Origin: Xenococcaceae cyanobacterium
GTDB lineage: Bacteria > Cyanobacteriota > Cyanobacteriia > Cyanobacteriales > JBFRWF01
Direction of reading: 5' to 3'
Assembly: GCA_051439465.1 (NCBI GenBank)
Contig: JBFRWF010000101.1
Span: 12,448-76,447 of the forward strand
Length of the DNA stretch: 64,000 nucleotides
Position numbers and translations under genes: made by a program. The first letter of the stretch is position 1. Each line of letters begins with the position of its first letter. A model generated the notes under the pieces. The model was not told where the DNA came from and made no database searches. It worked only from the letters and a program-made list of their open reading frames with translations. Below, piece after piece: positions 1 to 64,000 of this stretch.

Positions 1-2
1 AA

Positions 3-1097
3 TCTTCCGAATTACAAGATTTAGACAAGCATATTGCTTATTACTCAAAAGTATTGTCCCATCTGTTGAATGAGGAACACCTCTCTAGTTCTCAGGGTTT
101 TGATATCACAAATAAAAATCCCCACAAAACTTTCAATACTATAAGTTCCCTTTACTCCGTCATCCCGAAGAATTTTTGCTTTCACAACCCATCGGATACC
201 CCACAGTTAGAAAAACTAGCGATTATGATTGTTAGTAGTCGGGAATGCGATGGGAGGAGAGGAAATCCTAATCGAGAACAAAGAATCTCTAACCTGGTAG
301 GGGAAGTTGTCACTGTCAACCGCCTTGAAAGCGGTGCTATTCAGTTACGGACTTGGAAGACTTTAGCGGATAATTACCTGGCGCAAAGGATGTATCGTCA
401 ACCCGCTGTTATTCTTGATGCGGTGAATAACCTTTATCGTCAAGGATATCGCCACTTGTTGTATATTGCTAAAGCTCCCTATACCAGTAGTCTGAATTTA
501 ACCCACCAACCAGATGATGATGATGGATTGTTTTTTCTCTCTAGGGACTTAATTAGCTATTTACATAAGCACCATGAGGATATTAAGCTATACCCGATAT
601 TTTTCGATAAGTACTATGTGCGGAAACTGAAAAATTATCCGTCTTCCTCTTTATATATTCAGGATACAGGAGAGTTAACTGGATTGGTGGACGACCCCAG
701 TCAGAAAGCGGTGGTGTTTTTTAATCTCTTTAATAAGATTACTATAGGCAGGGATAATGAGCGGTTTTATAATGGGGTGATTTCCTATGCTACTTTATTG
801 AATATTTATCAAGGAATTTTGGATGACCAAGATATTCGCCAGGGGTTGATTTATGATACGGGGATAAAAAACGATATCTTGCAGTATTTAACTCTGTTTC
901 ACTTTTCCCGGTATGAAAAGGCTTACGATATCAATTTGAAGTTAGATCCCTACCAGAATATTATTGGGGATGAGTCGGTGGGTAAACGATCCTTGTTTAA
1001 ACACATGGGAGGAGATGGAGAGTTTAACTGTTTGGCTTTTTTGACTGAGGTGCGCAAGGCGTTATGGAAACCACAGGGAATACTAAATCCGGTTTGA
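3..1097 (+). CDS. 5'-partial hypothetical protein, possible divergent PIWI/RNase H-like C-terminal domain
   Basis: The frame is open from position 3 (SSELQDLDKHIAYYSKVLSHLL...), so the start lies left of the window. The order of predicted strands and helices parallels PIWI (see findings). The last residues ILNPV* come from a MITE end at 1083. Confidence 0.5.
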   Translation, partial: SSELQDLDKHIAYYSKVLSHLLNEEHLSSSQGFDITNKNPHKTFNTISSLYSVIPKNFCFHNPSDTPQLEKLAIMIVSSRECDGRRGNPNREQRISNLVGEVVTVNRLESGAIQLRTWKTLADNYLAQRMYRQPAVILDAVNNLYRQGYRHLLYIAKAPYTSSLNLTHQPDDDDGLFFLSRDLISYLHKHHEDIKLYPIFFDKYYVRKLKNYPSSSLYIQDTGELTGLVDDPSQKAVVFFNLFNKITIGRDNERFYNGVISYATLLNIYQGILDDQDIRQGLIYDTGIKNDILQYLTLFHFSRYEKAYDINLKLDPYQNIIGDESVGKRSLFKHMGGDGEFNCLAFLTEVRKALWKPQGILNPV

Positions 1098-1180
1098 TTA
1101 CCCCCCTTTTCTTGAAGACAGACGGGGAGAGGGGGAGATGGGGAGAGGGGGAGACAGGGAGACGGGGAGACGGGGAGAAA
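1083..1180. mobile_element. Partial MITE (left end plus GGGGAGA-type tandem repeats)
   Basis: TA followed by CTAAATCCGGTTTGATTACCCCCCTTTT, homologous to the ends at 2939 and 21197. No matching right end seen. Confidence 0.65.
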
Positions 1181-1308
1181 ATAGCTGCTCAGTTATTTAA
1201 TGATGGCAGGACTAGCCCAATTTCCAAGTTCCCAATCACAGAATTTTACGGCGGGTTCAATCCCCTGTTATAAATTCTTCCCAGTCACCTTGAATTCAAT
1301 GTCTTTCT

Positions 1309-2055
1309 CTAAACCACTTGTTTAATAGCGCTCAAATAGTAACTCACCGCCTCATCTGCATTCCCAGCAAACCGAATTTTGCCTTGATCTAGCCAAATGG
1401 CTCGCTGGCAGGACTCTTTAATAAAGTCCAGCGCATGAGATACTACCAGAACTGTGGCATGTCCATCCCAGAATTTCTCAATCCGCTGCTGACACTTTTT
1501 TTTAAAGTTTTCATCTCCAACTGAAAGCACTTCATCCAAAATTAAAATATCTGGCTGAACATCGGTAGCGATCGCAAACCCCAACCGAGCCACCATCCCT
1601 GAAGACAATGCTTTCACCGGAGCAAGGGCATAATCTTCCAACTCAGCAAACTCCAAAATCAACTGGGCTCTGTCCTTCATCTCCTGCCGAGAAAATCCCA
1701 ACATTACTCCATAGAGTATGATGTTATCCATCACGGAAAGTTCTACATCAAATCCAGCTCCCAGCTCAATCAGTGGTGCAATTTGACCTCGCACTCGCAT
1801 CTTTCCACTCGTTGGCTGCAATATACCACATATTACCTTGAGCAAGGTTGATTTTCCGGAACCATTCGCCCCAATAATCCCCACTTTTTCACCCCCTTCT
1901 ACCACCAGGTCGATTCTATCGAGTACTAACTTCCTGACAGCTTTGCCATACTTTCCCGCCAAAAGAGATAGCACCGTTTTCTTCAGGTCATAAGAAAATT
2001 CTTCCTGTGTCCTTCGCCACAGCGAAACTTGGTCTAGTCTAATAACTTCCGTCAT
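1309..2055 (-). CDS. wzt: Polysaccharide export ABC transporter ATP-binding subunit (Wzt-like, no C-terminal sugar-binding domain)
   Basis: Walker A GANGSGKST, signature LSSGMVARLGFAIA, Walker B ILILDEVLSVGD; adjacent to the permease. Confidence 0.9.
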   Translation of the reverse strand: MTEVIRLDQVSLWRRTQEEFSYDLKKTVLSLLAGKYGKAVRKLVLDRIDLVVEGGEKVGIIGANGSGKSTLLKVICGILQPTSGKMRVRGQIAPLIELGAGFDVELSVMDNIILYGVMLGFSRQEMKDRAQLILEFAELEDYALAPVKALSSGMVARLGFAIATDVQPDILILDEVLSVGDENFKKKCQQRIEKFWDGHATVLVVSHALDFIKESCQRAIWLDQGKIRFAGNADEAVSYYLSAIKQVV

Positions 2056-2862
2056 CTACAACAAGTCCATGAATTGGGGCTGCCACCGGAGAAAGCACAA
2101 TCGGCCCAGGGCCAAAATAATCACACCATTTAACCATGAGTGCCCAATCAAGATAAAATCAGGCAACGCTCCTGACAAGGCAATCTGACGAATACTTTCA
2201 ATAATCGGCAACAAGGGATTCAAGAGCAAAAATATTTTCACAGGGGCAGGCACGATTGCTGTGGGATAGAATACAGGACTGGCAATCCACAAGACAAAAC
2301 AAACTAGCTCATAGAAATAGGGCAAATCCCGAAAAAATATATATAGGGTACTGACGAGAAACCCAATCCCTGTACAAACCAAACTCAGAGCGAGTAACGG
2401 CAAAAGCAACGCCAGCACATTTACCAGACTCCTGGAAGTCACCAAAGTCACAATCGCTACCAGCGGCAATCCTCCAACTGCAAGCTGAAACATATTCGCC
2501 CCAATCATCGACACGGGAAAAATACTGATTGGCAGCCGAATTTTATTTAATAGGGCCCCGTTGTCTACCACACTCACTAATGCTTGAGAGGTGGAACCGG
2601 TGAAAAAGTGAATCACTACCAGTCCAGTAAATGCCGCCAAGACATAGTTAATAGTCGAGTTGTCATAGTAGGCAGCAAAAGTGGCTCCAAAAATAGCTGT
2701 ATATAGTCCCGTCATAACCAAAGGATTCACAAGAGACCAATACACGCCGAGAAATGAACCTCGATAGCGCCTCTTCAAGTTCCGTTCCACTAAAACAAAC
2801 AGCAACTCCCAATATCGCTGAAGTTGCGACCAACTAGAGCTAGTTTTAATGGATAGGGTCAT
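2056..2862 (-). CDS. wzm: Polysaccharide export ABC-2 permease (Wzm-like)
   Basis: RNLKRRYRGSFLGVYWSLVNPL, FFRDLPY and LNPL motifs; multiple hydrophobic helices. Confidence 0.9.
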   Translation of the reverse strand: MTLSIKTSSSWSQLQRYWELLFVLVERNLKRRYRGSFLGVYWSLVNPLVMTGLYTAIFGATFAAYYDNSTINYVLAAFTGLVVIHFFTGSTSQALVSVVDNGALLNKIRLPISIFPVSMIGANMFQLAVGGLPLVAIVTLVTSRSLVNVLALLLPLLALSLVCTGIGFLVSTLYIFFRDLPYFYELVCFVLWIASPVFYPTAIVPAPVKIFLLLNPLLPIIESIRQIALSGALPDFILIGHSWLNGVIILALGRLCFLRWQPQFMDLL

Positions 2863-2938
2863 AGGGTGGTAAAAAGCATAGAAGGATTCAAGGGCGTATT
2901 TTATAGATACCTGGCAAATTTGTCGAGTAGCACTGATA

Positions 2939-3083
2939 CCAAATCCGGGTTAACTACCCCCTTTTTGAAGGAAACAGGGAACAGGGAACAGGGAACAGGG
3001 AACAGGGAAAGGGAAAGGAAAACAGGGAGCAGGGGAAGAAAAATACAGAAAATTGATAAAGGGAGTTTTAGACCCGGATTCAG
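2939..3083. mobile_element. MITE, about 145 bp, TA target duplication
   Basis: TA-CCAAATCCGGGTTAACTACCCCCTT ... AAGGGAGTTTTAGACCCGGATTCAG-TA: imperfect terminal inverted repeats around an internal CAGGGAA heptamer run. Confidence 0.8.
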
Positions 3084-3211
3084 TATGAGTATCCCCTTGA
3101 GAACATCGGTTCAGTAAAGAGCTAAGGGCAAAAACTGCTCTTCCTGCTTATCTTGCCAGATTCCGCTAAACTGAGGGATGGTCAATCGCATTAATCTTAA
3201 CTTAAGTGACA

Positions 3212-3406
3212 ATGGAAATCGGGCAAAAAGTCAAAGTCTACCGTCTCAGAGACCGGGTATCCTCCGACATTGTTGACAAATTGGGGAAAATTGGCACAAT
3301 CAAAGAGTTCAAAATGACTGATGGCAGCGGTGTCGGTGCCGTAGTGGAATTCGACGACAAAACTGCTACCTGGTTTTTTGAAGACGAACTCAAATCTGTA
3401 GTGTAA
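3212..3406 (+). CDS. petP: Cytochrome b6f-associated protein PetP (DUF2862)
   Basis: MEIGQKVKV.RLRDRV...DGSGVG.VVEFDD....WFFEDEL; recognised family in the usual petP-arsA-chlG synteny. Confidence 0.8.
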   Translation: MEIGQKVKVYRLRDRVSSDIVDKLGKIGTIKEFKMTDGSGVGAVVEFDDKTATWFFEDELKSVV

Positions 3407-3438
3407 AGAGGAGGCTCCAGACTCCAGCCAAGAGAAAT

Positions 3439-4536
3439 ATGACCTTAATTCTCACTTTTTTGGGCAAAGGAGGCAGCGGTCGCAGTACTGTAGCGATCGC
3501 CGCTGCTAAAAAACTCGCAAGCCTTGGGGATCGGGTCCTCCTAGCAGGACAAGATCCTGGCCCCGCTTTTGGCTTGCTCCTGGGGGAATCCCCCGGTCCT
3601 GAGCCGGCGGAAATCGCCCCTAATCTAGCAGTAGTGCACCTGCTCTCAACGGTGCTATTAGAGCACAGCTGGGAAGAGATAAAGGAACTAGAAGCGCAAT
3701 ACCTGCGATCGCCCACTTTGAAAAATGTCTACGGTCAAGAATTGGGCATCCTACCCGGCATGGATAGCGCTCTTGCCCTCAATGCCCTTCGCTCCTACAA
3801 CTCCAGCGATAAATATGATGTCATCGTCTACGATGGTCCAGGGAACCTCAGCACTCTAAGGATGCTGGGAACACCAGAAATCCTGAGCTGGTACATCCGT
3901 CGCTTTCGCAAGATATTGAGCGATTCTGACTTGGGGAAAGCGCTCTCCCCCTTTATGCAACCTATTACCAGCGCCATCCTGAATGTGTCATTGAGTGCTG
4001 AAAACTTCGCCCAAGAACCGAGTAAAAAGACCTCCAATCTCTTGGAAGAAGGAAAAGCCGCCTTAGCCGATCCCAACCGGGTTGCTGCTTATCTGGTGAC
4101 CACTGAGGATCCAGGGGCGATCGCTACTGCCAAATATCTCTGGGGTAGCGCTGGGCAAGTCGGACTCACCGTCGGCGGCGTGCTGCTTAACCAAGCCGAG
4201 GCAACCGAAACCCTTGCCACTGAGTTTGCTCCTCTGCCCCTTACCTCCCTTCCCAGTCGCACTGGCGCTGACTGGCAATCCCTGATCGAAGCTTTACCCA
4301 ACTTCCGAGAAGCTTCTCAAGCTCCCAAATCTCTTACCATAGATATATCCAATCGTCAAGTACGCGTTTTCCTGGCTGGTTTCCAGAAAAAAGAGGTGAA
4401 ACTTACTCAATACGGTCCAGAAATCACCGTCGAAGCGGGAGACCAGCGGCGCAATATCATCTTACCTTCTGCCCTGAGCGGTCAACCTGTAAAAGGGGCA
4501 AAATTCCAAGATGGGTATTTGATTATTTCCTTATAG
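3439..4536 (+). CDS. ArsA/Get3-family ATPase (cyanobacterial type with C-terminal alpha-crystallin-like domain)
   Basis: N-terminal GKGGSGRST P-loop, GQELGILPGMD, YDVIVYDG, C-terminal GDQRRNI.LP...GAKF. Confidence 0.85.
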   Translation: MTLILTFLGKGGSGRSTVAIAAAKKLASLGDRVLLAGQDPGPAFGLLLGESPGPEPAEIAPNLAVVHLLSTVLLEHSWEEIKELEAQYLRSPTLKNVYGQELGILPGMDSALALNALRSYNSSDKYDVIVYDGPGNLSTLRMLGTPEILSWYIRRFRKILSDSDLGKALSPFMQPITSAILNVSLSAENFAQEPSKKTSNLLEEGKAALADPNRVAAYLVTTEDPGAIATAKYLWGSAGQVGLTVGGVLLNQAEATETLATEFAPLPLTSLPSRTGADWQSLIEALPNFREASQAPKSLTIDISNRQVRVFLAGFQKKEVKLTQYGPEITVEAGDQRRNIILPSALSGQPVKGAKFQDGYLIISL

Positions 4537-4596
4537 GTAAGAGTTTGAGCCACAGATAAACACATCCGAAGATATTATTCTCCTTACCTTTAAGCT

Positions 4597-5601
4597 ATGT
4601 CTAACTCTCCTACTTCCAACCAGAGCGATTCGCCTGCAGAGGTGCTAAGCGATCGCAAAGCTAAAACCAGGCAACTGCTGGGCATGAAAGGTGCTGCCCC
4701 TGAGGAAAAATCCATCTGGAAAATCCGGTTGCAGCTGATGAAGCCGATTACCTGGATTCCTCTGATCTGGGGTGTTGTCTGCGGTGCAGCCTCCTCTGGT
4801 GGTTACACCTGGACTCTGGAAGACATCCTTAAAGTAGTAGCCTGTATGTTACTTTCTGGTCCGTTAATGGCAGGTTATACCCAAACCCTCAACGATTTCT
4901 ACGATCGGGAAATTGATGCCATTAACGAACCTTACCGCCCCATACCCTCCGGGGCAATTTCTTTTGCCCAGGTAGTGACTCAGATTTGGGTGCTCCTGCT
5001 GGGTGGTTTAGGGCTTGGCTACGCCCTCGATCGGTGGGCAGGTCATGAGTTTCCCAGCCTCACTTGCCTTACCCTTGGGGGGGCATTCCTCGCCTACATC
5101 TACTCTGCCCCACCCCTGAAACTGAAACAGAACGGCTGGCTAGGGAATTATGCCCTCGGTGCTAGTTACATTGCCTTACCCTGGTGGGCGGGACATGCTT
5201 TGTTTGGCTCCCTGAATTGGACAATTGTCATTGTAACCCTGATCTATAGTCTTGCTGGACTGGGTATTGCGGTGGTGAATGACTTCAAAAGTGTGGAGGG
5301 CGATCGCCAGCTTGGTTTAAAATCTCTCCCGGTTATGTTTGGCATTACCACAGCCGCTTGGATTTGCGTATTGATGATTGACATATTCCAAGCGGGGATA
5401 GCCGGATATTTGATCGGCATCCATGAAAAACTCTACGCCACTATTCTGCTGCTGCTGATTATTCCTCAAATCACCTTCCAGGATATGTACTTCCTCCGCG
5501 ATCCTTTGAAAAATGATGTTAAATATCAAGCCAGCGCCCAACCTTTCCTCGTACTAGGGATGCTTGTTGTCGGTTTAGCATTGGGTCATGCGGGAATTTA
5601 A
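4597..5601 (+). CDS. chlG: Chlorophyll synthase
   Basis: IRLQLMKPITWIPLIWG, NDFYDREIDAINEPYRPIPSG, NDFKSVEGDR. Confidence 0.97.
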   Translation: MSNSPTSNQSDSPAEVLSDRKAKTRQLLGMKGAAPEEKSIWKIRLQLMKPITWIPLIWGVVCGAASSGGYTWTLEDILKVVACMLLSGPLMAGYTQTLNDFYDREIDAINEPYRPIPSGAISFAQVVTQIWVLLLGGLGLGYALDRWAGHEFPSLTCLTLGGAFLAYIYSAPPLKLKQNGWLGNYALGASYIALPWWAGHALFGSLNWTIVIVTLIYSLAGLGIAVVNDFKSVEGDRQLGLKSLPVMFGITTAAWICVLMIDIFQAGIAGYLIGIHEKLYATILLLLIIPQITFQDMYFLRDPLKNDVKYQASAQPFLVLGMLVVGLALGHAGI

Positions 5602-5925
5602 GGGGTTTTTAACAGTTCCTTGTAATTTTGGATAATCTTTGCTAATTTCTAAAGACCAATCTCCATAACCCCTTTATTAGACGTAGAGTTTAAAAGTAAT
5701 CTAAGCTCGCTTAGTTTACCCTTAAAGCGTAAACAGCAAAGTTTAGGGTCATTCTCAATAAACCTGTCAATAGGGTCGGATTTTGAGAGAGGTCAAGTAG
5801 ATGTCAGGCAAGCTGAGTGGGAAGTTTGACGGGGTTTTCACCCCGTCAGAGCGATCGCCCTTTGGGGGGAGATACATACAAAGAGCAATTTGTCAAGCTT
5901 TCATTAGATGCATTTGCCTAGATCG

Positions 5926-5942
5926 CCCCCCTGAACGGTTAC
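5926..5942 (+). repeat. Left copy of 17-bp direct repeat bounding the enzyme cassette
   Basis: CCCCCCTGAACGGTTAC, one mismatch to 13154-13170; lies 15 bp beyond the last cassette stop codon. Confidence 0.55.
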
Positions 5943-5957
5943 GAAAATTGATGATTC

Positions 5958-6899
5958 TTACTTTAATTCCTTAGCTCGACCTGCCCCCGATTTGGTAATC
6001 CAAATTGAATCAAAGTTTTTCAGCATAATGTCAGTAGCATTCATCTGTTGATCTGTTCCCATTGGTTTAATAATCGCATTGACATTAGGGTAGATAAAGA
6101 AAGGAATGGAGATCCGACTGTTGGAAAGTTTATGAATGACTTCATGGGGAGTACTGACAAACAAGCCATTCGTCCAGAGTTGCAACATATCCCCCAGGTT
6201 AATGACAAAAGCATCTTCTAAACACATAGCATCAATCCAGGCATTTTTGGTATAAACCCGTAGAGAAGGGGTTGGGAAATACTCTTGGATTAACACGGTA
6301 AAGATGCCGTTATCTGTGTGTTTTCCTGCAACACCACATTCAGGGGGATAGTAAATGGTTCGATGGATTAGGATCGGATCATCAAAATAAGGGTCAAACC
6401 AATCAGCTTCAAGATTCAAAGCAACGGCCAGCGCCCTTAAAAGGGGGGGAACAATTTTGGTCATGATCTCCATTTGAAGCTGATAATGGGATGCAGCAAA
6501 ACCGGGGGCTACGGTTTCATCAGGAATTAAGGTTGGACCAGTAAAGGGGTTGTCCGAAGGTGGACGTTCTAAGCCGAGGTCAAAAATTTCCTTGGGATCG
6601 GGGCCAACCTCTTCATGAAGGGTTTCACCGTAGAGGGGAACGTAGCCTCTAGAGGTCTTGGGATAAACAGTTTGTTTATCCTGGCCGTAGGCTTTTTTAA
6701 GTTCTTCTGGCAACTGGAAAAAGTTACGGGAGGCGTTGATCGTTTGCTGAACCAAATCGGTTGAAATGCCATGATCTTTCAAATAGAAAAATCCATGCTC
6801 GTAGCAAATATCATAGAGGCGCTTGTGTTCTTCATTACCTGAATTTGAACCATTGATATCTTTTAATTTTGTTAACGATATCACTGGCAAGGTATCCAT
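5958..6899 (-). CDS. 2-oxoglutarate/Fe(II)-dependent oxygenase, isopenicillin N synthase-like
   Basis: HGFFYLKDHGI, HTDNG (HxD), INLGDMLQLWTNG...STPHEV, RISIPFF (RxS). Confidence 0.9.
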   Translation of the reverse strand: MDTLPVISLTKLKDINGSNSGNEEHKRLYDICYEHGFFYLKDHGISTDLVQQTINASRNFFQLPEELKKAYGQDKQTVYPKTSRGYVPLYGETLHEEVGPDPKEIFDLGLERPPSDNPFTGPTLIPDETVAPGFAASHYQLQMEIMTKIVPPLLRALAVALNLEADWFDPYFDDPILIHRTIYYPPECGVAGKHTDNGIFTVLIQEYFPTPSLRVYTKNAWIDAMCLEDAFVINLGDMLQLWTNGLFVSTPHEVIHKLSNSRISIPFFIYPNVNAIIKPMGTDQQMNATDIMLKNFDSIWITKSGAGRAKELK

Positions 6900-6914
6900 T
6901 GATACTTCTCCTAT

Positions 6915-7325
6915 TCATGTAGCGATTAGCGTGATAGAAATGAGAGCAAAACCAATTCCGAGCACCTGTTTTAGCGTCAATGTTTCCTGTAATACAACCA
7001 ACGCCAGGGCAATAACAACCAGGGGATAAAGGGCTGATAGGGTTGAAATGATTGCAACTGACCCCTTAGAAACTGCCTTGATATAAAACAGCACACCCAA
7101 AAAGTTGAGCATTCCTGCAATAACGGCTAAAATAGCGCCTTGTGGATGAGTTTCCAGGCGATGGCTGAGGTGGAAAAAAATCAGTAAGGCAACGATTGTT
7201 CCCCCTAATCCCTGGTAGACAATTGCACTTCTCGAGCTAATATACTGAGTCGATAATTTAGGCAAGAAAGCCCAACCTCCCCAACACAAAATTGATAGTA
7301 ATGTTGGTAGAAACCACTCTTTCAT
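6915..7325 (-). CDS. EamA/DMT family small transporter
   Basis: About five hydrophobic helices; LSALYPLV and LQETLTLKQVLGI motifs. Confidence 0.85.
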   Translation of the reverse strand: MKEWFLPTLLSILCWGGWAFLPKLSTQYISSRSAIVYQGLGGTIVALLIFFHLSHRLETHPQGAILAVIAGMLNFLGVLFYIKAVSKGSVAIISTLSALYPLVVIALALVVLQETLTLKQVLGIGFALISITLIAT

Positions 7326-7388
7326 AAGCAACTAAATACTCCCACGGGAGGAACTAACTAAGTGAGCTTGCTTGCTCCCTGTTTCCAT

Positions 7389-8492
7389 CTATTCATACAC
7401 AGCTATCGGCTTACCCAAAATTTCAGTTTGTGGCTCTACACCCAGTCCAGGTGCGTCTGGCGCAAAGGTTTTACCGCCCTGATTACGTGCTCCACCTGTC
7501 GCTGTGTCAACCATCAGCATATCATGGCATAACCAAGTTGCTCGCAAATGGGTTTCTGGGGTAGCCTGGGCCAGATGCACAGCTCCCGTGTCTGCGATTA
7601 TACTACCGCCAGTGTCTTCAATATTCATCCGAATACCCGTTTCCACACAAAAATCTCGGATGCGCTTGGCTTTGGTTAAACCTCCAACACGACCAATCTT
7701 CAGCCCAATAGCCTCACAAGCACGATCAGTTTGAGCACGGACAATATCGCCATAGCGCTGAATACATTCATCTAGGATAATGGGATGAGAAGTGACTCGA
7801 CGGACCTGAAGACATTCTTCATAGGTTTCACAGGGCTGTTCAAAGTAAGTGATCTGGTCGGTTACTGCGTTCATCACTCGAATGGCTTCATCCATCAGCC
7901 AAGCTCGATTAACATCAAAGGTCGCACTTTCATTTGCGGGTAAATAAGAACTCACTGCTTTGATTCTCTTGATGTCTTTAGCAACATCAGCTCCAATCTT
8001 ACAAGTATGGATGGTGTAGCCTTTTTTTTGACCTCTTGCAATCGATTCAATCATTTCTTCTGGAGTGCCAGTGGGAACAGAATTTTGTACGATCACTAGT
8101 TTTTCTAAACGACCACCAAATAGTTCACACAGCGGTAGACCTGTTGCTTTGCCCAGGATATCCCAACAAGCCATATCCAGAGCTGATTTAATATAGGGAT
8201 GACCGGGTAGGGCAATGTCCATCGTCCGATAGATAAAATCGGTGCGTCTGGGATCGAGTCCCAAGAGTTGAGGAGCTAGCTCTTCAATCCCAGCTCTGAC
8301 ACCTCGGGCAAAAGCGGGTAAATAAGTTGAACCCCAAGGGCATCCTTCTCCCCAGCCTCGGATTCCTTCATCTGTATCTATAGCAACGATGGTGGAATCT
8401 AGTTTGTCAAAATACAACCTACCCCCTGATAGTCGGTAAGGATGCTCTAGGGGCAAAGTTACTTGATAGACAGAAATTCGAGATATTTTCAT
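7389..8492 (-). CDS. Enolase-superfamily mandelate racemase/muconate lactonizing enzyme, resembling the hydroxyproline(-betaine) dehydratase/epimerase subgroup
   Basis: GWGEGCPWGSTYLP, KSALDMACWDILGK, metal ligands DVN/EQP/DE, KIGRVGGLT, IED. Confidence 0.85.
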   Translation of the reverse strand: MKISRISVYQVTLPLEHPYRLSGGRLYFDKLDSTIVAIDTDEGIRGWGEGCPWGSTYLPAFARGVRAGIEELAPQLLGLDPRRTDFIYRTMDIALPGHPYIKSALDMACWDILGKATGLPLCELFGGRLEKLVIVQNSVPTGTPEEMIESIARGQKKGYTIHTCKIGADVAKDIKRIKAVSSYLPANESATFDVNRAWLMDEAIRVMNAVTDQITYFEQPCETYEECLQVRRVTSHPIILDECIQRYGDIVRAQTDRACEAIGLKIGRVGGLTKAKRIRDFCVETGIRMNIEDTGGSIIADTGAVHLAQATPETHLRATWLCHDMLMVDTATGGARNQGGKTFAPDAPGLGVEPQTEILGKPIAVYE

Positions 8493-8499
8493 AATGTTT

Positions 8500-9060
8500 T
8501 TAGGTGTTCTTTAAACTCGCGAGGTTGTCAGAAATAATGTCACCATCTTTGAGAAAGTTAGCTAGTTGATAGCCAACATCACTGTCAAGATCGCTGCTGG
8601 TAGATTGTAGAATGGAGTACGTTCCCTCAATGAGAACTTTTGAGTAGCGGGCTTGGCAATCGACAAAACGGATCGCATAAGCCATTCTTGAAGGCAATAC
8701 TCCGTCTTTCAAAGTACAACTTTTGTGCCAAACAAATTTATCTAGCACAAGAGCATCACCTACTTCAAAGTCATCTTCTACTTTATTATTATCCAAAATA
8801 AAAGTTATCAATGGAGAAGCATACTGAAAATTCCAATTCTTAAAGTCTTCAGTCTGCGAAAAATCAGCAATATTCTCTTGTTGCACTAACTGGTAAAGCA
8901 GGTCAAAATACTCGCGGGCAGAATGAATTTGGCGAGATACATAAGCCAAGCCTCCATGTTGCTCTTTCGTATTAATCGGATCGAGCGGTATCCACATCGT
9001 GTAGGCTAAATCTTCTGGCATGACATAACAAAGCGAAAGAAGATCGTGATGCCAACTTAT
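8500..9060 (-). pseudogene. 5'-truncated Fe(II)/2OG dioxygenase (PhyH-like)
   Basis: The frame upstream of the ATG at 9021 reads SWHHDLLSLCYVMPEDLAYTMWIPLDP; VWHKS and RMAYAIRF follow. An in-frame stop at 9127-9129 leaves no room for a normal N-terminal half. Confidence 0.6.
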
Positions 9061-9118
9061 TAAGGAGTAGGGGGGAGAGTCTGAATTATTACAAATCTCT
9101 AATCGCCATCGAGCATTA

Positions 9119-10432
9119 TTAACGACTCAGGTGTGCCAAAAATTTTGTTAAGACTGGAAGTTTCGCCTGGCTGCCAAAGTCAAAAGATTTTATCTTCTCC
9201 ACAATGTCTGGGTTGGGTTGATAAGAATCGATATTATCAAACACCCAACTGGTTCCACAACTCCAGCGAATCACATCAACTAATAACTCATCGGTCAATC
9301 CCATGTTCTTGCCAAGTTGATTCGCTTCCCCCAAGATTAAGTAATTGATATAGGCCATAAAATCCGTTAGAGATTGGGCGATATCCATCAATTTCTCATC
9401 TTTTAAAGGTTCCGGGGGAGCATACTCCAATTGATAGGGGCGAGGTTTGATCCGACCAAAACTATCTCTTACTCTTTCCTCAGAATGAACGTAACTGCGA
9501 TTCAAACCATAAGGCGATGGCGCTGTAAAATCAGGCACCCGCAAATCTAAATTGTTGTCCTCTTCAATTAATTTTGTCACCTTGACATGGTTATCATGGG
9601 CATCATATTTCTGCCCTGCTTCCCGATATCGCTCTTCTACAATACGCCCCAGTGGTAAAGGAACGTTCAGTTCGTCAGCTAATTTTACAGTTAAATCGGT
9701 ATCTTTCACCGTAATTTCCAAAGAACAGGAATAGTCATAACTGCCATCAAAAATAAATGGCGTTACTTGCTCGGAGACAAAACTATTGCCTTGGGAAGCT
9801 CGCATGAAATCCCACATCCAGAGCAGGGGAATGCCATTTATTTTGCAGATCGTTAGGACTTCTCCGACTGTAACCATTGCCGTATAAAACAGCAAGTTGG
9901 TTAACAGTTTTACGGTTTGAGCTTCCCCAATGGTGTTGCTAACAAAGAAGGAAATTTTGCCTATAGAATCGAGAGTTTCCTTACTCATGTCATAGCCTTC
10001 TTTATCTCCACTTACATAGAAACTCGCATTACAAAAATCCACCCCCATGTGCGATAGATTGCTGACGGGAGATTCTAAGCTGAATAGTCCTTTTTTGGCT
10101 GCTTCTTCTGCTATATGTTGGGTGTTATGGTAGTCAGTTGTGGAAAAATCCAGCCAAGTCGAACCGGTCCTCATGCCTTCCACTGCGCCGGTTTCCCCTA
10201 ACATATTTTCTAAGACATGATGGGGTAAGGGTAAATTGGTAATCACCAGAGCCGCGCCTTTGGCAACTTCCTTGGGGCTATCTTTCCAAACGGCCCCGGC
10301 GGCGATGACTGTTTTTGCCGCTTCTGGATACTTATCATAAACTTGGACTTCATACCCATCCTGAAGCAGTTTGTAGATGTGCTGTTTGCCCATTGCACCC
10401 GTGCCGATGTAGGCAACTGTCTGTTTGCTCAT
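9119..10432 (-). CDS. NAD(P)-dependent beta-hydroxyacid dehydrogenase family protein with C-terminal extension
   Basis: VAYIGTGAMG Rossmann motif, WLDFSTT, LESPVS, VKLLTNLL; extra C-terminal helical region ending WSCGTSW. Confidence 0.8.
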   Translation of the reverse strand: MSKQTVAYIGTGAMGKQHIYKLLQDGYEVQVYDKYPEAAKTVIAAGAVWKDSPKEVAKGAALVITNLPLPHHVLENMLGETGAVEGMRTGSTWLDFSTTDYHNTQHIAEEAAKKGLFSLESPVSNLSHMGVDFCNASFYVSGDKEGYDMSKETLDSIGKISFFVSNTIGEAQTVKLLTNLLFYTAMVTVGEVLTICKINGIPLLWMWDFMRASQGNSFVSEQVTPFIFDGSYDYSCSLEITVKDTDLTVKLADELNVPLPLGRIVEERYREAGQKYDAHDNHVKVTKLIEEDNNLDLRVPDFTAPSPYGLNRSYVHSEERVRDSFGRIKPRPYQLEYAPPEPLKDEKLMDIAQSLTDFMAYINYLILGEANQLGKNMGLTDELLVDVIRWSCGTSWVFDNIDSYQPNPDIVEKIKSFDFGSQAKLPVLTKFLAHLSR

Positions 10433-10479
10433 AAATTCCTTTGAGAATTTCAATTTTCACGAATAGACCGCTTTATTGG

Positions 10480-11553
10480 TTAAGGGTTGTTTTCAGGTGT
10501 AATTACGACTTTACCAAAAAAGCTTTTGCTTTGAAAAAACTTCTGAGCCTCTTGGATTTGACTCAGGGGGAAAACTTTAGCGACTGGAGGATTCAATAGA
10601 CCTCGTTCGATATATCCGAGCAAGTTCTGAAACACTTCTGGTTCATAACGGCTTGCTCCTTTCATCTCCACGTCCTTGTAAATCAGATCTCGCAAGTCCA
10701 GTTCAACCATTGGCCCTGCGATCGCCCCGGAAGTAACATATCTTCCTCCTACAACCAGACTTTTGAAGATAATATTAAAATACTTTCCTCCCACCACATC
10801 CAAGCTAACTGTTATTCGATGATTCTCTAAATTAGAAGCTAGTTGCTCATCTCGGCGATAAACGTAATCAGCCCCCAACTCCCTAGCCAAATACTCTTTG
10901 TTGGCTCCCACAATAGCAATAACCGTTGCCCCTCGAATTTTGCCTAACTGGATTGCCGCGCTGCCTACACCACCAGAAGCTCCCATAATTAATACTATAT
11001 CTTCGGCTGATACTCTTCCCTTTGTCAACAGATTTTCCGCTGTGGAATAAGCACAGGGTATCGTTGCTAACTCAACATCAGACAGGGATGAATTAATGGT
11101 GTAAACATTTGTAGCAGGGATTACCACATATTCAGCAAAACCTCCATCAAGTTCACTGCCAACATACTGATATTCTGCATATAATTTACCAGTACGAACC
11201 CAAGGATCCACAATCACCCGTTTATTGAGGATTTCCTGCTTAACATCCTCACCAATTTCGACCGCTTCCCCCACTAGATCGGCTCCCTGAATCCGAGGAA
11301 ATTTAATACCCATCTGATTCCAGGTTGCTTTTCTTCCCTCGTTGAGCTTAGTATCTTGCAGGATTTCTTGAAACCCTTCATCTGCTGCATACCACCCAGT
11401 CCGGGTATTCAAATCTGTATTGTTGATAGAACATGCTCCTACTTTGATTAATACTTCTCCCTTCTGGGGGGTTGGTTTAGGGACTTGGGTGTAGACTAAT
11501 TTTTCCAGCCCACCATATCCAGTGAGAACAACCGCATTCATTAATTGTGTCAT
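10480..11553 (-). CDS. MDR-family alcohol dehydrogenase / quinone oxidoreductase
   Basis: FPRIQGAD, DGGFAEYV, GASGGVGSAAIQL, FGKVVI. Confidence 0.9.
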   Translation of the reverse strand: MTQLMNAVVLTGYGGLEKLVYTQVPKPTPQKGEVLIKVGACSINNTDLNTRTGWYAADEGFQEILQDTKLNEGRKATWNQMGIKFPRIQGADLVGEAVEIGEDVKQEILNKRVIVDPWVRTGKLYAEYQYVGSELDGGFAEYVVIPATNVYTINSSLSDVELATIPCAYSTAENLLTKGRVSAEDIVLIMGASGGVGSAAIQLGKIRGATVIAIVGANKEYLARELGADYVYRRDEQLASNLENHRITVSLDVVGGKYFNIIFKSLVVGGRYVTSGAIAGPMVELDLRDLIYKDVEMKGASRYEPEVFQNLLGYIERGLLNPPVAKVFPLSQIQEAQKFFQSKSFFGKVVITPENNP

Positions 11554-11659
11554 CGTTTTTGGTTCCCTTGATAATTATGACTAAGCTGAAAAGGATATAG
11601 TTTGCGCGCACAAACTATATCCTGGGCTTCAAAACACACAAATTAAATGATTATCAGCT

Positions 11660-11790
11660 TCCCTTTCGACCATGACCCTTTGCTACAGTAGCTTGGGGTC
11701 AACACCGGAACCCACCTCAACCACTTTGCCAACAATATCGGCTCCTTGGATCCGAGGAAATTGGATCGAGGTTTGTCCCCAAGCGGTTGA
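11660..11790 (-). pseudogene. Fragment of a second MDR oxidoreductase
   Basis: AWGQTSIQFPRIQGADIVGKVVEVGSGVDPKLL*QRVMV aligns with TWNQMGIKFPRIQGADLVGEAVEIGEDVKQEILNKRVIV of 10480-11553. Confidence 0.8.
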
Positions 11791-11848
11791 GGTGTGAATG
11801 GTTGTTGAAGCGGTATCTTGGAGAACCGCTTCAAACTTATATATGACT

Positions 11849-12544
11849 TTAGCAAACTCTAAAAGCCCAGTAGTGAGCACCTTCTTCGGCAATGTAGGGA
11901 CCGTCAATAATGGAGCTAACAAGCTTGACCTTGTTTTCGGCTTGGAGTCGATGGCAAACCTCTTGAAAATCTGAACTGTCGTAATAGCTTTTGCGAGTAC
12001 TCACAACTACTAACCCGCCAGGCTTAGTCAAGCGAATCATTTCTTCCAGGGCTGTGGGGGGCACATGACCTAGGGTGAAAACCCCGCAACTAATGGCAGC
12101 ATCATAGCTACTATCAGCGTAGGCTTCGATGGGTTGAGTCATGTCACATCCCCCGGTTAAAGTGCGATAAGCTCGGGTTTTTTCAGCTTCCTCAACCATG
12201 CCATAGGACAGATCGAACCCATCGATATTGTGATAACCTTTGCGACGGAGAGCAAATCCAACGAGGCCCGTTCCACATCCTGCATCTAGAATTTCAATCG
12301 CGGGATTGCGTAAATTCAAAAACTTGCCATTTTGCTTGGGCAACAAATCAAAATAGGCAGTAATGTAATCAGGACCACAGTAGTCCTCATTTGCCACATC
12401 TTGATTATAGGTGCCCGACCATCGATCGTAGTACTGCTTTATATCCTCAGGGTTTCCAGAAAGCTTGTGGGCTTCCTTAATCGCATCAAAACTACTGACA
12501 GTCTTGGCAGTTTTGGGTTGAGTAATGGTTCTACTCACAAACAT
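11849..12544 (-). CDS. Class I SAM-dependent methyltransferase (METTL27/WBSCR27-like)
   Basis: YYDRWSGTY, ILDAGCGTGLVG, DGFDLSYGM, GVFTLGHVP. Confidence 0.85.
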   Translation of the reverse strand: MFVSRTITQPKTAKTVSSFDAIKEAHKLSGNPEDIKQYYDRWSGTYNQDVANEDYCGPDYITAYFDLLPKQNGKFLNLRNPAIEILDAGCGTGLVGFALRRKGYHNIDGFDLSYGMVEEAEKTRAYRTLTGGCDMTQPIEAYADSSYDAAISCGVFTLGHVPPTALEEMIRLTKPGGLVVVSTRKSYYDSSDFQEVCHRLQAENKVKLVSSIIDGPYIAEEGAHYWAFRVC

Positions 12545-12629
12545 ATACCTCTCGTTGTTAACAACTTTTGATATCTCTGTAGAGGAGCGACAATGGAAAT
12601 ATTAGTCTAACTCCTATCAGGAGAGACTT

Positions 12630-13112
12630 CTATTGCGGAAAAGTTGCAAGAATTTTAGTCATCACAGGAAGATGACATTTTTGGCTAAAGTCGAACTGCT
12701 TAATCTTGGCTAGGGATTGTCGATCAGGATGATAGAAAACTTCGTGATCAGAGACCCAACTGGTTCCACAGCTCCACCGAACAACTTCCTTCAACAGATC
12801 TCTCGTCAAGCCCATATTTTCCCCTAGCATGTAGGCTTCTTCTAGAATAACATAGTTAGTGTAAGCCATGAAGTTTGTTAATGCTTTTGCTATTTCGAGC
12901 GCGCTGCTATCTAGCTCACAGGGCCTGGAATTCTTAAATCCCGGCTGTTTTCTTCTTCAACCAATTTATTGACAATGACATGGTTATCATGGGGCTTATA
13001 TTTTTGCCCAGCTTGATGATAACGTTCCGCCACTAAACGTTTCTCACAAGCAGGAGCCAGAATGGATAGAATCTATGCCCTGCTGGAGTTATAGCCGATC
13101 AGTAAAAAAGCC
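12630..13112 (-). pseudogene. Decayed paralogue of the 9119-10432 dehydrogenase
   Basis: Pieces RLVAERYHQAGQKYKPHDNHVIVNKLVEEENSRDLRIP and MAYTNYVILEEAYMLGENMGLT...VRWSCGTSW match the intact copy, with large internal deletions. Confidence 0.85.
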
Positions 13113-13153
13113 TTTTCTTCCATACCTTCTCAGATTACCAGATTTCGTTCCCC

Positions 13154-13170
13154 CCCCCCTGAACAGTTAC
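13154..13170 (+). repeat. Right copy of 17-bp direct repeat
   Basis: CCCCCCTGAACAGTTAC, matches 5926-5942. Confidence 0.55.
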
Positions 13171-13349
13171 AAACTCTTAGGGGAGGCGATGACATTAATC
13201 AATATTTGTTATGACAAAAAACTTCATCCTTAATCATCCCATAATCGTGGAATTTTTTCTAGGATTAGAATACATTCTTAGAAATAATGATTATCATTAT
13301 TATTAGAGACTTTTTAGATTTATTCTATTATAAGACTGAGGATAGCGAT

Positions 13350-13408
13350 TGCTCGGACTCTCTTAATAAAACTTAACACAGTTTAGTTTACTTATGTCCG
13401 ACTACTTA
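13350..13408 (-). mobile_element. Solo end of a TAAGTAGTCGGACATAA-type MITE
   Basis: TTATGTCCGACTACTTA is identical at 54206-54222; related end in the opposite orientation at 45687-45709. Confidence 0.55.
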
Positions 13409-13456
13409 CTCTCCTGTGGGACGCGCTCGACTGCCAAGGTCGGGGGAGTAACAATA

Positions 13457-13824
13457 CTGCTCGGTTAAGGATTTTTGGTTTTCCCCTAGTCTGAGTAGGG
13501 GAGTAGGGGAGTCAGGAGTGGGGAAGTAGTTTCTAAGTGGGGGAGTAGGGAGTAGGGACTAGGGACTAGGGGAGTAACTTAAATAGGCATGGTTCAATAT
13601 GCCGAGTGGTAAGGTAACACAATAGGGGTGTTAGTCTGGGGAACTTTTAGAACCTTGTCCCGGAGTCCGGTGTCTCCCCGTCTCCCCGTCTCCCCGTCTC
13701 CCCGTCTATAGTGTTACTCTGTTTTGAACCATGCCCTTAAATACATCTTCTCCCTCTCTCCCACCTCCCTAGCGAAGCGGGCTCCCCTACAGTCTCAACC
13801 GACAATTTTTTGTTAACCGAGCAG
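13457..13824. mobile_element. 368-bp MITE with TA target duplication, directly upstream of hypA
   Basis: Perfect 12-bp TIR CTGCTCGGTTAA / TTAACCGAGCAG flanked by TA; internal GGGGAGTA and AGGGACT repeats. Confidence 0.8.
13586..13735. mobile_element. 150-bp MITE nested in the previous one, 8-bp target duplication
   Basis: Perfect TIR GGCATGGTTCAA / TTGAACCATGCC flanked on both sides by CTTAAATA; internal TCTCCCCG repeats. Confidence 0.85.
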
Positions 13825-13833
13825 TATTGACTA

Positions 13834-14175
13834 ATGCACGAAGTTAGCATCATGGAACAAACCCTAGAAATCGCCTTGGAAAATGCTCGTAACCAAGGCG
13901 CTCAGAAAATCCATCGCTTAAAAATGCGCATTGGTGCTATGTCTGGGGTTGTTCCCGAAGCATTGGAGTTTGCATTTGATGTCGTTACCCAAGGAACCAT
14001 TGCTCAAGGAGCTAAGCTAGAAATAGAGACAGTTCCAGTAATTTGCTACTGTTCCCACTGCCACTTAGAATTTCAACCCCCTGACCTATTTTATGAGTGT
14101 CCTCAATGTGGTCAACTCAGTCCCCAAATTCTTGCTGGACGCGAAATTGAACTGACATCCTTGGAGGTATCTTAA
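13834..14175 (+). CDS. hypA: Hydrogenase maturation nickel metallochaperone
   Basis: MHEVSI, two CxxC motifs, GREIEL. Confidence 0.97.
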
Positions 14176-14177
14176 TT

Positions 14178-14981
14178 ATGTGTGAACATTGCGGCTGTAG
14201 CGTTGTTGGTGAAATTGGGATTCATAGAGATCTCCATGAACACGAACACGATCGCACTCATCACCATCATCATCACCATAATAACGAAAATGGGCATCGG
14301 TCGGTCAAAATTACCCAATCTATTCTCAGCAAAAATGACCGCCTTGCAGAACGCAACCGGGGCTATTTCTTGGCAAAAGAATTGCTGGTGCTGAACCTGG
14401 TATCGAGTCCTGGTTCTGGGAAAACTGCTTTCTTGGAAAGAATGATCGCAGACCTGAAAGATAAACTGAAATCTGGTGTCATTGTCGGTGATTTAGAAAC
14501 CGACAACGATGCACAACGTTTACGCAGCATTGGTGTGCCTGTGGTGCAAATTACGACGGGAACGGTTTGTCACCTAGAAGCAGATATGGTGATGCGGGCG
14601 GCGCAACAAATTAACCTCGATCCGCTCAATTTACTCCTCATTGAAAATGTCGGTAATTTGGTTTGTCCTGCTTCCTATAACTTAGGTGAAGACTTGCGCG
14701 TGGTGCTGCTATCCGTCACCGAAGGAGAAGATAAGCCATTGAAATATCCCACCATGTTTAAATCTGCTGATGTAGTAATTGTGAATAAGATTGACATTGC
14801 TGAGGTCGTGGGATTTGAGCGGGAAAAGGCGCTGATAAATATTCAAAGGATTGCGCCTCAAGCCACAATTTTTGAAGTTTCTGCGCGAACAGGTGCGGGG
14901 ATGGAAGCTTGGTATGCCTATCTAGAAAAATATATCCGGGGTCAGACACATTTACATCTACTAAAAGCTCTTAAAAGCTAA
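14178..14981 (+). CDS. hypB: Hydrogenase nickel incorporation GTPase
   Basis: MCEHCGC, His-rich tract, [33 protein letters not shown]. Confidence 0.97.
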
Positions 14982-15029
14982 TAGTAGTGATAAGAATGGA
15001 ACACGGATGACGCGGATGACGCGGATTTC

Positions 15030-15174
15030 CACAGATAGTCAGCTCTTGTAGGGTGGGCAAAATGGATTATAGTTATGGCTAATAAACTTATGAGATTGAC
15101 TTTGCCCACCAAACTTTTTGCACAGATAGTCAGCTCTTGTAGAGTGGGCAAAATGGATTATAGTTATGGCTAAT
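15030..15174. repeat. Two direct copies of about 54 bp with REP-like GTAGGGTGGGCAA/TTGCCCACC hairpin
   Basis: 15030-15083 and 15121-15174 are nearly identical; the second overlaps the recN stop. Confidence 0.75.
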
Positions 15175-16933
15175 TCTCGGCACGATGAGCAGCTGCTTGA
15201 GCAAGAAGTGACTCGGCAAAGGCGATCGCTTCATGAGCAGAATGTCCCCCCGTTAGCTGGGCAAGTTCTTCCCGCCTTGTACGATGATTATCTAAAACTG
15301 TAACCCGAACCACTGTCCGGATTTCTGGCAGATTCAAGTTAAAAGACTCTGATTTTTTACTCCCAACTAGAGGAGATTCGTCGATAATTTGCTTATCCAC
15401 CCGGAAGTGAGCATCTGCCATTGCTGCCACTAATGCTTGGTGAGTGACGCACAAAACCTGATGTTTTTGACTGAGTTGATGCAGTTTTTCCGCGATCGCC
15501 TGGGCAACTCGCCCGGAAACCCCCGCGTCAATTTCATCAAAAATCAATGTTCCTGAACTCTGTTCTGAATTAGAGAAACAAGCTTTCAGCGCCAGCAGAA
15601 AGCGGCTCATTTCCCCTCCAGAAGCTGTACTAGAAAGGGGTTGCACTTTCTCTCCAGGATTAGGGCTGAAATAATAAACCACCTGATCCGAACCAGCAAC
15701 ACTGGGAGGACAAGGAGTAATGCGACATTGAAATATTACCTTGTCCATTGCCAAAGGCTTCAGTTCCTTTACTAGCTGTTTCTCTAATCGAACAGCCGCT
15801 TCTCGTCGCAGCTGGGTCAGTTGCTGACAAAGTTTTGTTAAATTTTCTTGACAAGCTTGGTATTCTTGTTCTAAATCTTCCAGGGATTGACCGCTATCCG
15901 TAAGTTCTTCCAGTTCAAGTTGCAGCTTTTTATAGTAAGCGATTGCTTCTGCTAAACTTGGCCCATATTTGCGACAAATATGCTTCAGCAAGCGTATTCT
16001 TTCCTCTACCTCTGCCAGACGTTCTGGATCGGCTTCCAACCCATCCCCATAAGCATTAATCTGATGTCCCGCTTCTACCACTTGGATTAGTGCCGCCCTG
16101 ACCATTTCCAGTACTGGCTCTATTCCTTTATCATAGCTAACCATATTTGTCAAGGTAGATTCGGCTTTTCCCAACAGGTCTGCCCCTGCTGACTCACCTG
16201 TATCATTTTGGTATAGTAGTTGATAGACCTGGTAACTGAGTTGTTGTAATTCGACCACATGGGAGAGGCGATCGCGTTCTTGTTCAAGTTGTTCGAGTTC
16301 CTCCCCATTCTTCAACTCTGCCGCCTCTAGTTCCTTAATTTGATATTGGAGCAAATCTAGCCTTTGCAAGCGTTGCTGCTCCGACTGACGGCGTTTTTCC
16401 AAAGCTTTCTCTGTGGTTTGCCAGGCTTCATAGGCGGAGCCCACCACCTTTCCCTGGTGCAGGAGGGATTCACCCCCATATAAATCTAGTAAATCCCGTT
16501 GAATTACCGGAATCATGAGCTGTACAGTTTGTCCCTGGGCGGTAATTTCCACCAAGCGATCGCGCAGTTGTGCCATCAACTGCCGATTTACCAGCACCCC
16601 ATTCACGCGAGAGCGCGATCGCAAGCTACCTCTAGCTACCGCAATCTCCCGGCTACAAACCACACTAGCCTCATCCAGCAGTTCAATTTCCTGCTCCCTC
16701 AGCCACTCCATCAGAGCTGTATCTGCCTGAAAAGTCGCCTCCACCATCGCCCTTTGTGCACCTTGCCGAATCAAGCGGCTATTCACCTTGCCACCCAAGG
16801 CAATATCAATGGCATCGAGAATGATTGACTTCCCAGCCCCAGTTTCGCCAGTCAGGACATTCAAACCAGCGCCAAACTCTAATTCTAGCTGGTCAATCAA
16901 AGCAAAATTTTTAATTCGCAGAGAAAAGAGCAT
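15170..16933 (-). CDS. recN: DNA repair protein RecN
   Basis: LTGETGAGKSI, ASGGEMSRFLLAL, IFDEIDAGVSG, VLCVTHQ. Confidence 0.96.
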   Translation of the reverse strand: MLFSLRIKNFALIDQLELEFGAGLNVLTGETGAGKSIILDAIDIALGGKVNSRLIRQGAQRAMVEATFQADTALMEWLREQEIELLDEASVVCSREIAVARGSLRSRSRVNGVLVNRQLMAQLRDRLVEITAQGQTVQLMIPVIQRDLLDLYGGESLLHQGKVVGSAYEAWQTTEKALEKRRQSEQQRLQRLDLLQYQIKELEAAELKNGEELEQLEQERDRLSHVVELQQLSYQVYQLLYQNDTGESAGADLLGKAESTLTNMVSYDKGIEPVLEMVRAALIQVVEAGHQINAYGDGLEADPERLAEVEERIRLLKHICRKYGPSLAEAIAYYKKLQLELEELTDSGQSLEDLEQEYQACQENLTKLCQQLTQLRREAAVRLEKQLVKELKPLAMDKVIFQCRITPCPPSVAGSDQVVYYFSPNPGEKVQPLSSTASGGEMSRFLLALKACFSNSEQSSGTLIFDEIDAGVSGRVAQAIAEKLHQLSQKHQVLCVTHQALVAAMADAHFRVDKQIIDESPLVGSKKSESFNLNLPEIRTVVRVTVLDNHRTRREELAQLTGGHSAHEAIAFAESLLAQAAAHRAEN

Positions 16934-17078
16934 TTATAACCACTTTCCAGTCAAACTGAATTTAAAGCTACAGCTATTATTTGAGCCCAGAAACCGATAA
17001 GTTGACTAAATAAACCTCTTCGAGACAAAATTGTTACAATAGTTTACACGGAAGTTCCTAGCGTTGATCTTAAATCTT

Positions 17079-19097
17079 ATGCCTAAACAAACACTATCCC
17101 CAGATTCACAGCCGAGAGAATCAGTAACCGTTGAATCTCAGCCCATAAGGATACCACAGAGGCATGAAGAATCGTTAGGCCCAGTTAGTGACGCTTCACC
17201 TGAGAGTTGGCGCTACGATCCAGCCGCGATCAATGCTTACTATCGGCGGCGTCCCTTACAAATTATCGGTAGATTCATTAATATTATCTTCCCCTTTGCC
17301 GTCTTTACTCTCAGTTTATGGTGGGACAAAATCAGGGGGAAATCTGCCCAGAACCAGCAACAACAGGCGATTCAGCTCAGGGAAATCTTAACTAACCTGG
17401 GGCCAACCTACATAAAAGTAGGGCAAGCTCTCTCCACACGACCGGATTTAATTCCTCCCATCTATCTGGAAGAACTGGCTAAACTACAAGACCAACTGCC
17501 CTCTTTTCCCAACGAGGTTGCTTATCGCTTTATTGAAGAAGAGCTAGGAGCACCCCCGGAAGAAATCTACGGGGAACTCTCCCCTGAACCCATCGCAGCC
17601 GCCTCTTTGGGGCAAGTTTATCAAGGCAAGCTCAAAACTGGCGAAGCAGTGGCTGTGAAAGTCCAGCGCCCTGACTTGATTCGACGCATTACCCTAGATA
17701 TCTACATCATGCGCAGCCTCGCTAGCTGGGCGCAAAACAACATTAAACGGGTGCGTTCCGATCTCATCGCTATTACCGATGAATTAGCTGCCCGTATCTT
17801 TGAAGAAATGAATTATGTCCAGGAGGGACGCAACGCGGAACGGTTTGCCAAACTCTATGGTCATCTGCCCGAAATTTATGTGCCTAGAATTTATTGGGAA
17901 TATACGGCGCGGCGCGTCCTGACAATGGAATGGGTAACAGGGATAAAGCTAACTAATATCAAGGAAGTTCAAGCTCAAGGAATAGACGCGACGCATTTGG
18001 TGGAAGTTGGGGTGAATTGTTCTCTGCGCCAACTGCTCGAACATGGCTTTTTTCATGCTGATCCCCATCCTGGCAATCTCTTAGCCATGCCTGATGGCAA
18101 ATTGGCTTATCTTGACTTTGGCATGATGAGCAATATCAAACCTTATCAGCGCTATGGTTTAATCGAAGCGGTGGTGCATTTGGTTAACCGAGACTTTGAA
18201 TCATTGGCTTGCGATTATATCAAGTTAGAGTTTCTCACGCCGGATACTGACCTAACACCAATTATCCCTGCCTTGGCTCAGGTGTTTGGCAATGCTTTGG
18301 GAGCTAGTGTTGCTGAGTTAAACTTCAAGAGCATCACCGATCAGATGTCGGCGATGATGTATGAGTTTCCCTTCCGGGTACCTGCCTATTATGCGCTAAT
18401 TATTCGTTCTATGGTAACTTTGGAGGGGATTGCTATTGGCATTGATCCAAATTTTAAAGTTTTGAGCAAAGCATATCCCTACGTTGCCAAGCGTTTGCTA
18501 ATAGACCCCTCACCGGAACTCCGAGCATCTTTGCGTGACCTATTATTTAAAGATGATAGCTTCCGCTGGCATCGTTTAGAGAATTTGTTGCGCAATGCTC
18601 GTAGCTCTCCAGATTATAATTTTGATAAGGTACTGAATCAGGGGTTAGACTTTCTCTTATCTGAGCGGGGTGCTTTTATTCGGGAACGACTGGTTGATGA
18701 AATTATTAATGTGGTGGATCTGTTCGGACGCAGGACTTTATTTAATTTTTCCACATCAGTGCGAGAGCAAGTAGGGTTAGCTGTGAAAGAGACACCACCG
18801 GAGTTGAGGGAGAATTCCTATAGTTTAAAGCATCTGAAGAATATTTTGGTGATTCTGCAAGAAACCCCTGGTTTTGATGCTAAAAGTCTCCTGCCGTTGA
18901 TTCCTGAATTGTTGGCGAAGCCGCAAACTCAACAGATGGGGCAAAAAATTGCTGAGGGGTTAGCGCAAAAAGTGGCAGCACGGCTGATTCGGAATATGTT
19001 GTTAGATTTAGATGTGCCGCAGAATGGCTCTCACAATGGTTCGGGAAGTGTACAGAAACCCCTATTATCTTTACCTCCAGCAGTGGCGCTTCGTTAG
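17079..19097 (+). CDS. ABC1/AarF/UbiB family atypical kinase
   Basis: LGPTYIKVGQALSTRPD, AAASLGQVY, VAVKVQRP, FFHADPHPGN, DFGMM. Confidence 0.93.
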   Translation: MPKQTLSPDSQPRESVTVESQPIRIPQRHEESLGPVSDASPESWRYDPAAINAYYRRRPLQIIGRFINIIFPFAVFTLSLWWDKIRGKSAQNQQQQAIQLREILTNLGPTYIKVGQALSTRPDLIPPIYLEELAKLQDQLPSFPNEVAYRFIEEELGAPPEEIYGELSPEPIAAASLGQVYQGKLKTGEAVAVKVQRPDLIRRITLDIYIMRSLASWAQNNIKRVRSDLIAITDELAARIFEEMNYVQEGRNAERFAKLYGHLPEIYVPRIYWEYTARRVLTMEWVTGIKLTNIKEVQAQGIDATHLVEVGVNCSLRQLLEHGFFHADPHPGNLLAMPDGKLAYLDFGMMSNIKPYQRYGLIEAVVHLVNRDFESLACDYIKLEFLTPDTDLTPIIPALAQVFGNALGASVAELNFKSITDQMSAMMYEFPFRVPAYYALIIRSMVTLEGIAIGIDPNFKVLSKAYPYVAKRLLIDPSPELRASLRDLLFKDDSFRWHRLENLLRNARSSPDYNFDKVLNQGLDFLLSERGAFIRERLVDEIINVVDLFGRRTLFNFSTSVREQVGLAVKETPPELRENSYSLKHLKNILVILQETPGFDAKSLLPLIPELLAKPQTQQMGQKIAEGLAQKVAARLIRNMLLDLDVPQNGSHNGSGSVQKPLLSLPPAVALR

Positions 19098-19162
19098 AGG
19101 ATTGGTTCAGCTTTGTTTGGGGGAATATCAAATGCAACTTTCGTTGTGGGGGAGCCAAATCT

Positions 19163-19798
19163 ATGACAACTCTCAAAGCTAGCAAATTAACCTTGGAAAA
19201 TGTTGAACATCTTTTGAGCATAGAAGAAAAGTATGATGGCTCATTTATCCCCTTGTTATCCCTTGAACCTATAACCAAAGTTGAGCAGCAGGAACTCGTG
19301 CAAATTCGGAATGATTTTCGTCCTTACCTGAAAGGGCAAAAAGCCTTAGAAGGACAGGTGAGGCTAGTTGCTGTTGCTCCATTACTGCGATTGGCTGGCT
19401 TTTATCCCTATCCTATCCACCTCAATGTAGAAGAAGATATTGCTAGGATTTACATCGAAGATGAAGACGCAATCATTACAGGTCAGTTTGACATTATAGC
19501 GGTTAATAAAGACCCCTCGAAAACAACAAATGTAGATTTTTGGGTTTTGGTGATTGAAACTAAAAGGATTGAATTGAATGCCTTTGAAGGTTTACCTCAA
19601 TTACTTACTTATGCCTATCAAAGTTTACAGCACCAAGAATCAGTATGGGTACTGGCGACAAACGGAATGGATTATCGGTTTGTGTATATCCAACGAGGGA
19701 ATCCGCCAACTTATCAGCAGATGCCAATACTAAATATGTTTGAATCTGAGTCGGCAATAAAGTTGCTACAAGTTCTCAAAGCTATTTGCAAGTTATAA
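19163..19798 (+). CDS. Small HsdR-N-like PD-(D/E)xK family protein
   Basis: GQFDII...LVIETKR, GLPQLLTY, ATNGMDYRF; stand-alone, with no hsdMS nearby. Confidence 0.65.
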   Translation: MTTLKASKLTLENVEHLLSIEEKYDGSFIPLLSLEPITKVEQQELVQIRNDFRPYLKGQKALEGQVRLVAVAPLLRLAGFYPYPIHLNVEEDIARIYIEDEDAIITGQFDIIAVNKDPSKTTNVDFWVLVIETKRIELNAFEGLPQLLTYAYQSLQHQESVWVLATNGMDYRFVYIQRGNPPTYQQMPILNMFESESAIKLLQVLKAICKL

Positions 19799-19817
19799 CA
19801 TACCTCAGAAAACCACA

Positions 19818-21194
19818 ATGTTAACTATAGCTCCAATTAGTGACCTGCTCCATCAGCAGCGGCAATTTTTCGCCACTGGCAAAACTAAAGATGTTGCCTT
19901 TAGGATAGAACAACTCAAACGGCTCAAACAAGCCATTACCAACCACCAAAGAGCCATTCTCGATGCCCTGAAGGCTGACCTCAACAAACCAGAGTTTGAG
20001 GGCTATTTTGAAATAACCGTTATCCAAGACATCAATTACGCTCTCAAACATATTAAATCTTGGATTAAGCCCAAGAAAGTGAAAGCCCCTCTAAATCAAT
20101 TCCCAGCATCTGCCCGCATTTATCCGGAACCCCTGGGGATGGTTCTGATTATTGGCCCTTGGAATTATCCATTTTCTCTGATGATATCGCCTTTGATCGG
20201 GGCGATCGCTGCTGGTAACTGTGTCATCCTGAAACCCTCAGAAATAGCACCCCAAACCTCCCATGTCCTAGCTGATATAATCAACAACACCTTCGAACCC
20301 GGTTATATTGCAGTAGTTGAAGGCGGTGTAGAAACCAGTCAACAACTACTAGCAGAAAGATTTGACCACATCTTCTTCACTGGCGGCACCAGAGTAGGCA
20401 AAATCATCATGGAAGCCGCTGCCAAAAATCTGACACCTGTCACCCTCGAATTAGGCGGCAAAAGCCCCTGTATTGTGGATGCCGATGTCAACATTCAAGA
20501 GGCTGCCAAGCGCATCACCTGGGGCAAGTTTATCAATGCTGGCCAAACCTGTATTGCTCCGGATTATCTATTAGTGGATAGTACAGTGAAAAAAGACTTA
20601 TTAGCTGGCATCCAAGAATGTATTCAAGAATTTTATGGCGATGATCCCGCCACCAGCCCAGATTATGCCCGGATTGTCAGTGACAAACAATTTGAGCGGC
20701 TGACGGGATTGCTAAAAGATGGCAAAATTCTCACAGGGGGTCAAACTAATTCAGATGAACGCTACATTGCCCCGACGGTGATGGAAAATGTCTCTCTAGA
20801 TGCACCGTTGATGCAAGAGGAGATATTTGGCCCGATTCTGCCGGTGCTGGAGTACACAGATTTAGAAGAGGCGATCGCACTGATTAACAACCGCTCCAAA
20901 CCCCTCGCACTCTACTTATTCTCCAAAGATAAAGCCAAGCAGAAGCGAGTCTTACAAGCAACCTCATCCGGTGGTGTCTGTATTAACGATACTATCCTGC
21001 AAGTTGGTGTTGCTGAATTACCCTTTGGTGGTGTTGGTGACAGTGGCATCGGCAGTTATCACGGCAAAACTAGTTTTGATACCTTTTCCCACCAAAAAAG
21101 TGTCTTGCAAAAATCTTTCCTTTTTGATCTCAACTGGCGATACGCGCCTTATAAAGAGAAGTTGCAGCAACTAAAGCGATTGTTTGATCGCTGA
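19818..21194 (+). CDS. Aldehyde dehydrogenase (ALDH3 type)
   Basis: EPLG.VLIIGPWNYP, FFTGG, LELGGKSP, GQTCIAPDY, EEIFGP, FGGVG.SG.G.YHG. Confidence 0.95.
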   Translation: MLTIAPISDLLHQQRQFFATGKTKDVAFRIEQLKRLKQAITNHQRAILDALKADLNKPEFEGYFEITVIQDINYALKHIKSWIKPKKVKAPLNQFPASARIYPEPLGMVLIIGPWNYPFSLMISPLIGAIAAGNCVILKPSEIAPQTSHVLADIINNTFEPGYIAVVEGGVETSQQLLAERFDHIFFTGGTRVGKIIMEAAAKNLTPVTLELGGKSPCIVDADVNIQEAAKRITWGKFINAGQTCIAPDYLLVDSTVKKDLLAGIQECIQEFYGDDPATSPDYARIVSDKQFERLTGLLKDGKILTGGQTNSDERYIAPTVMENVSLDAPLMQEEIFGPILPVLEYTDLEEAIALINNRSKPLALYLFSKDKAKQKRVLQATSSGGVCINDTILQVGVAELPFGGVGDSGIGSYHGKTSFDTFSHQKSVLQKSFLFDLNWRYAPYKEKLQQLKRLFDR

Positions 21195-21196
21195 TA

Positions 21197-21343
21197 CCAA
21201 ATCCGGGTTAACTACCCCTTTTTTGAGGGTAGTAGGGAACTTCGGATCAGGGAACAGGGAACAGGGAACGGGGAACGGAGAGAGGGGAACAGGGGAAGAA
21301 AAAGACAACAAATTGATAAAGGGGGTTTTAGACCCGGATTTCG
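21197..21343. mobile_element. MITE, about 147 bp, same family as 2939-3083
   Basis: TA-CCAAATCCGGGTTAACTACCCC ... GGGGGTTTTAGACCCGGATTTCG-TA, directly after the ALDH stop. Confidence 0.8.
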
Positions 21344-21621
21344 TATGAATTCTTAACACAGGACTAAGGCGATCGCTCCCCTTTACTGAAATGCGATCGC
21401 CCTTGTTTACTTATTTATACTATACTGATTGACAAAATGACAATAATCTGCATTGGTGAAAGGGGAGCTGTTTAGACCCTTTGCTCAGTAGGATAAGCAG
21501 GGCAATACAGCTTAATCAGTAAAAACAATTCGTCAAAAGTTGAAAAATATCTTAAGATTGGTAAAGATAAGTATATTGACAACTTACACCTAACAACAAG
21601 CAATAGACTAGGAGGACATCT

Positions 21622-22701
21622 ATGGCGCTCGTACCAATGCGACTGCTTTTGGAGCACGCTGCTGAAAATAATTATGGTATCCCTGCATATAACGTCAACA
21701 ACATGGAGCAAATCCTGTCAATTATGCAGGCTGCCGAAGAAGCGAATAGCCCCGTAATCTTGCAAGCTTCTCGCGGTGCCCGCAAATATGCCGGGGAGAA
21801 CTTCCTCCGCCATTTGGTGACAGCAGCGGTGGAAACCTATCCCCACATTCCCATTGCCTTGCACCAGGATCATGGCAATAGCCCAGCCACCTGCTATTCC
21901 GCGATTCGTCATGGTTTCACCAGCGTCATGATGGATGGCTCCCTAGAAGCAGATGCCAAAACTCCAGCTAGCTTCGAGTACAACGTCAATGTCACCGCTG
22001 AAGTGGTGAAAGTTGCTCACTCCATCGGTGTCAGTGTTGAAGGTGAACTGGGTTGCCTGGGTTCTCTGGAAACCATGAGTGGTGAAAAAGAAGATGGTCA
22101 CGGTTTTGAAGGTACTTTAAGTAAAGAGCAATTGTTGACCGATCCTGATGAAGCTGTTGAATTTGTAGAGCGCACCCAAGTAGATGCTCTGGCTGTCGCT
22201 ATTGGTACCAGCCACGGCGCTTACAAGTTTACCCGCAAGCCGACGGGAGAAATTTTGGCAATCAGCCGGATTGAGGAAATCCACAGCCGCTTGCCCAACA
22301 CCCACTTGGTGATGCACGGTTCCTCCTCCGTCCCCCAAGAGTGGCTTGACATGATCAACCAGTACGGCGGTAGCATTCCTGAGACTTACGGTGTGCCTAT
22401 CGAAGAAATTCAAAAGGGCATTAAGAGCGGTGTGCGCAAGGTGAACATCGACACCGACAACCGCTTGGCGATCACCGCTGCCTTCCGTGAAGCTGCTGCT
22501 AAAGATCCCTCCAACTTTGACCCCCGCCACTTCCTGAAGCCTTCGATCAAGTACATGAAGCAAGTGTGCTTGGAGCGTTATGAAGCTTTCGGTACTGCCG
22601 GTAACGCCAGCAAGATCAAGCAAATGACTCTGGATGACTTCGCCGCTAAGTATGCCAAGGGTGAGTTGGCTGCTCACACCAAGAAGAGTGTGGCTGTCTA
22701 A
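21622..22701 (+). CDS. fbaA: Class II fructose-bisphosphate aldolase
   Basis: [42 protein letters not shown]; GGAGG RBS. Confidence 0.97.
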
Positions 22702-22752
22702 GATTGGAAAACAGACAAATTATTGTGTTTGTCTGAGTAAATAGCTGAATTG

Positions 22753-22786
22753 CCTGGGTGGTTGTTGAAAGCTACCCAGCTTTTTT
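22753..22786 (+). terminator. Rho-independent terminator after fba
   Basis: Stem CTGGGTGG / CTACCCAG followed by TTTTTT. Confidence 0.7.
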
Positions 22787-22809
22787 GGTGACACTATCTC
22801 AGTTCATTT

Positions 22810-23025
22810 TTATGTGGACGTGCTACCGCTGCCTCCTACTGAAGACTGAATTCTAGCAGTTAGCTGTTCTTCCCAATCAGGATCATTCATATCGAGAGTG
22901 ACCATTCGTCCTTCGGCCTTTGAGCGATCAACGTATGCCTGAAATGCATCTTGATCCTCACGGTGAGTAAGCATATATCGGCGTAGCTCATCAAGGCTCA
23001 TAGATTGGTATTCAGAAGTTGTCAT
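22810..23025 (-). CDS. Small cyanobacterial protein (DUF6887-like), putative antitoxin-type partner
   Basis: MSLDELRRYMLTHREDQDAFQAY; start overlaps the stop of the upstream small gene. Confidence 0.6.
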   Translation of the reverse strand: MTTSEYQSMSLDELRRYMLTHREDQDAFQAYVDRSKAEGRMVTLDMNDPDWEEQLTARIQSSVGGSGSTST

Positions 23026-23219
23026 GGCTCGTATCCTCCAGAGGGCTTGATCTCAAAATCAAGATCTTCTCCAGCAATAACGTAAAGGTTTCCTGTACGC
23101 TCATCTACTCGGACCAGCTCAATACTCTTGAACAGCCAACCAGGGTAGATCACGTTGGTAAGGCGATACACAACTCTGTAGAGTCCTTGAGCTTGTTCGT
23201 TTGTAGGTTGCGCACTCAC
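23022..23219 (-). CDS. Small cyanobacterial protein (DUF6888-like)
   Basis: PTNEQAQ...IELVRVDERTGNLYVIAGE; coupled two-gene unit with 22810-23025. Confidence 0.6.
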   Translation of the reverse strand: MSAQPTNEQAQGLYRVVYRLTNVIYPGWLFKSIELVRVDERTGNLYVIAGEDLDFEIKPSGGYEP

Positions 23220-23639
23220 TTAGTTTAACTCACCCAAATAATAAGTGGTTCAGGTATTTTAACCTGTAACCCAGAAGAGAACGCCATCAACAACCGAAAC
23301 CCTTGAAAAGACTATTTTACAACGAAGCCCGACCCTTTCGCCTACATGTCCGCTGCAGTGAAGGGTTAGACGCGACAGGCTAGACCAGCGATCGCACCTT
23401 GACAAATAATCATACTTGAAGAACCCTCAAACTGTTTGTAAAGCTGGTTTGAAGGGCGGAGCTTTTTGATTTTCAGGATAGTGCGATCGCACTTATGATA
23501 GGATTGCTATATCAGCTTATACCAAAAAAAATTGTAGATAAGCTTCATAGCACGATGCGGATCCTAATATGTCCGATGATTCTCTGTTAAAAATATTTCA
23601 GAAGTCCTACCAAAATACGGATTTAGCTCCTTTAGTCCA

Positions 23640-23864
23640 ATGGGTTCCGAGCATCCAGATGTGGCCTCCAGTCTCAACAACCTGGCTAATCTCTACTATT
23701 CTCAGGGGCGCTACAGTGAAGCTGAACCCCTGTACACCGAGGCTTTGGAGATTGCTCAAAGACGGCTAGGTCCAAACCATCCCAATACTGTTACTTTCCG
23801 TGAGAATCTTGAATCCCTGCGAGATCGCACTATGCCTCATCTACGAGGCTCGCGATCGCCCTAA
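23640..23864 (+). pseudogene. Isolated C-terminal TPR (kinesin-light-chain type) fragment
   Basis: GSEHPDVASSLNNLANLYYSQGRYSEAEPLY...LGPNHPNT: a single repeat with no upstream body. Confidence 0.75.
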
Positions 23865-24052
23865 TCAGGAGAACTCAATTCTTTTTGCGTTGTTAACATT
23901 CTAGTAACTCGCTTTGCCTTCTTGAAAAAATCTTCGTCCAGAGGGGGAATATCTGAGTAGTCAATCTCTTCATCTGACATCGTTTCGATTTCTTTGGCTC
24001 TTTCTTCGCTCATGGGCGAGATTTCATCAATTTGTTTGCGTACAGTAGTCAT
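23861..24052 (-). CDS. BrnA-like antitoxin (short)
   Basis: EEIDYSDIPPLDEDFFKKA motif; directly downstream of the brnT remnant. Confidence 0.65.
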   Translation of the reverse strand: MTTVRKQIDEISPMSEERAKEIETMSDEEIDYSDIPPLDEDFFKKAKRVTRMLTTQKELSSPD

Positions 24053-24190
24053 AATACAATTTCTTTTCTTGTTTGTTGGCTCGTCGTGCTGAGATAATCC
24101 TGATTCTTCCTTCTCTTTCAGTATAAACGACCGTGAGAATTACCATTTGGCTATTGCTGCCAATTGCAATATATCTTGTCTCTCCATGAG
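24027..24190 (-). pseudogene. BrnT toxin, C-terminal half only
   Basis: Hand translation HGETRYIAIGSNSQMVILTVVYTEREGRIRIISARRANKQEKKLY; the 5' part is replaced by the tandem repeat block. Confidence 0.8.
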
Positions 24191-24722
24191 CTACTTTTAT
24201 TTTGGCTGTTTCTTATCAGGTGTTTGAAAGGTTGTAAGAACGGGGGTTGAAAATTGGTGGGCTACGGCGGATAGTTAATTAGTAGGTTCGTTGGATAAGT
24301 TATCGCCGCCGTAGCCCACCCTACGAGCTACTTTTATTTTGGCTATTTCTTATCAGTTGTTTGAAAGATTGTCAGGAGCGGGGGTTGAAAATTGGGGGCT
24401 ACGGCGGATATTTAATTGGTAGGTTAGGGGGTGTCTGTAAAGTCCAAAATATTATGTAGGGGCGAAGCATTTGGGGGACAAATTATGCCTCAATTCCAAG
24501 TTTTTCTGTCCAAATGCTTCGCCCTCCCCAGGGTTTGCAGACAGACTCTAGTTGGATAAGTTATCGCCGCCTAGTCCACCCTAGGATATACTTTTATTTT
24601 GGCTGTTTCTTGGAAGGTGGTTGAAAGGTTGTCAGGAGCAGGGCTTGAAAATTGGTGGGCTACGGCGGATATTTACTTGGTGGGTTAGTTGGATAAGTTA
24701 TCGCCGCCTAGCCCACCCTACG
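24190..24722. repeat. Three tandem ~137-bp units, each with a REP-like hairpin
   Basis: Units start near 24190, 24327 and 24587; each carries GG(T)GGGCTACGGCGGATA ... TATCGCCGCC(G)TAG(C/T)CCACCCTA. Confidence 0.85.
24427..24548. mobile_element. 122-bp MITE inserted in the second tandem unit
   Basis: TA duplicated (the empty site GGTTAGTTGG is visible in unit 3); imperfect TIR GGGGGTGTCTGTAAA / TTTGCAGACAGACTC; internal GGGCGAAGCATTTGG...CCAAATGCTTCGCCC palindrome. Confidence 0.8.
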
Positions 24723-24808
24723 CAAGGGTTTAATATTTTCTTCTCCCTGCTCCCTGTTCCCTCTTGACTATAATAAAAGATGAGTTCTTTTCTTTATTTG
24801 CTTATGGC

Positions 24809-26389
24809 ATGTCTGTAGCTGAACCCTTGGATTTTCAACCCTACCTGCAATCAATCTGTAGTGAATACAAGTATTGGTGGACACACTACACTTTAATGAG
24901 TGTTGTTGGTCAGCCTTCATCTGAGGAAGAGGACATTTCCTCGCCGTTTGATTTTGGACAAGTGGTGCAAAGGCTGCAGCCTGAGCCAAGGGAAAAGGAA
25001 GAGGAACTGAGAACAGAACGGTTGTCAGTCCTTGAAGGTCTTCGTAAATATGCACGAGAGCATGTTTTATTGGTAGGGGCACCTGGTTTAGGGAAGTCAA
25101 CTGCTCTTAGGAGGCTATTGTTAGAGGAGGCACGGCAGGCAATTGCTGGCTTGGAATCCTCTTCGCCAAATGAAGCTATAAATATCACAATCCCTGTTCT
25201 GATAGAGTTACGATATCTTCAGTCTCAGACTGATGTGATAGAGCGAATCGAAGCATTTTTTTATCAGCACGACCCTAATTTACAGCTCAATAAAGCAACC
25301 CTGAAAATTTGGCTGCATCAGGGACGATTGCTGCTGTTGTTTGATGGGTTGAACGAAATCTCCTCGGAACAAGCACGACAAAGGGTGAGGGGATTTCGTC
25401 AGGACTACCGGAAAACACCGATGATTTTTACTACCCGGGATGTGAGCCTGGGTGGTAATCTGGGGATTAACAAATTCCTGGAAATGCAACCTCTGACCCA
25501 GAAGCAGATGGGAGATTTTGTTCAAGGGTATCTTCCAGAGCAGGGGGAGCAGTTGTTACGGCAGTTACATAACCGTTTGCTCCAATTGGGTCAAACGTCG
25601 CTACTGCTATGGATGTTATGCAGTCTATTTAAACATACAGGTAATGTACCTGCCAATCTAGGGTTAGTTTTTAGGCATTTTACTCAAGGTTATGAGAGGC
25701 ATCTGATCGAGGATGTGCCTGTATCGGCAGATTCCCGGCGCTGGTGGTCGCGTTTATTGCAATATCTGGCATTTGTGATGATGCAAGGGGAAATACCGAC
25801 GGAGTTTCGCGCCGCAATTCCCAGGGGGGAAGCTGAGATAATTCTGGCTGAATTTCTTCAGGGTAAGGTAGCTTATCCAGATGATTTGGTGCTGCGGTGT
25901 CTGGATGATTTGCTGAAATATCACTTGATTCAAGTTGGAAGTGGAGACCAAATTGAATTTCGCCACCAGTTGCTCCAAGAATACTATGCGGCAGAATATT
26001 TACTTCAACGGCTTCCCTCTCTTAGGAATGGGGAATTGAAGGATGATTATCTCAATTATCTGAAATGGACAGAACCTCTGATACTAATGTTGGCACTGGA
26101 GGATAGAGAGTCTCAGGCAATGGGAGTGGTTAATTTGGCTTTAGAGGTAGATTTAAAGTTAGGCGCTAGGCTGGCGGGAGCAGTATCGCCTGAGTTTCAG
26201 GTGCAAACAGTTAGTTTAATTGATGAGCTAAACATTCCTCAACCACTTAAAGTAGAGCTTTTGGGGAGCACGCGCTCTGATGAGGCGGTCTCGTTTCTCT
26301 GTGGTCAATTAAATGATGAAGACTCTTATGTGCGTGGGAGTGCCCCAAAAGCATTAGGGAATATCGGCAGTGAGTCAGCGATTAACTAA
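24809..26389 (+). CDS. NACHT NTPase with HEAT repeats, C-terminally truncated
   Basis: Walker A GAPGLGKST, Walker B LLLFDGLNE, FRHQLLQEYYAAE; stops inside the first full HEAT repeat (YVRGSAPKALGNIGSESAIN*). Confidence 0.8.
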   Translation: MSVAEPLDFQPYLQSICSEYKYWWTHYTLMSVVGQPSSEEEDISSPFDFGQVVQRLQPEPREKEEELRTERLSVLEGLRKYAREHVLLVGAPGLGKSTALRRLLLEEARQAIAGLESSSPNEAINITIPVLIELRYLQSQTDVIERIEAFFYQHDPNLQLNKATLKIWLHQGRLLLLFDGLNEISSEQARQRVRGFRQDYRKTPMIFTTRDVSLGGNLGINKFLEMQPLTQKQMGDFVQGYLPEQGEQLLRQLHNRLLQLGQTSLLLWMLCSLFKHTGNVPANLGLVFRHFTQGYERHLIEDVPVSADSRRWWSRLLQYLAFVMMQGEIPTEFRAAIPRGEAEIILAEFLQGKVAYPDDLVLRCLDDLLKYHLIQVGSGDQIEFRHQLLQEYYAAEYLLQRLPSLRNGELKDDYLNYLKWTEPLILMLALEDRESQAMGVVNLALEVDLKLGARLAGAVSPEFQVQTVSLIDELNIPQPLKVELLGSTRSDEAVSFLCGQLNDEDSYVRGSAPKALGNIGSESAIN

Positions 26390-27278
26390 GGAGAATGGGA
26401 GATATGTTGCAATTATACTAGTTGAGAGAGATAAAGGTCAAGCCTATGGAGAAGCTCTTAAAATTAAGAACGATTATCCCAATAACATAAATTATCGCCT
26501 AATAGGAAAGGCACAATCAGCAAATCCACGGGCTCTAGGCAGAAAATCGATGGTTTCGGGACTCAATCCTGGCTCATCCGTGGGACATATTCGAGGCTAT
26601 CCTGGAACCTTAGGGTGTCTGGTTAAAAGTACTGAGGAAGAGCAGGATTGGATTGGCTTTACTAGCTGTTCCCATGTTCTATCAATTAATAATACGGCGC
26701 AGGGAAATGATATTATTATCATGCCAGGACACCCAGACAAACCAAAGGTTAGTACTCATAAGATAGGAGTTATAGATAGATTCATTTACTTAACACACTA
26801 TTCCGATGAGCCGGGGATAAATGTTCTCAATTGTTCTGATGTTGCTCTGGTTAAGATAGAGCCGGGACGAAAAGGTGTTAAAATTCCGAAAACTAATCAA
26901 CTTGTAGACCCCGAAGATCAAATAAAAAGAATTGAACTTAAGGGGAGTTTAAATCGAGAAGAAAGTGTATATCGTCTTGGGGAGCTGGTGTTTAAGGTGG
27001 GAAGAAGTACGGATTTTACTGAGGGAGTTCTAGATATAGTAGGACTGCAAAGTCAGGCTATCCAACTTCCAGACAGAAAACTTTACGTCTACACTGATGT
27101 CCTTGGTGTCCAATGGATTAATAACAAGCCATTTAGTCAGCATGGGGATAGTGGGGCGTTGGTATATACTAAGGATGGTTACGCCCTTGGTTTTGTTATC
27201 GGTGCCAGTGAAGGTTTAACTTTTGTCTCTCCTATTGTTAACTGCCTTGAAGACATACGTGCTGAGCTAATTTTGTGA
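26370..27278 (+). CDS. Trypsin-like (Nal1-type) serine protease, N-terminus probably truncated
   Basis: GTLGCLV, triad TSCSHVL / DVALV / GDSGA, VFKVGRST. Confidence 0.8.
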   Translation: MSQRLTKENGRYVAIILVERDKGQAYGEALKIKNDYPNNINYRLIGKAQSANPRALGRKSMVSGLNPGSSVGHIRGYPGTLGCLVKSTEEEQDWIGFTSCSHVLSINNTAQGNDIIIMPGHPDKPKVSTHKIGVIDRFIYLTHYSDEPGINVLNCSDVALVKIEPGRKGVKIPKTNQLVDPEDQIKRIELKGSLNREESVYRLGELVFKVGRSTDFTEGVLDIVGLQSQAIQLPDRKLYVYTDVLGVQWINNKPFSQHGDSGALVYTKDGYALGFVIGASEGLTFVSPIVNCLEDIRAELIL

Positions 27279-27508
27279 GCAATGATTCTAAGAAAAACTT
27301 ATTTGAGCTGCGGGATGAATTGCTAGCAGAAATTCAAAAGTACCCAGGGGTTCTTTCTGTAGGTATTACTAAGAAAGATGGTAAATTTGTATTTTTGGTA
27401 TCAATCGAGGGAGAGAAATATACAGCTGGTGTCCCATCTAATTTTGCCGGGTATGAGGTTGAAGTAAGAGATCTCGGTCGCCCAACAGCTCATGTTGCCA
27501 GATTTTAA
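27275..27508 (+). CDS. Small protein resembling a stand-alone Nal1-protease N-terminal domain
   Basis: GVLSVGITKKDG...VPSNFAGYEVEVRDLG; GTG start overlaps the protease stop (GTGA). Confidence 0.55.
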   Translation: MSNDSKKNLFELRDELLAEIQKYPGVLSVGITKKDGKFVFLVSIEGEKYTAGVPSNFAGYEVEVRDLGRPTAHVARF

Positions 27509-27529
27509 ATGAGGAGAAAAAATATTTCT

Positions 27530-28023
27530 ATGACTGACATTAACACCCTAAGCGATCGCGCGGTAATCCAGGCTCTTTCTCTGGTTGTAGAATCCTGGAT
27601 TGAGAATCGAGGTATGGAAGCATGGGTATGCTGCAAGAAGCACAAAAAGCTCAAACAAAACTCCAAGTAGCGCTTCCAGAATGGACAATTACGCCTATGA
27701 GCAATGAGTCGGAGGCAGCTAAGTTTTGTCGAAAAATGCTCCATGTCTTGCTCAATGGCAAAGATGATAAGATTAAGGGTTGGACTCAGGCGGCAATAGA
27801 AGAAGTAAGTCGTGCTAAAGCCCAGGCGCTAGATCCAGTATCTGCACTTATTTTCAGTTTTACTGTGATTGGCGGGATACTTGCTGCAAGAGTAAAGACA
27901 ATCAAAAGTAATGAGAAAGGTACTGAGATTGGGTTTTGGGAGGGAATGCCAGAGGGTGTAGATAGGATTATCAAAGCTGGTGCCAGTGCTCTCTTACCAG
28001 AATTGCCGGAGAAAAAAAAGTAA
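27530..28023 (+). pseudogene. Hypothetical protein of about 165 aa split by a frameshift near 27625
   Basis: GAGGAG RBS and ATG at 27530 (MTDINTLSDRAVIQALSLVVESWIENRGMEAW) continue in another frame as MLQEAQKAQTKLQ.... Confidence 0.6.
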
Positions 28024-28191
28024 GGCGATCGCTCTGTTGAAACCAACTTTGTCAGTTTTGATTCTCTATGTATTTCCTCAAAGTTTTTATACTTACACCA
28101 ACACAAGAAGCTATGAAATAAGATTCACTCCAAAACATTAAGCTCAGAAACTGCTCTTGCGCTACTTACAAAATCTTTTTTCATTTCACTG

Positions 28192-28220
28192 TTGACAAAA
28201 TACCATACATTCACTATGAT
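28192..28220 (+). promoter_or_regulatory. Sigma70-type promoter of the tnpB element
   Basis: TTGACA-N17-TATGAT, followed by an AGGAGG RBS. Confidence 0.7.
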
Positions 28221-28273
28221 AGATGAAAGTAGTAAAATATCGATTTATGTATTAGGAGGTGAGAACAGAACAG

Positions 28274-28681
28274 ATGAGACACCAGGCTATCAAAGTCAGG
28301 CTTTATCCTACGACAGAACAGAAAGCTATTTTAGCCCAACACTTTGGCTGCGCTCGTTGGTGGTGGAATTATGCTCTAAATCAATGCATCGAAACCTACA
28401 AAGCCACAAAGAAAGGGTTGTCTCGCTCTGCTCTCAATTCTATGCTTCCTAATCTCAAGAAGGCCGAAGGTACAGAATGGCTGAAAGAATGCTATTCCCA
28501 AGTCTTGCAATCTGTGACTTTGAACTTATCTCGTGCCTATCAAAACTTTTTGTATTTCGCCTCTATATTAATTGAGTCGCCTGAGTCAACCCCAAAAGCT
28601 AACGCGTAAGCCTAAAATGAGGCAATCCCCTGTGAAATTGGAAGCCCACGCTGTACCGAAGGTCAGCGTTGGGTAGTTCAC
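28274..28681 (+). mobile_element. tnpB: Internally deleted IS200/IS605-family tnpB element
   Basis: AIKVRLYPTTEQKAILAQHFGCARWWWNYAL...WLKECYSQVLQ then the coding sequence is lost; right end GAAGCCCACGCTGTACCGAAGGTCAGCGTTGGGTAGTTCAC retained. Confidence 0.85.
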
Positions 28682-28727
28682 ACTTATACAGATGTACCTA
28701 TCCAAGAAGTCCAACTAACCAGCGCCT

Positions 28728-31700
28728 ATGGTTCATATCAAGCGCGTGGAACTCTCGCACTTCAAATCCTTCGGCGGCACTACTCAAATCCCCTTGCTGC
28801 CAGGATTTACCGTAGTTTCTGGGCCAAATGGCTCAGGTAAATCGAATATACTGGATGCCCTGCTATTTTGCCTTGGTCTTTCCACTTCCAAAGGAATGCG
28901 AGCAGAACGCCTCCCAGATTTAGTTAACCACAAACAAAGCAATAATCGCCGTTCCGCTGAAACCAGCGTCTCTGTCACCTTGGATTTGTCTGATTGGGGT
29001 GATTTGGATATCAAGCAAAGGGAAGAAGGGGACAAGGAAGAAATTTCCCAATCCCCAACCCCCAATCCCCAATCCCTAGAATGGACTGTAACCAGGCGTT
29101 TGCGAGTAACTAAGGGGGGAAACTACGCCTCAACTTATTACATGAATGGCCAACCCTGCACCGCCACTGAACTCCACGAACAACTTAACCGCCTGCGGAT
29201 TTATCCCGAAGGCTACAATGTGGTACTCCAAGGAGATGTCACCCGCATTATTACTATGAACTCCCGGGAACGCCGGGAGATTATTGATGAACTGGCGGGA
29301 GTAGCGGAGTTTGACCGCAAAATTAACCAAACGAAGAAAACCCTAGAAGCAGTTAAGGAAAGGGAAGATCGTTGCCGAATTATTGAACAAGAGTTAATTA
29401 AAACTCGCGATCGCCTAGCTGCCGATCGGATCAAAGCGGAAAAATACCAAAAACTGAAAGCCAAAATCCAAGAGAAACAGCAGTGGGAAGTAGTATTAAT
29501 CTGGCGATCGCTCCAACAACAGGAACAGCAACAGAAAGCGCAAATCGCCGCCGGGGAGACAGAAGAAGCCCACTTAAAGGAACAACTCAATACCCTAGCA
29601 ACCCAAATCAGTCAAGCTACCACCTCCCTTGACCAACTCAATAGCCGTGTGAAAGCCTTAGGGGAAGAGGAGCAACTCTCTGTTGCCTCCAAGCTAGCAA
29701 CCCAAAAAGCCAAGCACCATCAACTACAACAGCGTCAACAGGAACTAGAAACTATTGCCACACAGAATAAAGCTTCAATTGAACGCACTGGACAAGAAAT
29801 TGAGCAATATCAGCAAACCTCAGCACAACTAACCCAAGAGAAATCCAGGCTAGAAACCGAAAAAATTACCTCCCTCTCTAGCCAGCGCAACCAAGCCAGA
29901 GAAACCCTCGCGCAGAGTCGGGAAAAAGCCAACGCGATCGCTGCCGCAAGTGAGGCTTGGGTACAAGAGCAAACCGCCTTCAGCCGGGAAATTGCCAGCT
30001 TGCAAAAAACCCTGAATCCCCAACGCACCGAACAAGCACAGTTAACCGAGCGCCACAGCCAGCTACAAAAGAAAATAGAAGAACAAACCCAGCTAATAAA
30101 AGCCACAGAACAGGAAATTGCTACCAAACGAGCAGATGTTGCTTCTTTATCCACCCAAGTTACTACCTCAGACCAACAGGTTCAATCTGTAGCGCAACAA
30201 TTAGCCGCTGCCGAACAAGCACGCAGCATCCAGCAAGACACCCAAACCCGCTTACTCAAAGAACAACGGGAAAAACAACGCCAACTCGATAAATTAGAAG
30301 CTACCAATCAAGCCCAGCAAGAAGCCCAAGGGACTTATGCTACCAAAGTTATTTTACAAGCGAATTTACCGGGGGTTTGTGGCTTAGTTGCCCAACTCGG
30401 ACAAGTGGATCCCCGCTATCAACTGGCACTAGAAACGTCTGCGGGTGGGCGATTGGGGTATATAGTGGTTGAAGATGATGGGGTAGCTGCGGCTGGTATA
30501 GAACTACTGAAACAAAAACGGGCGGGGCGTGCAACATTTTTACCCCTGAATAAAATACAGCTCCCACGCTTGAGCGAAACTGTAGCACTACGGTATGCGA
30601 GAGGTTTTATTGATTTAGCGGTTAATTTAATTAATTGTCAGCCTCGCTATCGCAACATTTTCGCCTATGTTTTCGGGAGTACGGTGGTGTTTGAAACCCT
30701 CAATGATGCTCGCCCTTATCTGGGAAAAAACCGCATTGTCACCTTGGAAGGGGAAATTCTGGAAAGTAGCGGGGCAATGACAGGGGGAAGTAAACCCAAT
30801 CGCTCCTCTCTCCATTTTGGCACCGCTACGGCAGGCGAATCAGGGGAACTAAAAGCCCTAAAAAGACGCTTGGATGAGATAGAGCAAATTTTACAACGCG
30901 GTGAAGAATTAGTATCACAGGGCTCAGAAAATGTCAAGCAGTTAACAGAAGAATTAACTGAAGCGCGACAGCAAAGGCGGGAGCAACAGTTACATTTAGA
31001 GCAGTTACAGCGAGAGATTGAGGGTTTAACTGGTCAAAAAGAGCAATTAAATTCTCAACTTGCCCAAAATCGCCAACAACTTGATACCGCCCAAAATCGG
31101 CTGCAAGTGTTGGCAGCCCAAATCCCTGTTCAAGAAGCCCAACTGCAACAGAAACAACAGCGTTTAACAGAATTAGAAGAGTCTCAGGCTCATAGCGAGT
31201 GGCAAAAAATTCAAACCTTAATTAAAGCCCAAGAAGCGCAGTTGCAGGAGCGAGAGGAGGCTTTGCGTCAAGCAGAGGAACAGTTAAAGGATTTGTCCAA
31301 TCAGTACCTACGCTTGGAAGAGAAAATCACCGAATCTCACCAACGCCTAGAAGAATATCAGCAACGACAGGTAGAAGTTAGCACTCAGCAGTCAGCTATC
31401 AGCACTCAGCTATGGGAGATTGGTGGGCAAATAGCAGAAACTGAGGCAGTTTTGCAGCAGTTATCGGAGAAACTGGAGGAGGCGAAAAAAGAACGCGATC
31501 GCGCTGAAGAATATCTGAGAAAGTTACAAAATCAACAGCAACAGAAATCCTGGCAACAGCAAAAACTCCAGGAAACTCAACAGGAACGACTCCAATCTCT
31601 CCAAAGCTTGCAACAACAGATACAAGCTCAACAAGGGGAACTCCCAGATCCTTTACCTGAGATTCCGATGCTGGTTGCTTCTGGTGAAGCGGATGGGGAA

Positions 31701-32375
31701 GGGGGGGCAATTGCCTTTGAGAGTTTCACCGCCCAATTAGAACAACTGCAAAAGGAACTGCGCAACGCCCAGAAGCGTCTCCAGGCAATGGAACCTGTAA
31801 ATATGCTAGCCTTAGAAGAATATGACCGTACTCAGGCACGTCTGGAGGAACTTTCCTCAAAACTGACAACCTTGGAAGCAGAACGAACTGAATTGCTACT
31901 AAGAATCGAAAACTTTACCACCCTGCGCTTCCGCGCCTTCAAAGAAGCCTTCGATGCTGTGAACGAAAACTTTCAAAGTATCTTTGCCAGCCTTTCAGAA
32001 GGAGATGGCTACCTACAACTAGATGACCCAGAAAATCCCTTTAATGGCGGTCTTAACCTCATTGCCCATCCCAAAGGCAAACCAGTGCAGCGTTTGAGTT
32101 CCATGTCAGGAGGGGAAAAATCCTTGACTGCTCTGAGTTTTATCTTTGCTCTACAAAGATATCGCCCCTCTCCCTTCTACGCCTTTGATGAAGTTGATAT
32201 GTTTTTAGATGGGGCAAATGTGGAGCGATTAGCTAGAATGATTAAAAAGCAAGCACAGCAAGCTCAATTTATTGTGGTCAGCTTACGCAGACCGATGATT
32301 GAGTCTTCTGAGCGCACCATTGGAGTCACACAAGCCAGGGGAGCTTATACTCAAGTGTTAGGAATCAAACTTTAG
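28728..32375 (+). CDS. smc: Chromosome segregation protein SMC
   Basis: FKSF, GPNGSGKSN, hinge GRATFLPLN, MSGGEKSL, FDEVD; long coiled coils. Confidence 0.97.
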   Translation: MVHIKRVELSHFKSFGGTTQIPLLPGFTVVSGPNGSGKSNILDALLFCLGLSTSKGMRAERLPDLVNHKQSNNRRSAETSVSVTLDLSDWGDLDIKQREEGDKEEISQSPTPNPQSLEWTVTRRLRVTKGGNYASTYYMNGQPCTATELHEQLNRLRIYPEGYNVVLQGDVTRIITMNSRERREIIDELAGVAEFDRKINQTKKTLEAVKEREDRCRIIEQELIKTRDRLAADRIKAEKYQKLKAKIQEKQQWEVVLIWRSLQQQEQQQKAQIAAGETEEAHLKEQLNTLATQISQATTSLDQLNSRVKALGEEEQLSVASKLATQKAKHHQLQQRQQELETIATQNKASIERTGQEIEQYQQTSAQLTQEKSRLETEKITSLSSQRNQARETLAQSREKANAIAAASEAWVQEQTAFSREIASLQKTLNPQRTEQAQLTERHSQLQKKIEEQTQLIKATEQEIATKRADVASLSTQVTTSDQQVQSVAQQLAAAEQARSIQQDTQTRLLKEQREKQRQLDKLEATNQAQQEAQGTYATKVILQANLPGVCGLVAQLGQVDPRYQLALETSAGGRLGYIVVEDDGVAAAGIELLKQKRAGRATFLPLNKIQLPRLSETVALRYARGFIDLAVNLINCQPRYRNIFAYVFGSTVVFETLNDARPYLGKNRIVTLEGEILESSGAMTGGSKPNRSSLHFGTATAGESGELKALKRRLDEIEQILQRGEELVSQGSENVKQLTEELTEARQQRREQQLHLEQLQREIEGLTGQKEQLNSQLAQNRQQLDTAQNRLQVLAAQIPVQEAQLQQKQQRLTELEESQAHSEWQKIQTLIKAQEAQLQEREEALRQAEEQLKDLSNQYLRLEEKITESHQRLEEYQQRQVEVSTQQSAISTQLWEIGGQIAETEAVLQQLSEKLEEAKKERDRAEEYLRKLQNQQQQKSWQQQKLQETQQERLQSLQSLQQQIQAQQGELPDPLPEIPMLVASGEADGEGGAIAFESFTAQLEQLQKELRNAQKRLQAMEPVNMLALEEYDRTQARLEELSSKLTTLEAERTELLLRIENFTTLRFRAFKEAFDAVNENFQSIFASLSEGDGYLQLDDPENPFNGGLNLIAHPKGKPVQRLSSMSGGEKSLTALSFIFALQRYRPSPFYAFDEVDMFLDGANVERLARMIKKQAQQAQFIVVSLRRPMIESSERTIGVTQARGAYTQVLGIKL

Positions 32376-32472
32376 CTTAAGTTATTATCGGTAAATTAGA
32401 ACTCACAGGTCACGATTAGGAAACAAATTTTCATATTCCCACAGGATGCAAGAGCTTAGATTGCAAGACAAA

Positions 32473-33471
32473 ATGACAACTGATCTGATCCGTCTACGAG
32501 CGGAATTTTTGAATACTCAGGTAATCACTCGCAACACAGGCAAGCGGTTGGGAGTGGTAAAAGAGCTATTAGTAGATATTGACCGACGGGAAGTGGTAGC
32601 GTTGGGACTGCGAGACAACCTGCTCTCGCTTTCGGGAATGCCAAAATATATGTACCGCACCAGTATCCGGCAAAGCGGCGATGTCATTCTGGTAGAGGAT
32701 GAAGATGTAATTGAAGATATCGACATTGATGCCTACAGTCCTTTAATCCATAGCGAGGTGATTACCGAAGCTGGTGAGCCTTTAGGCAAAGTCCGCGATT
32801 TCCAATTTAATCTTGAGGATGGTATCGTTTCTTCTCTGATTATCGACTCTCTAGGGATGCCCCAAGTTCCCGACCAGATAATTAGTACTTACGAACTTCC
32901 GGTTGAGGAAATTGTCAGCAGTGGTCCCAATCGAATCATTGTCTTTGAAGGATCCGAAGATAGGATTACTCAGCTCACAGTCGGTATTCTAGAGCGTTTG
33001 GGGATTGGCAGACCTCCCTGGGAGAGGGAAGAAGAAGGATACTACGCCCCAACCACCCCAGCAGACAAGCAACTGGGAACGGGGATTCCAGTGCGTACCC
33101 CCGTATCTAAGCCAGTTGAAACCAGGGCTCCCGCCGTGGAAGGTAACTGGGATGAGGACGATTGGGAACAAACCCGCACCACACCACCGCCTCGGCAACA
33201 GGCTGAATCGATTCGCTATGAAGAATACGAAGAAGGGGAGTTAGAAGAGGATAACTGGGGCGATGTTAGAACTGAGCGACCGGTAGTTCGGTATGAAGCG
33301 TCAGCATATGAACCAAAGTCTCGCTCCAAGGACTACGAATATGACTACGATGATGTCCACAATGATGTCTGGGATGATGATGTAGAACCTGAGCCTTACA
33401 ATCCTCCCCGGGTCAACATTCCTGAGAAAAAGAAAGAGAAAGCCCCAGAGTACGAAGAAGAAGCAGGTTAA
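32473..33471 (+). CDS. Tandem PRC-barrel protein with acidic tail
   Basis: Two PRC-like units (LNTQVITRNTGKRLGVV; IHSEVITEAGEPLGKVRDF), in the usual position after smc in cyanobacteria. Confidence 0.85.
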   Translation: MTTDLIRLRAEFLNTQVITRNTGKRLGVVKELLVDIDRREVVALGLRDNLLSLSGMPKYMYRTSIRQSGDVILVEDEDVIEDIDIDAYSPLIHSEVITEAGEPLGKVRDFQFNLEDGIVSSLIIDSLGMPQVPDQIISTYELPVEEIVSSGPNRIIVFEGSEDRITQLTVGILERLGIGRPPWEREEEGYYAPTTPADKQLGTGIPVRTPVSKPVETRAPAVEGNWDEDDWEQTRTTPPPRQQAESIRYEEYEEGELEEDNWGDVRTERPVVRYEASAYEPKSRSKDYEYDYDDVHNDVWDDDVEPEPYNPPRVNIPEKKKEKAPEYEEEAG

Positions 33472-33566
33472 AGGGTGATGGGGGAAAGCGATCGCTGATT
33501 TCGCTGGGATGTCGGAAGAGCGATCGCTGCTAGAAGAGGCAATCTCCCCAAAATCCTCAGGTGTAT

Positions 33567-33628
33567 GTAGGGGCACGGCATCAACAAATTCTGGTATTAA
33601 CAGACAAACTTTATTACGCCGTGCCCCC
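33567..33628. repeat. GTAG-type REP-like hairpin
   Basis: GTAGGGGCACGGCA ... CGCCGTGCCCCTA; similar motifs at 35390-35455 and 36545-36568. Confidence 0.6.
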
Positions 33629-33675
33629 TAAGTATGTTTGTACTCCTTTTCAGCTAATCAGGAGAGACATATAAA

Positions 33676-35319
33676 ATGTCATCAGAAAATTTCAATCAAG
33701 AAAACTCAGAGAAAGAAAAATCAGGAGAAGAAACTAAAAGGAAAAATTTAGATGAACACCGTGAAACTATTAAGAAGCTAGTAACAGGGACAGCGACTGA
33801 GGAGTTCCGAGAACTAATTGGCAGCTGGGTTCAATTGATTGCTTATGGCGATGACCCACTTCTTGTAGAAATGGGAGCGGAAAAACTGCGAGCCAGCGAT
33901 CAGGATCATGAGGCTGTACTTCCTTTAATTGATAAATTTAAAAAAAAAGGTCTCTTCGCAGTTCCTAGCAAAGAACTTCAAGATAAGATTATTGAATTCT
34001 TAAGTCCCGTTGCTTATAAAGAGTCTATGATAAAACTTATAAATCGAGACCCCCTAGAAAAAAGCGATCGAGATAATATCAAAAAATGGCTGGACTCTTT
34101 TGATCAAAAAAAATGGCTGGAGTCTGTGGAAGAATTAGATGAGGTAAAAACTTTAAAGAAAGAATATCAGGCTCAGGGTTGGGATGATGAGGAATATTCT
34201 AGAAATATAGCTTACCTACGGATAAAGAAAGAACTTGAGATTCGAGAGTTGAATGTTCGCAAAAGAATAGCTAGACAACTAGCTGACATGAGCGATCGAA
34301 GATTCATTGAGGAATATGGGAAGACACAAGAACAATTTGAAAATATCCGAAAAGAGTTAAACAAACATGCTGTGCCAGCACTAATAGGATTGTTGTCACA
34401 GGAAGACGATATTGATATCCGGGAAACGATGGTTCGTATTCTTGCTAATGTAAGCACACCAGAGGCTGTTGATGCTTTAGTAAGATCAGTAACTGGCGAA
34501 GAAAGAATACGTGCTGAGCGTCAAAAATTGTTGTCCGAGTACTATTTAGAGCCATCTAAACAACGTAGTGAGGAAGCTGCAAATCTCCTACAAGAAGCAG
34601 TGGGTGAGGCAAAAAGAACGCTAAGGCTTCTTCAATGGCTGAATATAGGGGTATTTTTAGTGGGTGTAGTTCTACTTATAGGAGGAGTAATAATTGGTGT
34701 ATTTAATGAAGATGTTGGTGCCCGTTGGATTGGCGGAGTTTCAGGAGTATTAGGAGGTACTAGTATTGTTACACAACTAATAAGAGATCCGCTCAACCGT
34801 ATTCAGAATGCGATGGCAGATCTGATCCAACTAGAGACTGCATTCACAAGTTTTATCTGGGAATTGAATCTAAACGGCACTTATATTCAAAGTCAATACG
34901 TGTCTAAAGGAGAGCTAGCTGATAGTGATATTAATCAGACTGTCAATCGGATCGAGCAGGCGATGAATTCAGCTATGAATTTAGTTTCTGTTTATACAGA
35001 AGAAGGTAGCCAACGTATTGTTACTCGCATTAACAATCTATTACCCCCCGTCGGCGCACTTGAAGATACAATTACTATTTTTGGTCAACATTTACAAGGG
35101 GATAGCAGCCAGAAAAAAGAGCGGACTGGTATAATTGCCATCAACCACACGCCAATTAGAGCAGAAAATGTATCCTGGAACTCAAACGAGGTGAAATTTA
35201 AGTTACCTTCTAAAATACCCCAACTAGACACACAAGAAGGAACAATATGGGTGAGTCTGTTGATTGATGGCATGGAAACAAATTCTCTACCTTTTCATGT
35301 AGTGAATCAATCAAGTTGA
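33676..35319 (+). CDS. HEAT-like repeat + two-TM + IPT/TIG-like domain protein
   Basis: AVPALIGLL...IRETMVRILANV..PEAVDALV; two hydrophobic Gly-rich helices; C-terminal TITIFGQHL...SWNSNEVKFKLP...NSLPFHV. Confidence 0.65.
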   Translation: MSSENFNQENSEKEKSGEETKRKNLDEHRETIKKLVTGTATEEFRELIGSWVQLIAYGDDPLLVEMGAEKLRASDQDHEAVLPLIDKFKKKGLFAVPSKELQDKIIEFLSPVAYKESMIKLINRDPLEKSDRDNIKKWLDSFDQKKWLESVEELDEVKTLKKEYQAQGWDDEEYSRNIAYLRIKKELEIRELNVRKRIARQLADMSDRRFIEEYGKTQEQFENIRKELNKHAVPALIGLLSQEDDIDIRETMVRILANVSTPEAVDALVRSVTGEERIRAERQKLLSEYYLEPSKQRSEEAANLLQEAVGEAKRTLRLLQWLNIGVFLVGVVLLIGGVIIGVFNEDVGARWIGGVSGVLGGTSIVTQLIRDPLNRIQNAMADLIQLETAFTSFIWELNLNGTYIQSQYVSKGELADSDINQTVNRIEQAMNSAMNLVSVYTEEGSQRIVTRINNLLPPVGALEDTITIFGQHLQGDSSQKKERTGIIAINHTPIRAENVSWNSNEVKFKLPSKIPQLDTQEGTIWVSLLIDGMETNSLPFHVVNQSS

Positions 35320-35469
35320 TATCGCCAATCACCAGCGCTTGACGGCAAGGAAACAGGGCACAGGGAACAGTATCAGTTATCTAATGAGCGGGCGCAAGCC
35401 TTGCGCCCATACAGCCGGATAATTCCCCAAATGTAGGGGCGTAAGGCTTGCGCCCAAAATGTAATATAA

Positions 35470-35750
35470 ACTTACTATTAAGTCTAAGATAAATTGCTTT
35501 AAATCCGGTCGGTTTCGCGGGAATAACCGTAAGTAATTTGGATTGGCTGCGGGCTAATTTATTGGACTTCTTCTTGATTAGTTAATGTCGGAATTGGCAG
35601 GACGGGTAATTCCTGCTCATATTTTCCATGAACTGAAAATGAAGTGGCATCTAAGTGGGAAAAATCCGTCGATATTCCATATTTTTTCTGGGCAGCTAGT
35701 GCCATCAATAAAAAGATATTTGACAATCCATAAGAGTAAAGTTCATTCAT
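35470..35750 (-). mobile_element. IS1634-family transposase remnant
   Basis: FSHLDATSFSVHGKY, then PIQITYGYSR and (frameshifted) RPDLKQFILDL. Confidence 0.8.
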
Positions 35751-35831
35751 TTTCTGTGTTGTTTTTATGCTACATTTTGAAGTGCATAATGTGGGTTACA
35801 ATTGTAATTACTACTAGAGTCCAAAACAATA

Positions 35832-36053
35832 ATGAAGTTAAAACTCAGAAAAATTGGAAATTCTATCGGAACTACTTTTCCCAAAGAAATCCTTGACAAG
35901 TTACAAGTCAGTGAAGGAGACACCCTCTATCTGACTGAAACCCCCGACGGGGTACAGCTAACCGCTTACGATCCTGAATTTGAACAGGTCATGGAAGCAG
36001 CAGAAATAGTAACCCGCCGTTACCGAAATGCCTTAAAAGAATTGGCCAAGTGA
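35832..36053 (+). CDS. AbrB/MazE-type antitoxin
   Basis: LKLRKIGNSIG..FPKEIL..L...EGD; overlaps the toxin start. Confidence 0.85.
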   Translation: MKLKLRKIGNSIGTTFPKEILDKLQVSEGDTLYLTETPDGVQLTAYDPEFEQVMEAAEIVTRRYRNALKELAK

Positions 36054-36424
36054 GCGAACTTATCTGGATTACACCCCGAATGGCTAGGGCAATTCAAAGC
36101 AAGCAGCTTGCTTTGTTTGGCGGATCTTCTGGTATTTTGGATGAAGGTAAGTTATCTTCGGCCTTGGCTAGAGCCAAACACCTTTACACCTACCAAAGAG
36201 ATGCTAGTCTTTATGAATTAGCCGCTACCATTGGTTGGGGATTAGTTAAAAACCACCCTTTTGTTGATGGCAACAAACGTACTGCTTTTGTGGTGATGGC
36301 AGTTTTCCTCAAGGTTAACGGAATTGATTTAATTGTGCCAGAGATGGAAGTGGTGACGGTTATGTTGGCTTTAGCTGCGGGGGATCTCAGTGAGCAACAG
36401 CTTAGTGATTGGCTTTCTATCTAG
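36050..36424 (+). CDS. doc: Doc-family (Fic fold) toxin
   Basis: HPFVDGNKRTA motif. Confidence 0.9.
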   Translation: MSELIWITPRMARAIQSKQLALFGGSSGILDEGKLSSALARAKHLYTYQRDASLYELAATIGWGLVKNHPFVDGNKRTAFVVMAVFLKVNGIDLIVPEMEVVTVMLALAAGDLSEQQLSDWLSI

Positions 36425-36794
36425 GGCTTGCTGAATAAAACTGAAACTTTTAGAGTCATCGAAAAGTTTCTCAGAATAGCGCGATCGCTCTTCGCACAGT
36501 TCAGTTTATTTCTGTCCACCTACTTATCGTCAAGTGCGGTTAACGTAGGGGCGCACCGACGTGCGCCCAATCATCTGGATGACTCCACCAGAGAAATATT
36601 AGGTTTTCGACACACATCCAAAAATCGAATAACCTAGAGCGGCAGTCCAGTAAAAGTTCTTGACAAAAAGAACATTCTGTGTATCTCTAAGAAGCTGGAG
36701 TTGAGACTAGAGAGATTTCGTCCGTCGGGTTCCCTTTTAGGAAGAAGATCATGTAACGACTTTCAAGATTTATTAATTGCGTCATCTATATCAG

Positions 36795-38201
36795 TTACTT
36801 TTTAGCTCCCAAACTTAAGCATACAGCCGGGTCTCCGATAATGACATAGTTCTGGGCATCATTTCGGCATATCCAAAGATCTGTAAAGTTTTTTGGGTCA
36901 GGATCTATTCCCAATTCTTCCATGTCTTCAACTAAGTTTAGTAAATCATTACTAAGGTCTGCATATTTTTGATTAAAGGCTGACAATGCAAAGCCTACCG
37001 GTTTTCCTCTCAGTAGCTTAGCCAGTGTCAATGCGAAGGATTCAATACGTCGCTCTCCCGTTGCCACGCTGGTAAAGGCATGAACCCATGCTGGATCTAC
37101 ATGGCCTATTACTGCTAGTGTTCCGCCTTTTGGATTCGCCAGCAAAGATTTTGGTAAGTAAGCAACGAAGTCCTCTTTTCCTTGCCAAGACTCCAATTTT
37201 TGTCGCGCTTGTGTTCCTGGCACATAGCGAATAAAGTCACTGTGAGAGCGTGTTCCAGCGCCATAGCAGGCAAAGGTAAAGAGAATGCCCCCTGGCAAAC
37301 AGAACCCTTCTGCAACATCATATCCACTGATGAAGCCTTGTCGCTTTTGAGAAGTCAGTGGTAGCTTGTAGTCTTGACAAATTATACTGCCCTGTAAAAA
37401 ACGCTGGTCGGGATCGGTGGCTGGGATTGCTGCACCGTGACTAGCGCTGAAGACAACAGCTGGTGTCTTTTCAGAGTTATGGGCATTTAAAGCAGCCAGT
37501 AAGTTAGCCTTAGTTGCATTATTTCCAATCAAAGCATCATAAGTCAGAGTAGTGGGTATATCTTTAACTTCAGGTAAATCCTTCAGTATAGGACCAACCA
37601 GGTGCTCACTAGTCTGACTGGTGGGATCATCATCCGAATGCCGAGGGGCGAAAAACACTACCCGTTTTCCTGGGGCTTGTATCTGATTCCTTTCATAGTT
37701 CACTACGGTGTGAGCATAGTAAACATAGTCCTTTGATTCGTCGAAATCAATGCGACCTACTGCCCTTAGAACTGCCAAGGAAAATTGCAAATCATAAGGT
37801 ATTTTAGTAGGGCTGCCAGCGATGAGGACATAATAAGGAAACTGCTTAAAATCGATATGATCGGCATGATATTTACGTTTCCAGTCATAAACTGACTCTC
37901 CGTTGTAGATAAAAACTTGACCCGCACGGCGTTCAATCAAGAGAGTAAGTCTTTCTTTCATCTCCTCAGCCTCGTCAGCATGAACCAACAGACCCCAGCC
38001 CACTTGTGCTGGATCGTCTAATTCGTTTTCTTCCCATCTCCTTTCCTGAGTGTAGATTCTCTTTTCTTGACGACTTTGCTCTGGGGCATAGTTATCTAAA
38101 ACCCATTTAGTCAGTTCTCTATATCGGACAGGCTCAATCAGAGGATCACCTGTAGTTGCATCCAGACCATTGAGGTAAAGTAACTGCTCGTTATTTTCCA
38201 T
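36795..38201 (-). CDS. Peptidase C25 (gingipain-like, clan CD) family protein
   Basis: PYYVLIAGSP, AVGRIDF, catalytic-type SASHG and FACYG, LAVIGH, NYVIIGDPA. Confidence 0.75.
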   Translation of the reverse strand: MENNEQLLYLNGLDATTGDPLIEPVRYRELTKWVLDNYAPEQSRQEKRIYTQERRWEENELDDPAQVGWGLLVHADEAEEMKERLTLLIERRAGQVFIYNGESVYDWKRKYHADHIDFKQFPYYVLIAGSPTKIPYDLQFSLAVLRAVGRIDFDESKDYVYYAHTVVNYERNQIQAPGKRVVFFAPRHSDDDPTSQTSEHLVGPILKDLPEVKDIPTTLTYDALIGNNATKANLLAALNAHNSEKTPAVVFSASHGAAIPATDPDQRFLQGSIICQDYKLPLTSQKRQGFISGYDVAEGFCLPGGILFTFACYGAGTRSHSDFIRYVPGTQARQKLESWQGKEDFVAYLPKSLLANPKGGTLAVIGHVDPAWVHAFTSVATGERRIESFALTLAKLLRGKPVGFALSAFNQKYADLSNDLLNLVEDMEELGIDPDPKNFTDLWICRNDAQNYVIIGDPAVCLSLGAKK

Positions 38202-38235
38202 TTTTATTGCTCCATTCACGTTGATGGTCTTCTGT

Positions 38236-41200
38236 TTAGAATTGATATCCAATGTCCGCGCCAGACACCATAAATCCAGCCCAGTAGTAGGGATGATCAA
38301 AAGGTTTGATGTCAGGATTGTGCCTCTGCTTGCGCTTCAAGTCATCACGCTGCCTCTGGAGTTCCCCAATCTGATTGCTGATAAGCTCTCGTTCCTTAGT
38401 CCCGAAGGAAAGTGTTTTACGTTGTATTTCAAGCCGATCCAGTATTGATTGAATGCAGTTAATCACAAGACTTGGGGTTGCCTCTTTGTATAACCAGTGT
38501 TGCGCAGCACATAATGCCTTACTAGGACTCAAGCCTTCTGTGATATAGTGGAGATAAAATCTCTCCATTAACAATGCTGAGGAGACATCGTCTACTGCCC
38601 ACAGGGTACTAACGACCGAGGATGCTCCAGCAAATAGGAATCCGCTGGTAATCCCAAGGTATTCGTCTACGAGATCTTCGGGGTCAGTGATATTCGTTTC
38701 GCAAGCTGAAAGAACCACCAGTCCTGTTTCTGACAGAGGTATTTCCTCGTCGAAGAGACTACTTAACGATATAAATTCGGGTCTTGCAAGTAGCAAACGT
38801 GACTCTAAGGGATCGTCCCATTTATATTCTCCATGACAGGAAAAGTGTAAGGCTGACTTCTTCTGAGATTTTTTTACGCTTTCTTGGCAAGCGCTTTCTC
38901 CATGAAACAATTCTACGTCATTTCTCTCAAGGTGGAAAGCATTTTTCCGACTAAGTTTTAACTTTTTTCCAGAGACTGAGAAATATGTCAATATACGCTC
39001 AATCTCGTATACGCTAAATGGCAAGTCACCAGTAGGATTTGAAAAGGCAGTAAGGCTTTTTGAAAGTTTGGGCCGAGTTGTCCGCTCTTGACAAATTTGA
39101 GCTAGGGTACTACTTGGGCTATAACTAATTTCGTAATCTTCTTGTAGATATCGACACTGACCACTTTTTTGGGAGCATCCCATTTTGGAAAAAGCATATC
39201 TCATTAAGCTATATAAGCCTGATTCTACAGTCCACCTAAAAAAGTAGATTAGCCAAAACGGGATGCTCCCACTTTTTTTGTACCAACAAGCATGTAAAGG
39301 TAATAGATGTAAAGCTCTATGAGGTACAAAGGTAACTCGCTTGATGTGCCATTCTTTCAATTGTTCATCTACTTGGCACAGCAATTCATCATAAACCTGA
39401 CCCAGTGTATGCTTGATGGCATCGTACCATGCTTCTGGCTTTGTCTTGCGATTTCGATAGGGTTCAACCCAACCTGTTGTCATTAAGCTGTGCAAGTGTT
39501 CAAGGGTAAAATCTGGCTGGAAGATGAGCTTCAAAGCTGTGGGATCATCCAATTTGGGAGGTAGATCTGGGGACTTATTCTCCTCTAATGAGCAACCGCG
39601 TGACAGGTAGATAATAGTACCTTGCTCTGTGACTTGGAACTCGACTAAAGCTGTATCAGGTTGTTTGGCAAGGGCTAAACGCATATTAACAAAGGAGGTT
39701 GTTTCGCCACGAGCCAGCCGAAAAACATAACTCCAGCGGCTGCGTGACAGTTTCTCCCAAGCGTCAGTGAGCGAGGCTTGGGCTTGATCGAACCGCTGTT
39801 GTGAAGATCGCTTGCTATCCTGTGCGCGGGTACGGAAGATTGGCGCTGGTGCATCCTTATCTTTTGGAGTCCGGGGGCGGGTGGTAACGTAGATTTTCCC
39901 TCGACCAGTAATCAGGTTTAAAACCTCCAACAGGGCTTCCAATTCCCGCAGAGTTTGTTCAGAGTTGATGTCTTTACCTTCTATCAGATCAACTATAGTT
40001 TGGCGACCTTTTTCAGTTTGGCGACCTTCTTCAGTTTGGCGACCTTCTTCAAACACCAACAAACCAAGCCCTTGCTCTTCCCTATCCATTTGACGAAGTT
40101 CATTGAGGCGACGGCAACCTGTTTCAAACCAATCACGTAAAGTAACAACTGAAGGCACATCAAAATTGCCCTTAGCTCTCTTGCGTAAGCTGGAGATAAC
40201 TTGATGAATCAATCCAAACGCCTCCCTTATGGAAGCTGCTAATGGATGTCCTGGAAGGCGACCTGCAATCTGCCACAATTGTTTGACTATCCATGGCACC
40301 CTCGATTCATGCCTCCCCCGATTCAGATATTCATCTAGAGCCTGCTCTTGTACGGGAACTGCAACAGGTAGTTTAGGTGCATTTTTAGCTGGTTCGATGC
40401 CCACCAATTCTTGTGTCCCTTCCGGTGCATCAGGGTCTCCTCCCTGAGCAATTACTCTCGCTCGACGAACTGCCGCCCAAAAATCTTCTTGGGCTCGCTC
40501 ATAGTGTCTAACTGGTGGACGTTGCTTCCGGACAATCAAGTCTCCTAGATATCTTGTCTTAGCCGCTTCTAGCGTTTCCCATGCCTGACTATCTGCCCCC
40601 AAGCGAAGATAACCTAGAGCCAAACCATCATAGATTTTAGCTTTATCAGCAAAAAAGTGGCGCAATCCTTTTTCTTCGATGGGCTGCATAAACCAACTGC
40701 GTGAAATCAGGGAAACAGCTTGTCTATACATCTCGAAAGCTAATGTGTCGTTGTTGCTATCGACCAGTCGCTGACCTAACTTGCTCAGTCCCTGCCAGGC
40801 TATAGAGGTGTTTCCCAGGCTACGAGTCAGAGCCAGAATCTGGAGGGTAATTTTTCTCAGTTTATCTTCCGGTCCCAGTTGAATAAAAGTTCGGACAACT
40901 CTATCGCTGAATTCAAAGCAAAATCGAGCTACCTTTAAAATCTCTGTATCGTTTTTTTCATTGTTTATATTAAATGTTTCAAGCTTGTTTTGGAAATATT
41001 TTAAGATTTCTTCGTAAAACAATCCCTCTTCGATTGCTAATCGTGCTGATAACGCTAGCCTACGCGCAACGTCGTGAGATGATTCGCCTGGACTAATAGG
41101 TTTTGTAGAGAACTCTCCCAGTCCTTCACCACTTCTACGCCATGTTTCGTATTCTTCAATAAGCCAAGGCTTTGTCTGGCGAATAATGAGGAGATATCTT

Positions 41201-41769
41201 TGGAAGGTATCAAGGAGGTTGGAGCCAATCTCTCGAATAATAAACCGGAACTCATCGTCGGGTTGTCGGGAAGATATCTCCCTACTCCTTGTTCTAAGAA
41301 AGGACTCTAGCTCCGAATCTTCTGCCCAAGTCACAAATTCCTGAAGTAAGGGATGTAGCATATATTCATACCCTTCTTGCCAGAAATTATTGTAATACAA
41401 GCAGCCTCCGCAAGATGCAAAATGTGCCATCTGCCTCTCGATGTTAGGCTCACCGATCATCCGACAGTTCTGGAATATGACCATGAGACTGACCAAGTTG
41501 GAGGGAGCTAGAAAGGGAGCATCCCATTTTTGTAATATCATTCCCAAAAGTAACGATAGTGCAAGAGTTTCAGATCCCTTTAAAATGGCTAACCTGCACA
41601 AATGGGATGCTCCCGCTAGAAATCCCTGCCTGACTCCCGCTGTCTTGATGAACTCCAGTGCCAAAGCCTCTAAACGAGAGTAATCCTCGTCCTGCCGAAA
41701 AAAACTTATATTGTTCTCATAAAGCCAGGTAAGGAATGGAATTAGTTGGTAACTGGGCAGAGGGATCAT
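38236..41769 (-). CDS. TPR-like + CHAT (caspase-like) domain protein
   Basis: TFVPHRALHLLPLHA, LHFSCHG, VVLSACET, GASSVVSTLWAVDD, HPYYWAGF; internal 18-bp repeat x3 (EEGRQT). Confidence 0.9.
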   Translation of the reverse strand: MIPLPSYQLIPFLTWLYENNISFFRQDEDYSRLEALALEFIKTAGVRQGFLAGASHLCRLAILKGSETLALSLLLGMILQKWDAPFLAPSNLVSLMVIFQNCRMIGEPNIERQMAHFASCGGCLYYNNFWQEGYEYMLHPLLQEFVTWAEDSELESFLRTRSREISSRQPDDEFRFIIREIGSNLLDTFQRYLLIIRQTKPWLIEEYETWRRSGEGLGEFSTKPISPGESSHDVARRLALSARLAIEEGLFYEEILKYFQNKLETFNINNEKNDTEILKVARFCFEFSDRVVRTFIQLGPEDKLRKITLQILALTRSLGNTSIAWQGLSKLGQRLVDSNNDTLAFEMYRQAVSLISRSWFMQPIEEKGLRHFFADKAKIYDGLALGYLRLGADSQAWETLEAAKTRYLGDLIVRKQRPPVRHYERAQEDFWAAVRRARVIAQGGDPDAPEGTQELVGIEPAKNAPKLPVAVPVQEQALDEYLNRGRHESRVPWIVKQLWQIAGRLPGHPLAASIREAFGLIHQVISSLRKRAKGNFDVPSVVTLRDWFETGCRRLNELRQMDREEQGLGLLVFEEGRQTEEGRQTEKGRQTIVDLIEGKDINSEQTLRELEALLEVLNLITGRGKIYVTTRPRTPKDKDAPAPIFRTRAQDSKRSSQQRFDQAQASLTDAWEKLSRSRWSYVFRLARGETTSFVNMRLALAKQPDTALVEFQVTEQGTIIYLSRGCSLEENKSPDLPPKLDDPTALKLIFQPDFTLEHLHSLMTTGWVEPYRNRKTKPEAWYDAIKHTLGQVYDELLCQVDEQLKEWHIKRVTFVPHRALHLLPLHACWYKKSGSIPFWLIYFFRWTVESGLYSLMRYAFSKMGCSQKSGQCRYLQEDYEISYSPSSTLAQICQERTTRPKLSKSLTAFSNPTGDLPFSVYEIERILTYFSVSGKKLKLSRKNAFHLERNDVELFHGESACQESVKKSQKKSALHFSCHGEYKWDDPLESRLLLARPEFISLSSLFDEEIPLSETGLVVLSACETNITDPEDLVDEYLGITSGFLFAGASSVVSTLWAVDDVSSALLMERFYLHYITEGLSPSKALCAAQHWLYKEATPSLVINCIQSILDRLEIQRKTLSFGTKERELISNQIGELQRQRDDLKRKQRHNPDIKPFDHPYYWAGFMVSGADIGYQF

Positions 41770-42071
41770 ATGGCTTTCACCTACTAAAATTCAGTGCAAA
41801 TTATGGCTGTTGTTAGCTGTAGCGTGCCAATGAGTGCGGGCAGATTTCTCTCAGTCCAGCAGACTTAGATATTTTTTGCCCATTGTCATTATATCTCTGA
41901 ATTGAAGCCCCGAAATAAAAAAATAGTAAAAAAAATTAAGATAACTCGCCAGAGGTATCGAGGGTTGGATGGCTTTTCAGTACTCTTATCATCTCTTCTC
42001 ATCTGCTGAAATGAACAAAATTTGTAGTAGTTGTTCAGTTCTCTAGAGTCTCTCTACTGACTAACTGGATG

Positions 42072-42638
42072 TCAATCCCAAAGCCCCTCAAACCGATTGG
42101 CACTCAGCCGAGTGTACCTGACGGTGTTCTGAATATTGGTGTGTCCCAAGTAGTCTTGAATTAGCCGAGTATCATATCCCTTGTTGGCAAGGTAATAGCC
42201 GCAGCTATGCCGAAGCAGATGAGACCTGACTTCAAACTCAAAGTCAGCAGCTCTTCCAGCTTGTAGGATAATGTGAGCCACAGAACGGGGTGAAAGAGGA
42301 GTACCTCGCTCACTTCGGAACACAAAGGGAAAGTCGGAATCTTTGAGCCGACGAAGTGCTCTGATTTCATCACCTTGGAGTGGATAACGCCCCGAACGAG
42401 AACCCTTCTGACCGCAGATATAAATGGTCCCACCTTAGAGGTCGATATCCGACCATCGGAGATTGGCAGCTTCTGAGCGGCGCAGGCCATGACGGTACAT
42501 GATGAGAATCAAAGTCGAGTCCCTGCCTGGATTCCGACTTGACTTCTTAGCTGTCGTAATGAGCCTCTTAATTTCACTTGCGGTGAGGTGGTCTCTTTCA
42601 ACATTGCCACTTTTAGTATTTGGCGACGATAGTTTCAC
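42072..42638 (-). pseudogene. FimB/FimE-like tyrosine recombinase with one in-frame TAA
   Basis: RHGLR ... DIDL*GGTIYI ... HLLRHSCG, LGH, VRYT; both halves are in the same frame, with the stop at 42435-42437. Confidence 0.85.
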
Positions 42639-42843
42639 GTTGGTAAATTACGGATTTAACTAGGTTTGTCGCCTAATACATTGCCGAAATTGGTCAGACA
42701 TGGCAAAGTTTAGAGGGGCGTATATACATTAATTGTTACAAAACTTTACAAGGAAATTGATTAACAACTTCTATCCCTTTCATCGATAAAGTTTGAACTT
42801 ATTAAAGTTGATCCTCGCCTATTGCTGGAATTCACCTCATTAT

Positions 42844-42869
42844 AAAAGGGGTAGTTAACTCAGATTCAG
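42844..42869. mobile_element. Solo right end of the CCAAATCCGGG MITE family
   Basis: AAAAGGGGTAGTTAACTCAGATTCAG-TA. Confidence 0.6.
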
Positions 42870-42871
42870 TA

Positions 42872-42924
42872 TAATCCACAATTGAGACTCATCGAGATTG
42901 AAGGAGGAACTTATGGCTTACTGA
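42872..42924 (+). repeat. Orphan copy of the precursor-gene spacer/RBS/start module
   Basis: TAATCCACAATTGAGACTCA is identical to 56045-56064; TCATCGAGATTGAAGGAGGAACTTATGGCT matches 55880-55909 at 28/30; the frame ends after MAY*. Confidence 0.8.
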
Positions 42925-42986
42925 GGTTCTGGAAAGTCGGCGATCGCTCACTTAATCGCGGCTAAGGCTTTGACCCAATTCCGCAT

Positions 42987-44900
42987 TCAGTCCTCCTCCA
43001 CTGCTCCCAACTCTTTCAATGTCGCTTTCTGCGCCTCTGTTAAACCTGTAACTCCTGTAATCTTCATCCCCTCATAGGGACGCTCAGCTCTGAGGGTCTT
43101 CAGATACTCGCCAGTCCTGACGTCCCAGAGTCTGATCGTTTTATCTGCACTACTACTGGCGAGGATTTGCCCAACTCCTTCGGAGAAGGCTTCGCCTACG
43201 GGACTCCAGGTCACCGTTCGCACCCAATTACTGTGCCCTTGCAATGTTCTGAGGTACTGTCCCCTCCTAGGGTTCCACAACCTGACCATTCGATCAATAC
43301 CGCCACTGGCAAGGATTTGCCCATCGGGACTCCAGGTTACGGACCAGACGGCATCTCCTTTCCCTTCCAGAGTTCTAAGACATTGTCCCGTTAAGGGGTT
43401 CCACAGTTTGATGGTTTGATCGGTGCTGCCACTGGCAAGGGTTCGTCCATCAGGACTCCAGGCTACAGCTCGAATCCAATTGCTATGTCCTTGCAAAGTT
43501 CTAAGACACTGTCCTGTTCTGGGGTCCCACAGTCTGACCATTTGATCGACACTGCCACTGGCAAGGGTTTGCTCAACTCCTTCGGAGAAGGCTTCGCCTA
43601 CGGGACTCCAGGCTACAGACCACACCCAACTGGTATATCCCTCCTGAAGGATTGACAATGGCTGACCATCCGCCACTCGCCACAGGCGAATCTCACCATT
43701 ACTATTTCCTGTAGCTAGGATCTGGCCATCAGGGCTGAAGGCAACAGATAAGATACTAGTGAAAGTTTGAGTAAAAACGGATTTGGCTAAATCAGCATAG
43801 GCAAAATTGACTTGATGCAAATTCACTTTCTGGAGATAGGCATGCCAAACTCTCAAATAAGAAAAATCATAACTACTTAAATCAATTTTGAGGTGATGGG
43901 CGAGGTTAATCAGATTGCCACCAGCATAGCCTGAGGTGGGGAGTGGGGAAATGGGGGGATGGGAAGGGCTATGAGAGCGCAGTTGCATGAGGATAGAGTG
44001 GAGTTGCCCCTCAAGTACCTTTTTAGACCCAAAGGTTGTGCGCAGTTGCTCAGCAATTGGCTCTAAAATTAGCCGGATTTGACTTTCTCTGACATAGTCT
44101 TTAACTGTGGTTTTAATTAGGGCATGACTATTGAATAGGGATGAAGGGTGAGGGATAATTCCACCTTCCGATGTGAGCTCTGTATAAACCTGCTCAGTTA
44201 AGCGGTCGGTGACATATTCCATTACGACAGGTTGTTGGGTGTAACCGTCGGATTGTTTCTCAATCAGCGTAGGCGTAGCCTTCTCGATTAGCGATCGCCA
44301 CCGCAGAGATTCCAAAGACTCCAATAATTTTGATTTGGAGACAGCCGGGACAATATCTGCTGCTAATTCCGAGATTTTGGTCCACTCCCGATTAATCGCC
44401 AACCAATACATAATCGTCTGTTCTACAGGAGAGAGACGATTGAACTGTTGGTCGAGAAGTCTTTGAATACCGTTGAAAATAGCAGTATCTTGCTCTAGAA
44501 ATTCTCCAATCTCACCGTCGAATAAGTCTTGAATTGAGGTGGCAACAATCTTTAGTGGTAGGGGACTATAACTATAGCGATCGCATAATTCTTGTTGCTG
44601 TTCCTCGGAACCGAGCAGTCCACTGGCTTGAATCAGGGCTAATGAGGTATCCAAAGAACCACTCAGTTGCAACGAACGTACCGATAACTCGATTCCCTCA
44701 AAGGTGGCAAGTTCGGCTGGTTTCTCCCGTGAAGTAAGGAGTAGACAACTCTGGTGGGCAGTTTCTCCCACTAACCGGAGCAGTTCTCCATATCCCTCAT
44801 AACCTGGGCGATATTTTCCCACGCACTCCCCCGGCTGTAGGATTGTCTCCAGATTGTCCAAAATCACCAGACAGCGGGAGTCTCGCAAGCACTGAAGCAA
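42987..44900 (-). pseudogene. NB-ARC + WD40 protein lacking its N-terminus and Walker A
   Basis: Starts at CLVILDNLE (Walker B), LLLTSRE, GGNLINL, then WD40 repeats and the typical [10 protein letters not shown] end. Confidence 0.75.
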
Positions 44901-44980
44901 GCATCCCAGAGTAACAGAGCTTTCATCGGATAAAGTCCATAAGTAATTTAGATCATGACTATCTCAAAAAATATCTTTAT

Positions 44981-45679
44981 TCAAAAATTAGACTCCCAAA
45001 GTTGGGCTAAGGTAACAACTTTGTATTCCTTCTGTCTGAGTTGAATAAGTAACTTACTAAGGACATCGGCAGTATTTATGGCTCGTTCTAACGACCCACC
45101 ATGCATTCCTAAAATTGAGCCAGGAAAGATAAATTGAGATGCATACTTTATCCTAAAGTTCGGATTGTTTGTTGGTGGGCGAGTATCTAATGGAACGATA
45201 GAAGCTAAAGCAAATTTATCGTAATATCCAGGCATCTCTTTCAAAGTTCTGATCATCCCCTCATTATAAAGTGCTTGTCCTGGACGAAACCACTTAATTT
45301 TTGCCCTGGATGTACTAGATAATATTTGATGAGCCTGGCTTATCTCAGTTTTAAAGTCAGCAGTATCTAATGAGGCATGACGGTGGTCCTTCTGCCCATG
45401 ATTGCCAATTTCATGTCCTCGATTTAATATCTCATCGAGCATTGTTCTAGAATAATCTAAATAATTAGTAATAACAAAGAAAGTTGCTCTTATTCGTTCC
45501 CGCTCATTGTTTATTTTCTTATTAAAGTCATCAATTACATCGAGAATCTTTAGGGTGTCAGATCCTCCAACATCATCAATTGTTAGTGAAACTACTCTAG
45601 ATGATGTTTTTTTGTAAAATACAGCATCAGGAAAGAACTGAGATATACCTGCAACAAGACTACGTTTAATTAAACTCAT
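44981..45679 (-). CDS. Polysaccharide (chitin/NodB-type) deacetylase
   Basis: LTIDD, HEIGNHG..DH, WFRPG, ILGMHG. Confidence 0.85.
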   Translation of the reverse strand: MSLIKRSLVAGISQFFPDAVFYKKTSSRVVSLTIDDVGGSDTLKILDVIDDFNKKINNERERIRATFFVITNYLDYSRTMLDEILNRGHEIGNHGQKDHRHASLDTADFKTEISQAHQILSSTSRAKIKWFRPGQALYNEGMIRTLKEMPGYYDKFALASIVPLDTRPPTNNPNFRIKYASQFIFPGSILGMHGGSLERAINTADVLSKLLIQLRQKEYKVVTLAQLWESNF

Positions 45680-45849
45680 CTCCTTATAAGTAGATGGACA
45701 TAAATAAACTGAACTGTGCGAAGATTTGTTAAGCCAGAGCTGTAACAGTAGGAATTGCTATGTCATCTCCGCCCTTAAGAGCTTTCCTTCTATATAAGGG
45801 ATTGAGACTATTTGAACTTGTCATATCTGCCTGGACAGACCACTAGGTA

Positions 45850-46109
45850 CGATCGCCGTTGATGACATGAAAAAAGTTCCCACTTCATAGTGGATCCAAA
45901 CTCAGGTGAGTGAATTGATGAAGCCTCTGGAAACCATCACCACCGTCAACTGCGATCAATCTTTGTTAGAGGTAGTGAAGCTACTGGAGACGCAGGAGGA
46001 GGTGAAACAGCTAACCGTGGTGCGAGAAAATGGCGTAGTTGTGGGACTGCTGGAGAAGGCTTCGATTATCACTCTCCTGCAACAACAAGCGCAAACAACA
46101 CCAGCTTAA
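45850..46109 (+). pseudogene. C-terminal CBS-domain remnant, probably of a site-2 protease
   Basis: IAVDDMKKVPTS*WIQTQVSELMKP...LLEVVKLLE...VVGLLEKASII; no upstream coding body. Confidence 0.6.
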
Positions 46110-46132
46110 TTAGCAATTGAATTTTGTCGCTT

Positions 46133-46339
46133 TTAGTTGGCTAGATCGACCAAAGCATCTGGACGAAATCGGACTATGCGCGAGGCATAGTAGCGATAAC
46201 GATCGCCAATGAAGACTGATAGCGTGATATTGGTCTGACCGGGATCGAGGATGTATTTCACCGTGCAGACCTGCATCTTAGTATTGAAGTAAGTAACGAT
46301 GCGATCGCCAACTCGAATATCTAACGCTTGAATTTGCAT
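46133..46339 (-). CDS. Conserved small hypothetical protein
   Basis: 68-aa ORF with ATG, MQIQALDIRVGDRI; SH3-like beta pattern; follows rbp. Confidence 0.6.
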   Translation of the reverse strand: MQIQALDIRVGDRIVTYFNTKMQVCTVKYILDPGQTNITLSVFIGDRYRYYASRIVRFRPDALVDLAN

Positions 46340-46352
46340 GACTACTTAACCT

Positions 46353-46649
46353 CTAGAATCTGTTATTTCTTCGACCGCCACCAAATGAGCCTCTGTTGTC
46401 GCGGTCTTCGCGAGGTTTGGCTTTGTTGACTTTCAGATCGCGTCCCATCCATTGGGCTCCATCAAGAGCTTCAATAGCAGAATCTTCTTGAGTGAGCGTC
46501 TCCATTTCCACGAAAGCAAAGCCGCGCAAGCGACCCGTTTCCCGGTCGGTGGGCAGGTGGACTCGTCTGACCGAACCATATTCAGCAAAGACAGAATTTA
46601 GCTCTTCTTCTGTAACCTCGTAAGATAGATTACCTACATAAATCGACAT
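46353..46649 (-). CDS. rbp: RRM RNA-binding protein (Rbp family)
   Basis: MSIYVGNLSY (RNP2), RGFAFVEM (RNP1), Gly/Arg tail. Confidence 0.95.
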   Translation of the reverse strand: MSIYVGNLSYEVTEEELNSVFAEYGSVRRVHLPTDRETGRLRGFAFVEMETLTQEDSAIEALDGAQWMGRDLKVNKAKPREDRDNRGSFGGGRRNNRF

Positions 46650-47089
46650 AGATTGTCTCCGTTCATCAGAATGTATGTAGAGATTGAGCTGTCGGAGAGA
46701 ACCTTGTCAAGACCAAACGGGAAAAACCTGTCAATACTAAAAACAAACTCTGCTACCGATACTTATTCTCGACTTCCATCCTAACACCTGTACCGGGGGA
46801 GTTGCCGGACGTGCTGACTTTTGCCTGGATGCCTTTGAGCGCAGCGAGTGGCGATCGCGCCTTTCCGTGAAATCTAACATTGAAGTCAATTGCTTTATCT
46901 ACATCATGAAGAGGTTGGTAGCGATCGCCTTTTGGATAGGTTGGTAGCGATCTCCCTTTGGGGGGGAGTGAACTATTGCATTGCCTCCCGTCTCAAAAGC
47001 GCAAGTTGTGACCGTGCGAAGTATAGTATCAACTAATACTACAAACTGAAAATCATTGAACTTGAGAAGACAAGACAAAATTGTGATCC

Positions 47090-47743
47090 ATGAAAGATAA
47101 CAAAATTCAACAACGCTTCTCGAATATTTATCACCAACACAAGTGGGCGGGAAGGTCGCGAAGTGGTTCAGGTTCAGACCTGGAAAATGTGTTTGTCTAC
47201 CTTGGTATCCTACAAAGTTTACTTAATGATTCAGAACGTTCAATCAACAGCGTTGTGGATCTTGGTTGTGGAGATTGGTCTTTTTCTAAAACGATAAACT
47301 GGGGAACGATTTCTTATACTGGCATAGATATTGTGCCTGAGTTGATCGACGACTTAAACACAGGCTATGGGAATCGAAAAATTAAGTTCATACATGCAAA
47401 CATTGTAGATGACAAACTTCCCAAAGCTGATTTAGCAATATGCAAAGATGTATTGCAGCACCTTTCCAATAAATCTGTTGGAATTATCTTAAGGAAATTA
47501 ATGCAATACAAATATGCATTAATCACGAATGATATTTATAGAGGATTGAGAATGTCTAACTGGTTGAGCAACGTAAGAGTTCCACTTCAAAGGCCAAATA
47601 CGGAAATAAATGACGGAGGCTCTAGACCTCTGAATCTAACAAAAGAACCGTTTAATTTTCCCGCAAAAGAACTTCTCTGCTACGAAGTTAAATACAGTTT
47701 TTTTCTCTTTACAAAACAAGTATTGCTTTTCGAGGTTTCATGA
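47090..47743 (+). CDS. Class I SAM-dependent methyltransferase
   Basis: SGSGS, VVDLGCGD, YTGIDIV, KDVLQHL. Confidence 0.8.
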   Translation: MKDNKIQQRFSNIYHQHKWAGRSRSGSGSDLENVFVYLGILQSLLNDSERSINSVVDLGCGDWSFSKTINWGTISYTGIDIVPELIDDLNTGYGNRKIKFIHANIVDDKLPKADLAICKDVLQHLSNKSVGIILRKLMQYKYALITNDIYRGLRMSNWLSNVRVPLQRPNTEINDGGSRPLNLTKEPFNFPAKELLCYEVKYSFFLFTKQVLLFEVS

Positions 47744-47893
47744 ATGGCGTACACCGCCAGGTTAAACAAAAGCAGTTTGCGGCTACTGGTTGACAGAAAA
47801 AACTCCTTAAAGTACTATAGCTACGTACCTGTCCTGCCTGAAAATAAATGATACTGTTGGTTGATTTGTAATCGCTTTATCATTCAGTTGCTG

Positions 47894-50800
47894 ATGATCA
47901 CCATTGCTGGCTACCAGATCGCTGCCCAAATCTACGAAAGTGCCAATTCCTTAGTTTACCGAGGATACCGAGAACAGGACAATCGACCTGTGATTCTCAA
48001 GGTTCTCAGAGAAGACTATCCTACCCCCACGGAACTGACTCAATATAAACAGGAATATGAAATTACCCACAACCTGAACCTAGAGGGTGTTGTCAAGGCT
48101 TATAGCTTAGAAAAATATCAGAATACCCTGGTGATTATCTTCGAGGATTTTGGCGGCCAATCCTTGAATATATTGCTTAATCAGCAAAAGTTCACACTCC
48201 AAGAATTTCTCCACATTGGCATCAAAATTGCGGAGGGTTTAAGCTCCCTTCACGCCGCCAACATTATCCACAAGGATATTAACCCATCCAATATAGTTTT
48301 TAACCCAGCCGCCGACCAGCTCAAACTCATCGATTTTGGTATCTCCACCGTCTTGACGCGAGAAAGTCCCACCCTCAAAAATCCCAATGTTTTAGAAGGA
48401 ACTCTTGCCTACATTTCCCCAGAGCAAACCGGGAGGATTAATCGCTCGCTGGATTACCGCACTGATTTTTACTCCCTCGGTGTCACCTTTTATGAACTGC
48501 TGACTCATCAACTTCCCTTTGAAACCACCGACCCCTTGGAGTTGGTGCATTGTCATATTGCCAAACAGCCGGTTCCACCCCATCTAGTAAAAGGAGAACA
48601 AAACTGCCCCAAAGCAGTTTCAGATATTGTCATGAAACTGATGGCCAAAACCGCTGAAGAAAGGTATCAAAGTCCCTGGGGAATGAAAGCAGATTTAGAA
48701 AAATGTATGGCTCAGTTACAATCTCAGGGCAAAATATTAGAATTCTCCCTCGCTTCTCAAGATATTGCTGACAAATTTCAAATTCCGCAAAAACTTTATG
48801 GTAGAGAGGGAGAAGTTGCAACTTTGTTAGCTGCTTTTGAACGGGTAGCAGTAGGGGAAAAGGGAGAGAGGGGGAGAGGGGGAGAGGGGGAGAGGGGGAG
48901 ACGGGGAGAGGGGGAGACGGGGAGACAAGGGGACGAGGGGACAAGGGGACAAGGAGACTTAGGGGAGAAGAAAGAGAAATCTAGAATCCACAATCCATCT
49001 GCGCTTTACTCGGCGACGGAGTCTAAATCCAAAATCGAGATGATGTTGGTGTCGGGTTATGCGGGTATCGGTAAGTCAGCACTGGTTAAAGAAATTTATA
49101 AGCCCATCACCCAAAGTCGAGGTTATTTTATTTCCGGTAAATTTGACCAGTATCAGCGTGATATTCCCTATTATGCAGTAATTCAAGCTTTCACTGAATT
49201 AGTCAAGCAACTGTTAACGGAAACCGAAGCACAACTTAAAGGGTGGCGAAAGAAATTAGAAGCTGCTGTTGGTGCCAATGGTCAGCTGATTATTGATGTG
49301 ATTCCAGAAGTAGAACTAATTGTCGGTAAACAACCAGCAGTACCGGAAATCCCAGCAGCGGAATCTCAAAATCGCTTTAATCTAGTGTTTCAAAACTTCA
49401 TTAGGGTGTTTACTCAGCCAGAACATCCCCTAGTAATGTTTCTGGACGATTTACAGTGGGCGGATGCTGCTAGCTTGAAGCTAATGCAACTGCTGATGAC
49501 GGCACCCGATCTCGGCTATCTCTTTTTGATTGGAGCATATAGAGATAACGAAGTAAGTGGAGCTCATTCCTTAATGCTAACTATAGATGCAATTAGACAA
49601 GCTGGGACAATTGTCAATCAAATCTACCTGTCACCTTTGAACTGCTCTGTCGTTACTGAGTTAATTGCAGATACCCTCAAAGTGCGGTCAAAAGTTAAGC
49701 CTCTGGCAGAATTAGTGTTGACAAAAACCAATGGTAATCCTTTCTTTGTGAGAGAGTTTTTTAAATCGATCTATGCAGAAAAGTTGTTGCAGTTTGACCA
49801 CAAAAACCTCAGTTGGCAGTGGGATTTGGGGCTAATTAAAGCAAGGGAGATTACTAATAATGTAGTTGAACTGATGGCAGATAAAATTCAAAAGTTGCCA
49901 GATAACGCACAACAGATATTAAAGCTGGCAGCAATAATTGGCAATCAGTTTGAGCTTGAAACCTTGGCAATTGTTTCAAAAAAATCACCCAGAGAAGCTG
50001 TACTATCTCTGCACGAGGCAATGGCAGAAGGTCTAGTTTTACCCAAAGGCGATGCCTACAAGTCAATTGAGCTAGATGTGCCACAGCTAGCAGGAGGGTT
50101 AACAGTTGAATACCAGTTTGTACATGATCGGATTCAACAAGCAGCATATTCCCTTATTCCTGAAGTAGAAAGGCGAAGGGTGCAGCAACAAGTGGGACAA
50201 CTGATGTTGCACAATACTCCATCGTACCAGCTAGAAGAGAAAATCTTTGATATCGTCAACCAACTGAACTTTGGCTCTGAACTAATTAACTTTCAGTCAG
50301 AAAGGGATGAACTTGCTCAGCTAAATCTGATGGCAGGTAAGAAGGCAAGGGCATCTGCAGCCTATGAATCGGCTTTGAGATACTTGGAAATAGGTATCGA
50401 ACTATTAAGAGAAAATAGCTGGCAGACTCAGTATAATCTGACCTTAAAACTCTACGAGACAGCAGCAGAAGCAGCATATCTCAGTGGCGATTTTGAGCAG
50501 ATGGAGAGACTGGCACAGGTTGTACTGCAACAAGCTTCGACCCCACTAGACAAAGTCAAAGTCTATGAAGTCAAGATCCAAGCCTATATAGCACAGAATC
50601 AGCTTCTTTTAGCAATAAATACTGGCTTAGAATTGCTAAAGCTTTTGGGAGTAAATTTTCCTGCTGTGCCCAACAAACTGAATATTTTGCTGGAACTGGT
50701 CAAAACCAAGTTGGCTTTGGCCGGAAAAAAGATTGAACAATTAAAAAATTTGCCAATTATAGTCAACCCTTATAAAAAAGCAGCTATGTCTATCCTGTCA

Positions 50801-53626
50801 ATGATAGATTCTCCTTGCTATATAGCAGCTACTAATCTCTTACCGCTTGTTATATTTAAAAAGGTCAATTTATCAGTCAAATATGGAAATTCTTCTACCT
50901 CTGCCTTTGCCTACGCTGCTTATGGAGTAATTTTGTGCGGGCTACTAGGCGATATTGAGACTGGTTATCAATTTGGTCAACTGGCTCTAAGTTTGTTGTC
51001 GCGGTTCGATGCCCAAGCAATAAAATGTAAAACATCTTTCTCGGTTAATTCCTTTATCCGTATCTGGAAAGAACATGTTAGTTATACGTTGAAACCTTTG
51101 CTGGATGATTATCAGATTGGATTAGAAACAGGAGATTTTAATTATGCTGCTGGCTCCATACACACATACAGCCAGCATTTATATCAAATCGGTAAACAAC
51201 TGACAGTAGTGGAACGGGAGATGACCAGGGGAATTAAACAACATAGTCAACTCAATATTGTTGTTCACCAAAAAATATATCTGCAGGCAGTTTTGAACTT
51301 GATGGGTAATTCTGAGAATCCCTGCTATTTAATAGGTGAATATTACGATGAAGAAAAAATGCTGCCTTTGCATCAGCAATCTAATCATAAAACAGCAATT
51401 TTTATCGCATATTTTCAGAAACTAATTCTCTGTTATTTGTTTGAAGATTATCTGCAAGCTATGGAAAATGCCTCTCTAGTAGAAAACTATTTAGATGCTG
51501 CCCTTGCTTCCCTGAGCGTTGCTATATTTTTTTTCTACAGTTCTCTAGCCAAGCTAGCAGTATATACTCAAAGCAATAGAGCTACTCAAAAGCACCTTCT
51601 GAATCAGGTAAAAGCTAACCAGAAAAAGATGAAAAAATGGGCGCATTATGCCCCGATGAACTTTCTCCATAAATTCTATCTGGTAGAGGCAGAGCGGCAT
51701 CGAGTTCTCGGTCAATATACTGAGGCAATGGACAATTATGACCGTGCCATTTCCCTAGCTAACGAACATGAATATCTTAATGAAGAAGCCCTAGCTTACG
51801 AACTAGCAGCTAAGTTTTATTTGGCAAAAGGTAACAAGAAAGTGGCTGAAACTTATATGAAACAGGCTAGGTATTGTTATGTTAAGTGGGGTGCAACTGC
51901 CAAGGTTAAATATCTCGAACTCAAATATTCCCAATTACTCGCTACAGTTTCTAAGCCACCAATTATTTCAGAAATCAATAATGAAGAGGTTACTATCTCC
52001 AGCGAAACCAGTCAAGAAGTACTGGATTTAAAAACTTTGATTAAAACTTCTCAAGCTCTTTCTCAGGAAACAGATTTAGGGAAACTATTAGAGACCTTAA
52101 TGAAGTTTGTTATTGAAAATGCTGGAGCCCAAAAAGGCTTTCTGATTTTGTCAAAATCTGACCAACTCGCCATTGAAGCAGAGGGTAAGCTGGAGGGAGG
52201 CATAAAAATCTTGCAATCTTTTCCTGTACAAAAGAGCGACGATATTTCGCTTAAAATTGTTAATTCTGTTTACATAATCAAAGAAAATGTAGTTTTAAAT
52301 AATGCCTGTTTTGAAGGAATATTTGCTAGCGATAATTATATTATTAGCAATCAAATAAAGTCTGTTTTATGCTCACCAATTCTCAGTCAAGGAAAGCTAA
52401 TTGGCGTAATTTATTTAGAAAATAACTTGGTGGTTAATGCTTTTACTGATGATCGACTGGAAGTCTTGAAATTGATTTGTTCTCAAGCTGCAATTTCTAT
52501 AGAAAATGCACTCTTGCGTCAAAAAGAAGAAAATCAAGTCTTTGAATATCAAGTAGGAGGATCTTTAACTACAGATGCTCCTACTTATGTAGTCAGACAG
52601 GCAGACTTTGACTTCTATCAAAGCTTGAAATCGGGCAAGTTTTGTTATGTACTGAATTCCCGACACATGGGGAAATCTAGCTTGCGCGTGCGCACTATGA
52701 ACAGACTACAAGCAGACGGTATTGTCTGTGCATCTGTCGATCTCACCGCAATTGGTAGTAAAAATATTACTGTGGATCAGTGGTATGCAGGGATGATGTA
52801 TAGCTTGGTCAACAGCTTAAAGCTCTCTAAGAAATTTGACTTCCGAACCTGGTGGCGTACTCTGGATTTCTTATCTCCAGTGCAAAGATTTAGTGAGTTT
52901 ATCAATCAAGTTGTGCTTAGAGAAGTTGACGATAAAATTGTATTTTTTGTAGATGAAATTGATAGTACTCTGGGATTAAATTTTAATATGGATGACTTTT
53001 TTGCTGCCATTAGGTCTTGTTATAATAATCGCGCCGATTATTCAGAGTATAACCGGATTACCTTTGTCTTATTAGGGGTGGCAAGTCCGTCTAGTTTGGT
53101 GCGAGATAAAAACTGCACTCCCTTTAATATTGGAACTGCGATCGCCCTCTCAGGTTTTCAACTTCATGAGGTGCAACCTTTGGTTAAGGGACTAGCACCG
53201 AAATATAGTAATCCCCAAGCTTTACTTAAAGAAGTGTTAGCTTGGACAGGGGGTCAACCCTTTCTCACCCAAAAGATTTGTAACCTGATCTTGAATTCCC
53301 AGACTCCGATAACTGAAGGGAAGGAAGCGGAGTGGCTTGAGAACTTAGTCCGAACAGAGGTGATTGAAAATTGGGAATCTAAAGACGATCCAGAACATTT
53401 GAAAACGATTCGCAATCGCCTGCTTAGAAGTGAATCCACTTCTAGTCGCTTACTGGAGATGTATCAACAAATTTTGCAGAAGGGAGAAATATTAGCAGAT
53501 GATAGTCCAGAACAAATGGAGTTGCTCTTGTCTGGATTAGTATGTAAGCGGCAGAGTAAGCTCAAGGTCTATAATCGGATTTATGAAGCTGTCTTTGACT
53601 GCGGTTGGGTTGAGAGAACTCTCTGA
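47894..53626 (+). CDS. Ser/Thr kinase - AAA ATPase - helical repeats - GAF - AAA_35 multidomain protein
   Basis: IIHKDINPSN, IDFG; SGYAGIGKS, FLDDLQWAD; GAF KSVLCSPIL...IYLEN; then YQVGGSL, NSRHMGKSS, FVDEID. Confidence 0.9.
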   Translation: MITIAGYQIAAQIYESANSLVYRGYREQDNRPVILKVLREDYPTPTELTQYKQEYEITHNLNLEGVVKAYSLEKYQNTLVIIFEDFGGQSLNILLNQQKFTLQEFLHIGIKIAEGLSSLHAANIIHKDINPSNIVFNPAADQLKLIDFGISTVLTRESPTLKNPNVLEGTLAYISPEQTGRINRSLDYRTDFYSLGVTFYELLTHQLPFETTDPLELVHCHIAKQPVPPHLVKGEQNCPKAVSDIVMKLMAKTAEERYQSPWGMKADLEKCMAQLQSQGKILEFSLASQDIADKFQIPQKLYGREGEVATLLAAFERVAVGEKGERGRGGEGERGRRGEGETGRQGDEGTRGQGDLGEKKEKSRIHNPSALYSATESKSKIEMMLVSGYAGIGKSALVKEIYKPITQSRGYFISGKFDQYQRDIPYYAVIQAFTELVKQLLTETEAQLKGWRKKLEAAVGANGQLIIDVIPEVELIVGKQPAVPEIPAAESQNRFNLVFQNFIRVFTQPEHPLVMFLDDLQWADAASLKLMQLLMTAPDLGYLFLIGAYRDNEVSGAHSLMLTIDAIRQAGTIVNQIYLSPLNCSVVTELIADTLKVRSKVKPLAELVLTKTNGNPFFVREFFKSIYAEKLLQFDHKNLSWQWDLGLIKAREITNNVVELMADKIQKLPDNAQQILKLAAIIGNQFELETLAIVSKKSPREAVLSLHEAMAEGLVLPKGDAYKSIELDVPQLAGGLTVEYQFVHDRIQQAAYSLIPEVERRRVQQQVGQLMLHNTPSYQLEEKIFDIVNQLNFGSELINFQSERDELAQLNLMAGKKARASAAYESALRYLEIGIELLRENSWQTQYNLTLKLYETAAEAAYLSGDFEQMERLAQVVLQQASTPLDKVKVYEVKIQAYIAQNQLLLAINTGLELLKLLGVNFPAVPNKLNILLELVKTKLALAGKKIEQLKNLPIIVNPYKKAAMSILSMIDSPCYIAATNLLPLVIFKKVNLSVKYGNSSTSAFAYAAYGVILCGLLGDIETGYQFGQLALSLLSRFDAQAIKCKTSFSVNSFIRIWKEHVSYTLKPLLDDYQIGLETGDFNYAAGSIHTYSQHLYQIGKQLTVVEREMTRGIKQHSQLNIVVHQKIYLQAVLNLMGNSENPCYLIGEYYDEEKMLPLHQQSNHKTAIFIAYFQKLILCYLFEDYLQAMENASLVENYLDAALASLSVAIFFFYSSLAKLAVYTQSNRATQKHLLNQVKANQKKMKKWAHYAPMNFLHKFYLVEAERHRVLGQYTEAMDNYDRAISLANEHEYLNEEALAYELAAKFYLAKGNKKVAETYMKQARYCYVKWGATAKVKYLELKYSQLLATVSKPPIISEINNEEVTISSETSQEVLDLKTLIKTSQALSQETDLGKLLETLMKFVIENAGAQKGFLILSKSDQLAIEAEGKLEGGIKILQSFPVQKSDDISLKIVNSVYIIKENVVLNNACFEGIFASDNYIISNQIKSVLCSPILSQGKLIGVIYLENNLVVNAFTDDRLEVLKLICSQAAISIENALLRQKEENQVFEYQVGGSLTTDAPTYVVRQADFDFYQSLKSGKFCYVLNSRHMGKSSLRVRTMNRLQADGIVCASVDLTAIGSKNITVDQWYAGMMYSLVNSLKLSKKFDFRTWWRTLDFLSPVQRFSEFINQVVLREVDDKIVFFVDEIDSTLGLNFNMDDFFAAIRSCYNNRADYSEYNRITFVLLGVASPSSLVRDKNCTPFNIGTAIALSGFQLHEVQPLVKGLAPKYSNPQALLKEVLAWTGGQPFLTQKICNLILNSQTPITEGKEAEWLENLVRTEVIENWESKDDPEHLKTIRNRLLRSESTSSRLLEMYQQILQKGEILADDSPEQMELLLSGLVCKRQSKLKVYNRIYEAVFDCGWVERTL

Positions 53627-53708
53627 CTTTTCAGTTATGAGGTTATTAACAAAGAGATAAAGAGGGGATAGTGTTGGGTTTTGTTCTTCCATAAGAGCGG
53701 CGATTGCA

Positions 53709-54050
53709 CTAAGCAACAGCAAAATCTGTGTATTGTCGCATTTTTGGTTCATGAAAGGCTAAGACAATATCTTCTTTGGTAACTCCAGCACGGACGAGAT
53801 CGTTCGCAATTCCTTCTTCTGTCCAGTCTTCCTCAATCCAGAATTTTCCTTCTCGAAGACGAACATAAACGGTCATTCCCGTAATTCTTTCTCCTTTTTG
53901 CCATCCTAAATTCATCCAAATATAGTGGCCATTTGCTTCATCGGTAATCAGAAAGCTCTCAATCGCTTCATTAGGACGTTTTTTACATAATTCGACATAT
54001 TCAGTTAAAATCTGTTGAATAATTTTGGGGTATTGGGCTAATTTATCCAT
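53709..54050 (-). CDS. xisI: XisI family protein
   Basis: GKFWIEEDWTEEGIANDLVRAGVTKEDIVLAFH. Confidence 0.9.
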   Translation of the reverse strand: MDKLAQYPKIIQQILTEYVELCKKRPNEAIESFLITDEANGHYIWMNLGWQKGERITGMTVYVRLREGKFWIEEDWTEEGIANDLVRAGVTKEDIVLAFHEPKMRQYTDFAVA

Positions 54051-54122
54051 TGTCTTACCTCTTCTAACTCAGTATCTACAACGATTAAGGGAAGCTGATG
54101 TCTATTGACGATTAATTGAATC
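54038..54122 (-). pseudogene. xisH: XisH C-terminal remnant
   Basis: Hand translation IQLIVNRHQLPLIVVDTELEEVRQWIN*, overlapping the xisI start. Confidence 0.7.
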
Positions 54123-54230
54123 ACATCTGATGTGAATCGGCTGGGCGCAACAGGCAACAGCAAGGGATTGAAGCTCTTTACACTTCTTAACATAGTGTTG
54201 TTTATTTATGTCCGACTACTTAGTCACCAG

Positions 54231-55685
54231 TCACCTTGAAACACCTTCTAAGCGATCGCGGAAATACTGCTGGTATAATTCACAACGGAGTGTTACCTCA
54301 TTTCCCTTCAAATGCACCAACCCCATGCTATGTAACTTAAACACCTCCAGGGACTCCAACTGCACTGGAGAGCTAGCCTCGAGGGCCATTTTCAGAGCCT
54401 CAGATAGATTTGACTGTTGTTGGAGATTCCATAAATGCCTGCGCAGATGATCGCTGAATGGTCCTGCTTCTGTGGGCGCCTGGTGCAATAGTTCCTCAAG
54501 AGTCATGTCGTGTCGAGCAAGATGATAAAGTGCCAAGCGTACTAGATAAGGGTGTCCCCCAACCATTCCCATCAGTTGCTCAACCTGGGTAGGATTCCAG
54601 TAGAGTCCATGTCGGTGGGCTAAATCTTGCACCTGAGATGGGGTAAATTCTGGCAACTCAATGGAGAGCCCAACATTAAACGGGGATTGATTAATATTGA
54701 GGGGAATATAAACTTCCGTAGAGTGTACCAGTAGTAATCGGAGTTTTTGCCACACTTCACTATCCTTGGCTTCCTCATGCCAAGAACGCAGGAGAGCAAA
54801 AAAGTCATCTGCCAGGAAAGGATGTGGGAAAATATAGTTTACCTCTTCCAACGCCAGCACCAGAGGTTCGTCTAGTTGTGCCAGCAGATAATTCTCAAAG
54901 TAATCCTTGCAGCTTGTTTTAGAGCCAAAAATGTCATCCCAATAGTCCGCTGTCTGATTGGGCAATTGCAATCCCCGACTTACCCTAGCGCAAAACCATT
55001 TGAGAAATAGATCTAAGTCTTGGAAAATTTGGTTATCTGCTAGCTGAAAGTTCAAAGTCACTGTGGGATAACCTTGTTGAGCTGCGTGATGGAGAATTCT
55101 CGCCATCAGGGAAGATTTGCCCATCTGTCGGGGAGCTTTGATCCGGATCAGTGACCCCGGCTTCAAAATGGTCTGGCAGGAACGAGATTCAATGGGAGGG
55201 CGCTCGATATAAAATTTAGAACCCAGTTTAACTTGCCCCTCTGGTAACTCTAGGTCGGCAACAGGGGATGGAGGAGCAGGCTTGTTTCCCGTACCTTCTG
55301 TGCTTGGTACTGTTTTCTCTTGCTCCCCCCCGACTGAAAGTGGGTTGGTCAAACCTGGGTCATCTTGCTCTTTTAGTTTGGCGGCTTTGACTTGTGCCAA
55401 TAGTGGTTGGACTGTACCAGAAGTGGAGTGGTTGATGCGCTCTAGAGCAGCTCGAAAAGTCTTCTTGCTGACCTTTTCTGCTAATCCTTGAGAAAGTAGC
55501 TCCCAGAGCGCAGCCCCAACCATCTTGACATGGGTCTCAGAGCAGTAGCAAGCTTCGGCAATTTCCTCATATTTTTGTCCTGACCAGGCCCCTCGAAAGA
55601 TAGCTGCTTGTAGGGTACTGAAGTGCTTGCCTGTCTTGGCAAAGACTAAAGCATCTGCCACAGCTAATGCTGCTTCGACTTCCAT
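54231..55685 (-). CDS. N-terminal HTH + AAA_35 ATPase, putative regulator
   Basis: LQAAIFRGAWSGQKYEEIAE...LWELLS (cyanobacterial HTH of NB-ARC-type regulators); FYIERPP, APRQMGKSS, LALEEVN. Confidence 0.85.
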   Translation of the reverse strand: MEVEAALAVADALVFAKTGKHFSTLQAAIFRGAWSGQKYEEIAEACYCSETHVKMVGAALWELLSQGLAEKVSKKTFRAALERINHSTSGTVQPLLAQVKAAKLKEQDDPGLTNPLSVGGEQEKTVPSTEGTGNKPAPPSPVADLELPEGQVKLGSKFYIERPPIESRSCQTILKPGSLIRIKAPRQMGKSSLMARILHHAAQQGYPTVTLNFQLADNQIFQDLDLFLKWFCARVSRGLQLPNQTADYWDDIFGSKTSCKDYFENYLLAQLDEPLVLALEEVNYIFPHPFLADDFFALLRSWHEEAKDSEVWQKLRLLLVHSTEVYIPLNINQSPFNVGLSIELPEFTPSQVQDLAHRHGLYWNPTQVEQLMGMVGGHPYLVRLALYHLARHDMTLEELLHQAPTEAGPFSDHLRRHLWNLQQQSNLSEALKMALEASSPVQLESLEVFKLHSMGLVHLKGNEVTLRCELYQQYFRDRLEGVSR

Positions 55686-55711
55686 AGATTATTACGCTCC
55701 ACAGCTTCACA

Positions 55712-55741
55712 GATTATACCTGATCATACTTAATCATACTT
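55712..55741. promoter_or_regulatory. Three 10-bp direct repeats in the divergent promoter region, candidate operator
   Basis: GATTATACCT GATCATACTT AATCATACTT. Confidence 0.45.
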
Positions 55742-55903
55742 TTGAAACTTTTTTCTTTCAACCTTGCCAATTATCTGGGTCAAATATCTTGTTCAAAATA
55801 CCTACTTTCTGCCAATTTTTCTGACTGAAAAATCTGAAATAGCAGTCTATTGTTGTTAATAACAACGTTGAACTGTAATTCATCGGGATTAAAGGAGGAA
55901 CTT

Positions 55904-56047
55904 ATGGCTAAACAAAAGCCAGAGAAGTTCACTGCTACTGCTACACCAGAAAAACCCCGCCAACAGAAGCCCTTTGTCCAAGCCGAAGGGGAACTGACTG
56001 AAGCACAATTGGAAGCGATCGCCGGAGGCGGACTTGGTTTCAACTAA
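55904..56047 (+). CDS. 47-aa RiPP-type precursor-like peptide with double-glycine leader
   Basis: AAAGGAGG RBS; MAKQKPEKFTATATPEKPRQQKPFVQAEGELTEAQLEAIAGG|GLGFN. Confidence 0.75.
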   Translation: MAKQKPEKFTATATPEKPRQQKPFVQAEGELTEAQLEAIAGGGLGFN

Positions 56048-56076
56048 TCCACAATTGAGACTCAAAGGAGGAACTT

Positions 56077-56880
56077 ATGGCTCAACAAAAGCGAGAAAAG
56101 TTCACTGCTAGAGTCTTCAACTCTAGCTCTTGGGTGACCTGTCCCAGGCATAATCCTCAGGCTAAAATGCGACTGTTCTGTTTCCCCTATGCTGGTGGGA
56201 GAGCCTTAATTTTTCGCCCATGGTTCGAGCAGTTACCCCCGACAGTTGAGGTTTGTCCACTCGAACTGCCTGGAAGAGGGAAACGGCTCAGGGAATCTCT
56301 CTTCACTCAACTCTCGCCTCTAGTTCGCGCCCTCGCCCCCGCTCTTCTTCCTTATCTAGACAAACCGTTTGCTTTCTTTGGTCATAGCATGGGTGGGTTA
56401 ATTAGCTTTGAACTTGCCTGTCTTCTGAGTAGAGAGTATGGTTTCAGTCCAGTTCATCTATTTGTGTCTGGTTGTCGCGCCCCGCAACTTCCTGCTAGAC
56501 AACCCTTGATCCATAGGTTACCAGAGCCATTATTTATGGAGCGATTGCGTTACCTGAGTGGGACTCCAGAAGGCGTGTTGGCAAATGATGAATTGAGGCA
56601 ATTGTTTTTACCGATTCTCAGAGCAGACTTTACCATTCTCGAAACTTACACCTATACCCCTGAATCTCGTCTCAATTGTCCGATCTCAGTATTTGGGGGC
56701 TTACAAGATCCGGAGGTCAGTTTTGATGAACTGGAAGCCTGGCGGGAGCAGACGAATACGGCTTTCTCACTTCAGATGCTCCCTGGCGATCATTTCTTCT
56801 TACACTCAGCCCAATCACAGATAATTCAGTACCTTGTCTCACATCTAGATTGGATCGTTCGTGAGGTTATCGCTAGTTAG
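56077..56880 (+). CDS. Type II thioesterase with precursor-like N-terminal 11 aa
   Basis: RLFCFPYAGG, GHSMG, GDHFFL; begins MAQQKREKFTA. Confidence 0.92.
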   Translation: MAQQKREKFTARVFNSSSWVTCPRHNPQAKMRLFCFPYAGGRALIFRPWFEQLPPTVEVCPLELPGRGKRLRESLFTQLSPLVRALAPALLPYLDKPFAFFGHSMGGLISFELACLLSREYGFSPVHLFVSGCRAPQLPARQPLIHRLPEPLFMERLRYLSGTPEGVLANDELRQLFLPILRADFTILETYTYTPESRLNCPISVFGGLQDPEVSFDELEAWREQTNTAFSLQMLPGDHFFLHSAQSQIIQYLVSHLDWIVREVIAS

Positions 56881-56963
56881 TTAATTCGTCTGCCAAGAGA
56901 CGATTAATGGGCAATAACAAGATTTTTCCTAATCTGAGTTATTTAAGGAGCAGTTGAACAACA

Positions 56964-59900
56964 ATGATGAGTCGTAAATCGTTATGCCTGGAAGGAAATT
57001 GCATCGAGCTTAGCAAGATTGAGGCAGTCATTCGAGATCTTCCTTCAGTTAAGGACTGTACCGTATTGGTGAGGGAGACAGAAACCTCACAAAAGGAGCT
57101 AGTCGCCTATGTGGTATCGGCTGAACCGTTGACAATGGATCAGTTACAGTCCCATCTCCTGCAGGTTTTACCAACCGCTTTTCTACCCAGTGCTTATGTT
57201 CCTATCTCTAGCATTCCCCTCACATCTGATGGTCTAGTAGATAAACAGGCGCTTACTCGTCTACCCGTAATGGACGAGACACTGAGACAGCAATGGAAAA
57301 AGACATTACACTCACTCCCTAATCTTGAGGAGGTGAAAGTTGTCATTCAAGAAAAGAACGAGCGGCAATTGCCATTACATCTATCGGAGTTGCTACCAGA
57401 GTGGAACGGGAATCAGAAGACAGTTAGTGAACAGACTAACGTAACTACTCCTGTTTCTTCTGCAATGGCGTTTACCCATACTGAACCTCAGAAGCTGGCG
57501 CTCAGTGATGGGGGTCCTTTGGTGATTGAAGAAGATGCTCCCAAAACCCTAACGGATGCCTTAATCCAAACAGTACGCCGCTATCAGGATAAAGGCATTA
57601 TTTATATTCAACCGGATGGCTCAGAAATCTTTCAAACCTATGGGGAACTGTTATCAGAAGCCAAATGTATCTTAACTGGCTTATCTCAAATGGGCTTAAA
57701 ACCCAATGACAAAGCCATTTTACAGATAGAAAACCTTAGAGATTATTTTCCGACGTTTTGGGCCTGTCTGTTGGGGGGGATTACTCCCGTAACGGTAGCG
57801 GTTGCTCCTTCTTCTGACGCAACTAACGGTGTCGTTAATAAGTTATTCAATACCTGGAAATTGCTCAATCATCCACCGATTTTAGCTAGTGACACCCTAA
57901 TCGACTCCCTTTCGGGGCTTAAGTATTGTCTGCCAATGGAAGATCTGACGGTTTTGTCAGTCAGTCAACTCCGCAACCATCCTCCCACCGCTCAAATCCA
58001 TCCCAGCCATCCCCAGGAGGTTGTCTTCTTTCAACTGACTTCAGGCAGTACGGGACTGTCTAAGTGTATCCAGGAAACCCATCACGGCATTATTTGCCAT
58101 ATTCATAGCTCAAAACAATTTAACGGTTATCAATCCGATGATATTTCCCTCAACTGGCTTCCCGTCGATCATGTTGTCCCTATTCTGACCTATCACCTAA
58201 AGGATGTCTATCTCGGCTGTCAGCAAGTACAAGTTCCCACCCACCTCATTTTAGGCGCTCCCTTAAAATGGTTAGATTTCCTCGAAAAATACCGAGTTAC
58301 CCACAGTTGGTCCCCTAACTTCGGCTTTAAATTAGTCAGCAATCACCTTGCCAAAACCCCCAACCGTACCTGGGATCTGTCTTCCCTCAAGTTCTTAATG
58401 AATGCAGGGGAGCAGGTGACGTTACCCGTTGTCCGTGGATTCCTAGAGTTAGTTGCCCCCTTCAAGTTGGCTTCCCAGGTGATGCAGCCTGCGTTTGGCA
58501 TGGCTGAGGTGTGTACCTGCATGACGTATCAGAATCACTTTGGCATTGGAACAGGAGTTCACTGTTTCAAAAAGGATTCCTTAAATGGGAAGTTGCACAT
58601 AGCAGACGAGGAGGATACCCAAACGGCGACGTTTGTTGACCTGGGTTCACCCGTACCAGGGGTTCAGATCCGCATTGTGGACAACAACAACCAACTGCTT
58701 CCAGAGGGCGTGATTGGTCGTTTGCAAATCAAAGGAGACGTCGTCACCCCTGGTTATTTCAACAATGACACTGCTAACCAAGCCGCATTTGTAGGGGATG
58801 GCTGGTTTGATACGGGAGACTTAGGCTTTATTCTAAATGGTCGTCTCACCCTGACAGGTCGAGAGAAAGAATTAATTATTATTCATGGCGCGAACTACTA
58901 TTGCTATGAAATTGAGGATCAGATCTGTGAAATCGAGGGCATAGAACCCACCTATGTAGCTGCCTGTGGGATAGATAATCCTGAAACGGGGACAGAGGCA
59001 TTGGCGATTTTCTTTACGCCACAGGTTGAAGGAATAGAAGCCAATATCCCCCCGATTCAAACCATACGGACGAAAGTGACCGCTAACTTAGGGATTAATC
59101 CAACTTACGTGATTCCCGTAGCTAAGTCAGCATTCCCTAAAACCACCAGTGGCAAGATCCAACGGTCAAAACTGAAACAGTTGCTGGCAGAGGGTTACTT
59201 TGCAGATGTCCTCAAAACGATCGATCGCTATCTTGAAAATGCCAATACTCTCCCCGACTGGTTCTACCGCCCCATCTGGCGACGGAAGGAAGTTATCCCC
59301 AGTGTTGACCCTATCCCGACAGGCGGTTATCTGGTGTTTCTGGATCGCTCAGGATTAGGGAATTGTTTGGGAGCGCAACTTAAACAATTGAACCAATCCT
59401 GGATTGGAGTTGAGTCGGGAGCAGAGTTTGTCAAGCTCTCAGCGAATCGTTATCAGATCAACCCATCCAATCCCGATCACTATCGACAACTGTGGCAGTC
59501 CCTCGCCGATGAGGGGATAACCATCAATCAGATTCTCCATTTGTGGACCTATGACGAACAGGGAGAAATTGTTAGTCTGGATGCACTAGAACAAGCTCAG
59601 GAATTCGGCATTTATAGTCTCCTGTTTTTGGTTCAGGCACTGGCGCAGGCACAGGATAGGAACTGCGATCGCCTGAATTTGCTGGTTGTCTCCCGTTACG
59701 TCCAGGCACTTCACCCTGAAGATGACATTGCCTATGAGAAAACGCCGATTCTGGGCTTGTGTCAAGTCATTTCTCAGGAAATGCACTGGTTACACTGTCG
59801 TCACGTTGATTTAGCCACAGAATCCGTTGAGCTTAATACTACTTATTTATTCCAAGAGCTAAGGACGGTTAACGGAAAGCATAAGGTTGCCTATCGCCAA

Positions 59901-61271
59901 GGACAACGTTTCATTCCCCGGCTGGAAAAGGTTGACTGGCAGCAGGAAACCAAGCAGGAACTCCCCTTTAGACGTGGCGGCATTTATCTGCTCAGTGGTG
60001 GACTTGGAGGTATTGGTGTTGAGATTGCCAAGTACCTGCTACAGGATTATGACGGTCGGCTCATACTCATTGGCAGAACGGTTCTTCCTGCAAGAAGTGA
60101 GTGGGATGTTCATCTGAAGCAGTCAGATAGCATGGCTGAACGCCTCAAGGCTTATCTGGAATTAGAACAGTTGGGAGGAGACATCCACTATGAAGCGGTT
60201 GATACTTGCGATCGCGCTCAGCTACAGCTCATTGTTGAACAGGCGCAGTCTCGCTGGCAAGGTACCCTCGAGGGGGTGATTCATCTGGCTGGCTTGTTTC
60301 AAGAGCGTTTACTCAAGGATGAACGTCGAGAGAGTTTTGCGGCTCAGTTGCGGGCAAAGGTGTTGGGAACTTGGGTGTTACATAAACTGCTCAAAGACAA
60401 CCCTCAAGGGATTTTCATCACCTTTTCCTCAGTCGTCAACGGGATGTTTGGGGGAGCAATGTCAGGGGCTTATGCCGCCGCTAACAGCTTCTTGGATGGG
60501 TTCTCCCACTATCAGCGTTCTCACCTGGGTTTACAGAGCTACTGCTTTAACTGGAGTATGTGGGATAAGGTGGGCATGAACCGCGACTACCCCATGAAAG
60601 ACCTCTTTTATGGGCGTGGTTTCCAGCCTATCACCGTTGAGCAGGGATTACAGTCTCTATTGGTGGGTTTGTCCCATCTTCAGCCCCATCTGGTAGTCGG
60701 CTTGGCGGGTGAAAATCCTCAGATTCGCCCCTATCTCGAAATTCCCTCAACGGGTGTACAGCAATTAGTGGCTTATAGTTCGCCCCAATTGCCACCCTTG
60801 GAGCAGTTACAGAATTTGACAGTATTGGATCGCTTTGGTACCCCCAGCACCTGTGAGGTTTTACCGATGGCAGCTATGCCACAAACCCCAACAGGGGACC
60901 GCAAGCATCCGGCATCCCAATCCCCAACTACCCCACGTTCTGAAGCCGAACGGCAGATCGCGCAGATTTGGCAGGAAGTTTTAGGCATTCCCCAGGTGGG
61001 TATTGATGACAATTTCTTTGCCCTTGGCGGGAGTTCCTTACCCCTGATTCAAATTCATACTCGCTTACAAACCCTCTTTGGGCATGAAATCTCCATTGTA
61101 GATCTGTTCAAATATCCTACCATTCATAGGTTTGCTCAACACTTAAATCAAGCTGACAGCTCTGTTAAAGACACTCAGCCTCCTCCAAAACTGACTCAAA
61201 TACTGAACATCCGTAAAGCATCCATCCAACGACAAAGACAACGCAGACAAAAGATAAGACCTCTTGCATAG
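56964..61271 (+). CDS. NRPS-like starter module: A-subdomain-like segment, adenylation, ketoreductase, carrier protein (A-KR-T)
   Basis: LTSGSTG, WLPVDHVVP, AFGMAE, WFDTGDLG, KTTSGK; KR LSGGLGGIG, YAAAN; carrier NFFALGGSSL; basic C-terminal docking tail. Confidence 0.88.
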   Translation: MMSRKSLCLEGNCIELSKIEAVIRDLPSVKDCTVLVRETETSQKELVAYVVSAEPLTMDQLQSHLLQVLPTAFLPSAYVPISSIPLTSDGLVDKQALTRLPVMDETLRQQWKKTLHSLPNLEEVKVVIQEKNERQLPLHLSELLPEWNGNQKTVSEQTNVTTPVSSAMAFTHTEPQKLALSDGGPLVIEEDAPKTLTDALIQTVRRYQDKGIIYIQPDGSEIFQTYGELLSEAKCILTGLSQMGLKPNDKAILQIENLRDYFPTFWACLLGGITPVTVAVAPSSDATNGVVNKLFNTWKLLNHPPILASDTLIDSLSGLKYCLPMEDLTVLSVSQLRNHPPTAQIHPSHPQEVVFFQLTSGSTGLSKCIQETHHGIICHIHSSKQFNGYQSDDISLNWLPVDHVVPILTYHLKDVYLGCQQVQVPTHLILGAPLKWLDFLEKYRVTHSWSPNFGFKLVSNHLAKTPNRTWDLSSLKFLMNAGEQVTLPVVRGFLELVAPFKLASQVMQPAFGMAEVCTCMTYQNHFGIGTGVHCFKKDSLNGKLHIADEEDTQTATFVDLGSPVPGVQIRIVDNNNQLLPEGVIGRLQIKGDVVTPGYFNNDTANQAAFVGDGWFDTGDLGFILNGRLTLTGREKELIIIHGANYYCYEIEDQICEIEGIEPTYVAACGIDNPETGTEALAIFFTPQVEGIEANIPPIQTIRTKVTANLGINPTYVIPVAKSAFPKTTSGKIQRSKLKQLLAEGYFADVLKTIDRYLENANTLPDWFYRPIWRRKEVIPSVDPIPTGGYLVFLDRSGLGNCLGAQLKQLNQSWIGVESGAEFVKLSANRYQINPSNPDHYRQLWQSLADEGITINQILHLWTYDEQGEIVSLDALEQAQEFGIYSLLFLVQALAQAQDRNCDRLNLLVVSRYVQALHPEDDIAYEKTPILGLCQVISQEMHWLHCRHVDLATESVELNTTYLFQELRTVNGKHKVAYRQGQRFIPRLEKVDWQQETKQELPFRRGGIYLLSGGLGGIGVEIAKYLLQDYDGRLILIGRTVLPARSEWDVHLKQSDSMAERLKAYLELEQLGGDIHYEAVDTCDRAQLQLIVEQAQSRWQGTLEGVIHLAGLFQERLLKDERRESFAAQLRAKVLGTWVLHKLLKDNPQGIFITFSSVVNGMFGGAMSGAYAAANSFLDGFSHYQRSHLGLQSYCFNWSMWDKVGMNRDYPMKDLFYGRGFQPITVEQGLQSLLVGLSHLQPHLVVGLAGENPQIRPYLEIPSTGVQQLVAYSSPQLPPLEQLQNLTVLDRFGTPSTCEVLPMAAMPQTPTGDRKHPASQSPTTPRSEAERQIAQIWQEVLGIPQVGIDDNFFALGGSSLPLIQIHTRLQTLFGHEISIVDLFKYPTIHRFAQHLNQADSSVKDTQPPPKLTQILNIRKASIQRQRQRRQKIRPLA

Positions 61272-61272
61272 A

Positions 61273-61735
61273 ACAGGGAACAGGGAACGGGGAACGTGAC
61301 GAGAGCAGGGACTCGCTAGACTTCGTCGCTGCTCCGCAGAGCGCTCAAAGGCAAAAGGCAAAAGGCAAAAGGCAAAAGTAGGGAGCAGGGGGAGCTCCCG
61401 GGAGCAGGGGCTCTTTGGGAAACGACTCATTTAGGACTGCTATATTCCCTATTCCTCATTCCCCATTACCTATTCACTATTCCCTATTCCCTATTCCCTA
61501 TTTCCTCTTCCCTATTCCCTATTCTCCATTGCCTATTCCCCATTACCTATTCCCTATTTCCTCTTCCCTGTTGCCTGTTGCCTGTTGCCTGTTGCCTGTT
61601 GCCTATTTCCTCTTCCCTGTTGCCTGTTGCCTGTTGCCTGTTGCCTATTTCCTCTTCCCTGTTGCCTGTTGCCTGTTGCCTGTTGCCTAATTCCCTGTTC
61701 CCTGTTCCCTGTTCCCTGTTCCCTATTCCACCAGT
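61273..61735. repeat. Block of mixed heptamer short tandem repeats (CAGGGAA, CAAAAGG, CTATTCC, CCTGTTG)
   Basis: Directly visible runs filling the intergenic gap between the two synthase genes. Confidence 0.9.
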
Positions 61736-61746
61736 GAGGTGTCCCG

Positions 61747-64000
61747 ATGACTCAATCGCAAGCAGTAAAGGCAATGAATGAATTAGAAAATGATTTAGCC
61801 ATCGCCATTGTTGGTATGTCCGGTCGTTTTCCAGGTGCTAAGAATCTCGAGCAGTTCTGGCACAATCTGCGAGACGGTGTGGAATCCATTTCCTGGTTCT
61901 CAGACGAAGAACTCAAGTCTGAAGGGATAGACTCTGAGTTATTGGATAACCCTAACTATGTCAAAGCCAGTGGCATTTTATCTGATGTCGATCAGTTCGA
62001 TGGGTCGTTCTTCGGGTTTAGTCCCAAAGAAGCAGCAATGCTCGATCCCCAACACCGCTTATTTCTAGAGTGTGCTTGGGAGTCTTTAGAAAATGCAGGT
62101 TACGATCCGGACACCTATCAAGGGTCGATTGGGGTGTTTGCCGGGGCAGGAATGACCCTCTATGCTGGGGCTGGCATGACCGATTATTTTCTCCACAATC
62201 TCTATCCCAACCGCGATTGCATGGCTTCATGGGACGGTTTCCAAGCGAAACTAGCAAATCATCAAGAATTCCTTCCCACCCGTGTTTCTTACAAACTGAA
62301 CCTCACCGGACCGAGTATCAATGTTCAAACCGCCTGTTCCACTTCATTGGTTGCCGTTCACTTAGCGTGTCAGAGCTTGCTCAATGGGGAATGCAACATG
62401 GCTTTGGCGGGGGCGGTTTCTGTCCATCTTCCCCAAAAGGCGGGTTATCTTTATCAAGACGGGATGATTCTCTCCCCCGATGGTCACTGCCGGGCATTTG
62501 ATGCTCAAGCCCAGGGAACAATTGGGGGCAACGGTGTCGGTGTTGTGGTCTTAAAACGTCTGGCGGATGCGATCGCCGATGGAGATCTTATCCATGCCGT
62601 TATCAGGGGCTCAGCCATCAATAACGATGGCTCAGGGAAAGGAAGCTACACCGCTCCTAGTGTGGATGGTCAAGCAGAAGTGATTGCGATGGCTCAAGCT
62701 GTGGCTGGTGTGGATGCGGAAACCATTACCTATGTGGAAACCCATGGCACTGGAACGTTATTAGGGGATCCCATTGAAATCGCTGGACTGACCCAAGCAT
62801 TTCGTACCAGCACCCAGAAAACGGGCTTCTGTGCCATTGGTTCGGTAAAAACCAACATCGGACATTTAGATACCGCAGCAGGGATGGCAGGCTTAATTAA
62901 GATGTCTTGGCACTCAAACACAAAATACTACCGCCTAGCCTCCATTTTCAACAGCCCAATCCTAAGATTGATTTTGCTAACAGTCCCTTTTATGTCAATC
63001 AGCAGTTGTCTGAATGGAAAACTAACGGAACACCTCGACGAGCTGGGGTCAGTTCCTTTGGGGTTGGCGGCACGAATGCCCATGTCTTGTTAGAAGAGTG
63101 GGTGCAACCCGATCGAAACAGTCGAAATACGAAGCCGCAGGAAACAGAGCAGCAGCTTTTACTTCTCTCTGCCAAAACTCCATCTGCGTTAGAAAAAGCA
63201 ACCGTTAACCTAGCTAACCATCTCAAACAGCATCCCGAACTCAACTTGGCAGATGTAGCATATACCCTCAGCGTCAGGCGTAAAGGGTTCAAGCATCGGC
63301 GGATGCTAGTCTGCTCGGAGCTGGCAGAAGGGATCGATGCCCTAAGGACCCTCGCGCCCAAACAGGTGTCAACCCAGACCACTGAAGCTAAGAACCCACC
63401 TGTCGTCTTTATGTTTTCCGGTCAGGGTTCCCAGTATGTGAATATGACACGAGAACTGTACCAGGTTGAGCCAATTTTCCGCAAGCAGGTCGATCGCTGT
63501 TGTGAATACCTGAAATCCCATTTGGGATTTGACTTAAAGGAGGTGCTGTATCCCAGTGACAATGGTATCGAAGTGGCAGCCGAGCAACTGAAACAGACAG
63601 CCATCACCCAGCCTGCTTTGTTTGCGATTGAATACGCCCTGGCGAAATTATTGATGGCGTGGGGCATTCGTCCAGTGGCAATGATCGGTCATAGCTTGGG
63701 TGAGTATGTCGCTGCAACTTTGGCGGGGGTTTTCTCCCTAGAAGATGCCTTATTCCTAGTGGTCGCCCGTAGTCAATTGATGCAGTCAATGCCTCCAGGG
63801 GTAATGCTGGCGGTTCCCTTATCTGAACAGGCTGTGCAACTCTTCCTCAATGAGTCACTGCAAGTCGCGGTAATCAACGGACCTTCCAACTGTGTCGTTT
63901 CGGGAACAATAGCAGCCATTGACGCATTAGAGCAACAGCTAATACAACAAGGCTTAGAGTGTCGCCGTCTGCATACTTCCCATGCCTTCCATTCCCAGAT
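61747..64000 (+). CDS. Type I PKS KS-AT (3'-partial) with a 1-bp frameshift near 62902
   Basis: KS TACSTSL, HGTGT, NIGHL; in the shifted frame VLALKHKILPPSLHF...SSFGVGGTNAH, AT GQGSQY, GHSLGE, HAFHS, open to the window end. Confidence 0.9.

Follow-up and report, generated by a model that had tools for sequence, protein, structure and literature searches.

Two adjacent genes of a Xenococcaceae cyanobacterium, which lie within a 64,000-nucleotide stretch of contig JBFRWF010000101.1 (the window), encode two different cysteine proteases of the caspase type (clan CD), and are very probably coupled in function as a two-protease module of the type found in conflict systems. The pair is most likely an undescribed two-step module, an initiator protease followed by an executioner protease, for defence or cell suicide. 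A literature search, with most subscription journals outside its reach, returned no description of a CHAT plus C25/gingipain-like pair, and no paper in the literature searched paired the terms 'CHAT domain' and 'peptidase C25'.

Organization of the locus

The two protease genes occupy one strand, as the first-pass annotation of this DNA had read them, and are separated by exactly 34 nt (Table 1). This spacer contains a Shine-Dalgarno-like GGAG 8 nt before the ATG of gene 2, and no terminator was found in it. The start of gene 2 was set at the ATG at 38201, while an alternative TTG at 38300 would overlap the CHAT gene. Both reading frames are unbroken over 3.5 and 1.4 kb and every invariant residue is kept. 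When RNA evidence of co-transcription was sought, the sequence was found only in its source DNA metagenome, from marine sediment.

Table 1. Features of the protease locus and its flanks (positions are those of the window).
Feature	Position	Strand	Basis or remark
Gene 1, helical-repeat + CHAT cysteine protease, 1177 aa	38236..41769	-	ORF, Pfam, AF2, Foldseek
Gene 2, gingipain-fold (C25-like) cysteine protease, 468 aa, predicted cytoplasmic	36795..38201	-	ORF, AF2, Foldseek
CHAT domain, residues 788-1170 of gene 1	38260..39408	-	Pfam coordinates
MITE copy A, in CHAT domain of gene 1	39163..39278 (100-nt element 39171-39270)	.	
MITE copy B, N-terminal region of gene 1	41507..41622 (100-nt element 41515-41614)	.	
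Orphan N-terminal ~245-260 residues of CHAT protein	41040..41769	-	
34-nt intergenic spacer, genes 1/2	38202..38235	-	
Tyrosine recombinase pseudogene, frameshifted, directly upstream of CHAT gene	42072..42638	-	Phage_integrase profile
Phd-type antitoxin (35832-36053) and Doc toxin (36050-36424)	35832..36424	+	Convergent with protease operon

A CHAT protease behind a long helical region

The C-terminal part of the gene 1 product matches the Pfam CHAT family (PF12770) with E=1.9e-42 and 146.1 bits against a 24-bit cut-off, and the AF2 model divides the protein into an all-alpha region at residues 1 to ~700 and a CHAT domain at ~705-1170, the latter with pLDDT mostly of 85-96. The catalytic dyad proposed earlier from the motifs CHG and SAC is intact: His979 (codon 38833-38835) and Cys1023 (codon 38701-38703) correspond, in an alignment with Csx29 chain 7y9x_B, to H615 and C658, which are the catalytic residues of that protein. 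A Foldseek search with the model returned Csx29/TPR-CHAT first (E=1e-14) and separase next.

The label 'TPR' that had been attached to this protein had to be dropped, as no TPR, HEAT or other repeat family was detected in residues 1-770 at E<=0.1. The NCBIfam model for Csx29 (NF041237) gave 66.7 bits against a cut-off of 300, and PADLOC produced only partial, weak matches to BovA (E=1e-5, about 60-120 residues). The N-terminal part is, in the model, an all-alpha repeat of Csx29/separase-like architecture, and membership of the TPR-CHAT proteins by sequence fails.

The first ~270 residues had been described as unrecognised and as a possible sensor. The former part of this description stands, with no homologue at E<=0.01 and no Pfam match for the N-terminal ~245-260 residues at E<=0.1, but the proposed sensor role fares poorly, since the segment is an orphan modelled with pLDDT below 50 and a MITE supplies 36 of its residues. 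The nearest homologues of gene 1 are HEAT-CHAT proteins (34-49% identity over 930 aa), and homology to them begins at residue ~243-259; HEAT repeats fill the corresponding position in these homologues, and the N-terminal 260 aa did not resemble the HEAT region of P0123, the closest among them. No C25-like gene lies beside the nearest homologues (L093, L094 and P0125 have TPR or uncharacterised proteins next), so the CHAT side is independent of its partner.

Two MITE copies, each a 100-nt element that comes to 108 nt with its target duplication, are inserted in frame in gene 1. Copy A is bounded by inverted ends (GGGAGCATCCC/GGGATGCTCCC), its 8-bp target duplication (ACTTTTTT) is perfect, and it contributes 36 stop-free codons (residues ~833-868) to a loop beside the active site, 6 residues past the conserved LPLHA strand; P0123 lacks an insert at this site and reads LPLHACWRQVNGQRRYLLDDYEISY. 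Copy B, with the 8-bp target duplication GCTAGAAA, contributes another 36 codons (residues ~48-84). Among CHAT proteins, the loop that holds copy A is variable in both length and sequence. At least five further long ORFs of the genome also read through members of this MITE family, so such insertions are apparently tolerated. Given the two MITEs and the orphan, low-confidence N-terminus, the CHAT copy in this genome may be impaired.

A predicted gingipain fold without secretion features

The description of the second protein as C25/gingipain-like holds for its predicted fold and is weak for its sequence. The AF2 model (pLDDT 89.6, pTM 0.92) has the two-subdomain caspase-hemoglobinase fold of the gingipains, and gingipain K was the sole significant Foldseek match in the PDB (Kgp entries 6i9a_A and 4rbm; E=6e-9, probability 1.00), with a TM of 0.49-0.51 over 467 columns of the structural alignment; the next matches, to periplasmic-binding folds, were non-significant. 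By sequence, the Pfam family PF01364 was matched at E=8.7e-4 and 19.1 bits, below its 23-bit cut-off and over C-terminal residues 349-460 only, and relatives with 33-39% identity pass that cut-off with 24-60 bits. Sequence searches of the PDB with the protein and with a family profile returned only spurious matches (PPR repeats, AhpD), so that the fold search alone was informative, and PADLOC gave no match.

The second dyad, read earlier from SHG and FAC, is likewise complete, with His255 encoded at 37437-37439 and Cys312 at 37266-37268. SHG (254-256) follows a predicted strand at 249-252 and FAC (310-312) a strand at 306-309, these being consecutive core strands. Cys312 is invariant and His255 is present in 27 of the 28 family members compared; one close relative, P0035, carries Asn at the catalytic His position. 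H255/C312 is the predicted clan-CD catalytic dyad, which in Kgp is His444/Cys477. Other invariant residues are C275-Q276, H367, N447-D448 and the GDPA motif at 456-459.

The proposal that this protein lacks a signal peptide agrees with a direct reading of its N-terminus (MENNEQLLYLNGLDATTGD), which is free of any hydrophobic stretch, and the catalytic fold occupies all 468 aa. Like the gingipains Kgp and RgpB and the related PorU (MEROPS C25, clan CD), it has a two-subdomain alpha/beta catalytic fold in the model, His-Gly and Ala-Cys motifs after consecutive strands, and a C-terminal GDPA motif that matches the end of the Pfam C25 profile. It differs from them in having only about 10% identity, in lacking the signal peptide, large pro-domain, Ig-like, haemagglutinin and T9SS C-terminal domains, in having about 24 additional residues in the His-Cys interval, which bear an invariant QG..CQD motif, and in belonging to a family that occurs in cyanobacteria, Chloroflexota, Acidobacteriota, Planctomycetota and archaea, not Bacteroidota.

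Conservation of the pairing and the wider C25-like family

A search of gene neighbourhoods, which had been named as one check on the first proposal, found the pairing conserved in all eight members of the protein's own clade (SH-aLRT 99) that have readable context, with the CHAT gene adjacent in seven and one gene away in the other. These eight loci sit in unrelated flanks, and one of the hosts is a Hodarchaeota (Asgard archaeal) MAG. The CHAT partners bear varied sensor-type parts (TPR, HEAT, FGE-sulfatase, nSTAND1-WD40), and the C25-like protein of this clade is invariably a bare enzyme of ~465 aa, a division that suggests a direction from CHAT to the C25-like protein.

The wider C25-like family comprises about 3,000 clusters at 50% identity, extends across many bacterial phyla and the Asgard archaea, and is enriched among lineages with a filamentous or multicellular habit (Nostoc, Chloroflexota, Planctomycetota). 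Of 80 species-representative loci, 45 have a CHAT gene no more than 8 kb away and 41 have an nSTAND1 NTPase; in the Nostoc form the C25-like gene adjoins one that encodes CHAT-nSTAND1-WD40. The C25-like (C25L) domain is also fused to CHAT in both orders, as CHAT-C25L (P0168) and C25L-CHAT (L007), and occurs as C25L-TIR (three loci), nSTAND1-C25L-C25L and lipase-C25L (with a lipase-like domain). A C25-like domain placed C-terminal to a STAND NTPase or fused to TIR would fit an adaptor or regulator as well as an executioner.

Other neighbours of the relatives include HepT/MNT, AbiEii, Fic, RHS and transposase genes, and in Chloroflexota clusters the CHAT domain is fused to SIR2. This family context of STAND NTPases, TIR, SIR2, toxin-antitoxin genes and transposases points to a role in conflict, defence or cell death. 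A 255-aa protein recurs beside distant relatives; it was considered as a gasdermin, a reading that is without sequence support, as it has no sequence match in Pfam or the PDB.

Flanks, mobility and origin

Two of the three elements that the first-pass annotation had placed beside the protease genes were recovered, namely the toxin-antitoxin pair, which is Phd/Doc, and the recombinase, a tyrosine recombinase in which Phage_integrase profile positions 3-51 (42435-42638) and 97-171 (42072-42323) fall in separate frames. This broken gene may be a remnant of the element that delivered the pair. The third, an IS remnant, was not seen among the flanking ORFs tested, and no att-like direct repeats or tRNA bounding the putative insert were found. 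The reported absence of HIP1 is real, as no GCGATCGC occurs from 36488 to 42940 (6.45 kb), but such a gap is not exceptional and is a weak sign of foreign origin, given another of 6.2 kb at 46928-53138 and a mean HIP1 spacing of 1.56 kb. The C25-like gene was present in none of 40 same-order genomes and is therefore accessory and was probably acquired. Its nearest relatives come from unrelated phyla and from an archaeon.

A 1215-aa neighbour (28728-32375) with padloc matches to mad3, AriA and LmuB had suggested that the left flank is a defence island, but it is a chromosomal SMC protein (SMC_N plus hinge), and as an ordinary SMC it marks the left flank as core genome. The WD40 protein at 42987-44900 was rejected as a third component, as the broken integrase intervenes and its N-terminal 330 aa belong to no family. 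The ORFs scanned from about 28.7 to 47.7 kb yielded neither a SAVED or CARF domain nor any cas or cyclase gene, and the locus therefore seems to be independent of CRISPR, as had been proposed, and of CBASS. The two-gene operon contains no STAND/AAA+ NTPase switch, and no gasdermin ORF (~240-300 aa) adjoins the protease pair.

Proposed mechanism and alternative explanations

We favour the reading that these genes are a horizontally acquired conflict module in which CHAT acts on the C25-like protein, a tentative proposal whose chance of holding in all its parts is close to even but falls short of it. Such a module would serve in anti-phage defence, abortive infection or regulated cell death. The long alpha-helical repeat region of gene 1 would bind a ligand or partner, in a regulatory role as in Csx29 and separase, and would restrain the C-terminal CHAT protease until a trigger caused the CHAT protein to be released or assembled. 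The CHAT protease would then cleave either the C25-like protein or a complex of which it is part, and so turn it on in a form of zymogen activation; the C25-like protein itself would be a stand-alone cytoplasmic protease without a sensor domain of its own. Once active, this enzyme would cut cellular or invader proteins, presumably with broad specificity, and the cell would be arrested or die. We infer the direction from domain logic and from the analogy with SAVED-CHAT/PCaspase.

The two proteins could be coupled in another way, with the C25-like protein processing or activating CHAT, or with both in an obligate hetero-complex in which the C25-like protein is a regulator, adaptor or safety catch and CHAT (in relatives a fused TIR, SIR2 or lipase) is the effector. 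This arrangement is consistent with the fusions in which the C25-like domain is joined to TIR, a lipase-like hydrolase or CHAT (with the C25-like domain N-terminal in L007), with the location of the C25-like domain C-terminal to nSTAND1, a position usual for sensor or adaptor parts, with the joining of CHAT to SIR2, an effector-type domain, in Chloroflexota, and with the Asn of P0035. We nonetheless regard it as rather unlikely, since the invariance of C312 and near-invariance of H255 across 28 diverse members argue for a working protease, the sensor-like variable regions belong to the CHAT partner in this clade, and the one characterised precedent runs from CHAT to a second protease. A separate concern, compatible with the other readings of an intact module, is that the copy in this genome is a decaying, non-functional remnant, its CHAT protein disabled by MITEs and by loss of a HEAT-type N-terminal domain. 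The two 108-nt insertions, one so close to LPLHA, the N-terminal 260 aa that lack homologues and model with low confidence, and the frameshifted integrase next door would all fit such decay, which we still consider unlikely because both long ORFs remain open and retain every invariant residue, other long ORFs of the genome read through this MITE family, and the insertion loop is variable among CHAT proteins.

It is also conceivable that the pair carries out regulated proteolysis as part of the ordinary physiology of filamentous bacteria, for instance in development, in stress responses or in protein quality control, rather than in conflict. Clan-CD proteases such as HetF have a role in cyanobacterial development, the family is enriched in Nostoc, Chloroflexota and Planctomycetota, and this genome is rich in CHAT genes, with 36 in 7.5 Mb. 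Against these points stand the absence of the gene from all 40 same-order genomes, the location of its closest relatives in unrelated phyla and an archaeon, flanks that differ at each locus and abound in toxin-antitoxin and mobile genes, and fusions to TIR and STAND NTPases, which are hallmarks of immune systems, and together they make a physiological role very improbable. The abundance of CHAT genes might also raise the question of coincidental adjacency, but even at this density a CHAT gene would be adjacent by chance in about 0.5% of cases per side, and the neighbourhood data (pairing in eight of eight clade members with context, and CHAT and C25-like domains fused elsewhere) effectively refute it.

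Relation to known systems and significance

The closest precedent is found in the type III-B CRISPR locus of Haliangium ochraceum, where SAVED-CHAT cleaves and activates PCaspase, leading to abortive infection (bioRxiv 10.1101/2023.06.23.546230). In both cases a CHAT protease with a regulatory part is encoded alongside a second, stand-alone cysteine protease of caspase fold. Unlike that system, the present locus has no SAVED domain, cyclic-oligoadenylate source, CRISPR or CBASS genes, nor genes for a PCi inhibitor, sigma factor or kinase, and its second protease has the predicted gingipain (C25) fold instead of the C14 caspase/metacaspase fold, with no C14 domain detected by Pfam. Csx29 of the type III-E Craspase shares with gene 1 an N-terminal helical repeat, a C-terminal CHAT domain and aligned catalytic His and Cys, but gene 1 is without Cas7-11/gRAMP or Csx30/31, has no TPR recognisable by sequence, and encodes 1177 aa as opposed to about 700 in Csx29. 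Borvo (PADLOC BovA) also uses a CHAT protease as an anti-phage effector; it is a single gene with no second protease, and the present CHAT protein matches BovA weakly and partially.

A broader parallel is with the NTP-dependent conflict systems that pair STAND NTPases with effectors resembling caspases or trypsin (Kaur et al., 2020, PMC7159879; Kaur et al., 2021, PMC8195603), the second of these papers being the source of the name nSTAND1. The relatives of the C25-like protein cluster with nSTAND1-WD40, CHAT-SIR2, TIR and peptidases of papain- or C39-like type, show enrichment in multicellular bacteria, and follow the same logic of sensor, switch and peptidase, although the two-gene module described here lacks an NTPase. 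Kaur et al. (2020) use none of the words 'CHAT', 'gingipain' and 'C25'.

It is possible, if somewhat doubtful, that the large, unnamed C25-like family as a whole consists of cytoplasmic gingipain-fold executioners under upstream CHAT or STAND-CHAT initiators, and so constitutes a prokaryotic, CRISPR-independent caspase-fold cascade. To our knowledge, only one bacterial cascade in which a protease activates a protease has so far been demonstrated experimentally, and it needs CRISPR signalling; if the CHAT and gingipain-fold pair works alike, two-tier cascades of the caspase type would exist as a widespread and self-contained design in prokaryotic immunity or cell death. The gingipain fold, which is known almost exclusively from secreted virulence proteases, would then have a second, intracellular life, and the Nostoc form would parallel the Apaf-1/caspase-9/caspase-3 logic seen in the animal apoptosome. 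The two-gene form is the smallest version of this arrangement and thus the most practical to clone and test.

Organization and conservation of the gene pair

The juxtaposition of a CHAT protease gene (gene 1) and a C25-like, gingipain-fold protease gene (gene 2) is real, and its arrangement in the sequence is most simply read as one operon. The TTG start from the mechanical ORF call of gene 2, at 38300, overlaps gene 1; the product read from the ATG has the same extent as its homologues, with a GGAG 8 nt upstream, and leaves the 34-nt same-strand gap reported in the first-pass annotation. No terminator-like site was found on scanning this spacer, and promoter- and terminator-like matches around the pair were at or below shuffle expectation.

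The C25-like family is large (>856 matches in a word-indexed search, at least 596 loci in species-representative genomes, and 3,068 clusters at 50% identity, 1,354 of them with E<=1e-30), and many members exceed the Pfam C25 threshold. In a tree of 98 members, the gene 2 protein falls in an almost exclusively metagenomic clade (SH-aLRT 99) whose members are 40-66% identical to it. A CHAT gene stands beside the C25-like gene in every clade member with readable surroundings, and the flanks beyond the pair have nothing in common between these loci. Even in this genome, with 36 CHAT genes and a single C25-like gene, the expected frequency of CHAT on any one side of a random gene is about 0.5%. Most of the family is more distant (33-39% identity); of 80 such loci, 45 have a CHAT gene and 41 an nSTAND1 NTPase no more than 8 kb away, and many of the others are truncated contigs. 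The pairing is thus meaningful and significantly conserved, and the neighbourhood search called for at first pass was answered by all readable clade loci and by fusions, one of which, in the order of the window genes, provides 'Rosetta-stone' evidence of a shared pathway.

Locations and layouts of the features discussed (window coordinates unless a contig C, a locus with homologues L, or a homologous protein P is named; C25L, C25-like)
Feature	Location	Strand	Description
Gene 1	38236-41769	minus	CHAT ORF, ATG start, 1177 aa
Gene 2	36795-38201	minus	C25L ORF, ATG at 38201, 468 aa
MITE, CHAT domain	39171-39270		100 nt
MITE, N-terminus	41515-41614		100 nt
Other MITE copies	C47, C168, C188, C327, C328, C395, C415, C440		contigs of the same genome
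Tandem repeats	39997-40051		three of 18 nt
HIP1-free interval	36488-42940		
SMC gene	28728-32375		1215 aa
WD40 gene	42987-44900		637 aa
CHAT directly upstream of C25L	L001 (Hodarchaeota MAG), L002, L003-5, L006, L088, L090		
CHAT directly downstream of C25L	L089		CHAT gene at L089:3772-6834
CHAT one gene away from C25L	L091/92		
Chloroflexota layout			[C39-like+SH3]-[CHAT-SIR2]-[nSTAND1-WD40]-[C25-like]-[unknown 255 aa]
Nostoc and Scytonema layout			[unknown 460 aa]-[C25-like]-[CHAT-nSTAND1-WD40]
CHAT-C25L fusion	P0168		
C25L-CHAT fusion	L007:4325-7696		1123 aa, Chloroflexaceae MAG
Tandem C25L genes	L007:7998-9956, 10017-11843		follow the L007 fusion
C25L-TIR fusions	L034:2797-5421, L067:8001-10646, L069:4374-7187		Acidobacteriota, TIR C-terminal
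nSTAND1 then two C25L copies	P0151, P0165		fusion
Lipase-like hydrolase-C25L fusion	P0279		
~255-aa family	L036:8653-9417		and 20 other loci (alignment A5)
~460-aa family	L065:6432-7835		and 12 others
C14 peptidase gene	L006:2876-4831		overlaps CHAT start

Predicted structures of the two proteases

The CHAT domain of gene 1 (residues 788-1170; Pfam, E=1.9e-42) has as its closest solved relatives the Csx29 TPR-CHAT proteases of type III-E Craspase. Its motifs FSCHGE and LSACET, which hold the CHG/SAC dyad noted at first pass, correspond to LLCHGE and LGACES in the solved Csx29 chain 7y9x_B; this alignment puts H979 on H615 and C1023 on C658. Residues 1 to ~700 are modelled as wholly helical, with moderate confidence for 250-700 and pLDDT below 50 over most of 1-250, and Foldseek placed Csx29 complexes at the top (E=1e-14), followed by separase. 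No repeat family (TPR, HEAT or other) was detected by sequence in the helical region even at E<=0.1, so the earlier label 'TPR-CHAT' is not demonstrated; helical-repeat-CHAT with a Csx29/separase-like architecture is the accurate description. The nearest homologues, four HEAT-repeat-CHAT proteins (34-49% identity across ~930 residues), align only from gene 1 residue ~243-259. A search with residues 1-260 found no homologue, and the first 260 residues bear no resemblance to the HEAT region they replace. Three repeats in tandem encode EEGRQT-EEGRQT-EKGRQT (residues ~573-590) in a low-confidence loop.

From sequence by itself, the C25 assignment of gene 2 is weak (PF01364, 19.1 bits against a 23-bit cut-off, C-terminal quarter only), and PDB sequence searches were uninformative. 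Compared with the PDB by fold, its AlphaFold model (28-sequence alignment; pLDDT 89.6, pTM 0.92) significantly matched only the catalytic domain of gingipain K (E=6e-9, TM ~0.5, 467 columns), which supports the C25-like identity and caspase-type fold first proposed. The SHG (H255) and FAC (C312) of the proposed dyad each follow a core beta-strand, the clan-CD arrangement. Of the 28 aligned family members, all have C312 and 27 have H255; C275-Q276, H367, N447-D448 and GDPA 456-459 are also invariant. No signal peptide, the absence of which had already been remarked upon, and no pro-domain or extra domain was found in gene 2. As modelled, gene 2 encodes a bare cytoplasmic enzyme, which has the fold and dyad of the family C25 gingipains but none of their secretion-related features, and which scores below the Pfam cut-off.

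Insertions in the CHAT gene

Two copies of a miniature inverted-repeat element (MITE; ends GGGAGCATCCC...GGGATGCTCCC) lie in the CHAT ORF, each with a perfect 8-bp target-site duplication; they had gone unremarked at first pass. Element and duplication add 108 nt, or 36 codons, and both copies are stop-free in the gene frame. One is within the orphan N-terminus; the other is in the CHAT domain, six residues past its conserved LPLHA strand, where the closest homologue is uninterrupted (LPLHACWRQVNGQRRYLLDDYEISY). By analogy with caspases, this site would be a loop adjoining the substrate pocket, so the insertion could alter CHAT activity, and the window copy of the module may be compromised. 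The genome contains 10 copies, all exactly 100 nt long with these ends and 8-bp duplications. Seven are inside long ORFs of 450-1194 aa, another CHAT gene included, where each likewise contributes 36 codons without a stop, and A-type copies in three different proteins are read in one and the same frame and orientation. Since most copies lie in long open frames, read-through insertions seem tolerated in this genome, which counts against CHAT inactivation. The situation is like that of the Rickettsia palindromic elements found within coding genes.

Proposed function and relation to known systems

The TIR, SIR2 and STAND partners place the C25-like family among immune or conflict systems, and the two genes likely form a functionally coupled two-protease module of this type. 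In the best-supported reading, the large CHAT protein would serve as the initiator, under regulation, and the C25-like protease would act downstream of it, a specific cascade that we advance more tentatively. We infer this direction from three observations: in the gene 2 clade, it is the CHAT protein that carries all the variable regions of sensor type (TPR, HEAT-like helices, FGE-sulfatase); in Nostoc, one protein joins CHAT to a STAND-WD40 receptor, with the C25-like protein separate; and in the SAVED-CHAT/PCaspase cascade, the one precedent to have been characterised, CHAT comes first (bioRxiv 10.1101/2023.06.23.546230). A C25-like domain acting as regulator or adaptor would also fit, and its TIR, lipase and post-STAND fusions are compatible with such a role; the nearest CHAT relatives of gene 1 are without a C25-like partner.

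Although alike in its proposed working, the module is not a member of the SAVED-CHAT/PCaspase system, as it lacks a SAVED or CRISPR link among the ORFs scanned between about 28.7 and 47.7 kb, consistent with the CRISPR independence suggested at first pass, and differs in the fold of its second protease. Gene 1 is similar to Csx29 in architecture but fails the Csx29 family threshold and is without Cas7-11. The wider C25-like clusters belong with the NTP-dependent conflict systems of Kaur et al. (PMC7159879), where CHAT, C25 and gingipain are not mentioned by name. In the literature library searched, no paper joined 'CHAT domain' and 'peptidase C25', and 'gingipain-like' with CHAT returned T9SS papers only. 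The pair probably represents a caspase-fold protease cascade in a minimal version not described before, with a putative function.

Genomic setting and neighbouring genes

No gene 2 homologue was found in 40 genomes of the same order, and its closest relatives are from other phyla and an archaeon. As first annotated, the pair lies between a toxin-antitoxin pair (Phd/Doc) and a recombinase, here a tyrosine recombinase whose coding sequence is split over at least two frames. Such a setting is consistent with arrival on an integrative element that has since died; searches for att-like repeats or a tRNA around the pair found neither. The HIP1-free stretch noted earlier is present but not distinctive, as a second of similar length occurs elsewhere in the window. 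The WD40 protein, co-oriented with the pair across the broken integrase, has a 330-aa N-terminal region without family assignment. The left-hand gene with PADLOC mad3/AriA/LmuB matches was rejected as a defence candidate: its product, with SMC_N and hinge domains, is the housekeeping SMC of the chromosome, and the matches illustrate how generic ATPases cross-match in defence-model libraries.

Two recurrent neighbour families of C25-like genes, one downstream in Chloroflexota (~255 aa) and one upstream in Nostoc and Planctomycetota (~460 aa), are without Pfam or PDB sequence matches, and a third, of ~368 aa, consists of papain-like C1 peptidases. The CHAT partner at L089 ends in an FGE-sulfatase (C-type-lectin-like) domain; other conflict systems use this fold for variable ligand sensing. 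At L006, the locus of a close relative, a C14 (caspase/metacaspase) peptidase, CHAT and the C25-like enzyme form three clan-CD proteases in a row.
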